Assembly (NCBI GenBank): GCA_010405405.1
Contig: MU004232.1
Span: 515,481 to 579,480, forward strand
DNA from: Microthyrium microscopicum
Taxonomy: Eukaryota
DNA length: 64,000 bases
Reading direction: 5' to 3'
Shown here: positions 1 to 64,000 of the stretch, piece after piece
Layout of the letters: every line of letters starts with the position of its first letter
How positions within the stretch are numbered: position 1 is the first letter of the stretch
The notes under the pieces: generated by a model
What the model was told of the DNA's origin: nothing
Seen by the model: only the letters and a program-made list of their open reading frames with translations
The model's database searches: none
Translations under genes and position numbers: made by a program

Positions 1-1435
1 GACTATTGTCAATGAATTTATTATTTCTCCACAGATTCAGCTGCGATTTGATCCAGACTTCACAAGGATAAGTACCAGTGGTGTTCGAAAGTGTGCGATA
101 GTTGCCATTTGTAGGGACTTTGTTACAGCCGTAATGTGCTACGGAGTACAGACCAAGAAAATCAGATATATTTGCTACTTTACCATAACATCATGTAATT
201 CTCTTGATCAGCAGTGCAGCACTCGGCGGACTCTAGAGGCCGATGTGACCAGGATTTCGATTCTGCTTCCCATTTCCATTTCTACTGACTGACAAACTCA
301 GTCAAATTGTCCATATTAATGGATATACTGTGCTCCTTCTAGAAAACTTAGAAAGTATAACGTACTTTCAATATAGAAAGACCATTTCCAATAAACTGTC
401 TGAGGCTCACAGTACTAATTCAGGTACCAATAGAAACCCTGTCCAGAATCTTTCTTCAAAAATTGGAACGATCGAATAGCAAGTAGAATAGACCCCATAC
501 CAGCACCTTATCAGCTCTTCTGAGTGGTCCAGCTATCATGTGTGCTTCGACTAGCTAGCTGGACGTTTACGGCTTCGTAAATTACTTTCCCAGCAACCGG
601 GTAGAGTTTGTGATTTCCCATCTTTAAACCAACCGATAGTGTCATTGCGTCTAGTTTGACAAGATAAGAGCCATTGGCTAGAAAATTTGAACTTCACCCT
701 CAAAAGTCCCAGCTAGTCGGTGCTGGATATTTTGGAACACCGCTAGATTACACGTTTCGAAATGCTGGAAAGCTGGTCGTTTGAATCGTAACTTACGAAG
801 CTAGCGTATGTATTGGTGTTCAAAGTTGCCTTTACTGTCCATATCTGCCTGATCAATAGATCAATTCCTCATTCTCCATTTTGGACATCATCTTGCGCAT
901 GTTCAACATCACTTGCTCCATAAGCTGTCATTTCTGTAAGTCAATCTACATGAGCTGTATTTGTTGAGTGCGGTGATATTGCAGAAGAAGATGCAAGTTT
1001 ACAACATGATAAACAGCCGTCATACTCCTGTTGAAAGCATTCGAGCTATTCGTCCAGCCCAACCTCAGTTTCAGCCTTATGGTTCGTTCCAGTTTGGTTA
1101 TCTACTCTCCCAATTCCGTCGATTGTGGCCGCGCCAAAGTCTAGTTTTAGTCGAGATATTCTCATCTCAATCTGGGTACTCAAATTTCCTGCAACTTGTA
1201 GTCCAAGGTTCTTGGGCGTCCTTTTCAGCACATTTAACTCTTTGAATAATTGAGGCTGAGCAGGAGCTAAACTTGCTTTTTCCAACCTTGGAATTTTTGC
1301 ATTGCGCCTCAGCCTAACACCTGCGTTCTTGAGCCGCCATCACTGCTTTACCGTACTCCCCTTTCAATACTTTTCCAATTTATTTAAACTCAACATGAAT
1401 CTAACTCAAACGCTATATACTGTCCCGAAAAAGTT

Positions 1436-3040
1436 ATGGCTCTATCATCAGCACAGCGGGTGTTGTTGAGCTTCTCAATACTCCTCTGCACAGCCTCAAT
1501 CATCGACTCTCTCCCAACAACAACATCCGAAGCGCCGCAAGATACCGAAAACTTCTGTTGAAACGCATTATGCTAGCGTGCCTATTTGGGTCGCGGTCCC
1601 ACTAAATTTAGCGGGCGTCGCCCCTGCCGGTGGCTGCAGCTTACCCCTGTAGAGGCTTATTTTAGGGCCCTTCAGTGGTCTTTTGTAAGGTATTTTGAAG
1701 TAGTAAAGATGGTAAGTAATCCACATTTAGAAGAGAATTATCCCTGTTGACACCCTTCCTGACCCCTTTTGCCCCTTCTAGCGCAAGCCAAAAAGCCTCA
1801 TCTGATCCAAATAGGCACGCTAGCATAATGCGTTTCAACAGAAGTTTTCGGTAACCCCCTCAACCACGGCGACCCCAATCTTCAATGCGTTCCTACACGA
1901 TGGTCTGACGTGATCATATTTTTCCTTGGGAATTACATTGCCCATGCTGCAACGGTTGTTCAATATCCAGGCAGCGCGCCAATTGTGTCCATACAAAATG
2001 TCTTCTACGCGCTTTTATTCCCTGTCACGGGGACGACACGAGGGCTCAAGAGTATTGCCAGTTGTGCGGTGTTCTACATGCACAAATCCGATTTAGAATG
2101 TGCTGCGCGCGCGGGAGCTTTGGTGAAGGTCGTCAAACTGAGCGACTATGCGCGGACTGATCGGGAAAAAGCCTTGATGGGACGACAGGACAATAGAGGT
2201 GAGCTCATTTTCCCTCGACAGTGTCAAAGCTAATGATCAACAGGCTGGCTCCGATCCGGCCAAGTCCATGGTCGTATATATGTGCCACGAGGTTACGGAC
2301 TGGCACTCGTGCCCAAGAACTCCAAGTTTATAGAAGACACCTCCAAAAAGGGCACCAATCCTCAAACGGTCCTCAGCGTTGAATACAACGCGATCAAGAT
2401 ACTGGTTGCAATCGGCCAGTTGTGCTTTGCTATCACCACTCTCTACCGCGCCCGAGGCAACCAGGTCGATGTCTACGGATATGCGGCATTTGGCTTGACG
2501 GTCACGCAATATGCCCTCATGTCCTTTATCAATCTACTTGGCAACTTGTGCTGCCCCCAATATTCCGCGGTGTACCTCGTCAAAACACACCTCATGCGTG
2601 AAGCCCAAAACTACGATGGCATCTTCGAAGGTGTCGTAGGTACTCTCGTGGAGGACACCCAAAACTACGAGCGCGACACCTGCGAGGCCAGCCAGGGTGG
2701 TGCCCTGAGATCGATGATCAAGAACTCCTGGAGACTGCCATTGGTATGGGTCCCGACCGCAATATCCATTATCATCATATGGGCACTATCGCGCTTTCGC
2801 GCAGGCCATAGTACAGTGGTACAGCGGGCAGTGTTAATGGCATGGTTGGCGGTTGGAAGCTACGTGGGTGCCATGGGGTTGGAAGATCGCAGGCACGACT
2901 CCAAGGAGGAAGAGCGAAAGAGAAGGAGACACCGGCCCCTGAGGCTGGCTACAATTGGTATATTTGCCGTACCAATAATTTGGGGGTATATCATCGTGGG
3001 ACAGATGTTGATTCACTATGGGACTTGCACTGTCCATTGA
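1436..3040 (+). pseudogene. Fungal multi-pass membrane protein of unknown function (NHGDPNL-C...FFLGNY-AHAAT type), interrupted by a MITE
   Basis: ATG 1436 gives signal-peptide-like MALSSAQRVLLSFSILLCTASIIDSLP. Removing 1545-1853 joins it in frame to DNPLNHGDPNLQCVPTRWSDVIIFFLGNYIAHAAT. A GT-AG intron at 2199-2243 joins in frame to the 2282..3040 ORF (VHGRIYVPRGY...YGYAAFGLTVTQYALMSFINL, several hydrophobic segments). With the insertion in place the frame stops at TGA 1559-1561. Confidence 0.8.
1545..1851. mobile_element. MITE (non-autonomous Tc1/mariner-type), 307 bp
   Basis: 48-bp terminal inverted repeats (1545-1592 and 1804-1851; outer 45 bp perfect, CCGAAAACTTCTGTTGAAACGCATTATGCTAGCGTGCCTATTTGG). 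TA target-site duplication at 1543-44 and 1852-53. No coding capacity. Confidence 0.92.
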
Positions 3041-3383
3041 CAGAAATGGTCAGGATCGCTGATTGTCAATGTTTAGCGATAACATTTTCGTTTTGTATAT
3101 TGACAGTAGTTTTGGCTTCAGTATTTGACTTGTTACTTCCTCGCATGTAGTAGCCTCAGCTCCTTCTTGAGGCTATGTGAGCTTGTTTACGGCCTCTACA
3201 ATCTCCTGTCCCTGGTCAACTCCTCCATTACCTTTAGAGCACGAGCAACTTTCAACCACTTCGCCATTAGCATTCAGATTGTCCATCTTCTACAGACAGC
3301 AAGCATCGTTCAACCATTTCTTCCTTATCATCATTACCCAACTAGACCAATACACCAGCGCTCACCCACCAGTTGTTCTCACA

Positions 3384-4280
3384 ATGCCTGTATTTTATAA
3401 TCTCACCACGGCGCATTCTCATGGCTGGTACATCTAGTATGACTGTATTCAGATTGTAGCCAGACAACTACAAGTTTGGTCGTACATCACTGAGAATCCA
3501 GCACAGAGGGAAGACTTCAATATCAAGTTCAGGGATATCATCGGGCCGCTCTCTGATCGGGAGGAACCGCCAAGTCAAGCGAGAATTGACTCCCATGCAC
3601 TCATCTCGAAAAACATCAAGAAAGTATCCGAAGTAATCATCCTTACAACAAAAAAAATCAACCCGCCGCCAAACTTCGACCGGTGGTTAGTTACCGATTT
3701 GCCTGACATACGCCACATGGTTGCAACTCTCAAAGAGTGGGCTTTACCTCATTTACACCGCAACAATCTGCTTTATACAGCTAAATACCTGAGTAAGGGT
3801 CCTGCTCACTGTCACCCATTCGGAGACAAGAGAAGATGGTTGCTTCAATGGTTCTCGCTGCAACGGTTCTGCCTGTCTCCGACTCCCCTCATCACCGTCG
3901 AGGAAATCCAGAAGCGCCTCCTGGAGGCCATCGGCCCATCTGGCGACTCGTATGCCAACAAAAACTTTGTAACGCTGCTCACAGAGTACGGAGACGAATG
4001 CCGGAATCGAGGCGAATTACCAAAACCTGCTTCGCCATGCACATGTACAGAGCCTCATTGGGCACATGAATGTACTTATATTAATCCAGAAGCTTGGCCT
4101 TTCCGTCGGGGCCCGTATGACCCAAAGATAGCCCATGACATTGATGTCTGGTTCTTGAATCCAGAGAACTCTGATTCGGTGTCAGAAATTGAGCAAAGGC
4201 TGAACTTCAACCTATCCGTTTATGAGTTTGAGTCTGGAGATGTCATACAGGAGGTCAGGGATTTCGATTTTCTGGCATAG
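3384..4280 (+). pseudogene. Hypothetical protein (about 298 codons) with one in-frame TAG near the 5' end
   Basis: ATG 3384 is in frame with the 3699..4280 ORF. The frame is open from 3438 to 4280 and broken only by TAG at 3435-3437. No recognisable domain. Confidence 0.4.
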
Positions 4281-4313
4281 CGGAGCATAGCTTTTGGAGT
4301 CGTTCATTGATAG

Positions 4314-4911
4314 TTATTGATTCGCTATGGAGTGAGGCACTTCTGTGTTTTCCTTATTTGCATCCACATTTTCTGTCTCCCAAGGCTTTCGCCGTTTCTC
4401 TTTGGTGCTTGTAGATGCTTCCACGTCTAAGACAGTGTCTGGAATATCTTTGATGCCTGGAATATCCTTGCCTGTCTGTATCATGTCTATGATCTCGGCG
4501 TAGGTAAACGATGGGTTTGTCTCGTTCTCATCGCCTTCCACTACTGTAGACTTGACAATGGATGTTGAGTAGATGGAACCTTCAATAGAAGACTCATCCA
4601 CCGCTGATGTTGAAGATGATGGTCCTGTATTGAGACTTTCTTCTGCTTGGGGATGGGCTTGCTTCCAGGACTTGTATGCTTCGAAATCTACTGGTGTGCC
4701 TGTTTTTCTGTCGCGAAATGGTAAGCGCTTAGTCGGTGAGCACGAGATGAACGAAGTACCTAGTATAGTAAAAGCAACGAGCTTTCAGTTCCAGCTCGTT
4801 GCTCTGCTCCTTCGTCTGAGCATGACGAAGGATTGAAGACAGACCAAACTGAAACTCGGGGTCTTCAGAGTAGTTGAACGAGTCTACGCTCTCGAAAACT
4901 TGTCCACTCAT
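4314..4911 (-). CDS. PEX39/C6orf226-like peroxisomal protein with C-terminal KPWE motif (about 181 aa, 2 exons)
   Basis: Exons 4911-4760 and 4707-4314 splice in frame (GTACTT...CAG). They give FNYSEDPEFQFGLSSIL...KARCFYYTRKTGTPVDFEAYKSW and TYAEIIDMIQTGKDIPGIKDIPDTVL...RRKPWE, matching the KPWE-family pattern as I recall it. Confidence 0.7.
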
Positions 4912-5268
4912 GGTGTTCCGGCGGCAAAATATGGCATCTGAAGATGTAGAGGTTTGACAATTTCACTCACCTGTATCCGGGTATCCCAATATGAAGTTGA
5001 TGATGGATCGGCGCGGGTTGAGCGAATTTCCGCCTTCTCCACCCTAATCCCGCCAGCGCCAAGATAAACTAGGTCCAAGCGTCCCGACGGGTCCGGGCTT
5101 TCGTCAGAGTCCAACATCCCGTTTCATGGACGAGACATGCTCTCACAGCCCCCGTGAACATCCTCCTTCCAACTACACCGCTGTCCTCGCCCTTCAACTC
5201 CTCTCATTACGTATACTCCATCGCATGAACCTACCGTCATAGTTACTGCAGAGAGCGCCGCTTCCGCC

Positions 5269-6771
5269 ATGTCGCAAACCCAAGCTACGGTCCAGCATGC
5301 CGATTCGATAAACAGCAACGACAATGCCCCAGATGAGAAGAAGAAGCAAAAGAGCAAACGCCCTCCAAGTACGCTATGAGATGTCTCGAATCACAGAATG
5401 CGCGGCCATGACGCTAATACTATTTCCAGATACCGCTTTCCGACAACAGCGATTAAAGGCCTGGCAGTATGCGATCCCGCTCGAACCCAAAGTATCATCA
5501 ATTCTGACATATACAGGCCAATCCTCACTCCCAAGACTGTTCTTCCACTATTCTTCGCCGTTGGTGTTATATTTGCCCCCATAGGTGGTTTGTTATTATG
5601 GGCAAGCTCACAAGTCAGTTCCCCTTGGTTCCAACGGGAGTGATAGATACTAATGTCCTACAGGTCCAAGAAATCTCGATAGACTATTCCAACTGCGCCA
5701 AGATCGCTCCTTCAGACTTCGAGAACATGAGCTCAGATCGACTATCTGCTTCATTCAAGAGCAGCAAAACCGTCCCGCCTGCACGTTGGAAGAGAGAGAC
5801 TAACACTTCGGTCACGTACAACGACAGTCAGGTGCAAGTCAATGACACGACCAAATGCATCCTACAATTCTCCATACCCGAGGATATGAAACCGCCAGTT
5901 CTTCTTTACTATCGCCTCACAAACTTCTATCAAAATCATAGACGATACGTCAAGTCATTTGATTCTAGTCAGCTTGATGGCAATGCTCGCACTGCAGACC
6001 AAATTCATACCAGTGATTGCGATCCCTTAGCTTGGGATGCTAATAAGAAACCATACTATCCTTGTGGTTTGATCGCCAACTCCATCTTCAATGACACTTA
6101 TGTCAACTTGCAGTTACTCAACCCATCTGGCAGCAACTCCAATAGCAGCACCAACAGTTCAGCGTCCATCTATAACATGACTGCTTCAGGTATCGCATGG
6201 AGTAGCGACAAGAGCTTGTATAAAAATACGGAGTATAAAGCGGAAGATGTTGTTCCTCCGCCTAATTGGGTCCGTCGGTGGGATTACTCCAAGAAATTGC
6301 CAGATTTGTCGACGGATGAAGCTTTTCAAGTTTGGATGCGAACTGCTGGACTGCCTACGTTCAGTAAATTGGCCTTACGTAACGACAAGGATGTTATGCA
6401 AACAGGCTCATATCAAATCGAAATTTGGGACGGTGAGTATTCAAAGTGCCATGATGGACATGCGCTAACGATCATTGTAGAATTTAATACAACTCTTTAC
6501 GGAGGTACAAAGGCGATCCTCATTTCAACCAGAACAGTGATGGGTGGGAAGAATCCATTCCTTGGAATTGCATACATCGTTGTCGGTGGTCTCTGCATTT
6601 TACTTGGAGCTCTGTTCACTGCCACTCATATAATCAAGCCAAGGTACACTCAATTGTTTCAAAGTATCATGTCCACATTCCTAACAATCCTCCAGAAAGC
6701 TTGGCGATCACACTTATCTCTCCTGGGACAAAGAACCCACTGCGGCGCAAGCTACACGCCCACAGAATTAA
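5269..6771 (+). CDS. CDC50: CDC50/LEM3 family P4-ATPase flippase beta subunit (6 exons)
   Basis: Exons 5269-5368, 5430-5466, 5517-5613, 5664-6432, 6481-6643, 6696-6771. Motifs [94 protein letters not shown]. Confidence 0.95.
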
Positions 6772-7463
6772 GCTTAATTCTTCGAAAAAGCCACTGTAAC
6801 TAGAAACCGCAACCTCTTTCTTGCTTGTATGTGTTTGGCACGAAGGATTGATATGCTTATTTCCTTTAGGCGTGGTAGGTTTGGTGCATTTGGGTATGGC
6901 GTTGGTTCATTCCTCGAGAGCGACACATGGTTCTTTGTTTTTATGTCACTTTGGGTCTTTGTCGACATCAAGTATGATATACCAATTTACTACTATAACT
7001 TACTACCTTCTCCCAGAACAGCTCTTCAAGTCATTGTCGGATAATGCACCCACTGCACCTATATCCGCTCCACTTCTTTGTTTTATAGATTCTTCTGGCT
7101 CTTCTTTCTCGGCTTCCGGACAGTTAACCTTATGCGGAAACACTGGATCATACTTCATCCTCGGTCTTTTGCAGTACTTTCCTTTGATTGCGCATATGGC
7201 CTAGACTTGACGATGGACAAAAGCTTTGGTCTAGAATTCTCATGACTTGTGTCATTTGTTCATTGTTCTTTTACGCCCGATTATCCTTCTATAAAGTCCT
7301 TGGCAGAACTCGGTCCTTCTACAGTCTACCCATCGCCTTTGAGTAAATCTCAGAACTGTATATTCAGCATTGAATGAGCACGCGATCAACTCGTTCGGCA
7401 CTGTAAAAGTATCAATAATCGAGGATATAGTTATCCACTCGGATAACACCGTAGAATATAACG

Positions 7464-8429
7464 ATGCGAACCGAATATATTGCAACTCTAGCGTCTCTGC
7501 TGCTCGTTACTCCCGGTTTAGCCGCTCAACAAAACGTCAACGCGGCAACTGCTGCAGCAATCGCGGATGGACATATAGATCCCGATGTTTTCGACCCTAG
7601 CTTCGTCCACTTTGAGTGTGGAACAAACTCTTCCACTGCGCCTAAAGATCTTCTCCAAGCTCATCATGAACTACACACCCGCTCTTTTCGATCACCTGTC
7701 GCCGTTCGCGCTGATGCCCTTCAAGAGATTAAGAGACAGGCGGCAACTAGCTTGGTAGTCGTCCCAACATACTTCCACATCGTGACGACAGCCGCGAAGA
7801 AAGGCACCGTCACAGCTATCATGCCTCAGCAGCAGTTGGTAGCCATGAACACGGCGTATGCCGGCACAGGATTCGCGTTCAAACTCGCGCAAATCACATA
7901 CACTGTCAACGACACCTGGGCCACAGCCTCCGACTTTGCGCCCATGCAAAAAGCGCTCCGCCAAGGCCTATATGGCGCTTTGAACCTCTACTTTGTCAGC
8001 GACTTGGCTGGCAACATCTTGGGCCAATGCAGTATGCCGACCAACATCAACAACTCACCACCCAGCGGCTACGTAACGGACGGCTGCTTGATCCACGCAG
8101 GCACAATGCCGGGCGCGAGTATCAATGGGTACAACCAAGGCAAGACAGCCGTGCATGAGACTGGCCACTGGCTCGGACTTTTGCACACATTCGAAGGCTA
8201 CAGCTGCTCTGGCAATGGCGACTTTATCGCTGATACCAATCCCGAACTCACGAGCACCAGCGGTTGTCCAGCAAACAAGACCACTTGCACAGGCACCACA
8301 GCGGGCAGCCCCGGTGATCCAGTGCATAATTACATGGACTACTCAACAGACGCATGCTACACCAACTTCACGCCCGGCCAGATTTCACGGATGCAAACAT
8401 TTTGGACCTTGTACAGGAAAGGTAAATAG
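7464..8429 (+). CDS. Secreted zinc metalloprotease, peptidase M43B (pappalysin/MEP1-like)
   Basis: Signal peptide, then zinc motif HETGHWLGLLH, Met-turn NYMDY and C-terminal FTPGQISRM. Single exon, 321 aa. Confidence 0.92.
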   Translation: MRTEYIATLASLLLVTPGLAAQQNVNAATAAAIADGHIDPDVFDPSFVHFECGTNSSTAPKDLLQAHHELHTRSFRSPVAVRADALQEIKRQAATSLVVVPTYFHIVTTAAKKGTVTAIMPQQQLVAMNTAYAGTGFAFKLAQITYTVNDTWATASDFAPMQKALRQGLYGALNLYFVSDLAGNILGQCSMPTNINNSPPSGYVTDGCLIHAGTMPGASINGYNQGKTAVHETGHWLGLLHTFEGYSCSGNGDFIADTNPELTSTSGCPANKTTCTGTTAGSPGDPVHNYMDYSTDACYTNFTPGQISRMQTFWTLYRKGK

Positions 8430-10417
8430 TTGACCCAGCCCCCGGATCTAGTTCGATATACAAATTGCCCTTCTTCTTTTGCGGATATGAAAAGCACGGT
8501 AACATAGCATGACACACCAACAACTGTCCTTAAAGCATCACATTTTTCCACCAGCGCTTGTACATTTTCATAAATTGGAACCTCAACTGCATCAGATGCG
8601 TAGAAAGAAGAAGGATGCCCAGCGCTTTTCATTTCTCCCCTCCCAGGATGCATAGCGCTTTTCATATACCCCCTTCCTTGAAGCACTTTTAACTAACTGC
8701 GCATCTGTCCCCACAGATTATCTACCTGCTTCATTACCTGACGCTGTCCAAGAAGCGACCGTCACTACGCTTCCAGACGGCACAGTACAAGCCCTTGATG
8801 GCACAGTACAGGCTTTAAATTCCCTGGGGTCTAAGGCCTTAGATACCGCCTCAGATGCTCCTACAGATGCACCAGTAGTGCCACAAGTAGAGCGCGTCAA
8901 GCGTTCAGGCTCATTGAAATCACAGCGAAACTCTAGCCGCTGGGGCTGGGTGCCATTTGGACGACATGTATCACCAGTAATGAATCTCAAACAGTAAAAA
9001 AACGGATATACGATGGAGATGTTGCAGTTTGAACTGTATATAGGCAGTATATGCCTCCACGGTCTTTACGATTTCACGAATGATTATTTTGAATGAAATG
9101 ATATTCTCATGATAACATACCCTCCTGCTTTTCTTTCTCCAACGCTTTCTCATGTGCCTTGTTGCTTTGAACTAACGTTAGAATAAACTCAATTGTTCCA
9201 ACCTCTCGGATCCCATGCCGTCACATCTGAGACATTGACCGCGTTGGTGGCATGATCGACTTCGTATTTCGTATAGACAGGTGCTTTGTTTAAGGTTTGT
9301 TGACATTGATGAACAAAGGATGAAGTTGTTTTGGTGGCCTAATTGGGAAATATGTCTCGGATTCGCCGAACTGTCCATTGTCACGATAATAGATGACGAT
9401 ATGGTCTTGGTCAAGTGCTTCATGGTGAGTTATCTCCGGAGATATGTCTTGATTCAGTCGAGGACCTTATCCGATGGCTAAATGAGGCGATAAGAGACGA
9501 GAAATACATGGCAATGACGTGAATGCGAAGTATGTACCTAGAGTCAACATGAGACTTGATGGACTTAGAGATGTCTTTCAGACTCGGACGCTGAGACTTG
9601 TGCTGGTCTCTAATAGTTGACGTTAAGAGCAAGTTACATACGTCTGTTGAGATCACAGTACTCCCACATCTTGATCACTTCGAAATATAATCCATTCTAA
9701 GACCTCCCAGATAAAAATGGAAGCTGAAATAACGGAGATGTCTTCAAATAATATCGAGATACGACAGCTTTCAATCACTGTACTTCCCCTCACAGACAAC
9801 TCAAGACAACTAAGCAAACATCATCCATTCAATCTATATAATTATTCACAATGAAAGAATGCCAGGCACAGCAAGGCTAAAGTGACAACTACATCCCCAA
9901 AAACCCGCCTTACCCAACCTTCAATCAAGACATTCAGCACTTTCAAGAAGGACAGGGAAAAAGAACAAGGTAATTTGGATCGATAGAAAGAATCTAGAAA
10001 ACAACAACAAGACATTACATCCCCCATTCTTATGCTGTCATCTTGAAATAACAAGGGAGTGAATAATGGGCAAGTATTATCTTTGCCAGTGAGAGAGAGA
10101 GAGCGACGATTGAGGAGAAACACCCAAGGAGGTTCTCCGTCAACAAATATACATAATTACCGCAGATTTTCTTTTCGTGCCACCGAAGTTTTTGTAGTGT
10201 GTCTCCCTCACTCTTGCAGTTCTTGCCACATGCTCACTCGCCTTGCACCTTTCTCTTACAGTCATACCAAAACAGCAGCTCCACTGCCCACAAGTCGCAA
10301 TTAATAGTAGTGTTGATTTAATGACATCTGCTTTGCGGCCCTGGGTATCATCCTTTTTTTTGTGTTGGTTTTTTTGAATATTATTTATATTATTGATGCA
10401 GTGGTGGATCGAGAACT

Positions 10418-13395
10418 CTACTCGCCCTTTTCGTGCTTGGTGGAGGTACGTTGCAGGGAGACGACTGTGATATAATGTTAGCCCCGCTTCTCTTCTGAAA
10501 CACGAAACAAAATTGCGAAACTTACCGAAATCTTCCAGCGAACGCTGCTTTGTATCCTTCTTTGGTGACTTGCCGTGCATCATATTGTCGAAAGCCACAC
10601 TGTCTTGAAGGAGGAAGTAAACACCGCCCATGACGCAGAAGACCCCAAATGAGAAGACCCAAATACGGACGACAGCGACAATGGAGGTGTTTCCACCAAT
10701 GAACCAACCGAAGAGTGTGAAGAAAGTGGCGATAATGTCGACGCAGAGGATGGCGCCGGACAATTGCCACGATGGGATACTACTCCAGAATGGGCCGTTG
10801 GCACGAGTGATGAAAATGAGCCAATTCTCGGAAAGAGAGATTTGGAGGAAGAGAACTTCGTCACGGACACCAAAGTTCTGTACGATACCACCGTTGACAC
10901 CCTGCTTGAGCACAGGGGACTGCTTTGGATCGGGGTAGCCGAACATGGTGGTGAGAGCAATCCAGGTACCAACGGCGAGAATAATTCCGAGCAAGACGGA
11001 CATTCCCCAGAGCTTGGGAAGGTTCCACTTGACGGGAGTTTTGGAAAATGGAGCATTGTCGTATGCAATAGCGAGGGTAGCTATATCAGCGAAAATAGCG
11101 ATGAAGACGACAAGCTCGAGGTTGAGAGATTCGTTAAGAATGGCAATCCAGAGACCCAAGAAGATTTCCAAATGAAGAGACAGGGCGATACGGTAGACGA
11201 CGTACGCGTACATACGATGGAAAATCTGGCGGGAAGTCTTGAGAGCATCAATGATGGCGGATAGACCAGGGGCAAGGAAGACAATATCGGCAGCAGAACG
11301 AGCAGCGTCAGAGGCACCCTCGACAGCAATACCAGTATCAGCCTTCTTCAGGGATGGAGCATCGTTGACACCGTCACCAGTCATGGCAACGAGATAACCA
11401 CGCTGTTGGAGAATTTCGACGACGTTGTACTTGTGTTGAGGGAAAACTTCAGCGAAACCATCAGCAGCTTCGACGAAATCGTAGACTTCTGAACCGGGCA
11501 TCTCTCCTCCACCACCAAGACCAAGACGCTCAGCGTTATAGACGTTGGTTCCGAGACCGAGTTGACGGGAGGTTTCACGAGCAATGCCGACGGCATCACC
11601 AGTCAACATCTTGATGGAGAGACCTAGGGTCTTGGCTTCGTTGATAGTGCGGTAGGTATCGTGACGTGGGGGATCAGAGCAAGGCATGATTCCGAGGATC
11701 TCCCATGGAGAGTTCTCACGCTTGCGAGCAACACCGAGGGAACGGAAACCGCGAGTAGCGAATTCAGCGACCTTGTTCTTGTAGGCATCATCAATTTCTT
11801 GTGGGACGCCATGGTCTTCCTCGACAGTTTTGAGAACGAAAAGAGGAGCACCCTTGACACAGATGATACGTTCGCCTTGGGGAGATTCGACAACGGCCTG
11901 GACCTTCTTGCTGACGGGATCAAAAGGATGGAAATCGACAACCTTGTACTTGGATAGGACACCTTTGGCGCGGGGATAATACTTCAATGCCTTGAGGAAA
12001 GCCTTGTCGATAGCATCAATACCCTTCTTCTTGCGGGAAGCAGCCAAGCATGCAGTCAACATGAGATCATCTGGTTCAACGCCAGCGACACAGAATGGTT
12101 CGGCAAGAGAAAGCTTGTTCTTGGTGAGCGTTCCGGTCTTGTCAGAGCAGAGAATTTCGACACCAGCGAGGGACTCAATGGCGGACAGTTTCTGGACGAT
12201 AGCCTGTTTCTTGGCGAGATAAGCAGCACCGACGGCCATGGTGGTTGTAACGACAGCGGGAAGACCGACGGGCACACCAACAATGGTGATGGCGAGGGTG
12301 AACTCGAGGATGGTGACGATGTGGTTGGATCGGTAGAAAGATGAAACCCAAACAACGAGAAGAGTCAAGATGACGAGAACCAAGAGAATCTGACCAATAC
12401 CGTTGAGCACTTCAGTGAAATGACCAGTACCACCTGAGGCGGAAGCGACAAGAGAAGCGGCACGACCGACGAAAGTGCTGTCACCAGTGGCGGTAACGAC
12501 CATAAAGGCCTCACCACGCTTGATAGCAGATGAAGAGTAGCAGGTATCGCCAGCATGCTTATCAACAGCAAGAGATTCACCAGTGATAGCGGACTGATCG
12601 ACTTGAAGATAAGCATCCTCGGTGACGATGCGACCATCAGCTGGAACGATAGTACCCTTGATTTTTGTTAGTTATATGCTGTTTAGGATATTGGAGGATT
12701 TGCTTACTTCTTCGATTTGAAGGATATCACCGGGGACAACTTCTGGGGACTCGATTTCGACAAGTTTGCCGTCACGAAGAACAGTAGCCTTAAGAGCGAG
12801 GGTCTTTTTCAACTCCTCGACAATGGAACCAGCTTGGTATTCCTGGATAAAACCGACGAAAGCGTTGAGCAGCAAAAGAGCGCAAATGACACCGAAATCG
12901 ACCCAATCCTGGAGACCAGCAGCGAGGACAGCAGCGGCCTGTGAATCTTATCAGTATGTGTTATGGACGAGGATACGCGAATTTTTTCAAAATCGTGTAG
13001 GGTTTTGCACGTACCTCCATGACGAACTGAATAGGTCCGACAAAGAAACCCAAAAACTTGAGAATCAAATTCTCCTTCTCTTCCTTCATTTGATTCATAC
13101 CAAACTTTTTACGACGGTTACCGACCTCGGCAGTGGTCAAACCGTGACGTGTGTCGGTTTGCAGCAGCTCTTCGGGAATGTTTCGCGCAGCACCGGCCTG
13201 AGTCTCCTCCTCCTCTTCATCAATTACAGCATCTTGAGACTCGAGCTCCTCAATGAGGGCATCAATGTCCTCATCCTCGTCCTCATCTTCTGGGACTTCC
13301 TTCTTGGTCGCTGGGAGGTGTTCACCGTTGCCTCCAGCAGCTACACCATGCTTCTCATCGGCCTCAATGGGCTGGTGGGTGGGTTCCGCAGACAT
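10418..13395 (-). CDS. PMA1: Plasma-membrane H+-ATPase (P3A-type), 4 coding exons
   Basis: Exons 13395-13015, 12938-12708, 12656-10526, 10464-10418. Motifs [32 protein letters not shown], and the C-terminal [19 protein letters not shown] regulatory tail. Confidence 0.98.
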
Positions 13396-13463
13396 GGTTG
13401 CAAAGCGCGAGAGCGAAAATGCGGTGGATACCGATGGTGTTGTAAAAGTGGACCAGAACTATG

Positions 13464-14100
13464 CTGAGGCAGGGTTAGTAAAGCTTGGGTGAGCTTGACG
13501 CGACGAATGAGCCAATGGGTGTAGATAAGCCAGCAGACGCGCGGATTGCCGGGCCAGAACGAAACAAAAAAAAAGCTCTCAATGGAACACTTTCCAGGAC
13601 GCCGAGGCTCAAAATAAAATATCAATGGAATACAAGGCAAAGAATTGAGCAGATTGCAGTGGTTGTTTAATGGGGAATGATGATGCGTGCGTGCCAGAGC
13701 TATTCAGAGCTTGCGGGGAAAACAAGAGTGCAGCGTGCTGGTGGAAGATAAGCGATTGGGTGAAGTCGTACCTTGGCAGCCGGACAGAAGAAGCTGTCGA
13801 CGCACTCTCAACTGACAATGCACGCGAAAAGGCCAGCAGCGCAGTGCAATTGCAATTGACCTATGAGCGTGATAGAGGGGAGATGGGGAGAAGGTGGTGG
13901 TTGGTGGTGTGAGAAGGAAGAGAGGAAGAAGAACAAGAAAGAGTGGTGGAGGAGAGGATGGGGGAGAGGAAGGAAGGAAGGTGCAGGTCGCTGATCCGGC
14001 AAGAGCGGAGAAAAGGCGAGGAAGCTGCGAGATCAAAAGGCAGGAAGGAACCTCTGAGAGCAAGCTGCAAGTGCAAGTGCAAGTGCAAGTGCAAATGCGA
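13464..14100 (-). promoter_or_regulatory. PMA1 5' region: probable 308-bp 5'-UTR intron, pyrimidine-rich tract and (TGCAAG)n repeat
   Basis: On the minus strand: GTACGA donor at 13771 and CTAAC...CAG acceptor at 13464. CT-rich tract at about 13875-13980. TGCAAG x4 plus TGCAAA at 14066-14095. Confidence 0.5.
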
Positions 14101-17100
14101 GTGAGTGCTAGAGAAAGAGCAACGCGTGGAGACAGAAAAAGGCAAGCGCAAGCCAATGCAAATTGAGCAACAGCAAGCTCTCCTTCAAGCGTGGAGCGTG
14201 TGTAGGTACACACACAAGGAAGACAAGAAAGTGGCGATGGGGGTCCCTGCACCGAGAAAGGCTCAAGCAGATGCACGTTCACACGACGACTTACCTTTGG
14301 TGGGCGCCCGACAAGTCAAGTCGCACGGATTGTCGATTATTTGTCGATGCTTGGGGGATGCTTGGGAATGGCTGCGAGCGAGCAAATGCTTGATTGATGA
14401 GCTTGTGAGCGTGGGTAGACTTTGCACACTGAGTGGAGTTTGGCCTGTACAAATCGAGCCTGGCTGCTTGCTTAGCTTGATTACTCAATTGCCTTTACAC
14501 CTCTCTAGCTCCAAAAAGGCGTATTGATGGCTCGCCTTGGCTGGACTTTTATGATTGAACTTACTGCTGACTCTATCAATTGTGAATATCGAGTATTCGA
14601 GATATAATATCTTTCGCCCTCTCTCTTTGTTATTTTCTGCTCCCACGCGTTAGCTTCTCGGATCATGACAGCGCGCTCGACTCAATCTACGTACAGAGTC
14701 AATGGCTGGGATGGACCTGATTCGCGCAAGCAAGCTCCGCTGTTGCTAACGGTTTGGGCGCGCCGGGGTCTGCAAGCTCTTGCAGCAAACTGACTGGGAT
14801 CTTACACCTTGAAGCTTGCAGCCGAAAGGTCGAGCTTGTCTCTCAAGATGAAGACTGACTATTTTCAACACCACTCAATGGCTTCTGTCCACGGACGCAA
14901 GTTGTTGTCGAGTTTGTAGGAGTGGAGAGGGGAGAGTCGGCAACAAAGAGGTGAAAAGAAGAAAGCTGTTGCAGACGAGGTTTCGTGCCAATTTTATGTT
15001 GATCTGATAATCCGGTGCGCAACGGTTGACTTCCGCTGAGTTGCAGGGAAGCACTAGGAAAGCAACGGGGGAGAAAAAGCCGCACTATGCGGATGCTGGA
15101 CGACCAACGAGACGAGTCTTTTTTACTGCGTTCCGTAGAAGAACGATAGGCACGCTGTTTTTCTCTCTGGGCTCATCCACTTCGCCTGTGTCTGGCCACG
15201 GCAGGCGAAAAGCTTTACTGATCAAAGCGTAGGCTAAACTGCGTTAGAAAACACGCCAGGCGTAGATACGCAAATGACGCTTCAAGCTCGGGCTGGGATA
15301 GCGCAAATTGAACGGGCGTGTATCTCTGATGATACCAAATCAGTTGGCTAAATCGTCGGTAATAATTGCACGCTAGTATCCCGCGCGAACTTCTGTGCGT
15401 CGGATCCGTAGACTCTCTTTTGCTGGCAGCTGCGCGGTAGACAACTATTGGATCTTCAGTATTTCCTCGCTCTCGACGCCATCTCCGCTCAAGTTGTCTG
15501 CTAATTTACTGAATGCTACAATGACTGACTGTTGTTGTCTGAAATCGTCGCGTAAAGATAGCAAAAACATTGGAGCTTGGGGCAAGTAACGCACCAGTCA
15601 GAGTCAAACGCGACTTTTGAATTTTGATAAGATTGCCCAAATATAAGCGGAGAGGTTCCGGTTCGGCAAAAGCTCTCTCGCAAAGTTGCAAGGGCAGTAA
15701 AACAATCGACCTCACGGTTCGCTGTCGTCACAATCTGGCTGAACGCCCTCACTCAAAGAAACGTGGGAGAGCACAGACTTTGCAGACGTTACAGTCAAGG
15801 CCTGCCAGTAATTGTTCGCAGCTTGGGTTGCTTAGGTCTGTATCAAAACTTTGCCTGATTCGATGCGTACGGTATTGTAGGATGTGCGATTTTTCCGATG
15901 GTGAGATCAATGATGAATGATGGACAGAAAAAAAGAAAACAATCTGCGCCAGGCACTTGGAAAGGCAATGTGCATAAAAAATCTGCTGTCGATGGACTTG
16001 ACGACGGCAAACAACAGCTCCAGGCACGCAAGGTACCGATAGAATGGAGGGAGAGGGGGCGGTTAGAAGAATCACGGAAAGCAGCATCAAAAGACTCAAG
16101 GACAACTCTACTTCTTTAACCCTTCGAACGCTCCAGCCAGTCCATCTTTACGAAGCGCGGATAGTTGTACAACACCAGCGACAAGACTCTTCGGTGCTTC
16201 ATCAAGACTTCACTTGATGGCCAAGATGCATCCACGGGGTGGAACGACCAGCTCGCCCAGAGCTTGGCTGTCTCGCACAGCACACAAGAACTCTGGTCCT
16301 AATGTTCAAGAAACTCTTGTCTATATTGCAGATTAGCCGCCATGGACAATCTTTGACTACTACCTCTGTAGTAATGTAGATTTGCGCCGAGGATAAGTCA
16401 CCTTCCTCCAACGTCGAATTGAGGGCCAAATTCAATATACATCGCCAATGGCTTCAAGATTGATACGCTAGCCAAATGACTGATTACACCAACAGCTGAT
16501 CCTGGGCAGAAAACAATAAACAAGGATTATTAAAGTGGCCTCAATCAAGGGTACAGAGAGCTTCCATGTGCAGATTCCATCGACTGAGAAACATAATCGT
16601 TACTCATGAAAATCCGCCCAGCCTCTCGACTTGATGAAACAAAAGAAACCGCTTTCCTGCATGGGATATCATCCATGATCCACCAAGGTTCTGGTGGCTT
16701 GGACGACACGCATTTTCAGAAATGTTTCTCTCCAATTCTTCAGGCGAACCATTGCTGGAAGTGCTGTGGAAATGTTCCGACATGTCTTGCTTGTTTGTGT
16801 TGCCTTTCTGGAACCGCCAAATTCTGCCGTGCCTAGGCGCTGTTACTACCGCGATGAGAGCGATATTGGATATTTCGCCTGTTCCGACCATGCATGGAAG
16901 GCAACAGAATCAAGAACAACACCTGAACTGCCCAATGCTCAATGCCATGCTGCAAGGCACGAGCAGTATTCTCCAGCACGGTGTAAATCACAGCCCAGCA
17001 TTAACTTATTAACATAATCTTTAAATGTATAACATGTAGCCGATTGGACAATTGAGGCTCTTTGACGGAAGCTCTCGGACTACGGTCAACTACATGCAGC

Positions 17101-18064
17101 CAGCGTTCCCCAGTTCCAAAAGGGAATATTCTATCACGAGACAAAGCTTCTACGAACACAATTCCCGCGCGAATTATTCCCATAAACTAGAAGAGTAATG
17201 GGAACGCTTGAGAGACCAGTGCCGCTCAAAAGTGACGGGTTCAAGGCCATCTCAAGGCTGATTTTGACGGTACTTGGCTGACCATTCTGGCGGCTCTTGG
17301 TATCGGATGCAGATAGTGTTCGCTACCTAGTCTGTTTCGTGTTGTTTCCTTAAGCTAGGCGAAAGCTATGCCTTAAGATCTTCTTGATATATGCCCAGCA
17401 TAAGTGATTTTCGAACAAATTTTTTATACTAACAGCAGATCCAGCTGTACTTTTGCCTCGTCTCACCATCAAGGCGATCTAGCAGGCACAATTCCCATGG
17501 TATGCCAAATCGGGGAGCTATTCAGCTTGAAGAAATAATGCACCTTAACGGCGATTAGTTGATCATCCAGGTTCTGCCATTCGTTACATGCCTCCGTCCA
17601 TATCGTTCTTGGGATTATGTATACACTTCAAGGTCTTCCCTTGTCAACTAAACACGTTTTCAAGACCCTGTTCACTACGCGAATAGGGCTTGGCTGATTC
17701 AACAACCAATTGCCCAAAGTATGCCCTCGCTACAAGTATCATTGGCATATCTTCACCTAAACTGAGGTATCAAATATCAACAGATGACTTCGTATCATTT
17801 GGACGTTATGCATTGGCCCTTCAACTTTCTCACCAGCCTTCTGAATTTTCTAATGCAGTTCCACGCCACCGATGTAATCTACACATGCGCGTCCTAGCGG
17901 CGTCCACGCTAAGGCGGCTTGACGGCCGAGACATGCAGGTCTCCACTTGGTTTGCATGATCCTCCGTAAAGAATGGAATCTTATTGGCTCAGCGTACAAA
18001 TTGAATAAAGTTTGTCACTATTTGGATGTGGGTGGTGTGGGTGAAATCGCTGACTACATCTCTA

Positions 18065-18303
18065 CCGTAAAGATCGATTCTCACGGGTTCTAGCTATTTG
18101 GCGTTTTTCGTGGCTTCATAATTCTCAATTTCTATACCACATTTTGAAAACGGGGCGTTGAAGTGCTTGCTTTGACTGTCACTTAGCTATAATAAGTTTA
18201 GTTTTAACACATTTTGGACGCCTCTTGGACGCCCCACAAGCCATCTGGCAAAACCCAGCACCCTCACTGGGGACCTAGAACCCGTGAGAATCGATCTTTA
18301 CGG
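18065..18303. mobile_element. MITE (Tc1/mariner/pogo-type), 239 bp
   Basis: Perfect 29-bp TIRs CCGTAAAGATCGATTCTCACGGGTTCTAG (18065-18093 and 18275-18303), with TA duplication at 18063-64 and 18304-05. Confidence 0.9.
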
Positions 18304-20918
18304 TATCTCTTGCTGTGTAAGAGCTGTGAGAGTTTCTACATTAAGGTATCAAAATCAGATGTATAACATCCTGTCTACTTCGTACCTATTTGGAAGGATG
18401 GCAGCCGCTTCCTTTGAAGGTTTGTGGTGTTGAACACGCACAATTCGGCAAATACACTGTCATTGCTATTCGGAATATGGCCGCGATATAATCCCACGCG
18501 GCTCCGAAGGTTGTATGCCGGCCTCAATCTTCATTGTTCACCGACATCACGGCAATTTTGAGCCCGAGTGCTCACTTTTGACAATTGGAGTCCTGATTCT
18601 AGGGGGCCAGCTGTCTTGGGCAAAAATAACGCACTCAGCTTTGCGGGTATTCGGTTATGACTTGAATGCAGAGGCTGAGATACTGTCGATGATCCTAGAA
18701 GCATTTGACAAAGGTTGTCTCCAAGGTACAACCACAACTCGATCATCTCGTTGATTCTAGAGATATCGAGACTAGGCATAATCCTTTCACCATCTGCCGT
18801 GGACCCGTGGTAGGCTAGCACTACTTTATTTCCTTGGCCGGAGCTTAACCAACGGTACCATGAATCCGTGATCTCGACGAGGGATTATTCCCCCAACGCA
18901 GAATTCTTTGAGCATGGAATTGGGAAAGAATTATGTCAAACGACCATTTACCGCTTTTAGGACCCTTGTTTTCCGTTCCTGCATACTAAAGAACGCATCG
19001 TAAAAGTCGTCTATCGTGGCAACCGTTGCATCAATCCCGAAAATTGTACCGACTGTTAGCCGATTAGTTCACATCCACTCCGATATATCCTCTACCCTCG
19101 GATAGCAACCACGAGACATATTCACCATGACCAATTTCCAGCAGTAAATAATTCCAGCGAAAAGTGAAACCTTACCGCCTTTTCTCAATTGCCTCTTTGC
19201 TTTTGCCGCTCCTTATAACGGCTGCGCAATACGTTACGCCACATATCAAACTCCATCCCTCAACACCATACGGTAAGCAAGCCATCTCCCTTACACAGCC
19301 AAGCACAGATCTGCCCTCCGCCGCCGCAATGCACAGCATCCAGATCTCAGCCGTTGGACAAAATAACTATCAGCCGCTCGCCAAGTTGTTAGGAGAGACT
19401 GGGCATGAAGCCAAGATCTCCAAGACGTGCCTCCGCCTGGCGGAACCGTGCTTGTATCACCAATAGTGCCTTTGCCCAGGCTTATGATTGCTCATGTCAA
19501 AATATATCGATCGTGATACTGTGATACATTGCACTCGGCCTAAACGTGCCACATTTAGAAACTGCTCGTTCAGAGACCAAGAGTTCTTGGATGGGCGTAT
19601 GGTTTGGATTGGTGATCGTGCTTGTGAAACATTGAAAATCTTCCAAGACTCCAAGATGGTGATGTGACATTGCTGTACTCATATCCGCTCTTGGCCATGC
19701 TGGTGCCCTGGAAGGGATGATTGGTATGCTGTAGATTCTCAGTGCTTCCAGATGCATGGTGATCGAAACGATACTCCTTGAAGGTTTTGTTCATAACTTC
19801 ATATTATGGAACAGCCTCCAGGTATTCATTCGTGCGATTATGAGCTGTGACATGTCGCTGATCCCAGATATTGATTCCAACAAGACCGTCTAGAGTTTAC
19901 TTCGTTGGAATTGTTTCATGTCCGAAGTCTATATTTCGTCGATGAGCTGAAGTAAGCTTACGCTCAAATGTTATCTTTAGTGTAACTTCATAGCTCCGAT
20001 TAGATTCTTGAGGGTCTAAGGGTAAATTGTAAGATCTTGCCCAGATGCGTACTGTAAATCAACAACCCAGTAGGGTTTTAAGATATTGGTCCTGGTATAA
20101 GCTACCAAGTCTTGGCTCATATACGCCTAAACGACTTTGACATGTCCGCTGTCTTGTCCCAATATCAAGCAAGACGATCGTGAATTCTTCTAGAGCTTCT
20201 GAAGAGGGTACGGTTTTTGCCTTTGCTATAACCAAGCCCGCAATTACTCAGCTCGGGCTAAATCTTGAAGCTTTTCACTATTGCCCTTCAACACGGGGAT
20301 ATGTGTCGTCGCTACGATGAACCGAGTTGAGCTGTGCAAGGGCACAGATTATCCGCACTACAGTTGATTCAGACTCTCTCAAGACTCAGTGTTTCTTGGC
20401 ACATATATCTTGAGGATTGTGCGTCGAGGGATGGTAGTAACGAGTTATATCTACTGATCTTGGCCCATCACTGGTACTTTGCTGTTGATTAGGCGCCCAA
20501 ATGTTTCCAAGGATAACATAATATGGTCTTTGGCTTGAGGAAGACCATGAAGTTACTTAGCGCTCTCTTTGAGCGCCAGTGCCCAGGCCAAAATGCTCTG
20601 CTCAGCGGACCTATAGGTAAAAACGAGGTTCTTGTATTCCGGTCACGAATTAAAAATTGAGATCAGAAAGCAGACTCGACCTCCGGCACGTCTCATGTGA
20701 TTACACTCTCAAGACCAATACAGTCACATTCAAACGTTAGTGTTACATAAAATAGCGGACTGAGACAGAAAATATATGCTTTTTCAGGTTTAACAAACAA
20801 AGCCCGGCAAGATCAGTCTGATCTCTAGCCTAGCTTGACAAGTAGCAATAGCGATTAGAATTATTCCAAAACCTGGGCTGGCAAGACGCTTCAAAGGCCG
20901 AAAACGGAAAGTGAAATA

Positions 20919-22793
20919 TTACTTCTAGGAAAGTCAGCTATGAAAACATTCCCGCGAAGATCAAATGATGTAGGTGCCACTTACCGTGCATTGTCCAAAA
21001 GATCTTTGACATCCTGTAGAGCAATATGCTGACGTGCTGCCGCTACCAACTTGTTAGATTATTTAGTATCGCGAGTTCAACGATAACTTACCAATAGCCA
21101 GCGGGGGAGCAACAACTTCCAAACTCAGAGCCGATACAAGTGAAGCCATTAACTCCACCGCAAGATGCGTCAAGGCTGACGGGTTTACCCTTGCCACCGG
21201 TGGGAGTGATACCGCATGTCCCGAATCCTGATTGGCATCCTAACATCAAGCGTCAGCATGTCTTCCAGTGCAATATATTGAAGTTCCATAGTAGAGACAT
21301 CCAGTCCCTAGAGCGTATGCATGTATATGGGGTCCTTACCAGTTCCACAATGTGCGGTCGAGGATCCACTGCAAAAGTTAGACTGACCTCGAGTTAATCA
21401 GTTTTATACACTCACCACCAGCCATTAACGCTACAGCAACCGCCGAATTGAGATCCTTTGCACGTAAAGCCGCTTTTTGTCCCGCACGTGGCGTCTACCG
21501 AGACAACTGATTGCGGTACAGTGCCAGGCGGTGGTGCCACTGGACTAGAAGTCGGCGCCAATGTTGGTGCCGCAGTTGGAGGAGCGGTTGGTGCTGCTGG
21601 TGGAGGTTGTGTTGGCGCAGAAGTTTCGAGAGATCCTCCTCCAAGAGTTCTGTACCAATTGGCAGGATCGTCGCCTAAACATTCGCCGACAGTGACGGAC
21701 TTGTATCCGAGCTGTGTGAAGGTCGAGAGCATAAACTCGGTGAGATTGTATGCGGTCTGGTAGTGAATGTCATGGGAGATGCTCAAGAAGCTTCCGCCCT
21801 TGGCTGCTGTCTTTGTGGTCATGTTTCCGAAAAAGTCAATCTTGGAGGTCATGATCTTGTTCGGGTCGTCGTTCAGATAGTCCTCCGTGTCCAAGTCAAA
21901 GTATATCACATGGTAACCTAGATCCGCAAGATCTTTTTGACAAGCATTGGTGCAGCTACTGTAAGGCGGTCTCATGTATGTGGGAAAGAACCCGAGGATG
22001 TTGTTGAGAGCGACTTCATTATGATACATCTGATCAAGGCGCTGAGCTTTAGTGATCAGACTTAGATCTTGGTGACCCCATGTATGAGAGGCGATTTGAT
22101 GGCCACTAGCATATGCGCGCTTGATTACACTGGCCCAGGGGTATGCCGCATTATCGATGGGTCCTTTGCCAATGTTGTTGCCAGTAATGAAAAAGGTTGC
22201 TTTTGCTTTATACTGATCGAAGAGATCTAGAACGTGACTTGTGTAGCTGTTTGGGCCGTCATCAAAGGTGATCGCAATATTTCCGGGTTTCTACAATTTT
22301 AGCATCATAAAGCGCACGATAATGGGATCAAACTTACAACACAGCTGTAAACACCAGCGCCACCATATGGCACATCTCCTATTTTGGTTCTTTGAACACT
22401 GCGCGTCAAAGGGCCATTGGGAACCATCAGTGTATCGCAGCCATTGCCGTAGTTGAACTGGCAGTCTGGCGCCGAGCAGTAATCTATGCCTTTACCACAC
22501 CAACCGGCAGCAGAGCAGCAGTATCCATTAGCACAAGCCCCAGGTCCAGAACCGCATTCTCCATCGATGTTGTCATTATTTTGACGTCGACTCAATCGAC
22601 TATGCTGTGACCAAACTTGAGACCTTTCCACACCAATTGTGCTTGCATATTGGCCGGGTGAGAGGCGCTCCTTCAAAACCTGGACAGCGCGGCTACCAAG
22701 AAGTTTTGGAAGTCCTTCATTTTCGGAATAGTGAGCATTGGTGAGAACGGGCAAGGCTGTCAAAGACGCAGCCAACATCGAAATCCAAATCAT
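20919..22793 (-). CDS. Secreted chitin deacetylase (CE4/NodB) with one N-terminal and two C-terminal CBM18 hevein domains
   Basis: Signal peptide, then CGSGPGACANGYCCSAAGWCG hevein domain. After intron 22337-22291 come TFDDGP, HTWGH, MRPPY, DTEDY and SHDIH, a P/T/A linker and two intron-split hevein domains. The last micro-exon (AAG TAA at 20924-20919) is tentative. Confidence 0.9.
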
Positions 22794-23943
22794 GGCTCCA
22801 GTTGCAACTTGCTAGAATACGTAAAACACGCAAGGCTAAAGGCTAAAAGGTGGAGAAAGATGTTGTGGTTTAAATAATCAATTTTATATTAACGAGTGGA
22901 CGGTCCCGAAGAACCAGTAAATAGCAGCAAGCACGAAAAGTCCCCTATCCGGGACGTAGATGGAAGCAAAAGAATTATATCAAGTAGTAGAGAATAGGCT
23001 GAGTTCTCATTTTAAAGAATCACAAACAATACAAATGGCCTGGGCAGCAAGAACACGACGCAAGGATTCAACGTACTCGCCGTACACTTTAGAAATTGAT
23101 CATTTCTCTCACCACCTATGTAGAAGATCGGAGGCTAATAGCTCATCCCTGAACGGTTCGCCCTAACTTAGAAGATTTTTAGTAACAGAGTCGAAGCTTT
23201 GACAAGTACGGGGCGCTCGTTCCAAGGCACAGGAAATCTTCCAATATGAATGCCCTGTCGTAGCCATAAAAATATATTGAGTAGCCCCGAGACGAATTGG
23301 CTGGATCTATTGACTTAGTACCTCATATTCTAAGATAGTATATTGTAAATGAGCGGGGAGGCTCGAGTTACACAGCACGAGTTCTAAGCATATCGGAAGC
23401 TACTTCGAGGTCGTGTCACTATAGGTGCAGTTGCAGAAGTTCAACTCACCAATTTCAGGCCTTTTTGGGGTTCAGTTAGATGTCCAGAGTCTTGTTAACC
23501 ATTTACTATCCCATCATCACTGCAGCAACTTTTATATATAGCTCTTCCTGACTTTCTCATTACTACCAGGCAGGTCCTTCCGGAAATGAGGTCATCTAAT
23601 GGCAGTGTGTTCGAGGGACATTTCCTAAAGAATTTCGATAGAAGCGTTTAGCTTACAGTCTAAGCAAGAAGGAAGAAGTTTGAGGTAATGATTTCATTCG
23701 TATCTCCACCTCGTATTTAATCGCAGTACATGAATTTGGAACAACGACTGTAACAATGGCTGCTAAGCAGCGAGACATATTGACCGATGTCAAGTATAAC
23801 AAATCAAGCAAAAGACAAGTTAAAAAAACAACGAAGATTCATCAAGCCCATAGTCACGCAAAGAGCGACTCGCAAAATCCTTCGGCGCAGTCAGAATTTC
23901 ATGTCCAGCACATGGAGTTCAAGTTCAGAGCACAAGCTTCTTA

Positions 23944-24696
23944 CTACTTGCCCAAAGCTTCACGACGGAACGCCTTAGTAGCAGCACATAGCAAGGTGTC
24001 GTGTTTCTGTTCGAAGAACTCGACCAGGTCCCACTTCTTCGAGATTGGAGTGTCCTTACTAGTGAGGACACGAGCGGTTGCGGCAATGGCGTGTTGGTTG
24101 ATGCGGTCCCAATATGGCAAGCCACCCAGAACCTGTCCCAGTTCGTACTCTGAAAGAGCATGTCGATCGATATAGTCCTTTAGGATAACTTCGAATTGGC
24201 AGGAGAAGCGCTTCATGCGCAGCTTCTCAAAGGCTTGGTAGTAGTAGTAGAGCTTCAAGAAGCTGCTACGGGCAGGAATTACAAGCTTTGGCAAACATCG
24301 ACCAGGTGTAGAGGCGATTTCTTGGAACCAAGTCAAAATGTCTCGGATAGCCTCTTCCTTGAAACTCGAGATGGGAAGATACGCTTTGATGTTGGAGTAC
24401 TTGTCGTCGGTGACTTCTTCGATGGGGTACGTAATATCAAGAGCTGGTGCGTAACGTTCAAGTAGTCGAACTGAGAAGTGCTCGATAATTGTTATTTCCA
24501 ACTCGGGGCGATAGTCGGTGGCTGCTTTGGGCAGAACGATGTCGACGCATGGACCTTCAAGAATGTAATAGCGAACGCGATATTGGCTGATTTCGTTGAA
24601 CTTTGGCTCAAGGGTAATGCTCTGGTCGCAGCTAAAACGGGGTGCCCCTTTGGCGAGCACCATCGGGGCGGCTTTGCCTTTAGGAGCAGGGGTCAT
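23944..24696 (-). CDS. Cluster paralog 1: unknown protein with putative degenerate BTB/POZ-like domain, 250 aa
   Basis: Intact intronless ORF sharing EGPCVDIVL / LLERYAP / AIRDILTWF / YYYQAFEKL / ELGQVLGGL / TP-KKW-EFF-KH blocks with neighbouring ORFs. Confidence 0.8.
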   Translation of the reverse strand: MTPAPKGKAAPMVLAKGAPRFSCDQSITLEPKFNEISQYRVRYYILEGPCVDIVLPKAATDYRPELEITIIEHFSVRLLERYAPALDITYPIEEVTDDKYSNIKAYLPISSFKEEAIRDILTWFQEIASTPGRCLPKLVIPARSSFLKLYYYYQAFEKLRMKRFSCQFEVILKDYIDRHALSEYELGQVLGGLPYWDRINQHAIAATARVLTSKDTPISKKWDLVEFFEQKHDTLLCAATKAFRREALGK

Positions 24697-25913
24697 GTTG
24701 CAGGTAACAAATGCGTCGTGGTGGGTTCTTTTCTTATTCTGGAAGGATGTTAGTGGATGCTATAATGGAGCGATAAGGAATATATGTCGTACCAAGTGAG
24801 CAAGAATCGATGGCTCGCAGTAACCACAATATGCGATATTGGAGAAGAAGACAAACTGGAAAGACGGTCCGCAAGATTGGTGGGGGATGGTATATCGTAT
24901 CTCAAAGTTGATGAGTTTGGTATTGACGGGCTGGCAAAGAGGGAGGACGAGGGATGGAAGTTGTAGGAAGAAACAGGAGTTTAGCAGGGAGACTCATTAG
25001 GCTTTATAGTAAGCGAGGAATAGAGCATGGTTGCCGGCAGTGACAAACAAATAGAGGGCGATCCGGAGTGAAATATATATCGAGGTGGAAGTATATCAAT
25101 CAGAAAGGAGACGAGGTGAGCGAAAAGGTACCTCGCGTATAACATGGCCTCGCGGGAGGTGAAGCTAATGTGTAGGATCCTAGGAGGCGGCTAGAGCTAC
25201 CTCTATCGTTGCTTCATTGGGTTTCGTCAATGGAACTATACACAAGGGAAACCTCCGTGAGGTGGTAGACTCTCAAACGGAAGGCCTACAGCGGCACTCT
25301 ATATTACCAGGTAGGTACTCACAACAGTAAATTTCCGGAGGTGAATGAATTGCCGCAAGACCATTCTTGGACGATCATCTCTCTACACGCACGTTTGCGA
25401 TGTCTTCCTCTCCCTTTTGTACAGAGTTGGGACATAAAGAAATGAGAAGGATCCAAAAATGGGGAAGGCCAAGCCAATACTTTAGCCCGATCAGCAACTC
25501 CCAAAGCTCGAGCATTGCAATAGTATGGCGATAGATTTTTAGATTTATCATTGCCTTTTATCGGCAAGTCCACGGTTCAAATACCCTGTAGAGAGGTTCG
25601 GCAAATAGAATATTATAGAACTGCCTGCTTTACATCCATCATCTCAGAGTCGTCACTGTCGTGAGAGAGAAAGTCAAAAGCTAAATTGAGAAAGAAGAGT
25701 GGTAAAGAGTGAGCAGTAAGTTCGTTAGATTGGGCGAACTAAGGATGGAAAGAGGAACAATAATGATCAGATAAGCAATTGCTGAACTTGCGGAACAACC
25801 ACAAAGGCATGAGTTCCAATTCTATACAAGAGCGTCCATCCGCGGTGCCATTGTCCATAACCCACGATCAACTCTGTGCGCTTATGGAATCTAAGGTCTT
25901 GCTTGCTCTCGCG

Positions 25914-26642
25914 CTAAGTGCTCTCCTTCTCTTTCTCCACACGACGAACCTCGCGGATAGCACCATCCAGCAAAGATGGGTGTTTGGTCTCGAAGAATTC
26001 GATAAGCTCCAACTTCTTGGCCTTTGGAGTACGTGTGTCCTTCAGAACTAGAGCAGCTGAGGCAATGACATTCTGATTTAGACGATTCGAGTAGCGCAGA
26101 CCACCAAGTAGTTCTCCCAACTCCTGGACGGTAAGGGCATAGTGCTGCAGATAGCGGTTGAGGACATCCTCGAAGGGACGCGAGAATTGGCGCATAGATA
26201 GGGTCTCAAAGGCTCGGTAGTACTGGAAGAGTTTGAGAAAAGTACCACCGGGAATGGTCCACGATGGTATTGGTGCAGCAGGAGAGTTCGCAATTTGTGC
26301 AAACCAGTAGAGGATGTCTTCAATTGCATTACGATCAAAGCTTCCCGCCGGCAGAGTCAACCTACTTTGAGACGAAGTGACTGCGAAATTGGGCGCATAG
26401 CGCTTCAGCATAGCAATAGGGAACTGCATGATGATTGCACCATCACTTTCTTTAGAGTTATCGCCATCGGCTTTGGCAAGATGGATATCAACAAGGGGAC
26501 CTTTCTGGAAGGATTTTCGAAGATCATGGCGGTGTATATCCTTGAAGAGGGGATTGAGGGTAATGTTTTTCGTAAAGTTGGGAGGTGGTGAACCGACGGC
26601 AAGAACCTGAGGGACGAGCTTGGATGCTGAAGTGGAGGTCAT
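25914..26642 (-). CDS. Cluster paralog 2 (putative BTB-like), 242 aa
   Basis: Intact ORF: KGPLVDIHL, FPIAMLKRYAPNF, LTLPAGSFDRNAIEDILYWF, LFQYYRAFETL, ELGELLGGL, TPKAKKLELIEFF. Confidence 0.82.
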   Translation of the reverse strand: MTSTSASKLVPQVLAVGSPPPNFTKNITLNPLFKDIHRHDLRKSFQKGPLVDIHLAKADGDNSKESDGAIIMQFPIAMLKRYAPNFAVTSSQSRLTLPAGSFDRNAIEDILYWFAQIANSPAAPIPSWTIPGGTFLKLFQYYRAFETLSMRQFSRPFEDVLNRYLQHYALTVQELGELLGGLRYSNRLNQNVIASAALVLKDTRTPKAKKLELIEFFETKHPSLLDGAIREVRRVEKEKEST

Positions 26643-27699
26643 TGTAAATGATGACAGATGTATTGATAAACGAAATTCCCTAGATTCTGAGAAAGCCTTA
26701 GCTAATACTTGAACAGAGTTGTGTGAGGCTATATCTCATACCTATAGGACAACGAGATCGGCTTCGTAGTGCTGACGCTTTGCGATGGTGTACAAGGAGA
26801 CAACGTGCAGAGGAGGAACTCGGATTTGATGTTGCAAGTCGAAAGCTTTGTCAAGAGGATAGTAAGAGTGGGAAGTTAGAGTGATGACGAAGCAGACTTG
26901 TGGCAGATGATGTCTATAGGTTTTATAGTGAGCGCGTACTAGAGCACCGTCACCCAGCAGTGACAGCTTAGCGTAAGAAGATATGGAGTGAAAAGATTAT
27001 GAGGTGGGAAGTGATCAGCCTAGGAAGTACTGGACTCAAAGACTACCTGGCTTAGAACTCGCTCGCTGACGTACAAAGTGCTACCTCGAATAGAAAATTA
27101 CTCTTTGGGGGCGATAAGATGAAACAATAAGGAATTGAAAGACAAGATGCCGGAAAACTCTTGATTCTTGCATAAATGTATTCTCAGTAGTAGTAGATTC
27201 GAGTATACCAACCTTTCGCTCTAAATCCGGACTATCTCTGAATATGATTTCGACTTAGGCTTTTGGAACGGGATGATGGGGTCGGGCAACATGGTGGTAA
27301 TGGAGGCAAGTAGAGTCTTCGTGATAGTGTCGTTTGGCTTCAAGTACCTCAATGTGACAGAGATATTTGGCGATATCGGTTGGAGAAGGATTTCAACATC
27401 CCTCCGAGTTCAGATTGGAAATAACCAATATCGTGGCTGTCAAGAAAGCATGCAGGCGATATGTTGGAACCTGGTCAGAAAATCGTGGATGGTATCTTAC
27501 TTGACTCGTAACACGAACAGTGCCGCTTTAGGCGTGGAGTAGGCGTCTGCGATGGCTGGAGCGTAGTACTGTACTTGAGCATTCAGGCTGGATGTCCTCC
27601 ATAATGGTCATCTCGTATTCGGGGCGGCCGCCCGTGGAGTATAGATCTCCTTTGCGCTTTCGCGGTTGGTTGGCCTCTTCCATGTGCGAGAAACTTCGT

Positions 27700-28100
27700 A
27701 GACCGCGCCACCGTTTGAAGGAACTCGCTGTAAAGTTATGAATGGTAAAAACGTAGTTGTCGATATACATGACCCAGGCGTGCTCGAAGCGGCTCGAAAA
27801 GTGGCGCCTTTTCAACACATTGAACACCTGGTAGTAGTAGACAGTTTCAGGGAACGGCTGCCACCAGAGACAACCAGCTTTGGGAGATAGCGTTCTGGCG
27901 TCGTCGAGCTGGGAGAACCAGACAAGGACATCTTGGATAGCTTGTTGCTAGAAGCTATTAGCTGGAGAATTGAGGTCTGAAATGGAGGTGATAGCACTGA
28001 GACGTGAGGCATAAGGTGAGAGGAGTTGTGCCAGAAGTTTCGATGATAATAAGTTTCGACGAGGGGAAGCATTATATATAGAACGAGGCAGTAGTGGAAC
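27700..28100 (-). pseudogene. Cluster paralog 3, decayed
   Basis: Fragments across three frames: ANSF*QQAIQDVLVWFSQL, TPERYLPKLVVSGGSRSLKL and YYYQVFNVLKRRHFSSRFEHAWVMYIDNY. TATA-like TTTATAG near 28307. Confidence 0.75.
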
Positions 28101-28833
28101 CGATTTCAGGGCAGAGGAAGAAACCATGAGATTGGATGTCTTTGGCATAGAGTAGATGACATATACAACAAGGAGAAAAGTAGATGGCAAAGCTTCTGAG
28201 CGTCTAAGTTCAAGGATCAAAAGATGCCGTAGTCTGGATGAGCTTAAAGTTTTCATCACGTAAGGGTTCTTGAGGAATTTGAGAGAAGTATTCATAGAAA
28301 ACAGTTTATAGGGGGGTTCTAGCATAAAGAACGAAACCTTGTAGGTATGAGTTCAAAGCAGAACAGGCGCTGCTACTCACCGCGAATTCGACTCCAGTAT
28401 TCTGTCTTAATTCTACGAGGCATGCACCCAATCAGCAAGATCTCGGCATGGCGTAGTCGTGAATAGCCTATGTCGTTCGCCACTCATCACGGTAGTCCCA
28501 GATGGCAAAGCCTTTTGATAGTCAGGTACGAGCTTCTGGTATGAATTGTCAAAGTATTAGCTTTCCGTTGTCTTGGTAGTCGTGATAGAACCATAGAGGA
28601 GTGAGTATATCATGAAAAGACTAGATGAGTGGAACAGGATAAGAAATAAACAGTAAGTGCAATGCATTGATCAAGCTAAGGAGAAAGCTACGATCGACAA
28701 TAAGGAAAGAAGTCGGTGAAGCCCACGACTTCTTGATACCAGAGCGGCACCATTCCACAATCCGCTCCTTCCATTTCCATTTATGTGGCCCTCTTCGAGA
28801 AGCCGCCTTCTAACATATGCTTTCCATCCAAGA

Positions 28834-29577
28834 CTAGGGCTTATCTGCACCTTCACGAATGGCACGCTTTCGCTCCTTCTCGACGCGGCGAATGTCACGG
28901 ATGACACCACGTAGTAGAGTTGGATGCTCCTGGTCAAAGAACTTGACGCGATTCCACTTAGCGTCGACAGGTGTCTTCTCGCTAGTCATCACTCGGGTAG
29001 TTGCAGCAAGAATATGCTGGTTGAGAGGGTGAGTATAGCCGAGTCCATTCAGCACTTCTCCAAGCTCGTGAATTTGGAGAGCATGTTTGTTGACGTACCG
29101 ACGTAGAAGCTTTTCGAAAGAGATCGAGAAACGTCGCATGCCCAACATTTCGAACGCTTGGCAGTAATAGAACAAGGTTAGGAAGTCGCTACCAGCTGGG
29201 ACAATCAGCTTAGGTAGGTCTCTACCCGGGGCATTCACAATCTGCGTGAACCAGTCCAGGATGTTCTCGATGGCATATTGGTTGACATAATCAGAGGGAA
29301 GAGTTAGTGTCGACTGGGACAATGTGCCTGGGAAATGAGGCGCGTAGTGCTGGACAAAGCGGAGTGGAAGGTTCTCAGCAACGGTGACTTTGTGCGCTTC
29401 ATGTTTCTCGCTGGCCGAACGAGGTAGGGCGACCTGCACTTCAGAACCTTCTGCGAAGAACTTTCGAAGGTCGCGAGTATGTATCTTTGGGAAGGCCGGA
29501 TCGATGGCAATTTCTGTCGGGTACTTTGGAGCCTCTTGTCCTTTGGTGAGGACTTCGGGAACTTGAGCAGCGGTCAT
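28834..29577 (-). CDS. Cluster paralog 4 (putative BTB-like), 247 aa
   Basis: Intact ORF: EGSEVQVAL, LPLRFVQHYAPHF, LTLPSDYVNQYAIENILDWF, LFYYCQAFEML, ELGEVLNGL, TPVDAKWNRVKFF. Confidence 0.82.
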   Translation of the reverse strand: MTAAQVPEVLTKGQEAPKYPTEIAIDPAFPKIHTRDLRKFFAEGSEVQVALPRSASEKHEAHKVTVAENLPLRFVQHYAPHFPGTLSQSTLTLPSDYVNQYAIENILDWFTQIVNAPGRDLPKLIVPAGSDFLTLFYYCQAFEMLGMRRFSISFEKLLRRYVNKHALQIHELGEVLNGLGYTHPLNQHILAATTRVMTSEKTPVDAKWNRVKFFDQEHPTLLRGVIRDIRRVEKERKRAIREGADKP

Positions 29578-30399
29578 TGTGAGCGTTGTATTGTTTGATT
29601 TCCGATTTCCTAAAGCATGTTAGTCACGATGGCGACAGAGGTGTGAGAGCGTATCTTACCGTTTGGACAACGACCGGATATACCAATGGGCACTACTTGC
29701 GCACTTCGTAGATAGGAGAATGTGAGAAGGCTAGTTTGATATAGCCCGAGAGAAAAATTGGAAGTGTACTTGGTGTGTTATGGAGTTGCAACGATGAAGA
29801 AATTGGCTAATGGAGGGTGTGGGATGGTTGAGGGAGGGAGAAGTGGAAGAAGTTTGGCAGACACTCGAAAGGTTTTATAGTGAGCAAATCCCCCACGAAG
29901 TCCCAAAAAGCTCTAGTGGTTACTGATGGAGGATGGACTTTCGGAGTGACAGCTTTTTTAGAGGTGGAGGCGTATTATCGTTATGGAAAGAGCTGGACTC
30001 AAACACCACCTCGCATATACGACGGCTGGCTCCTCGACAGGTGATCCGCTATGAGCCAGAGCGCCAACGTAGTGAAAAAGCACAGCTTAATCGGCTTCGC
30101 TATGTCACCGCGTTGAACCAGGTCAAGGATCTCTGAAGTGAATAGTTCCTGAGGTAGAAGCAAGTCGACATGAAAGACACTCGACTCGGACACCACCTCA
30201 TGTATAACGTCACGTTTCGGGAGTTGAAAAATTGCCGCAAGATCATTCTTGATTTTCCCAGAGTCGGGAATGTCATGAGATAGCCTTCGAGCTATTGGTG
30301 TTGATTGTCCAGAGGAACATGCTGATGATGCTTGTGCTATAAATGGTGGTCTTGCACATATACTCTTGGCATCTGGTGTCTGGAAGTTTAACTAGAATA

Positions 30400-30770
30400 A
30401 CTCATGATATTGGTTCGAGGAATCGAGCTGGCGATGTACGTGAGCCTGTCAAGAATCTCTCTTGATGCATGCTATTGACTTGATTCGAAGGCGAGCCAGC
30501 TCCAAATCCGCATAGGCACCACTTCGTGGTCGAGCATGGTCAGATAATAATCGCGCCGGATACATATCGATAGCTATCTCGTTGGATGCAGGAAAGCACT
30601 CGTAGGCCGAATGGGGAAGAACGACTTCCACCAGCGGACCTTTCACGAAGTATCTGCGGAGCTTGCTGATATGAAGCCTTTAGTATTGGAGGCAGGGTAA
30701 ATCTGACAAGGAGAGGAAGAATTTCAAAGTCCAAGAATATAGGCAAAAGGTTTTTAGATATATTATTCAA
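30400..30770 (-). pseudogene. Cluster paralog 5, N-terminal remnant
   Basis: KLRRYFVKGPLVEVVLPHSA...YPARLLSDHA, and in another frame HASREILDRLTYIASS, match the family N-terminal blocks. Confidence 0.65.
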
Positions 30771-30827
30771 AGGAAGAGCTTACGGCAGAGCTCTGATTTA
30801 CCGGTAAGGCTACCAACTTAGTAGTTA

Positions 30828-31040
30828 CCTCTGCCTTGCATTCTGTCCTTTCAAAGCGCAAGAATATTTTTATTGAAATGACTCAATGCACCACTCTCAT
30901 TGGTTAAGCCTTAGGGCTTTCGAGCTCTTGGCGAGAAAAAGTCACGTGATTTACCGCTGCAACCAATCAGAGTAGCAGAATTTAGCAAAAAAAAAGAAAA
31001 GTGATCTTGCGCCCTGAAAGGAGAGAATGCAAGGCAGAGG
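30828..31040. mobile_element. MITE / foldback element, 213 bp
   Basis: 36-bp TIRs with 3 mismatches (CCTCTGCCTTGCATTCT(G/C)TCCTTTCA(AA/GG)GCGCAAGA) and TA at 30826-27 and 31041-42. Internal inverted pair ACTCTCATTGGTT / AACCAATCAGAGT. Confidence 0.8.
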
Positions 31041-31329
31041 TAGGTTGGTACCTAATATAAGAAATTATAGAAGAGTGACTTTACGATCAGCAAAATATTT
31101 GTCTAACACATAAAATAATCGTAAGGATTCTGAAAATTGATCAAGTTGAGTGTTTATAAAGGGATTCTATGGTGTATAACTGAATCTCGTACCAAGTGAT
31201 AGCAGATCAGGTGCTGCCGTTCGTCGCTACAGTCCGTCATCCGGTAACACCTCTCCATCCAGCAAGAGAACGGCCGATTTGGCAAGATCTCCGGAGGGCA
31301 TAGTCCTTGATTGCCTGATACATCCGCTC

Positions 31330-32000
31330 GTTGCCACGATATTGCCAGATTGTGAAGCGCATAGTACGGAAAGCCTTGTGCTCTTTCTCGAAGAGCCAAA
31401 ATAAGGCCACAGCTTTCTTCTCAGGAATAGTCTCGTCCGCAATGACTAGTTTGTAGCCTCAAGAGGGTTTTGGACTAGCGGATCGCCGTAAGGGAAAGCG
31501 GCCAGGACCTCGCGCAGCTCTGGAATAGTGAGAGCAAACTTCTCGACGTACTTGTTGATAATGGGTTCGAATTTTACCGCGACGCTTCATCGATAAAATA
31601 CTGAAGACCTGGTAGTAATGGAGGAGCTGAAAAAAAAGTAGCGTTGGTGATGGTGAACTGCGGCAGTGGAGCAGAGATGGTTGCGCAAATGTCCAACAAC
31701 CAGGGAGCAACGTCTCTCAACGCATGCCGCTGGACAGCACCGTTGGCAAGACGATTTTCTGCTGCTCAGGATAGTAGGATGCACCGACGGAGCGCAGTGA
31801 GACAACTCGCTCCAAGAGTTTGAGTGGGAAATTAGACAGAGTCTCGACGGCTCTATTGTGTTGGTTGGGATTGCCAGCTTCGATGACGAAGATAGTCCGT
31901 CACACGAGGATCCTCCAGAATTGAGGCAAGCACGGCAGCATTGTTGATCTATGGGAAGATGGGGTCAGGGGTAAGAGTGTTGGTATAGAGCTGCAGTCCG
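31330..32000 (-). pseudogene. Cluster paralog 6, near full-length but frameshifted
   Basis: Fragments TPDPIFP*IN...ILEDPRV, SNFPLKLLERV, HALRDVAPWLLDI, FQLLHYYQVFSILSM, FEPIINKYVEKFALTIPELREVLAAFPYGDPLV and IPEKKAVALFWLFEKEHKA. Closest to the 32877..33878 copy. Confidence 0.8.
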
Positions 32001-32876
32001 GCCCGGAGCTCAGGGGCAAGTTTGGTGATGAGATTGGAAGCCATTCGGAAAAAAGCTGGTTCAATTTCCAGAGAAAGCTCAACACCTTCTACTGCTGCTC
32101 GCGTTGTTTCTTGACCGCTTTACGGTGCGCCGCTGCAGCCTCCTGCACCGTAATCTGTCGATCAATGACAGCGGCATATGAATGGTCACAATGCATGAGT
32201 GCAAGATCTGGAGTAGTCGGATAGGAATGGAAAGACCAAAAGGAGCTCGTGGTCTGTACCATCTGGGCTTTGGATCATGAGAATATGATTGGATTTGATG
32301 CCATTTCATGATATGAGCATATAAAAAAGTCGTGGGCCAAAGGTCTGGAGCAGTGTGATGGGGAGGGAAGAGATCAGAATCCGCCTACATCATCCGGGTT
32401 CTAAATCGTGACAGTAAGATTGAATTTGAGGTCCTTGCAAGATATCAGCACATATAAATCCCATGGGATGAGACCAAGAGCAAGAAACGAAAAGAGAGGT
32501 TGATGCTAGATCAGCGAACACAACAAGTTATATAAAATCCATAATTCGAAGGGGAGTTTGTTTCTGAGGCCATCGGCAGAGCCAATTTTGATAATAGAGC
32601 TGAAAAATTGATGACTTATGCTAAGGCGAACAAGGAGCTCTTGGTATAGAAAGAAATGAAAAACTTAGGGGAAACTATAGAAAAGCAGTGAACAGGTAAA
32701 GATCTGTATTGAACGAACTACAACTTGAGAAACAATACTGACAGACCGTTTCTCACAGTGGGATATGACACACAAAATCGCATCAAAACGGCCTCTACCG
32801 GCACTTTCTGCACATCACTGGCCACGCTCTGCTCAGTCAATTTCAGCCCCGGCCAGTAGATCATCATGTCTACTGC

Positions 32877-33878
32877 CTAACGTTTGCGACGTGGTGGGCG
32901 TGGGTGTCGAGGGGCCTCCCGCTCTTCCTTGCGGCGACCACCATTTCGCTCACCAGAGCCATGACGAGGTGGACGAGCGTCTCGATCATCTTGATGCTGT
33001 GGTCGAGGGTCCCGTGCTTCTCGACGCTGCCCATTCTGTCCAGCGGCTTGATTGCGTTGCTGCTGGGCCTCGCGCTTCTCACGACGGTAGATATCCTGCT
33101 CCGTGAACTGCCATGCCTTCTCCATCTGGCGATGCGTTCGGATGGCATTGCGCAGCAACGAGTCGTGCTCGTGTTCGAAGAAGGCAATGATACCGTAGCG
33201 CTTTGCCTCTGGAGTGTTCTTGTCCAAGAGCACCATCTTTGTCGCCGAGATGACATGCTTGACCATATCATGCTCATAAGGGAAGGCACGGAGAGTGTCG
33301 CGAATCTCCTTGACCGTAAGCGCGTAGTAGGTGACGTACGCAACCATGATTGGCTCGAATATGGCCGCGAAGTCCGGCATGTACAAGGCCGAGAAGGTGT
33401 GGTAATACCCTAGAAGTTGACTGTAGTTCGTGCCAGCCTCGATTGTCAGCTTGGGTAGCTCCGCTCCGGTGGGTGTGTTGACGATTTCGATCAACCACTC
33501 GGCGATGGCGCCCATGGCGTGCTGGTTGACAGAGTTTAGCGGCAGCACGAGTTTCGATCCGCCATTGTTATTATGATGGGTGTATTGGAGGTCAGGAGCG
33601 ACCTTGTAAAGCATGGCGACTGGAAAATCTGGACAGAGGCTGATGTCTTTGGTAGTGGTGCTGTCTTTGATCGCTGTCTTGTCTCTTTTGTCCAAGACCG
33701 TGAGCATCAGGTCGGCGTGCGGGCCTTCGAGAATAGGGCAGCGGAAGGCGTCGCTGGTGAGTTTGGGCAACACAGGATCGGCAACAGGGTCGAGAATGAT
33801 CTCAACTTCGTAATTGCGAGGCTTGACGTCGAGACTCAGGACCTCTGGAGTCTCCGCGATCTCATGGCGGGAAGACAT
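32877..33878 (-). CDS. Cluster paralog 7 (putative BTB-like) with R/P/Q-rich basic disordered tail, 333 aa
   Basis: ILEGPHADLML, FPVAMLYKVAPDL, LVLPLNSVNQHAMGAIAEWL, LLGYYHTFSAL, TPEAKRYGIIAFFEHEH, then tail RREKREAQQQ...PRHPRPPRRKR. Confidence 0.82.
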   Translation of the reverse strand: MSSRHEIAETPEVLSLDVKPRNYEVEIILDPVADPVLPKLTSDAFRCPILEGPHADLMLTVLDKRDKTAIKDSTTTKDISLCPDFPVAMLYKVAPDLQYTHHNNNGGSKLVLPLNSVNQHAMGAIAEWLIEIVNTPTGAELPKLTIEAGTNYSQLLGYYHTFSALYMPDFAAIFEPIMVAYVTYYALTVKEIRDTLRAFPYEHDMVKHVISATKMVLLDKNTPEAKRYGIIAFFEHEHDSLLRNAIRTHRQMEKAWQFTEQDIYRREKREAQQQRNQAAGQNGQRREARDPRPQHQDDRDARPPRHGSGERNGGRRKEEREAPRHPRPPRRKR

Positions 33879-35035
33879 GACTGCGCTAGGTTTGGCTGTG
33901 GGCGCAGATAGTCTTGGAATGGGTTCGCCAACGAGGCGGTAAGAGCGCTGGTAATGGACCAGTCTTTTGATGTACTCTTGGTGTTGCGGATGATAAGAAT
34001 TGGAGTTCTTGGTGATGTGATGAAGTAGAAGAACTCGGAACGAGAGGTTGGCTGGACTTTAAGGATGATAGGAACCTGAAACAAGCAGGCAGGTACTCAG
34101 TCACTGGACCATGGTCTGGTGAAGGTAAAACTTTTCATGCTAATCTCTGAATGTATCCATTTGACGTACTCGAGGTAGCTTTGAGCCTTTGACGGTCAGA
34201 TCGGCGATAAGGACTGGCCGGTGCCTGCCAAAAGTGTCGCGACCGTGATGAGGTGTTTTCAGAGTCTACCAACACGGAGATACTATCGAGGTGCTGAATC
34301 ACCACCTCGAAAGCGAGACCAGCTGACTTTTACTGTTCCCAATAAGAGGAATCCGGCGGATCACAAATTGCGATGCGAAGAAGAAGATATTGTCGCAGCG
34401 ATTGCTAGAACCGAAGAGAAGCACACAACGGCGCGAGAAAACGCTGACCCTTTATCGTCAAATCTGCTGCGGCAGAACGGTATTACCACAGACATAAGGA
34501 CGAGTTCGCCCCCAAAGCCGAAAGTGACATAATCGAGCTCTCCCTGGGAGGCATGAAGTCAAGGGACAACAAAAGGGGTTGAAAGTGATAAGGATCAGAA
34601 GAAAGATTACTGGCGAGATACTACGGACTGACATTGAGTTGATAGCCTGGCTTTGGGTCTATAAGGTTTCAAGAGTGATTGAAGGTAGCAAGGTATTTGA
34701 TGACAAGACTATCATGAACCTTTCTATGAACTTTGCGTGAAGACATCAAGATTGATATCAAGGCAACAAGAAAATGCTTGTTGTATTTCTTTAGCGACGA
34801 CAGCTGATACAGCTTTTGAAACAGAGAAGATGCTTGTTGTCCTTTTGGAATTTGATAGCATTGAACAAGGAGCAATGAAAGAAGTTCAAGGAAGAAGAAC
34901 ATTGAGCACATCACTCAGTGGATAACAATCATAATGTTTAGTAGAGAGATATGGAACAAACATTACATTAGCAATTTACTACCTTTCCCATGATCAAACA
35001 CAAGACCTTTTGAAACGCCAACAAACATGACTGCC

Positions 35036-36277
35036 TCACAAACCCATCAAACTGTCCATTCCATCCTCTCCATCAGCGCCCCAAGAACTCGACCGCGATC
35101 TGTCAGTCGTATCATCCGAGTCCACTTCCCTAGCAAACGGCCCATCAGGCACATCCGTCAGCGCAATCAAATCCTCCTCATGACCCAGCAATCCCTCCAT
35201 CTCCTCCCCATCACCCAGCAATCCCTCAACTACCTCCCGATCCGTCATTTTGTGCGGAACAATCGGGCCCAGCTCATGGATCTCCTCCCGATTCAACTTC
35301 AGCGCACTCTTTCGAAAGTCAACATCATACTGCAACAAACTCATAAATCCATATGAATCATTATTTCGCAAATAATGTGCAATGGCTGCGAAAGGGACGT
35401 CGAGTGGCACCCGGAATGGCACTCCACTTGTCTTGCTGATTTCGCCCACTTCTCCGCCTTCTAAATCGTTTCCTCCGTTCAGATAGCTCGCTGTGCTCAG
35501 TATGCTCACTTCGTTTGCAGCGCTCGTCATCCCAAGATACGCCTGCTCCACCAGATTCTGCATCACACATTTCATCAGATAATGTTTCGATCCGAGGTGA
35601 GCATGCATATCTATGAACTGTTCTAGGGTCACAACCGTTTCCTCGATATGGCGTTTTAGGCGGGGCCAGATTTTTGCGACGGCGGTGGAGAGGTTGAGAT
35701 AGCGGAAGGTTATGTAGTAGTGGAAGAGGGTTGTCATGTCGGAGGCGTCGATCTGTAGACGCGTGGTGATGGGGGTGGTGGATCCACTTTGGGAGGATGT
35801 TTTGCAGATTTCCCAGAGCCAGAGGGCAATTACTTGGAAGGCGTGAAAGCTGACGCTTGGTGTGGAGAAGATGAGCTCGTGTGTGCTTTTTTTGAATTTC
35901 ACGTCTGCGCGGGACTTGATGACGGCGGTGGATAATTTTAGGCCGAAGGAGGTTTTGATGGTGGTGGATTTGGAGAGCATGACGGTCTTGATGATGGCGA
36001 TGGGATAGTCGGTGACCATTGTTTGTGTGTTTTTGGTTCTCTGGTGTTTGTTGTCGCCTATGGTTTGAAGGCAGATATTGACATAGTTGTGCTCGAGGAG
36101 CTGCGCGCGCTCATCATTGGAGAGACTGGCGAGAATTTCCGGTTCTTGGATTTCGATAGTGTCATTGGTTTCTAAGGGGTTGGTGTAGAGGTCGGCGGTT
36201 TGGCGCTGGATCGTTATGCAGTCTTCGCTGATTCTGTGGATGTAGCGACCCATAGACTGACCGAGGAAGGCAGCCAT
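35036..36277 (-). CDS. Cluster paralog 8, the most divergent (putative BTB-like), with acidic tail, 413 aa
   Basis: Long intact ORF. YVNICL, DYPIAIIKTV, LIFSTPSVSFHAFQVIALWLWEI and TLFHYYITFRYL align with the family blocks. D/E-rich C-terminus. Confidence 0.7.
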   Translation of the reverse strand: MAAFLGQSMGRYIHRISEDCITIQRQTADLYTNPLETNDTIEIQEPEILASLSNDERAQLLEHNYVNICLQTIGDNKHQRTKNTQTMVTDYPIAIIKTVMLSKSTTIKTSFGLKLSTAVIKSRADVKFKKSTHELIFSTPSVSFHAFQVIALWLWEICKTSSQSGSTTPITTRLQIDASDMTTLFHYYITFRYLNLSTAVAKIWPRLKRHIEETVVTLEQFIDMHAHLGSKHYLMKCVMQNLVEQAYLGMTSAANEVSILSTASYLNGGNDLEGGEVGEISKTSGVPFRVPLDVPFAAIAHYLRNNDSYGFMSLLQYDVDFRKSALKLNREEIHELGPIVPHKMTDREVVEGLLGDGEEMEGLLGHEEDLIALTDVPDGPFAREVDSDDTTDRSRSSSWGADGEDGMDSLMGL

Positions 36278-37326
36278 GATGGATGGAGATAGTTTTGTCG
36301 CTGAATGATGCGTAATTATAGGGTAGCCAGTGGAGGAATGGTAAGTCTGCTGCTGGGAATCTCGATTCCGGTTTTATATGTTGATGCTAAAGGCTGGTGG
36401 ATGAAGATTTGATATTCTCACTATTATGATTACTTATGGATGGAGGTTGGGAGAACACACGCTCAAGATTAGTTGATGAGAGAAATATGCGAGCTACGAA
36501 AGAGGAAGCTATGCTCTATCGTAGCTACTTCCACTGCAAGAAAGTACCATGATGGTTCAATTTTCAGTGTGAGTTGAGAGCCCCTACGAGCTGATAGCAC
36601 GAATGCTCAGGCGCTGTGAAATACTTCCAGCCGAGATATCAGATACTCTGAGATACTGCATTATATTCGATACTTTGATTTCGCATTTCAATTCTTTTAT
36701 TCAAATCTAGACGGGCATGAAGATTGATCTGGGTATGTTGGATTAGCTCACGCGCTCAAACTACCTTATCTCTCATCGCCCAGATATCTTTATGGAGCGA
36801 GAGTCATCAAAGGATAATGAACAAGACCAGAAATAGGCTCTCCGCTGGAAAGTGTAAAGATGAAGATGGTTGTTGAGAAGGGAAAAGAAGAGATGAAGTT
36901 GGAGCAAATTGCAGGGATGTCAAACTGAGCCACGCGATGTCCCAATTGAGAAATGACTCAACCTTCTTGATCCAATATCACGGTATCAAGGCGGACTACT
37001 GCAAGGGCTGCCTGCTCTAGTCTCCGGTCAAGATGCGGGTATTCACACAACAATTTGCTATCTCTGGGACCATCTGAGCACATGAGGTTGGAGCCTAGCT
37101 GACGCCCAAGATGATCAAGTTGCGGTGTACTTCTCAGGGCCACCTGCTGTTCCTACCCTCCTTCCCAGCATCTTGATCCTCATGAGACGCGGGGAATGTT
37201 AAGCCTACATCTCACATCTTCGGAAGTATAAGATCTCTTCCATCTCTCTCATCTTGACCCTCGTCACTACAAGCCCTAGGCCATACAGCTTTTCTGCTCT
37301 GCACTCCCACAGCCCAAGTCAGCACC

Positions 37327-39708
37327 ATGACTACTCATTCCATTCTCAACAGCAAGTTCCCTGTAAATCTTCCACGTTTCGACCAACTGCTACTGTCCGA
37401 TGTCGATTTCGTGGAATACCTCGATGGGCTGAATACCAAACTCCAGGCTACTCGAGCCACCGATAAAGTCTCTGCATCTCTCTCCACCACAACTCTTGTC
37501 GATGCACCAGATAATCCACAGAAATCAGCTTTTATCGATGCCCTCCATGCCTCAAATTATCGCATCCACTCGAAAGAGTCACTGGCCGAGGACAACAAAA
37601 TGCTGACCGAGAATGCCGATGTTACCAATATTTCCTCCCAGGATGCTTTGGTAGACTTGTTCTACAAGCTGAACGATGCAGACAATTGCAAGGAGATCTT
37701 GGAGAGTGCTTGGAAGGTTGATTCCATGGCCACCGTCAAAATCATCTTCAACGCCCGATCCATCCATCTGGGTAAATCGAATCGAAACGCAACATACAAG
37801 GCTCTTGGATGGCTCTACCAAGAACATCCTATGACGTTCTTGTCAAATTTGCCGTTTCTGGTTCGTCCTGTCATCTCAAAACCGAAAAAGGAGCGGAAGA
37901 AGGAAAATGGCGATGACGCGAAAAAGGAGGGTAGTAAGGTGAAGAAAGAAGATGATAAGATGGATCTTGACGAGGATGATGATTTCGAGCTCGTTGTTCC
38001 ACCTGAGGGCTCTGCCTTTGACACGATGGCCCATGATCGCAAAAATGGTTGGGCTCACGGCTACTGGAAAGACTTGCTCAATATCCTAGCTCTGGCTGCA
38101 GAGGATAAGCTTGATCCAAACGCGGATCCGGATGACGTGCTGAACATCCAGAGTGCATTCATTCGTAAGAAAGTGCACCGCTCCAAGCAGCTGGACAATA
38201 AGCAACGAGAAGCTATCAAGAACCGAGTCTGGGATCAGAAGGAGGCCAAGAAGCTTCGTGAGCAGAAACGAGACTCTCAGCATGCCAAGGTTGTCAAGAA
38301 GCTGGAGGAAGATCATACTTACCGCGCATTACACTTGATCATTGCCCGACTCTTTGGCGCCCAGCTACGCCGCGACATGGCACTCCTCAACTCGTCCAAG
38401 GATAGTAACAAGGTCTCCTTAGCTGCGAAATGGGCGCCAACGGTGAAGGAGTCCCACGACAAAATCACCTTCATCGCCTCATCCATTGCCGAGTATCTAT
38501 TCAAACCCGAAGAAGCCTGCCCTGACGTCCCCGCGACAGACCGAACGGTATACCTCCAGCATGCGCGCGCCGCTTACCAGTTCAAGGTGCTGTCGCCCCT
38601 TCGCAAACAGCTTGATGTAGTCGAGCGCCACATCACCGCCGGCACCTTCGCCGATATTCGTTATGATCACGTCCCTTCCCTGGCAATGGACCGGCACTCG
38701 AAGCTCTTCTTCGCCAAAGATGAAGAAAACTTCATGACCTACCTCGACAAAGTCAGCGATGGCAAAGCAACCATGTCCGGCGCCGTGCTCCTGCCCTCCA
38801 CCATCATCGCCAAACTCTTGCGCCCTGAGGCAACTCCACATATCAGCAAAGGCATCCCCAAGGCCGCGCCGATAAAAGCAGTTCAAAACAAAGTCCTCGA
38901 TGGCCAATGGAACTCCCTCGTCCAGCGCATCCGCGAGTCCGGCAAACTCGAGAGTTCAATTGCGGTGTGTGATGTATCCGGTTCAATGGGCTGGCCAACC
39001 GCGAAAGATGGAAGCACGCCAATGGATTCTGCAATCGGTCTCTCCCTCCTCCTCGCTGAAGTCTGTGAACCTCCTTTTGGTGGCAACATGATTACTTTTT
39101 CTGAACGTCCTGCCATTATCAAAGTTGGTGGGCTTAGCGATACGCGCACGGTGGAGGAGAAGGCCAGATTCATCCAACGTAGTCCATGGGGCATGAACAC
39201 AGACTTCACCGCCGTCTTTGAGAAGTTGATTCTTCCCTTGGCTATCGAGCATAAGCTGAAACAAGAGGATATGGTGAAGCAAGTTTTCGTCTTCTCTGAC
39301 ATGCAGTTCGACCAAGCTACTGCAGGTCAGGCTCGCTGGTCAGGCTCGTTCGAACGTATTCAAACGGCGTACAAGGAGGCGGGGTATGAGATGCCTACCC
39401 TCATCTTCTGGAATCTTGCTTCTGGCGACAAAGGTGTGCCGGTGACCTCCGAGGAGCCTGGTACAGCGCTGGTGTCTGGATATTCGCAGGCGCAGATGAA
39501 AGTGTTCCTTGATGGTGGTGGATTTGAAGATCCGGCTGAAGAGGAGGAGGAGGAGGATGTGGAGGTCATAGTGACAAAGGATGGGGAGGATGTCACTATG
39601 GAAACGGCTGCACGAGCTGTGAAGGAGAAGAAGAAGATTGATCCGATTTCTGTAGTGAGAAAGGCAATTTCGCATGAGGGATATGCTATGTTGCGTGTGG
39701 CTGATTGA
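37327..39708 (+). CDS. DUF2828-family protein (TROVE/Ro60-like helical region plus C-terminal vWA domain), 793 aa, intronless
   Basis: LTENADVTNISSQDALVDLF, HGYWKDLLNIL, SLAAKWAP, YDHVPSLAM, MIDAS-like VCDVSGSM, WGMNTDF, FVFSDMQFD, FWNL and LVSGYS are the motifs I recall as typical of this family. Confidence 0.85.
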   Translation: MTTHSILNSKFPVNLPRFDQLLLSDVDFVEYLDGLNTKLQATRATDKVSASLSTTTLVDAPDNPQKSAFIDALHASNYRIHSKESLAEDNKMLTENADVTNISSQDALVDLFYKLNDADNCKEILESAWKVDSMATVKIIFNARSIHLGKSNRNATYKALGWLYQEHPMTFLSNLPFLVRPVISKPKKERKKENGDDAKKEGSKVKKEDDKMDLDEDDDFELVVPPEGSAFDTMAHDRKNGWAHGYWKDLLNILALAAEDKLDPNADPDDVLNIQSAFIRKKVHRSKQLDNKQREAIKNRVWDQKEAKKLREQKRDSQHAKVVKKLEEDHTYRALHLIIARLFGAQLRRDMALLNSSKDSNKVSLAAKWAPTVKESHDKITFIASSIAEYLFKPEEACPDVPATDRTVYLQHARAAYQFKVLSPLRKQLDVVERHITAGTFADIRYDHVPSLAMDRHSKLFFAKDEENFMTYLDKVSDGKATMSGAVLLPSTIIAKLLRPEATPHISKGIPKAAPIKAVQNKVLDGQWNSLVQRIRESGKLESSIAVCDVSGSMGWPTAKDGSTPMDSAIGLSLLLAEVCEPPFGGNMITFSERPAIIKVGGLSDTRTVEEKARFIQRSPWGMNTDFTAVFEKLILPLAIEHKLKQEDMVKQVFVFSDMQFDQATAGQARWSGSFERIQTAYKEAGYEMPTLIFWNLASGDKGVPVTSEEPGTALVSGYSQAQMKVFLDGGGFEDPAEEEEEEDVEVIVTKDGEDVTMETAARAVKEKKKIDPISVVRKAISHEGYAMLRVAD

Positions 39709-42700
39709 TTGTTAGCGGGGTTGGGTCGAAAATGGGAAAGAAAGTCGCAAAGCTGTAGTAAATATGGGTTATCTAAGAGGGAGAAAATGGATGCACGTTT
39801 CCCACTATCTGTTCTGATCTTTTTCTTCATTGCCATGCTCTGATCGTCTCTTCAATCCAGCAGGTAGTATTCAGCCTTGCTAGTCACGTGATTCAGCCTT
39901 ATGGTAGTCAACCTCATCGCACATGATGATCGCAGAAAACATCGAATGTTATGGCAAGTAGAAGAGACTCTTTTGGGTTTTCAAAGATTCAATGACAAGA
40001 TTGTGATACAATTCCGTTCGGAAACATGCCTAACATATGACTAAGAAGTTCAATGGCCAAAAAGACGTATCCTTCTCTGACATCAAAAGTTGTAAAAAGT
40101 TATATTGCAGTCCCAATATTTGATAATTACCTTGCCACTATCACCGCACAGCAGAAAAGCTTAAGCAAATGGGATTTAATAGTTACTCTAAACAATAGGC
40201 TATAGTTAGATTTATCTTATTCAAACTGGACCGACCACTCAAGCATTGGGTGAATACCTTGTTGTTCTCCATTCCCACTGCAGAACATCAACAACAACAA
40301 CATAAGAAAGTCTCGCCAAAACACATCAATATTCAATCCAAAAAATTGCAAAAAGTTCACCACACATCTGAGCGAAGCTCTAAGATGTGTGGTTATGAAA
40401 ATCAGTCGACTGATTTTACAGATGCAAACGGGGCTCGAACCAGGGAGCTTGTCCTTGGTTGTCACAGCCACTTCTTCGTTAGACTTGAGCGGGAGTTGTC
40501 TCTTAATTACGCATCGGGTTAGTGCTATCTGACTCGTTCGAGATTAGACATCAGATATTAACCGTCAAGTGCCACCCTTATTGACCTAAATGTTAGTAGA
40601 TGTTGGAAAATTTACATCTTTTTGTATGTATACTGCAGATGCGTAACCATGAATTGGTATGGCTATTGGCCAGAGAAATAAGGAGACTTAGCAAAACTCA
40701 ATTTAATATTCATTTCGAACTATGAGTCTGGATATATTGTAATTATTTAGCTTGCTATTGGTTTGACATTCAGAGACCAATTATTTTCTACTTGTGGCTT
40801 GTTCTTGTTGCCCCTTGGAGTCCACAATAGACTGTGACAACTGCGGCGGCAGTCATGATAATCTGCAGTGGAAGGCGACAAGAAATCCTATCTCCTCGAT
40901 TCCGACCCGTGGGCCCCAAAAGTGAGGTACCTTTTGAAAGGCTAAGGTAAGTCTTCTTCCATCCCTGGGGGCCCTGTGTGATTGTCTGAAAGAGCAATCA
41001 TATCACCGGCAAATCTAGTTGGCTTCTTTTTGTTTAAAGTAATTTGTTTGACCTGATCTTGATTTTATTCTTTTCCTTTCTCCTGGATCTTCTCCCGCCA
41101 GCGACTACTAGCGATCCAAAAAGCACTCTACCTTGGAAGAATCCATGACGTTTGTGCCCAATTCTCACTTTCTCTGTACATCAGATGCTGTGAGATTCTT
41201 GTCATTGCCCAAAGCATTGTTGGAAATACGACCGCAGGTAGAAACGCCAAAGCCATCTTGGAGGCAGTGTCAAGAGAAATGTCTCTCATACCTCTGGTCT
41301 TCTTAGCCTTGCTGTAGTAAACCAACCTGTCTTACAAGAAACTCAGTCTCGGCAATAGCATTCATACATAATCCAGCATCTGGTACCACTCTTGTCTTGC
41401 GCTGGACGATTGACTGCAGCTGATCGATGAAGCGCAATACAAGCGTCGTCTTGAAGTAAGCACGCGAAAGCTGTACAGAGTTGTCGAGTTGAGAGATTGA
41501 GACATGATATACTCTAGCAATTGGCGATCTCGCCCTGAGAACTGCCTGTTAGACCTCTTTTACCACTGCTGTTTCTCAAAATATTGCGAAGACAGTATCT
41601 CACTGTCAACAGAGCAGTTTTGGGATGACTATGAGCATCACTATCCTCTTATCGACACTTGTTCTGCCTGAACTTGAAGACGTTACTTCCAATATATATA
41701 TTCTTCCAATCTTCTCCGAGTTCCCCGAGCACTACACTCGAACCAACCGACCTCCTTCACGATACTCGCCATGTGCCGCAGTGTCTCTGATGAGCTACAG
41801 CGGAACTCTCAGAGATCCCCAGCTACTTTCAAGCTCCATGGAGCAGACGTACTTGACTTGACCTTTTGCGCCTTCCCCGAAAGCTATAGGAGGTCTATAT
41901 CGCAAGATCTCGAAAGGTGCCGAAGCAGCAGCGTGCTCATTGCCGCAAGGCAAGCACATTAGACGCTATAGAATCACCGGCGGAATCGTTCTTGCGCATC
42001 CTGCCTGCTCCACAGTGAGCATCTTTCCAAAGCTTCCTGTTACCTACGAATCCGTCAGACACTTGACGGCGTACTAGCGCATCTTCCCCGCCATAAGTGG
42101 TCGCCATCGGACGAGACACCCGCTATTCAATCCAAGCAATCTTGAGGTGCTGTCTCCAGCCATCACCCTTTCGGTTACATTGAGCAAGAAGAAGCCTTGC
42201 CGTGAGGCGGTGCTTGTACCAACATCCACCTTGCTAGACGATAGTCAGAACCTCCTTCCATGAAGCATCACGTAACGGCGCTAATGCATTCACCAGTATC
42301 TGAGGTTGGCTAGGCGCTCGGTGACTTTGTTCGCGGTGTCCTCAATGCGGCTCAAACCTTCGGCAAGGGAGTGAACAACTTCACTTCTGCCACCTATATA
42401 CATCAATGCTGCGCTAGCATATCCATCTTTCACCATGGCACCGTCACTGAGGCCAAGAATCTTGCTGTTCTCAATGGTATAAGATCTCTCGACCCAACCC
42501 GCTTATCAGTTCTTCTTCCTCCCTTTCCCACCATTCGAAACCCCAATCTCAACCTTGTCAGCAAAATCCACAACTGTCATCAAGCGTCCAACAGCTCTTT
42601 TCCGGTCACATCCTGAACAATCTCTTCACTTCCTCTCTTTCGAGTCTCAAGACTTGTCTCTCCACCTCCTCTTCAAGCTAACAAACAACTTCGCATCCTC

Positions 42701-42726
42701 CAAGTCTATTACATCGACCATTCGAA

Positions 42727-43896
42727 ATGACTTCCGTCCTGCCCGTTGTCGTCAATATTGCACCTGCGATTCAATACATTCACGACCCGAAGTTCCGGGA
42801 GGAACTTTGCAAGTCCCACAAGATAGACGTGTTCATCACTCTGGACAAGAAGGGAGACGAGTCAGACCCGCCAATCCTCCTGAAGGCGAAGGTGCCAAAA
42901 GCAGTTCTCGAGTCCATCGCACCTCGCCTGGTCAAGGATTCGATGGGAATCCAAGACGAGAAGTTGATGATTCCAGCAGGACTTGTTCATGTCCACGCCA
43001 TGAACTTCCTGCTAATTTGGTTTGTGGAACTCGTTCAAGTTCGCGAAGGCGAAAACCACAAACTTACTAGCTTGCCCATTACCTACCGCTGCTTCGACCA
43101 AATGCTCGCCAACTGGCGAACATTCCGCTATTTGGGGTTCCGCAAATGGGTAGTCCAGCTTGAGGAGCTAATGCTCGAATATCTCCAAGCCGTCGGACTT
43201 AACCTGAATCAAATGCAGGAGTTCCTGCTACATGCGCCGCCTTACGATGCGATGACCAAAGCATTCTTAGGAAAGACTGCTAAATTGCTCATTGACCCAA
43301 ACAGCCCCAAGGCCACGGTTGATCAGGTTGTTGAATTCTTCAAGACTAAGCAACGCAAATATCTGCACCGTCTAAACGAACTGCAAGCTGAGCTCGGTGA
43401 TGAGGAGGCAATCGCCCGTCTACGACAAAAGGAAAAGCGTCGTGAAAAGCGTCAGTGGATCTTGGATCATCCAAATAATTTGTGGAATCTGCTCAACAAC
43501 GGCCCTCGTAACAACAATGGCCCTCGTAACAACAACGGCCCTCGTAACAACAACGGCCCTCGTAACAACAACGGCCCTCGTAACAACAACGGCCCTCGTA
43601 ACAACAACGGCCCTCGTAACAACAATGGCCCTCGTAACAACAACGGCCCTCGTAACAACAATGGCCCTCGTAACAGCAATGGTCCTCATAATCACAATGA
43701 CCCTCATAACAACAACGGCCCTCATAACAACAACGGCCCTCATATCAACAACGGCCCTCATAACAACAATGGCCATCATAACCACAATGGACCTCATAAC
43801 AACAATGGCCATCATAACCACAATGGACCTCACAACAACAACAACGGTCATCATAACAACAATGGCCGCGTCGCTATGGGAGTGACTGCATTGTAA
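42727..43896 (+). CDS. Cluster paralog 9 (putative BTB-like) with C-terminal Asn/Gly/His-rich hexapeptide repeat, 389 aa
   Basis: KIDVFITL, VPKAVLESIAPRL, LMIPAGLVHVHAMNFLLIWFVEL, NWRTFRYL and SPKATVDQVVEFF match the family. They are followed by NNGPR plus 9 NNNGPR units and 10 NNNGPH/GHH-type units. Confidence 0.82.
   Translation: MTSVLPVVVNIAPAIQYIHDPKFREELCKSHKIDVFITLDKKGDESDPPILLKAKVPKAVLESIAPRLVKDSMGIQDEKLMIPAGLVHVHAMNFLLIWFVELVQVREGENHKLTSLPITYRCFDQMLANWRTFRYLGFRKWVVQLEELMLEYLQAVGLNLNQMQEFLLHAPPYDAMTKAFLGKTAKLLIDPNSPKATVDQVVEFFKTKQRKYLHRLNELQAELGDEEAIARLRQKEKRREKRQWILDHPNNLWNLLNNGPRNNNGPRNNNGPRNNNGPRNNNGPRNNNGPRNNNGPRNNNGPRNNNGPRNNNGPRNSNGPHNHNDPHNNNGPHNNNGPHINNGPHNNNGHHNHNGPHNNNGHHNHNGPHNNNNGHHNNNGRVAMGVTAL
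43495..43869 (+). repeat. Coding 18-bp minisatellite, about 20-21 units
   Basis: Ten GGCCCTCGT cores at 18-bp spacing (43501-43671, unit AACAACAA(C/T)GGCCCTCGT), grading into AACAACAACGGCCCTCAT/GGCCATCAT units. Confidence 0.95.
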
Positions 43897-44699
43897 CTTG
43901 TGGGTTAGGCGGGTTTGCGGAAAGCCAAGGGGGTTATTGGTGATCTAAGTGTGAGGATCAACTAGGGCAACGCCACGGGGAAGGTGTGACGATGGCCTTT
44001 TCGTAAGGCTAGAAGGAGATACCTGTGTACCTAACTGTTCTGTCTGACTTGGTTGTTCTTGCTCCTCTTTTGGCGTTGCAGACATCTTGACCGCCTTCGG
44101 TATTCTTCGAAGGTTTCAACTAAGAAGGGAGAGTTGTTGATGGAACGGCCGGAAAATAGCACACTGTTTATGCAATGGGTCGGTAGCAGATAGAATTCAT
44201 GATCTGCTTTCGAAAGTTGTTCCTTCCAGCCTGTTATTTTTTGGGACGCCCGAAACGCAATAAGACTAACTGACTTGAGATGTCTATTGATACAAAGATC
44301 AATTTTCTTTATGTACGACAAGCTTTTGGTCAGCTTGCTCTAACAACTTCTATGAAGTCTGCATTTCCATCTCCAGCGAGCTTTGACAAAAGCTTTTAAG
44401 CCGTGTCTCGACAGATGTTTGAACTGATGATGCGGCAACTTATGTTTGCTTTGGCTCGCCGAAAGAACGATACCTCAAGAGAATGAATCTCAACATTGCT
44501 TCAAGCAAATGGGTATGAACAGAATGCATCAACCGCTTGGAGCAAAAGTTGCTCCCGTTTTGAGTGACGCGGTGAAAGCATTGCGATTTTTTGCCGATGA
44601 GGATTGTGAATAGCCTGCTGGATACCACGCCCCTTTGATACCTTGATATTTGCTTGTGTTGAAAACAATTTACACTCTTTGATTGTCGCAAAACATTCA

Positions 44700-45349
44700 A
44701 TCAATACAGCTAAAAGGGTTAAATGATTTGAAATGAGTAGGATGCTAGTTGACAAAACATTGATTGCCATGGACACAAAGATGCTTCAACTTAAGCCTGA
44801 AGATGACCGTCAGAGACTCTCGCATCCAAAGAACTTCATGCTTCATACCTAGGTAGGTAGTTGTGTATGAACTTCAGCCGCATCTTGTCTGCCAGCTACT
44901 ATATACTTCTATTGCCGCACTCTTATATGCTCATATCACAAAATGCAAGTCCAAGGCTCATTCCCGTACATCTAGCCGCCCTCGCCGAGTATGATGCTTC
45001 CATTTCTCTGTGGCGTCTTCGACATGCGTTTCTTCCTGCGGTATGCGAAGCCTGATCATCGTCTCACAGAAATCGTGCTCCAAACTGCGACCGAAGTCCT
45101 AACCGACCCAAGCACTCCCAAGGAACGAATTACCGAGATCAATATTATCTTCCAGAAAGAACAACTCAATACATCTATCGACTGGCCTGCCTGGAAGCTG
45201 AAACTGGAGATGAAGGTGCTATTGCACGCCTTCGTGGAATCGACAAGCGTCGGGAGAAGCGTGAGCGAATCCTTGACCATCCCAACAACCTGTATAATCT
45301 GCTCAAGTTGGGCGAAACTAAGCGAAAAGGAAAGGGACCTCGAAGTTAG
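44700..45349 (+). pseudogene. Cluster paralog 10, decayed tandem copy of paralog 9 without the repeat
   Basis: TAT-EVLTDPSTPKERITEINIIFQ, a frameshift near 45160, then QYIYRLACLEAETGDEGAIARLRGIDKRREKRERILDHPNNLYNLLKLGETKRKGKGPRS* (TAG 45347-49). The 5' boundary is approximate. Confidence 0.8.
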
Positions 45350-46464
45350 ATAATTATTGGCGAAGTGTCGAAGGATGACAAGTTGCCTTGTTTGGTCCCC
45401 GACCTCATGTTTGATTGGAATTCATCATACCAAAGGGGCTGGAGCATGTCTTGGTGTTCTGAGCCAACTGAAAGGGCAGAGAAGATTGTTGTGAAGGTAT
45501 AGAGAGGACGATGCGAATGTTTTGTTTGACCTGTTGAGATATTGATCCAGCATGAGGTCGTAAATATGTTTAGCAGAAGGACGATTTGCGTTTTTTTTTT
45601 GGCTAATATAAAGATGTCGAATGAGAAAATAGAGGCGTGTCTGGAACGCCCAAACAAGATTGCTTTGGTAGCTTCATCGAGTTTGCAGTATAGAAATAGT
45701 GATGCAGCTACTTCGAACCCCGATCCAAGTTCTACTACCCAGCTGACTCAGTGGTGCCGCCCCAGCAACAAAGCCCGTATCCTTCATTCTTCAGGTTATT
45801 TAGGAACCTTGAGTATTTCGTGTTCTTATCTAAGATTTGACTTGGAGAGTTCTATGATCTCTGAGATTGTAGTCTTTATAGCGCGAGATAAGCCAAAGAC
45901 AATGATAGTCCTCGTAAGAAGCATCACTATCAGATCGAAAAGCGGTTCAATGGATCGCGGGTCAATATTTGACAAATAGCGTGATCATTTCTTACACAAC
46001 ACTGTAGCCTCAAAGGTACGGTTTCGTGCTAGGGTCATGTCCCATTTCAGATAGTGACTTCTACCAGTTTCCTGAATCCACCAATGATACTTTTCAGTCC
46101 TCTGAAAAGACTTCTGAAGTCTTTGTGCCTATAACTTGATGGATGAAACTCTCAAAGAGCCTTCATTGTTCTTGTCATGAATATTTTTGACTGTACACGT
46201 TTGTCCAATTTCATCACAACAGTCAAAACACAGCATGACATGGCGGTGGTCATTACAAGGCCAGTATCTTTTCCGTCACAGACAACTAGAATGGCGGTTT
46301 CTAGGATACTACAGTAGTAAGCATAAAGGAATGGCCGTAGTACTTATCAATGGAAGAATGGGAACGGTTTTTACAATAGAAAAACATTTTTTGCATCATT
46401 ATCTAATTTGAACAAGTAGCCACGAAAGCGGCATGCGTCCACAAAACACAACTTTTAGAACCTT

Positions 46465-48157
46465 CTAGGCGGGACACTGTTCCAACAGCAACTTGATGAA
46501 GGCTCCAAGCGGAGCAAATACAGGATCCTGAGCTCCTCTTCCGTCACAGAACTCAAGCGTTCCCTTGAAAATGCTCCGAACTTCAACGTCCATAGCTTTT
46601 GCCAACTTGGTTATGCACAGCGGACAAAACATCGCAGGTTTTGCGACGGTGTGATACATGTGAGATCCCTTTTGCATTAGACAAGCAAATGCTTCACAAT
46701 GTAGAATGCCAAAATTGTGCCCAAGCTCGTGCAGAACTAGCCGAATTGTACGGACTAACCACACACTCTCCATGTCTTCTGATCGGGGCCCAACCATGAG
46801 CGATGGCAGTTGACCTCTCTTGTGGATAGCTTGGGCGAGTGGGTGACTGCCAGCGTCGCTGAGACGTATCGTTGTTGTTGGCCATTGTTGTTCACATCCC
46901 CAATGATAATCGAGGCTTTTGACCAAGTTGCCATTGGGCCACTCGTCACGGTCTCTATTAATGTGATTGAAGTGATCAAGTCTGGGATCCAGTTGCGTAG
47001 TCGACACGACAGCTATTCGCGCTAAAGGATCACTGACCCCTAGAATACTATTGTGATTCCAGTGGAGAGCATGGTCGGTGATGAGTGTCAATTGAAAACA
47101 ATCATCCGGTACCATGGCACTCAATTTGCTGAGAATATCGTTTGCATCTAGAGCCACAGGGTACGGACCAGCAGGAGCTTGGATGTTGAGGAGCTGCACT
47201 GGCTGGTCGTTTCCTTTCTTGAGACCAACGTTGTTATTGTCAGCATCCATCAAGACAAGTTCTAGCGTCTCTTCGAATTCCATAATATTCATCCCGGAAA
47301 AGAGGAGTTTGAGAAATGCCAGAATGTCTTTCGTATCTGGAGCAGGAACGGTAGGTCCACGGCAAACTTTCGAGTCAGGTTGAGCATAATGACGAAGCAA
47401 GTCAGCGTTGAATGCTAAACGAGCTATGCAAATTTTCTTCCGCTTTGGAGTGACTTTCACACGAGATCTCAGGTTTTCCTAGTCCCTGAAATTCTGCACA
47501 TTGATAGTCTGATTTGCGGAATGATTGATATTGCATTTGTGGTTGTATTTGCCGCCTTCAGCATGGTCGGAACCGCGACCGAGTGGATCATCGTCAGGAT
47601 CATGATCCCAATGCGCAAAAGCGCCAGATGCGAGGTTTTGAAGATATACGGGACAATTTCCTGGCGGATTGGGGTACGTAAGAGGCTTGTCAAGAGGAGT
47701 ATCTGGAAGAGCCTGATCAAGGTTAGTACATGGAAAAAGGATTATCGGGACTCAAAGGGTTGACAAAATACATGGAATATTCCCATCAACTGCGATAATA
47801 CAATCCGTAGTTGATAGGAGCCTGTCATGTAATTTTTCCGGCATCTGCTCTTGTACGGTAGTAGTGAAAACGTACCAATGGAGCACAAAAGTACTTTCGT
47901 CCTAGAGCGCTTGAAGGGACTTCAACGTTTTCCTGCTCTTCTTCTTTTGCATTACAGTCCTCCCATTGGTCTGACATGAAATCTTCTCTCACGGACGGAT
48001 GGCTGCTGACACCGAATTGAATTCTTGGGTCGGTCTTCGCGGAGCTAAGTTTCGAGTCGCCAGGCGCAGGATCCGCGACTGTTGATTTGCTGTTTCGAGA
48101 ATCAAGAGGATCAGTAGAAACAGGGTGATCACCCACAGAGCCAGAAATAGGCTCCAT
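46465..48157 (-). pseudogene. Archaemetzincin-like (peptidase M54) zinc metalloprotease with a premature stop
   Basis: HELGHNFGILHCEAFACLM and FCPLCITKL match the archaemetzincin zinc and Cys motifs. The exon from 47712 reads QNFRD*ENLRSRVKVTPKRKKICI, with TAG at 47481-47479. The first exon (48157-47876) is tentative. Confidence 0.7.
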
Positions 48158-48746
48158 AAGGACGGAAGTGCTTTGGATGATTTCGATGCTGATATGAAGA
48201 TGGAGTTGATGGTGAGGTTATCAAGAACGAGAGATCTTCACAGGTTTTAAATAAAATAGCCAAAAGCTCTGGCCGAACTCTCCTTGGCGAGCTAAACACA
48301 ATAGAGCTAGAACAACTGATGCAATCTTTTAAATTGGCCAGGCGCAGACCACGATGGAACGACGGAGGTGAGGACTCGCATAATGCGACTTGGCTAGGTG
48401 TGCTTGCACGCAAGAACAAGAGACCCGCATGATGGCTCTCGAAAGAACAAGCGATCGCAACCTGTTAAGGTGGACACCAAAGACCTAGACATTGGTTCTT
48501 GCGAACATATGTGGAGCAGGCACAGGCGATGGCTTGCCGAGCACACAGATCCGCATAATGATCCTCGCAAGAACAGGCGATGGCCACCTGATCCGACCAC
48601 TGATCAGTGCAGAACGTCTACAGCTAGGTGAGCGGATAAGATATTCATAAACAACGAAGTATGTAAAGATGTGAAATTATTTGAATTCTGATGAGCCTTA
48701 TATATGACCTGCAGAAGGTTTGATTGAGTACTTACAAGGGAGGCAT

Positions 48747-51198
48747 CTACCAAAGTTCACATGTCGGTTTCTTGGAAGGACAATTGAAACTTGACCTGAA
48801 GTCTTTGCTATTCGCCATAGTTCCCAAAATACGTGCCCATTTGGGAGCATGAGGATCAGTATAGATGCGATTGATGGCGGTCTCCTTGCGACTCGTTCCG
48901 CACCACCAGTTTGCATAGCTGACAAAGAAGAGTTGATCTTGGCTAAAGTGTTCCAATCCAGGGAGGTTATCGTTGGAGTTTTCCTTCCTGCGCATTTGCC
49001 AAGCGGCAAATGATGCAGATAGACCACCAGCGTCGGCAATGTTTTCTCCTAGAGTGAGCCGTCCATTGACATGGAGTGGTTTATCGTCTGGGCCATCAAT
49101 CGAGTAGTTGCCATATTGGTCAACAAAGCACTGGGCGCGCTTTTGGAACTCTTCAACAGTCTTTTTGGTCCACCAATCGGTATAGTTGCCATTCTGGTCG
49201 TAATGGCGACCAGTTGAGTCAAAAGCATGGGAAAGTTCATGGCCAGCGACGGCGCCAAATGCTCCGTAGCTGACAAATGGTGGGACGTTGACATCGAACA
49301 CTGGGAATTGCATAATTCCGGCGGGGAAGACAATCTCGTTGCCTGGAGGGTTGTAGTAGGCATTGACTGTAGGTGCACTCATTCCCCACTCTGCTCGATC
49401 GACTGGTTTGCTCAAAGAATTCCAAGATCTAGCCTCTTCGAATTTGCTGATAGAAAGTGCGTTGTCTAAGAAGGTGGAAGACGAAACAGATACCTCTTTA
49501 TAATAGTCCTTGAGATCTCCTGGATTCATGACATCAGGGGATTCTGTCGGATAGCCGATTTTTTGAACTATGTTGTGCACCTTGCGGATTGCCAAGTCAA
49601 TGACTTTATCGTCCATCCATGGTGTTTTCTTCAAGACTTCGACAAACTGGTCCTTGATATCTGAAACGATGGTATCGCCGAACTCTTTTGCTTTTGCTGA
49701 AAACGCCTTTTCGATGAAGAAGCGGCTCAGGATCCACCCAAGGCCACCATCAACGTGATTTACACAAGTTCTCCATCTCTCGGGAGTGGAATCGGGGTCC
49801 TAGAAATTAGCGTGAGTTTACGATGTAAAATTGAATATTCTTACCTTGCCTTGGAGTTCGTTAGAAAATCGTTTGTACGGCGTTACCGCAGGTGCATCAA
49901 CATAGGAAGCAAGAGCTTGTACAGCCTTCCAGATGAAGTAACTTTGGATCGTTGCGTCCGAAGTGTCAGAAAGAATATCCGAAAGCTTCTTCAGGTATGG
50001 TGGTGAAGCCACGATAATTCTCTTAATGTCGTAATCTGTTGGTGCGAGGCTCTTGAGAATTGAGGCCAAGTCAATTTGAGGAATCAAATTGGAGGCACTT
50101 TCAAGTGACATTGGGTTGTAATAGTACTGGTATGGTTAGCACTGCTGGGAAAGATCGAGATTTTACTAACTGTGACGTCTTCGCGTTCTTGCTGCGTTGG
50201 AGCTGCCTCTGCGAGTTTCTTTTCGAATTCAACAACATCGGCAAAAGAATCCTTCTCTCCACTTGGCATCAAGACGGATAGTACTGAAATAATCATGTCC
50301 TGATATTTCTTGACCAGTTTCTCGTCCTCGTAGCGTTCCTTTGCTGGAAGTCCGATGCGCCACGGAGGAGAAACACTGATGACCACGACATCCACGTCGG
50401 TATCATCCGGTCCAGTTCCTGGAGAAACAAGCGCAGAAACGCCAATACTTGAGAGATAGACGAGAGTATCCTTGATTGCCGAAGTTTTCTCGTCCTGAGA
50501 CATTTTCGACTCGGGACTTTTGGCTGGAAATTTCTCCTTGATGGTGTTGACAACCTTCAATAGTGGTTCCACGCCCAGATTTTTTATGGTGGGTTCGTCC
50601 AAGCAGGCATCGTAGGCATCTCTCATCTTCTGAAAATTTTGCTCGTCTGCAGACTTGCTTGAGGCACCAAGCCGAGCCGGTGAAAAGTAAGAGTGCATAG
50701 ACTTCTCCGGGTAATCAGCTTCCAAAATATGTCTAAGAAGTTGTTGAGAGTTTTCAGCCATGCTAGTGCCGGTGAAAGCATCTCCTTGATCAGGTCTCAA
50801 ATCGTGTCTCTCTCGCCACCCACCGCAGACCAACTCTTCGAAATCAGTACATGGATCAAGCTCTTTGTACTGTGGAGAGAGATTGTACAAAATCTCCGAA
50901 GAGGCGTGGATACATGCCGGGGTTAAACAGGTGTTCGCCTCTGATGGCTTTTTGTGAGAGCTATGTTGTTGAGGTACCTCAACATTAATGGTGGAGAAAT
51001 CTTTTCAAAGATTAACGCAAGCATGGTGCTTCAAGCTTTAGTCTGCATACCTGAGGCTCGCCAGTTCCATAAAGCCAAGGTAGTCAAAGCAATGAGCGAT
51101 AGGACGACAAGACCTCGTCTGCCGCCTTGTTGTCTCCGCTTTGGGGCTTCATATGATGGGAGCTCGAAGCTTAACGTCTTCTCGTCCCTGTAAGCCAT
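48747..51198 (-). CDS. Neprilysin / endothelin-converting-enzyme-like peptidase M13, type II membrane anchor (4 exons)
   Basis: Exons 51198-51051, 51000-50171, 50126-49845, 49799-48747. Motifs CLTPAC, DPCTDFEELVCGGW, VNAYY, HELSH, TLGENIAD and DPHAP. Confidence 0.93.
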
Positions 51199-51899
51199 CT
51201 CGGAATTTCTATGAGAGATGCAAAAGGTTTCTGTCAGGATGATGAAGGATTGTAGACTCGAAAGCCTTTTAAGTAGTGAGAAGTAAAGAGTGGAAAGAGT
51301 CAGCCTTGAGTCGTCTGTTGTTATCTGTTGTGATGAAGAACATGCTAAGGGATTAGATAATCGCAGGACCTAATTAGGGATAACATAATCCCCTAATTAG
51401 CGTGTCCTAAAAACTATATTAGGCCCTTAGACTCCTATAGTAATTAACTATACTTTATTTCTTATATTCTTATAATATTTAATAGTAATAATTTAATTTA
51501 ATTAAGACCTCTAGATAATAAATCTCTTATAAGAATTTCTAGATTTATCTTATTATTAATAATTACTTAGGATTAATATCTAGTAAGATATACTCTAAGA
51601 ATATTATTCTTTAATTAGCTAGCTTTATTATAGCCTAATACTTAGTAACTATATATTAGGAAATAATTCTTAGAATTTATATATAATAATATTTCCTACT
51701 ATAATATATCTTAAAAATATCTTAAATTATCTTTAATTTAAACTATTACTTTAAGAATTATTAAATATATTATAAGAATTATTTCTCTTATAATAATATT
51801 CTCTTTATCTTTACTAACCTTTATTACGTTAATTATATAGCTATTAGATAGAATATAGGAACTTTTCTTTAGAAAATTCTTTAGGATAACGTTATAAAA

Positions 51900-54800
51900 A
51901 CTTTACTATATAGATTAAAGCTAATAAGTAATAATATAAACTCTTAGCCTTAGGTTATCTTAGGAAATTAGATTAAGATTTTATCTATACTAAGAAAGTA
52001 TAAAAATTTACTTTAGAATAATTTCTTAACTCTAGATTTTATTTAACTAACTTTAGTATAGAAACTTTTAGACTTTAAGACTCTTTCTCTACTTTACTAA
52101 GATTATACTCTTTATTAAAACTATTACTTTCTTTTACTAAAATAAATAACTAATATAATAATATTATAGTTTAAGCTATAGAATAAAATACTTAGTAAGT
52201 ATAATACTAAGCCTAAGTTATTAATCTAAATCTCTAAGATAAATAACTTATTCTTATATTATTAAATAACTTTTCTAGTATACTAAATCTTAGTTTTAAC
52301 CTTATAACTTAAGTTACTAATATTTAATAATTAGGGCTCTAAGCTCTAAACTATTTTACTAATATATATTAAGTTAATTCTTAGACTATTAACTATCTTT
52401 TTACTAAACTATAAACTTCCTCCTAGGCTTAAAAATATACTTTTAAGAGACTTAACTATATTCTTTAAGCTTATAACTAAACTTTCTAACGTAATAATAA
52501 TAGAAATTAGTAGTTTATAAATAAGCTTATTCTTTTTTAGGAAGTATTATTTTACTTTACTACTAATAAGTAAATTAAATAAGATTATAGCCCTAAACCT
52601 ATAAAGGACGTTTAATATACTTAGTAGTAAAAAATAGTAAATTATATTACTAAATTAACTTTTTACTTTAATATAAGTAAGTTTACTTTATATACTTAAG
52701 ATTACTAAGTAAATAAAATTAAGGCTTATACTTAAACTTAAACTTTAATTTAGAAAACTTTATAAATAAGTATTAGTTACTTAAACCTTATAGGAAAGCT
52801 AAGTAAGGAGTTAGATAAGATTATTAAATTACTCTTTTAAACTTTTAGTTCCTAAAAACTTATTAAAATAATAAGAAACGTTCTTTAAGAATAAAGATAA
52901 TATTTAACTAAGTTTAAAATGCCTCTTAATAGTTTATTCTTTAGGAAACTAAGTAAGTATAATATTTAGGCTAAGAACTTTCTTTATACTTTTAAGGCTA
53001 GTAAAGATATCCTTCTTTTAGATTCTACTCTATCTAAGTAGTAAAAAATTATTAAGGTTAAAGAATATCTTTCTATTAAGTAATATTTCCTATAGACTAA
53101 TTTAGCTTAGTAATAGATTATAGAGAAGTTTAAGATACTTAAAAGTTTATCTTACTTTTTTATCTACTTTTAACTTATATTTAGTATTAAGAAAGATATA
53201 CTTAAGGTTAGTATCTAGTAAAATTATATATTATAAGTTTTATTTACTAAGGAATTTATTTATTATCTTTATATTTTATAGACTTAAATAAATTTTATAC
53301 TTATTAATTATAAAATAAGTATCTAAATCTAAGAAAGCTTTAAAGAATAAGTTACTCTTAAAGCTAAGTATAAGTATAGTGCTATTCTTAACTCTATAGT
53401 TAATATTTTAGCTTTTAAATAAGAAATTATTAAATATAATATAGACTCTTATAAGAATATATGTAATACTTATAATACTTATAAGCTAAAGTAGCTTAAT
53501 AAAATCTTTTCTAGTTTTAAGGAAAATAAAGAGCTTATTCTAAATACTAATTCTAAGGAATATCTTAAAGAAATTAATAATAAAAGCTATATTAATAATA
53601 AGCTTAAGTTAGATAATAAAAATTTAGAGTAGCTTAATACTATAAATAGCTATAGTTACTATTCTAAAGAATAATATAATACTTAATACTTTAAGAAATT
53701 TAACTCTAATAAAAAGTTATAGCCCTCTTATAAAAAAGACTCTAAAAATAAGAAAGCTCTTATAAATAACTTTAAACTTAAGTACTAAAATTATAATAAA
53801 CTTAGCTATTATACTATAAATTATAAAAAGCCTAACTAGTAATAATAAGGTTTAAAAAACTATTATTACTAGAAAATAAATAAGAATCTTCTAGCTTAGA
53901 ATTAAAATACCTTACTTATTTATATAATAATTAATAAGCTTTTCTTAACTATATAAGTAAATATAATAATACTTTTTTATATTTACTTATTTACTTATAT
54001 TATAAAAATTATTCTATTAAGACTATAGCTTTCTTAGACTTAGAAGCTAACTTTATTTATATTAGTTAAAAGATTATTAGAAAACTTAAAGCTCTTATAA
54101 TACTTATCCTAAAGAAAGAAGTTACTTTTATAGATAGCTATATAATTATAACTTCTTTTAAGATTTACTTACCTTATTATATTAAGACCTTTTATAGCTA
54201 CTTTAAGGCTTATATCCTAGATATTTTTAATCTTAATATTATTTTTAGACTCTTATAGTTCTAGTTATATAATCTATAAATTAATTAAATAATAAGGTAA
54301 ATTAAGCTTATAAAATAACGCTTAGAAGGCTTATATACTTATAAGCTTACTATAGAATGCTAAGTAGAGCCTCTTTATAATAAGGAAAGCTACTTAGAAT
54401 AAATAGAGTAGTTTATAGCTAGCTCTCTTTATATAATCTTTTAAGTACTTTAAAATAAAATAAAAAGAGTAAGAGATAAAGTTAAGAGTATTCTTTAGCT
54501 AATTTATAAAATATAGGAATAGCCTAATATTCTCTTAATAACTAATAACCTTAATATTAATAAACTTACTCTAAAAGATAAAGATATATAAAAACTTTTA
54601 AATAATTATTATAAGTTCTTTTATTATATTCTTCCTAAACTTTCTTTATACTTTAAGTTTAATTATAAAATTTTTATAAGGAACGCTCCTCTTTATAACT
54701 AAGCTTATTATTAGATATCTAGCCTATAACTAAAAGAGTAAAAAAAGTAGATTTAAAAACTACTTACTAAAAGACTTATTAAAGTCTTAAAAAGTCCTTA

Positions 54801-57800
54801 AGGTTTTCCTATCTTATTTATATTAAAGCTAGAAAAAAAATAGAGAATATATATTAATTACTATTTACTTAATATAGTTATATATAAGGATACTTATTTC
54901 TTACTATAGATTAATAAGTATCTTAATACTATTAATAGAGTAAGATTCTTCTCTAAGCTTAACTTTTTATTAAGCTATTAGTAAGTCTATATAATAAAAA
55001 AAGATATTAAAAAAATAGCCTTTAATACTAAGTTTAGAAAGTATAAGTTTTTTATTATACTTTTTAGATTAATAAATATGCTATTATTCTTTTAGTATAT
55101 AATAAATATATTTCTTTAGCCTTTTTTATTAACTTATATAATTATTTACTTAAATAATATTATTATTTACTTAGATACTATAAAGAAATATTATAAGTAT
55201 ATTATCTAAGTTTTAAAGATTCTCTAAAATAATAAGCTCTATACTTATCTTAATAAATATATCTTTAGAGTTAAGAAGATTAAATTCTATAGCTATAAAG
55301 TAGAAAGTTAGTAAATCTAACTCTTATATAAAAAGACTACCTTAATTAAGTCCTAGCTTATACTTAAGAACGTATATAAAGTACGTTAATTCCTTAGTCT
55401 TACTTTATATTATTAGTAGTATATTAAGAACTTTATTAAAATTACTACCTCTATCTTTAATCTCTTAAAGAAGGCTAACCTAAATATTAAAAAAAAGAAG
55501 TACTACTTTATTACTTAGATTTATTAATATACTATAGCCTTTAATAGAATTAAAACTTTATTAACCTTATTACTTATCTTAGTAGTATATAACTTATAAA
55601 AGCTTATAAAGCTCTAGATAAATACTTTAAATTATATAATTAGTTATAAGCTAGTATAAGAAAATAACTAGGGTAAATAGTACTTAGTTACTTTTAATAG
55701 CTATAAGCTAAGTAAAGCTAAACTTAACTATTTAGTATATAAGAAAGAGCTTTTTATAGTTAAGAATATAATTAGAAGATACTAATATTACTTCTTAAAG
55801 AAGACTACTAAAGTAATTATAAATTATAATAGCTTATAGTATATAAATATAATTAAGAATAATACTTAATATATTACTTAATAGATTAAAGAGTTCTAAG
55901 AATTTAATCTTATCTTTATATATTATAAGGGTTCTTAAGTAGTAGTTCTTAATACTCTTAGTTACTACTTAAACTTTTAAGAAGGATAGATTAATATTAT
56001 TTAAAAAATAGAGCCTAAAGATAGTAATAATAACTTATCTTCTAAGGCGTAAGCTACTTTATTAAAACCTTTATAAAAGTAAGAAAAATAGAAAACTCTC
56101 TATATATAGAGCTTATAGAAAGTATTAAAAAAGAAAGATTATATTATCTTTACTAGTATATAAAAAAAGCTTTAGAAAAGTATTCTTAATTATTTTTAGA
56201 TTAATCTTAATAGAGATATTAAAAGAAAATATAAGTATTTATTCTTAAAGAAAGATTTTACTAAAGCTAAGATACTTACTAGTTTACTCTATATTTATCT
56301 TCTTTATTACTAAGACTTTATTAAAAAAGTATATAATTAGTATAGGTACTTATTATATATAGGTCTTATTAGTATCCTTAAACTAGAAGATTAGTAGCTA
56401 GAAATAGAGAATAACTTCTAAGAATTTACCTAGTTCTATCCTATATATTAAGTTTAATAGATAAATTAAAGTAAGCTTAAGTATAAGTCCTACTATTAAG
56501 TATAAAACTTATAGCTATTTAAGGCTTAGGAAATTAACCTAATTAGTAAACTTTTATAGAGTCTCTTTAAGAATTAGTATATTATCTATATAATTAACTA
56601 TACTATAGAATAGCCTATTATAGAAGTAGTATTAAATACTATTACTTTTATAGTTATAAAATTTATTTATAAAAAAATTATCTTAGAATATAGTCTTTTT
56701 TAATTATTAACTTTAAATAATAAACTTTAGTTTATTTTAAATATAATTTTATCCTTATTATAATAAATAAAGACTAAGTACTACTTAATAGCCCTATATA
56801 ACTCTTAGTTTAATAAGAAGGTTAAGAAATTTAATAGCTTACTAAGTATATTCCTAACTAAGTTCTTAAAAGAAAAACTTATAGCTAGCTAGGATCTATA
56901 CCTAAATTAGATAGTTTATATTATTAGGGTATAAGCCTATACTATATTAAAAATATTTTTCTTTTTCTTTATTTATAGAAGAGATTCTAAAGACTTTAAA
57001 ATAAGCTAGATAAAGAAAAATAAATAGGCTAAATTAACTAGTATTATACTTTTTATCTATATAATTATAAAAGATTACCTAGAAAAGGTTAGAACTACTA
57101 AGTAAGTTTATTATAATACTTTATTAAAATAAGCTATAGCTTTAAACTTTATTAATAGTAATATAATTTTAAAAGAAAACTTTATTATTAAGTTTTCTAT
57201 AGATTTTTATATACTTCTTAAAAACTTAAATAAAACTAAGTTCTAGGTAGTATAGTTTAGCCCTTATAAAGTCTTAAAGGCTTATTTCTTAAGAATATAT
57301 ACTCTTAAGATACTTAATAAAAAAATACTTAAAAACCTTATCTATAAGAATTGCTTTATATAAGTATATATATAAAAAGAAAATAAATACTATTACTAAA
57401 ACTAGCTATATTCTAAATATAAGTAACTAAGTAAAAATAACCTTAAAGGCGTCCTAGATAAAAAATATAAAAGTAAGATAAATATATTTACTATAACTAA
57501 GAAAGACTAGCTTAATAGATTAAGAAACCTTTTAATAGAGTTAATTAATATTAAGAAGTTTAGTACTAGGAGATATTACTTAGGTTTATTTACTATTCTT
57601 CTTAACTTTATAAAAAAAGTTTAGAAAGCTAAAGTAGATATTTATAAATAATAAAAGAAATATTTTATAGTAACTATTTATAATCTAAGTAGTAACTTAA
57701 AGACTTCTATAGTATTAGAATATATTCTTCCTAACCTAATTCTAGCTTTAGTATAAAATAATCTAGAATAGATAAAGTAAATTATATAAGAGGTAGAATA

Positions 57801-58100
57801 TTCTATAGTACTATAAGATTTAGTAAAGAAAAAGAATAATAATATTTCTATTTCTCTAAATTAAAGCTTAGTAAGGGAGGAAATTCTCTTAGCTATAGTA
57901 AATTAAGAATTAATCTTTATATTACTAGAATAATAAGAATAGGAAAATAAATTATTAAGACTAAGGAGCTATAATAGGATTACTACCTTAATTACTTATA
58001 TACCTATACTAGAGGTAATAAATCTATATAAATAAGTATCTAATCCTAAAGAAGACTATTAAGGCATTAACTCTTTATTACTAGATACTATAAAAATAGA
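51900..58100 (+). mobile_element. Ty3/Gypsy LTR retrotransposon relic A (RIPed)
   Basis: Reverting C>T and G>A changes restores, in Gypsy order: gag CCHC knuckle near 53790, protease FLDSGA near 54030, RT (WRMCIDY near 54840, KTAF...MPFGL near 55015, YLDD near 55147), RNase H (DAS near 55620, NYPVHEKEL near 55725), integrase (WGIDLIG near 56525, PQSNGKVERFNG near 56800) and GPY near 57260. Boundaries approximate. Confidence 0.85.
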
Positions 58101-58299
58101 GGTTCTTTCTATAGATTACTCTATATTAAGGAGCTATAGATATAAGGAGTACAATCTAGATGTAGATATAATTTAAGAAAACTAAGATAGAGAATCTAGA
58201 AGAGGGATTAAGGCTAGTAGAAGATAAGCTCTATGCTAGCTAAACCTTAGGCGCTAAGCCCTTAGTATTACGTAATAAAGATACTAAAGATCTTATAAA

Positions 58300-61200
58300 G
58301 AGATCTTAATAAAGAGGATCTATAATAATACTCTCTCCTCTAATATTAGTGCTTTTAAGCTAATCTAACTATATAAGATAATACTATAATAGATATAAAA
58401 CGTATTATAACTATAATAATAAAAGTAAAGAGTTTAATATCCTTCTATATATAATACTATAGATATCTATTCCTTATTACTTTTTAGCCTACTAAGGTAA
58501 TTATTAAGTAGCATTAATAAATTATAAGATATCTTTAGAATACTCTAGTTTATAAAAGTATTAGGATACTACTATAGTAATAATAATAACTTTACTAATT
58601 AGAAGGAATACTATTAGAGTTATATTCTTTATCTTTCTTTTTCTAAGGGTTAATAAATAACTTATATAGGCCTAGTTTCGTAGGATTATAGTTGTAAAAC
58701 TTTATACTAAGCTTAGGATATAATTTAAAATCTATCTATAGTTACTAATTTAGGTTATAATTCTAATTATCTTATTTAGTAAATTTAACTTTATATTAGA
58801 GTATTTTCTTCTTACTCTTTCTTTACTAATTATACTAATAGCTATTAATAACGCAATTAACTAACTATTCTTACTTATTATTATTTCTTTCTAAATTAGT
58901 AATAGCTAGAAAGTTATTAGGTTCTTATAGTATAGTAGCGTCTTTAAGGATAAGGTATAAAAGCTAAGTATAAAAAATAAGGTATATTTTTATCTTCTTA
59001 GGAAGATTAAGCTTATAAGTAAGTATATTAATCTTCTTTAAGATCTTAAATAGACTAGTAGATTTATTATTAAGTAATTTAAAAGGGCGAAGGATTTTAT
59101 AGTAACGTATATCTAAACGTACCTAGTTACTTAGTTTAAGGTTAAGTACTAGATAGTAGTATTAGTTAACTTACTTATTTATTAGCGCCTAAGACTATAA
59201 AATTTACTTATAAAAATAATTATATAAGTTTTATCTATCTTTAAGGAATATATTTATAAAGCGTTATTTATTTTATACTAGCTTAGAGCCTATAAATACT
59301 TTATCTAGTATACCTAGTTCTAAGCTAGAGCGTAGTAATAAGCTATTAAGTACTTTAAATAGGCTTATTTTAGTTATAGTATAAATAGTATAATTAGCTT
59401 TAAACTTAGTAAATAGTAGAAGTCCTACCTAATTATTCTATTAGTAATTAATAAAGCATTATAAGTAAGCCTTTAGAGCTTATACTATAATCTTAATAAT
59501 ATTATTAGATTATAGGTACTAAGTAGTAGTAAGACGGATTATTACTCCTACTTACTTATATAAGTAGCACTAGAAGGCTAAAGTAAATTAGGATCTATAA
59601 TTAGATAAGATAAAATCTAGCTAGCTAGTATACTTCTAGATCTAGTTAAAGAATACTAATACTATTATCTAGATACTAAGGTTAGCTAAGGATATAAAGT
59701 AGTAAGTATAAGTAAGTCTATTAACTACTATTATAGCATAGTAATAAATAACTCCTAAGTAAATATATAATAGTAATATAATAGTAAAGTTAATTAAGAT
59801 ATTAGCCTACGCGTAGTCTAGTAAAGGAAATAACTATAATAGACTTTATTTCTTTTATATTACTAGCTTAGAGAAAGCGTAGTAATATTATTTTATATAT
59901 TACTTAATATCTTCTACTATATAGGGTTAGTAGTAGAATTAAGATAGACGTTAATAAGTTATAGTAGTACCTCTATATCCTATAATCTTATAATTATATA
60001 CGTATTATATTATATAATAGTAAAGTTTTTTATAAGGAACTAGTAAGTACTAGTAATATTAAATAATTCTATCTATAAGAACTTAATAGTCTCTAAACTT
60101 AATAGATTTACGTTTTAGTATACTATAGGGTAAGTAGTAATACTATACTACTTTATAGTTATAAATAGCTTAAATAAGCTTATCCTTTTTGCTTACTTTA
60201 ATAATATCCTTCTATAATATTTTTAAGTTAGTAAGTATATTCTCTACTTTAGGATAACTAGTTAATTCCTTTAAGGTTAAAGCGTCCTTAAGATAACTCC
60301 CTATAGTTAGATTACTAATTAACTCTCCTTCTATAGTAAATATATTAACTTTATTAGTAATAATTATAGCTAACTTAATTATTAAAAGGCGTTTACCCTA
60401 AACTAGTATAGTTACTACCTTAATAGCTTAGTATATATTATAAGTAATTATATTAGATACATAATACGTACTATAGATATTAATAAAATAGTAAAAAAAT
60501 AGTATAGAATATACTTATTATATAACTTATAGGTTATTATTAGATTATAGTAAGTCCTAAAACTATTAGATAAAGATATTAGCTTTAGCGTTTAATAGTC
60601 TATTATAGTATTTAATTTTAAATTAGAATTATAATAAGAACTTTGCTTAGCATACTTAATAGTAAGAGAGCTTTTTTATAGATATAAATAACTATAAATT
60701 AAGATAGTCTATATAGACTTTAATAGGATTATTAGTAGAGAATAGCTCTAGTTTCTATTCTTTAAATATATAAATAATTATAAGTAGTTTCTTATTATAA
60801 ATATTGTAGTTATACTTTACTAGTATTATCTTTTTAGATAAGAAAGTAACTAAGTAAAGTTCTTTATTATTATTCTTTTATAAAAGGACTATAGTAGTAA
60901 CTTAATTAAAAGCGTTAGTTTTAAGCTAAGTTTCCTTATTAGGATTAAAATATTATAAAATTAGTACTATAGTGAAAGCTTTCTTTAAGGCTTTAAAAGT
61001 AGCTTCTTTAAAGCTATCTAAGTTCTAGGAGTAACGTTAAGGAACGTCCTTTTTAGTAAGTGCTATTATAAGTATAATAATTTTTAAGTATCCTTTAATA
61101 AATTAATAATAAAAGTTTATAAAGCCTAGAAATATTTAGATATCTTTAAGTAATAAGAGACGTTACTATTTTAGTACTATTTTTACCTTCTTCTTATTTA

Positions 61201-62580
61201 TAAAGATTCTATTAGGGGTAATAATAATACTAAGGTATTTAATACTCTTAATTATAAATTCTAACTTAGTAATATTAAGGTAGAGACTAGCTTTTTTAAG
61301 CTTATTAAGAATTAGATAGATATAAGCAATATACTCTTCTTTAGTTTTACTTTAGATAAGGACGTTATTTAGGTATATAGTAATAAAGTTATTTAAGTAT
61401 TTATAAATAGCGCTATTAATAAAGGCTTAGAATATTCTAAGAGAGCTAGTTATACTAAATAGTATAATAAGGAACTTAAATAGGCTATAGTAAGTAAGAA
61501 AAGTAGTTTTATACTTATTATCTTTATAAATTTAAATATTATTAAAGGTAGTAATAATATTAAATTTAGAGAAGAATCTAGCCTTATAGATCTTTATAAA
61601 GATTTTAGTAAGAAGTAGTAAAACATTTTAATTCTTTAAGGTAATTTCGTTTAATCTATAGTAATCTATATAGACTTAGATACCTCTACCTAATTTACTA
61701 ACGTAAAGAATTAGTAAGGCGTATTAAGAAGTACTTTTATAAATAAAGCCTTTTCTAAGTATATTTTTAATATACTTTTTAATAACTTAAGCTTATTAGT
61801 ACGATATTCTATAAAACTTCTATATAAGTACTTTAGCTTATAGATTTATTAGGATAGAGTAATTAAATTTAGAGTAATAGAGTAATAATTTATTAGCTTG
61901 TATTAAGTTAAAGAGGTAAATATATTAGTAAAATTCTTTAAGAATTAGGCTAAGTAATTCTTCTTATATTAGTAAATCTTATTTAAGCTTCTTTTACTAT
62001 TTAGTATAGTCTTTTATTAAGATTACTATAATACTAGCAATATTATACTAAGGAATAAGATTTAAATCTTCTTCTTCTTTTAATACGTTAAAATCTTCTT
62101 TATATAATATAGAGAATTAGTTTTTTTCTTACTATATTAAAGTTATAAATATATAGAAAGAAATAATATAGATATTAGAAGTATTCTTATCTTTCTTTTC
62201 TATAACTACTTAGCCTTTATAATTAACTATAATAGAGTAGTATAAAGCTATATAGCCTTAGAAATAGTACTTAGAGTAGAAGCCTAATATTTACTAGCTT
62301 TCTTAGAGTATAACTTTATACTTATTAACTTAAGGGTCTCTAAGGATAATATTATAGTTAGTAATTTTTATAATAAAGTATAAGACTTATTTAAGATAAA
62401 TACTAATATATAAGGTAATAAATACTATATAAGTTATAGTAGTAATAATATAACTATTAGCTATCTTAGCTTAATATAGTCTTAATATTTTAATAGATTT
62501 AAGACTATAAAGTTAGAGGTAATAAGAGTTAATAATACTAAATATACTACTACCTATATTAATAAAGATTTTTACTTTAG
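58300..62580 (-). mobile_element. Ty3/Gypsy chromovirus relic B (RIPed), cut off at the protease
   Basis: Minus-strand de-RIPed motifs: protease FVDTGS near 62555, RT KTAFLT...MPFG...YLDD near 61500-61360, integrase AYLRCFVNYQQNDWV near 59460, and chromodomain-like LQYKVKF...WQP...KPGP near 58800-58670. Boundaries approximate. Confidence 0.8.
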
Positions 62581-62795
62581 TATTATAAGGATCCTAGAGA
62601 TACGGGAGCCGTAGTAGATTAAGATAGTATATTGAATGCAAAGCTAGGGAAGAGAGATCTAGAGCTACGGAAGCAAGCTGAAGTAGTAGATAGGATCCGC
62701 GCACGGACCACCCGCACGTGACTATGACGTCACCGTGCAGGGGTAGCCCCTCCAGGGCAAGACCGCTGTCAAGCCTATGAAGAGGAATCATCACA
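62581..62795. mobile_element. LTR-like segment (solo LTR?), only lightly RIPed
   Basis: Starts TATTATAAGG (plausibly RIPed TG...) and ends ...ATCACA. It is GC-richer than its surroundings and begins where element B's protease is cut. No clear TSD. Confidence 0.4.
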
Positions 62796-63018
62796 CGAGC
62801 CCCCCTTTAAAATCAGTGCTCCTAAACTGAAACCTGCTCCTGCTTGCAAGAAGATCCTTTGAAAATTGACTGTGGAGTGGAAAACCTGCGGGAACCATGA
62901 AGACAGGTAAAAAACCACTCTTTTGTTGTTATTGTGAAGCCATCGAGACGTACCGTGGATTGCCGTGTTTTGCCGGAGATCTTCCGCTTGGACCAAAAAT
63001 TGAATTTTGGGAATCTGC

Positions 63019-64000
63019 TAGTGATGCGGATTAAGGCACTTAATCCGTATGCCCTAATCCATAGTGTGCCCCGTTATAATACAGGTGTACTAGATCCGTA
63101 TAGATTAATGCATTTAATTAGTATAATAAGAGGACACGTAACGGATTTAGCATCTTTAGGACTTTATTAGGGTTAGTACAAGATTAGTCCTAATTAATCT
63201 CTCTCCTATTATACTATAATAACTTTATAAAGATTAGTCTTAACATTACTAAATAATTTTAATAGTATTTAGGTCCTAAAATAAAAATTTTTTAACGTCT
63301 ATATATTTATCTCATTATGCTCTATATAATAATACTAATCTTTTAGTAATTTAAAGCATATTTACATTATTAATCTACTTCTAAGAACACTACAATCTTT
63401 AATTAATTTCTTTACTATTATTTACTATATTACGCCGTAGAAGGCTAAATCAAACTCTATAAGAACGAGTAGATCTTCTATAATACTAGATATTACTCCT
63501 AAATACTAATATTACTACAACACCTTAATATTCCTATTACTATTACTAATATTAGCTAAATTGAAATTTTAATCGTTTTAAGAAATATACTCGTAAAGAG
63601 GGCTATCTTACAACTTCCTTATAAGCTCTACCCGCTAAGATTTAAGCTCCTATAGTAGTTTTACGTGCTTAAAAGCAAATACAATAAGACAAACGCTATA
63701 TAAAGAGGATTATTTAAGAAGCGCTTCCTTTGAATTCCTATAATAAAATATGTTATCTTACTACCTACGCGCATAAAGTTAAAAGCGCTTAATTAGTAGA
63801 TATTCCTACTTATTTACTACTATTAAGGCATTAAGTATTAGATCTTATTAAAGACATCTATAACAAGGATCTTATAAAGCTAAAAGCTATACTTAAATAC
63901 TAACTTTTCTTAAACTTCTTATTAGATAAAAGCGTAAATTAAGTAAGTTAATAGATAGCTAATTTCTATATTATAGTACTAGCACTTAGTTCTTTCTATC
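63019..64000 (+). mobile_element. Possible hAT-like DNA transposon left end (partly RIPed)
   Basis: Begins TAGTGATGCGGATT, resembling Ac-type TAGGGATG termini. Repeated GGATT/AATCC subterminal motifs follow, then degraded coding-like sequence running off the window. Confidence 0.35.

Follow-up and report, generated by a model that had tools for sequence, protein, structure and literature searches.

In the dothideomycete Microthyrium microscopicum, the protein P0001 joins a BTB-like core to a long asparagine-rich hexapeptide repeat, and the locus raises the question of whether this tail is a prion, amyloid or condensate module or a by-product of repeat expansion. A sequence-only reading of the window (the whole 64,000-nucleotide stretch of DNA analysed) had proposed a self-assembling adaptor, possibly tuned by pH or metal through histidine. 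The gene is laid out as follows.

42727..43896, plus strand: P0001, single-exon ORF of 389 aa, divergent BTB-like core and repeat tail
42727..43191, plus strand: BTB/POZ-like fold, residues about 1-155 (AF2 model, structure matches)
43192..43491, plus strand: predicted helical hairpins (3-box/BACK-like) and a long charged helix, residues about 156-255 (AF2 model)
43492..43671, plus strand: Arg zone, residues 256-315, 10 units of 18 bp (LNNGPR and nine NNNGPR), net charge +10
43672..43854, plus strand: His zone, residues 316-376, 10 more diverged units with 16 His
43855..43896, plus strand: partial last unit NNNGR, 8 unique, mostly hydrophobic residues and the stop

A BTB-like core

The ESM Atlas holds a sequence identical to P0001 letter for letter, which reflects a gene call and not expression. 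AF2 modelled the core with a pLDDT of 88, and the model has the N-terminal strand and helix of long-form BTB domains. Using the core as query, VIA-align returned BTB- or Skp1-fold chains, judged by title, as the best 19 of 50 rows with a top Z of 8.1; vaccinia A55 aligned over 175 residues with a Z of 8.0 and an rmsd of 4.9. Foldseek ranked BTB families first, with no row at E 0.001 or better, and the ESM Atlas feature match to the core was 0.94, to a cluster with 39% BTB. Because the Z values are middling, the BTB-like assignment rests on agreement among rows, and the AF2 model, ESM Atlas, Foldseek and VIA-align all back the BTB-type core that had been read from the sequence. Helices 160-222 align with BACK regions at an rmsd of 4-8, and likewise with unrelated helical bundles. 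Histone H2B, the only PDB sequence match to the family profile (E 0.016 or worse), was taken as a chance match.

P0001 resembles the BTB-BACK Cul3 adaptors (KLHL3, KBTBD2/4, SPOP and vaccinia A55) in its predicted BTB fold followed by helical hairpins. Unlike them, it shows only about 10% identity, has no Pfam BTB match and lacks the phi-x-E motif, and their Kelch or MATH substrate domain is absent. Pfam BTB (PF00651) matched none of the 11 aligned family members and none of the 15 distant members scanned. The phi-x-E Cul3 motif, sought in the alpha3-beta4 loop by the criterion of PMC3616122, is missing from P0001 and occurs in 2 of 11 paralogs, at different alignment columns; cullins are encoded in the genome. 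Since this motif is missing, the core is best described as a BTB-like fold without the sequence mark of a Cul3 adaptor, and the label of adaptor is unproven. Long-form BTB domains are mostly dimers; a homodimer prediction for the P0001 core, in which the alignment was not used, scored 0.00 and weighs on neither side. A Pfam scan found no cell-death effector domain in P0001. Upstream of the ORF, a possible 5' intron can be read, by sequence only, at 42436-42704 (GTATAA at 42478, CTAAC at 42678, AG at 42703-42704), together with a short upstream ATG that is out of frame with P0001.

Structure of the repeat array

Positions 43492-43869 consist of hexapeptide units in frame with the ORF 42727-43896 (plus strand). 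The repeat is an 18-bp coding minisatellite at the 3' end of the P0001 ORF, with 10 xNNGPR units followed by 10 His-rich units. Units 2-10 of the Arg zone differ solely by AAC or AAT at the third Asn. The His-zone units read NSNGPH, NHNDPH, NNNGPH (twice), INNGPH, NNNGHH (twice), NHNGPH (twice) and NNNNGHH; units 16-19 form a 36-bp higher-order duplication, and one extra AAC in a single His-zone unit is the only length variant of the array. No stop or frameshift occurs across the 20 units, and the segment 43855..43896 ends the longest proline-free stretch of the tail (21 aa). Between 43495 and 43869 the tail has 125 residues (58 N, 20 G, 17 P, 16 H, 11 R and 3 others), so the two-zone tail of about 125 aa, with 10 GPR and 10 His-bearing units, is present in frame as the sequence-only reading described it.

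Tandem Repeats Finder gave a period of 18, 19.4 copies, 90% matches and a score of 481, the best score among 100 codon shuffles of window 1-51000 being 73. Genome-wide, a two-unit repeat pattern matched 17 times, all inside the P0001 array; a looser pattern gave 11 matches, 10 in the array and one on another contig. The mean pairwise difference between units is 0.5 nt in the Arg zone versus 3.1 nt in the His zone, which agrees with the earlier proposal that the more homogeneous Arg zone is the more recently expanded, or homogenised, of the two. Other repeat frames (TTTALV, and the reverse strand) were set aside, since the constrained core runs on into the NNNGPR frame alone; the synonymy test by itself fails to separate the repeat reading frames.

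A tandem family of divergent paralogs

A genome search with the P0001 core gave 13 matches including P0001 itself. Of the other 12, five are within the window, six belong to a second array some 70 kb downstream and one is on another contig; identity of the paralogs to P0001 is 19-31% in an 11-row alignment. P0001 is therefore one of a set of tandem, divergent paralogs in Microthyrium microscopicum. When 1.84 billion representatives were searched with the family profile, 28 proteins reached E 0.001 or better, of which 10 are aligned paralogs and the rest are distant. The window holds the following relatives.

44976..45349, plus strand: broken sister paralog, 5' part missing, frameshift near 45165-45170
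23944..24696, minus strand: paralog, intact ORF without the repeat tail
25914..26642, minus strand: paralog, intact ORF without the repeat tail
27735..28028, minus strand: degenerate paralog remnant, stop inside the match
28834..29577, minus strand: paralog, intact ORF without the repeat tail
31440..32032, minus strand: degenerate paralog remnants, several stops, weak matches (E 0.003-0.006)
32877..33878, minus strand: paralog with a long Arg/Pro-rich, non-repetitive, disordered basic tail (16 K/R in the last 45 aa)
35036..36277, minus strand: P0018, distant family member with an acidic tail

The tails of the paralogs are short and mostly basic, with one long and Arg-rich and three acidic or mixed; the paralog at 32877-33878 is a second case of tail extension in the family. 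The closest intact paralog, P0003, carries a small 21-bp repeat (2.7 copies, L029:8770-8826) in its charged C-terminal helix.

Searches for P0001 beyond this family came back empty. No ortholog was found among 645 candidates from the core search, and none among 3173 candidates from the tail search; a search with the 28-row family profile gave two matches, both already known, and no ortholog. A metagenome scan returned no stretch with the repeat pattern and, with the core, 50 pattern matches of which none was confirmed, and the ESM Atlas had no usable match to the tail alone. Close to a distant family member, one Arg-rich ORF contains NGPR; it was dropped, as it does not match the family profile. 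Judged by titles, the literature gave no mention of the NNNGPR motif, and that on fungal BTB expansions nothing on the P0001 family.

Several features of the genomic setting were recorded. Other BTB arrays exist in the genome, with 38 Pfam matches of which many are clustered. Each of the two BTB-like arrays on the P0001 contig adjoins a gene for an M54 (archaemetzincin-like) peptidase, at 46465-47478 in the window and at G000:C3:641586-642446, the latter judged by sequence only; this arrangement suggests an old segmental duplication. A gene with DUF2828 and DUF7788 (37330-39708) sits inside the BTB-like array of the window, between its minus- and plus-strand members. Dense 15-19-bp minisatellites on a AAATGCGCT core (L027:9053-9838 and L028:1-1832, C3 about 618500-621300) lie just before the second BTB-like array. 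The end of the window (51500-64000) is an AT-rich block with GC of about 0.19 and a strong RIP signature (TpA/ApT 1.69, (CpA+TpG)/(ApC+GpT) 0.03), which continues to about C3:587000.

Origin and evolution of the repeat

A quick tree places the fragment at 44976-45349 as sister to P0001 (SH-aLRT 83). Across the 45 codons that precede the repeat, identity between these two genes is 76% at first, 84% at second and 38% at third codon positions, with 20 codons differing by synonymous changes only and 13 by amino-acid changes. This pattern indicates that the duplication is old and that the frame is protein-coding up to the first unit. The alignment of the two genes stops exactly at the repeat start, where the sister instead has a short basic tail with KRKGKGPRS as its last residues before the stop; the next relative ends in KKRNGNRRND. 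A basic GPR-containing end like that of the sister is a plausible seed of the repeat; the likeness is a single short motif, and the third positions of the two genes are close to saturation.

A single base (CGT/CAT) separates units 13-14 of the array from the most frequent Arg unit, and the two commonest unit variants are both at CpG sites. With units one base off and duplications visible, the two-zone layout needs one point change and local duplication. RIP was rejected as the source of the unit variants, as the dinucleotide indices of P0001 are normal, unlike those of window 52000-62000. Among 11 distinct variants, counted after dropping the two junction changes of unit 1, 5 are synonymous versus 3.0 expected given the transition bias (p 0.15), and selection on the repeat is not demonstrable. 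Three of the six amino-acid changes create His, each from a different codon, compared with 5 of the 42 changes that are possible (p 0.026, post hoc); this is a weak hint of selection for His.

Minisatellites are described in the available text of PMC3899988 as gaining whole units by slippage or recombination, faster in pure arrays. The coding minisatellites treated there share with the P0001 array a unit longer than 10 nt in a multiple of three, whole-unit gains and a pure block beside an impure one. Those with a function are, in the same text, mostly cell-surface adhesins, whereas the P0001 array ends an apparently intracellular BTB-like protein, in one paralog.

Composition of the tail and tests for prion and amyloid character

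The tail was scored by composition only on the scale of PMC3654983 (cut-off 50 bits, at least 60 residues); the prion, propensity and stress-granule scores are our own re-implementations, with scales from yeast or synthetic polymers. It reached 66 bits at residues 257-316, a value to which the proline correction was not applied, its values being given only in a figure of that paper. The gross composition is in this sense prion-like, as had been claimed. One of 29 family proteins is over the cut-off, the best of the other 28 scoring -5.8, and none of 58 ORFs of at least 170 aa from 16 stretches (other BTB arrays and one distant family member) passes, the best being 21. Among the 29 proteins compared, the repeat tail is private to one gene, and together with the genome-wide pattern matches this confirms its earlier placement on one cluster member.

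Like the yeast Q/N prion domains (Sup35, Ure2) and prion-like domains, the tail is very high in Asn (46%), of low complexity and predicted to be disordered; modelled alone by AF2 it is coil with a pLDDT of 47.6, a weak indication as a single sequence was used. Unlike them, it has no Gln, no aromatic residues, periodic Pro and Arg/His, and a negative measured propensity. F/I/V/Y/M/W account for 4 of its 134 residues (3%) and acidic residues for one; reported values are 11.9% for average yeast Q/N regions and 20.2% for Sup35. The measured prion scale, in the text available from PMC6059496 and PMC3930707, treats Asn as neutral, F, I, V, Y, M and W as promoting and Pro and charge as inhibiting. 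On the Toombs scale, the mean ln odds is -0.24 for the Arg zone and -0.18 for the His zone, the best smoothed window being -0.13. The PAPA cut-off is about +0.05. The stress-granule score of -0.135 falls on the side of the non-assembling domains on the scale of PMC7084078, the cut-off not being in the part of that paper seen. With no aromatic residue, a net positive charge and negative propensity and stress-granule scores, self-assembly by the tail alone, as in the sequence-only reading, is not supported.

That reading had doubted amyloid on account of the regular prolines, and this doubt is supported. Pro occurs at every sixth residue through residue 344, about three quarters of the tail, and added prolines in FUS are described in the available text of PMC12934744 as blocking cross-beta aggregation and not phase separation, which fits the stated preference for liquid over amyloid. 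The prolines by themselves are not enough to rule amyloid out, because the 2P+G values of the Arg zone (0.50), the His zone (0.36) and the last 44 residues (0.25) all lie below the 0.60 above which elastin-like chains avoid amyloid according to the accessible part of PMC7061623. The C-terminus has proline-free runs of 11, 11 and 21 residues and holds four of the six I/L/V/M of the tail; amyloid nucleation, if anything, would take place at this proline-poor end.

Fungal amyloid-signalling motifs (HET-s, PP/Ses_B, sigma) are C-terminal, N/G-rich and found in ascomycete hosts, as is the tail. In contrast to them, it lacks a profile match, a hydrophobic strand pattern and a linked NLR or cell-death effector, and it is a perfect polar repeat where they form a beta-arch of 20-40 residues. 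Profiles for the motif families as in PMC8086366, of which part was available (HET-s, Ses_B/PP, NACHT_sigma and RHIM), matched neither the whole of P0001 nor, at E up to 10, any of three pieces of its tail; weak matches are lost in the HMMER filters, and a profile search would miss new amyloid motif classes. The genome has at least 19 NACHT matches (44 candidates scored), and none of the 19 listed lies on the P0001 contig. A genome search with the HET-s profile gave no signal anywhere, controls included, and is uninformative. The analogy with HET-s-type signalling finds no motif match and no NACHT neighbour among those listed, and is not supported.

Two further repeat classes were compared. 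A collagen-like repeat was rejected, as Gly stands at every sixth and not every third position and the profile scores were 47 of 325 bits and 10.5 of 27.2. The P-X4-G period of resilin-like polymers is present in the Arg zone (P-R-N-N-N-G), and Pro+Gly is 33% in the Arg zone and 28% in the whole tail, the resilin-like criterion being above 30%. In the text available from PMC7794388, aromatic and zwitterionic residues are required for such P-X4-G polymers to undergo UCST separation, and the tail has neither the aromatic residues nor the zwitterionic pattern.

NNNGPR tails in Bacteroidota

Across 185,579 prokaryote genomes, the two-unit NNNGPR pattern occurred in 13 stretches, every one of them the C-terminal tail of a single Bacteroidota protein from one freshwater clade (L060-L072, e.g. 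L069:2458-3834, minus strand), with PSP1 in both proteins scanned for it and RicT in the one scanned. The available text of PMC10470536 describes Bacillus RicT as a partner of RNase Y in mRNA maturation. These tails are 66-87 aa long (N 35%, P 22%, G 19%, R 12%, no His) with 1-4 exact NNNGPR copies; they differ in order while composition holds, on cores that are 92-99% identical. The 13 tails represent one origin and not thirteen, and the NNNGPR grammar recurs on an RNA-linked protein. Like the P0001 tail, the RicT tails contain the NNNGPR hexapeptide, have a similar composition and follow a charged helix-like stretch; unlike it, they are irregular, shorter and without a His zone. Since the cores are unrelated, the two tails are convergent. 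On a viral contig (L073:1892-2947), a NNNNGP run is inserted in an otherwise enzyme-like ORF, which shows that NNNGPR-like runs arise also where no role is evident.

Weighing the explanations

The explanation best supported, with a probability of about 0.55, is that the tail is a slippage-born, disordered, cationic extension, tolerated or weakly RNA-binding and not self-assembling. A coding minisatellite would have grown at the 3' end of one divergent BTB-like gene, turning a short basic tail into a disordered, cationic chain of 125 residues that is free of aromatics. Its seed would be the basic GPR-containing end still present in the sister fragment, its growth would have gone through slippage or unequal exchange, and the uniform Arg block would be the latest expansion or homogenisation. 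The core would be a protein-binding BTB module like that of the tail-less paralogs. The tail would stay soluble without assembling and act at most as a flexible polycation, giving weak binding to RNA or an acidic partner or a bias in localisation, as the basic tails of the paralogs might, and would be tolerated rather than kept as a dedicated prion or pH switch. Some observations point the other way: 2P+G is below 0.60, His gains are slightly enriched and no stop or frameshift has entered the 20 units, and the persistence of NNNGPR tails of like composition in 13 RicT proteins may mean that the grammar is useful.

In a more tentative and rather unlikely alternative, selection would have kept the tail as a module for heterotypic condensates: several Arg blocks displayed on an oligomeric BTB core would form coacervates with RNA, and the His block would gate this by adding charge at low pH or cross-linking through Zn. 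The mostly dimeric state of long-form BTB domains, the P-X4-G periodicity as in resilin and the His enrichment among unit variants suit it, and protonation of His would raise the net charge per residue from 0.075 to 0.194. The hexapeptide is also found in tails of RicT, whose Bacillus counterpart partners RNase Y, and basic disordered motifs drive RNA-dependent condensation of Bacteroides Rho in the available text of PMC13269538. The same text has the N/Q-rich part of Rho as insufficient for RNA-elicited separation, and high N and P with few hydrophobic residues is, in what is available of PMC7084078, the mark of prion-like domains outside stress granules, the side on which the tail scores. 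Moreover, no paralog needs an NNNGPR-type tail, one base change accounts for the Arg and His zones, and the 13 RicT tails come from one close clade, lack His and have no established role. The broader proposal, that the Arg/His diblock condenses an oligomeric BTB scaffold on RNA under pH or zinc control and that the NNNGPR grammar arose twice, here and in RicT, as an unrecognised class of RNA-condensing tails, is quite improbable on the present evidence.

A prion or amyloid-signalling domain, of yeast Q/N or HET-s-like type and with its likeliest nucleus in the proline-poor last 44 residues, is the least credible of the readings. The Asn content and the uncorrected 66 bits speak for it, as do the C-terminal proline-free runs with most of the I/L/V/M, the 2P+G values and the NACHT proteins of the genome. 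The terminal RVAMG of P0001 also bears a loose resemblance to the R-V-x-hydrophobic-G turn of HET-s. Against these stand a measured propensity that is negative everywhere in the tail, three tail pieces without a Pfam amyloid-motif match, a contig without any of the NACHT matches listed and a protein without a cell-death effector domain. Evenly scattered prolines and charges also disfavour prions, and the FUS prolines act in the same direction (PMC12934744, in the text available).

It is also improbable that the repeat is not part of the protein as assembled, through a wrong copy number, splicing or a silent gene. Seven Arg units could have been collapsed or inflated by the assembler, as their identical runs exceed a 31-base word, but the His units all differ from one another and so cannot be an echo produced by the assembler. 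Four sequencing runs were compared with 41000-43490, a range that ends before the repeat: X1 may be the source run, X5 and X8 gave short pieces at a depth of about 2 and X7 gave none. A contig from a possible source run ends, by its length, about 33 bases past 43490, so that the array is not bridged there. The repeat is real, and the exact number of Arg units is predicted from the assembly only. Splicing of the array appears unlikely from its sequence: one CAG stands at the zone border (43674-43676), but the Arg zone has no GT words other than GTAACA, which makes a poor splice donor in fungi, and no CTRAY branch site occurs in 43441-43900. The neighbour at 44976-45349 is a broken gene, whereas P0001 shows coding constraint in the core up to the repeat and no RIP signature.

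Meaning of the tail

A by-product of an expanding repeat is a likelier reading of the P0001 tail than a switch of prion or amyloid type. If the reading as a tolerated extension holds, the tail matters little in itself: it is a domain made by a minisatellite and flagged by prion-composition scanners, and the ancestral state without the tail can still be seen in the gene beside it. If the case for condensation and convergence were true, a fungal BTB protein and a bacterial RNA-processing factor would share an aromatic-free condensate grammar gated by pH or metal.
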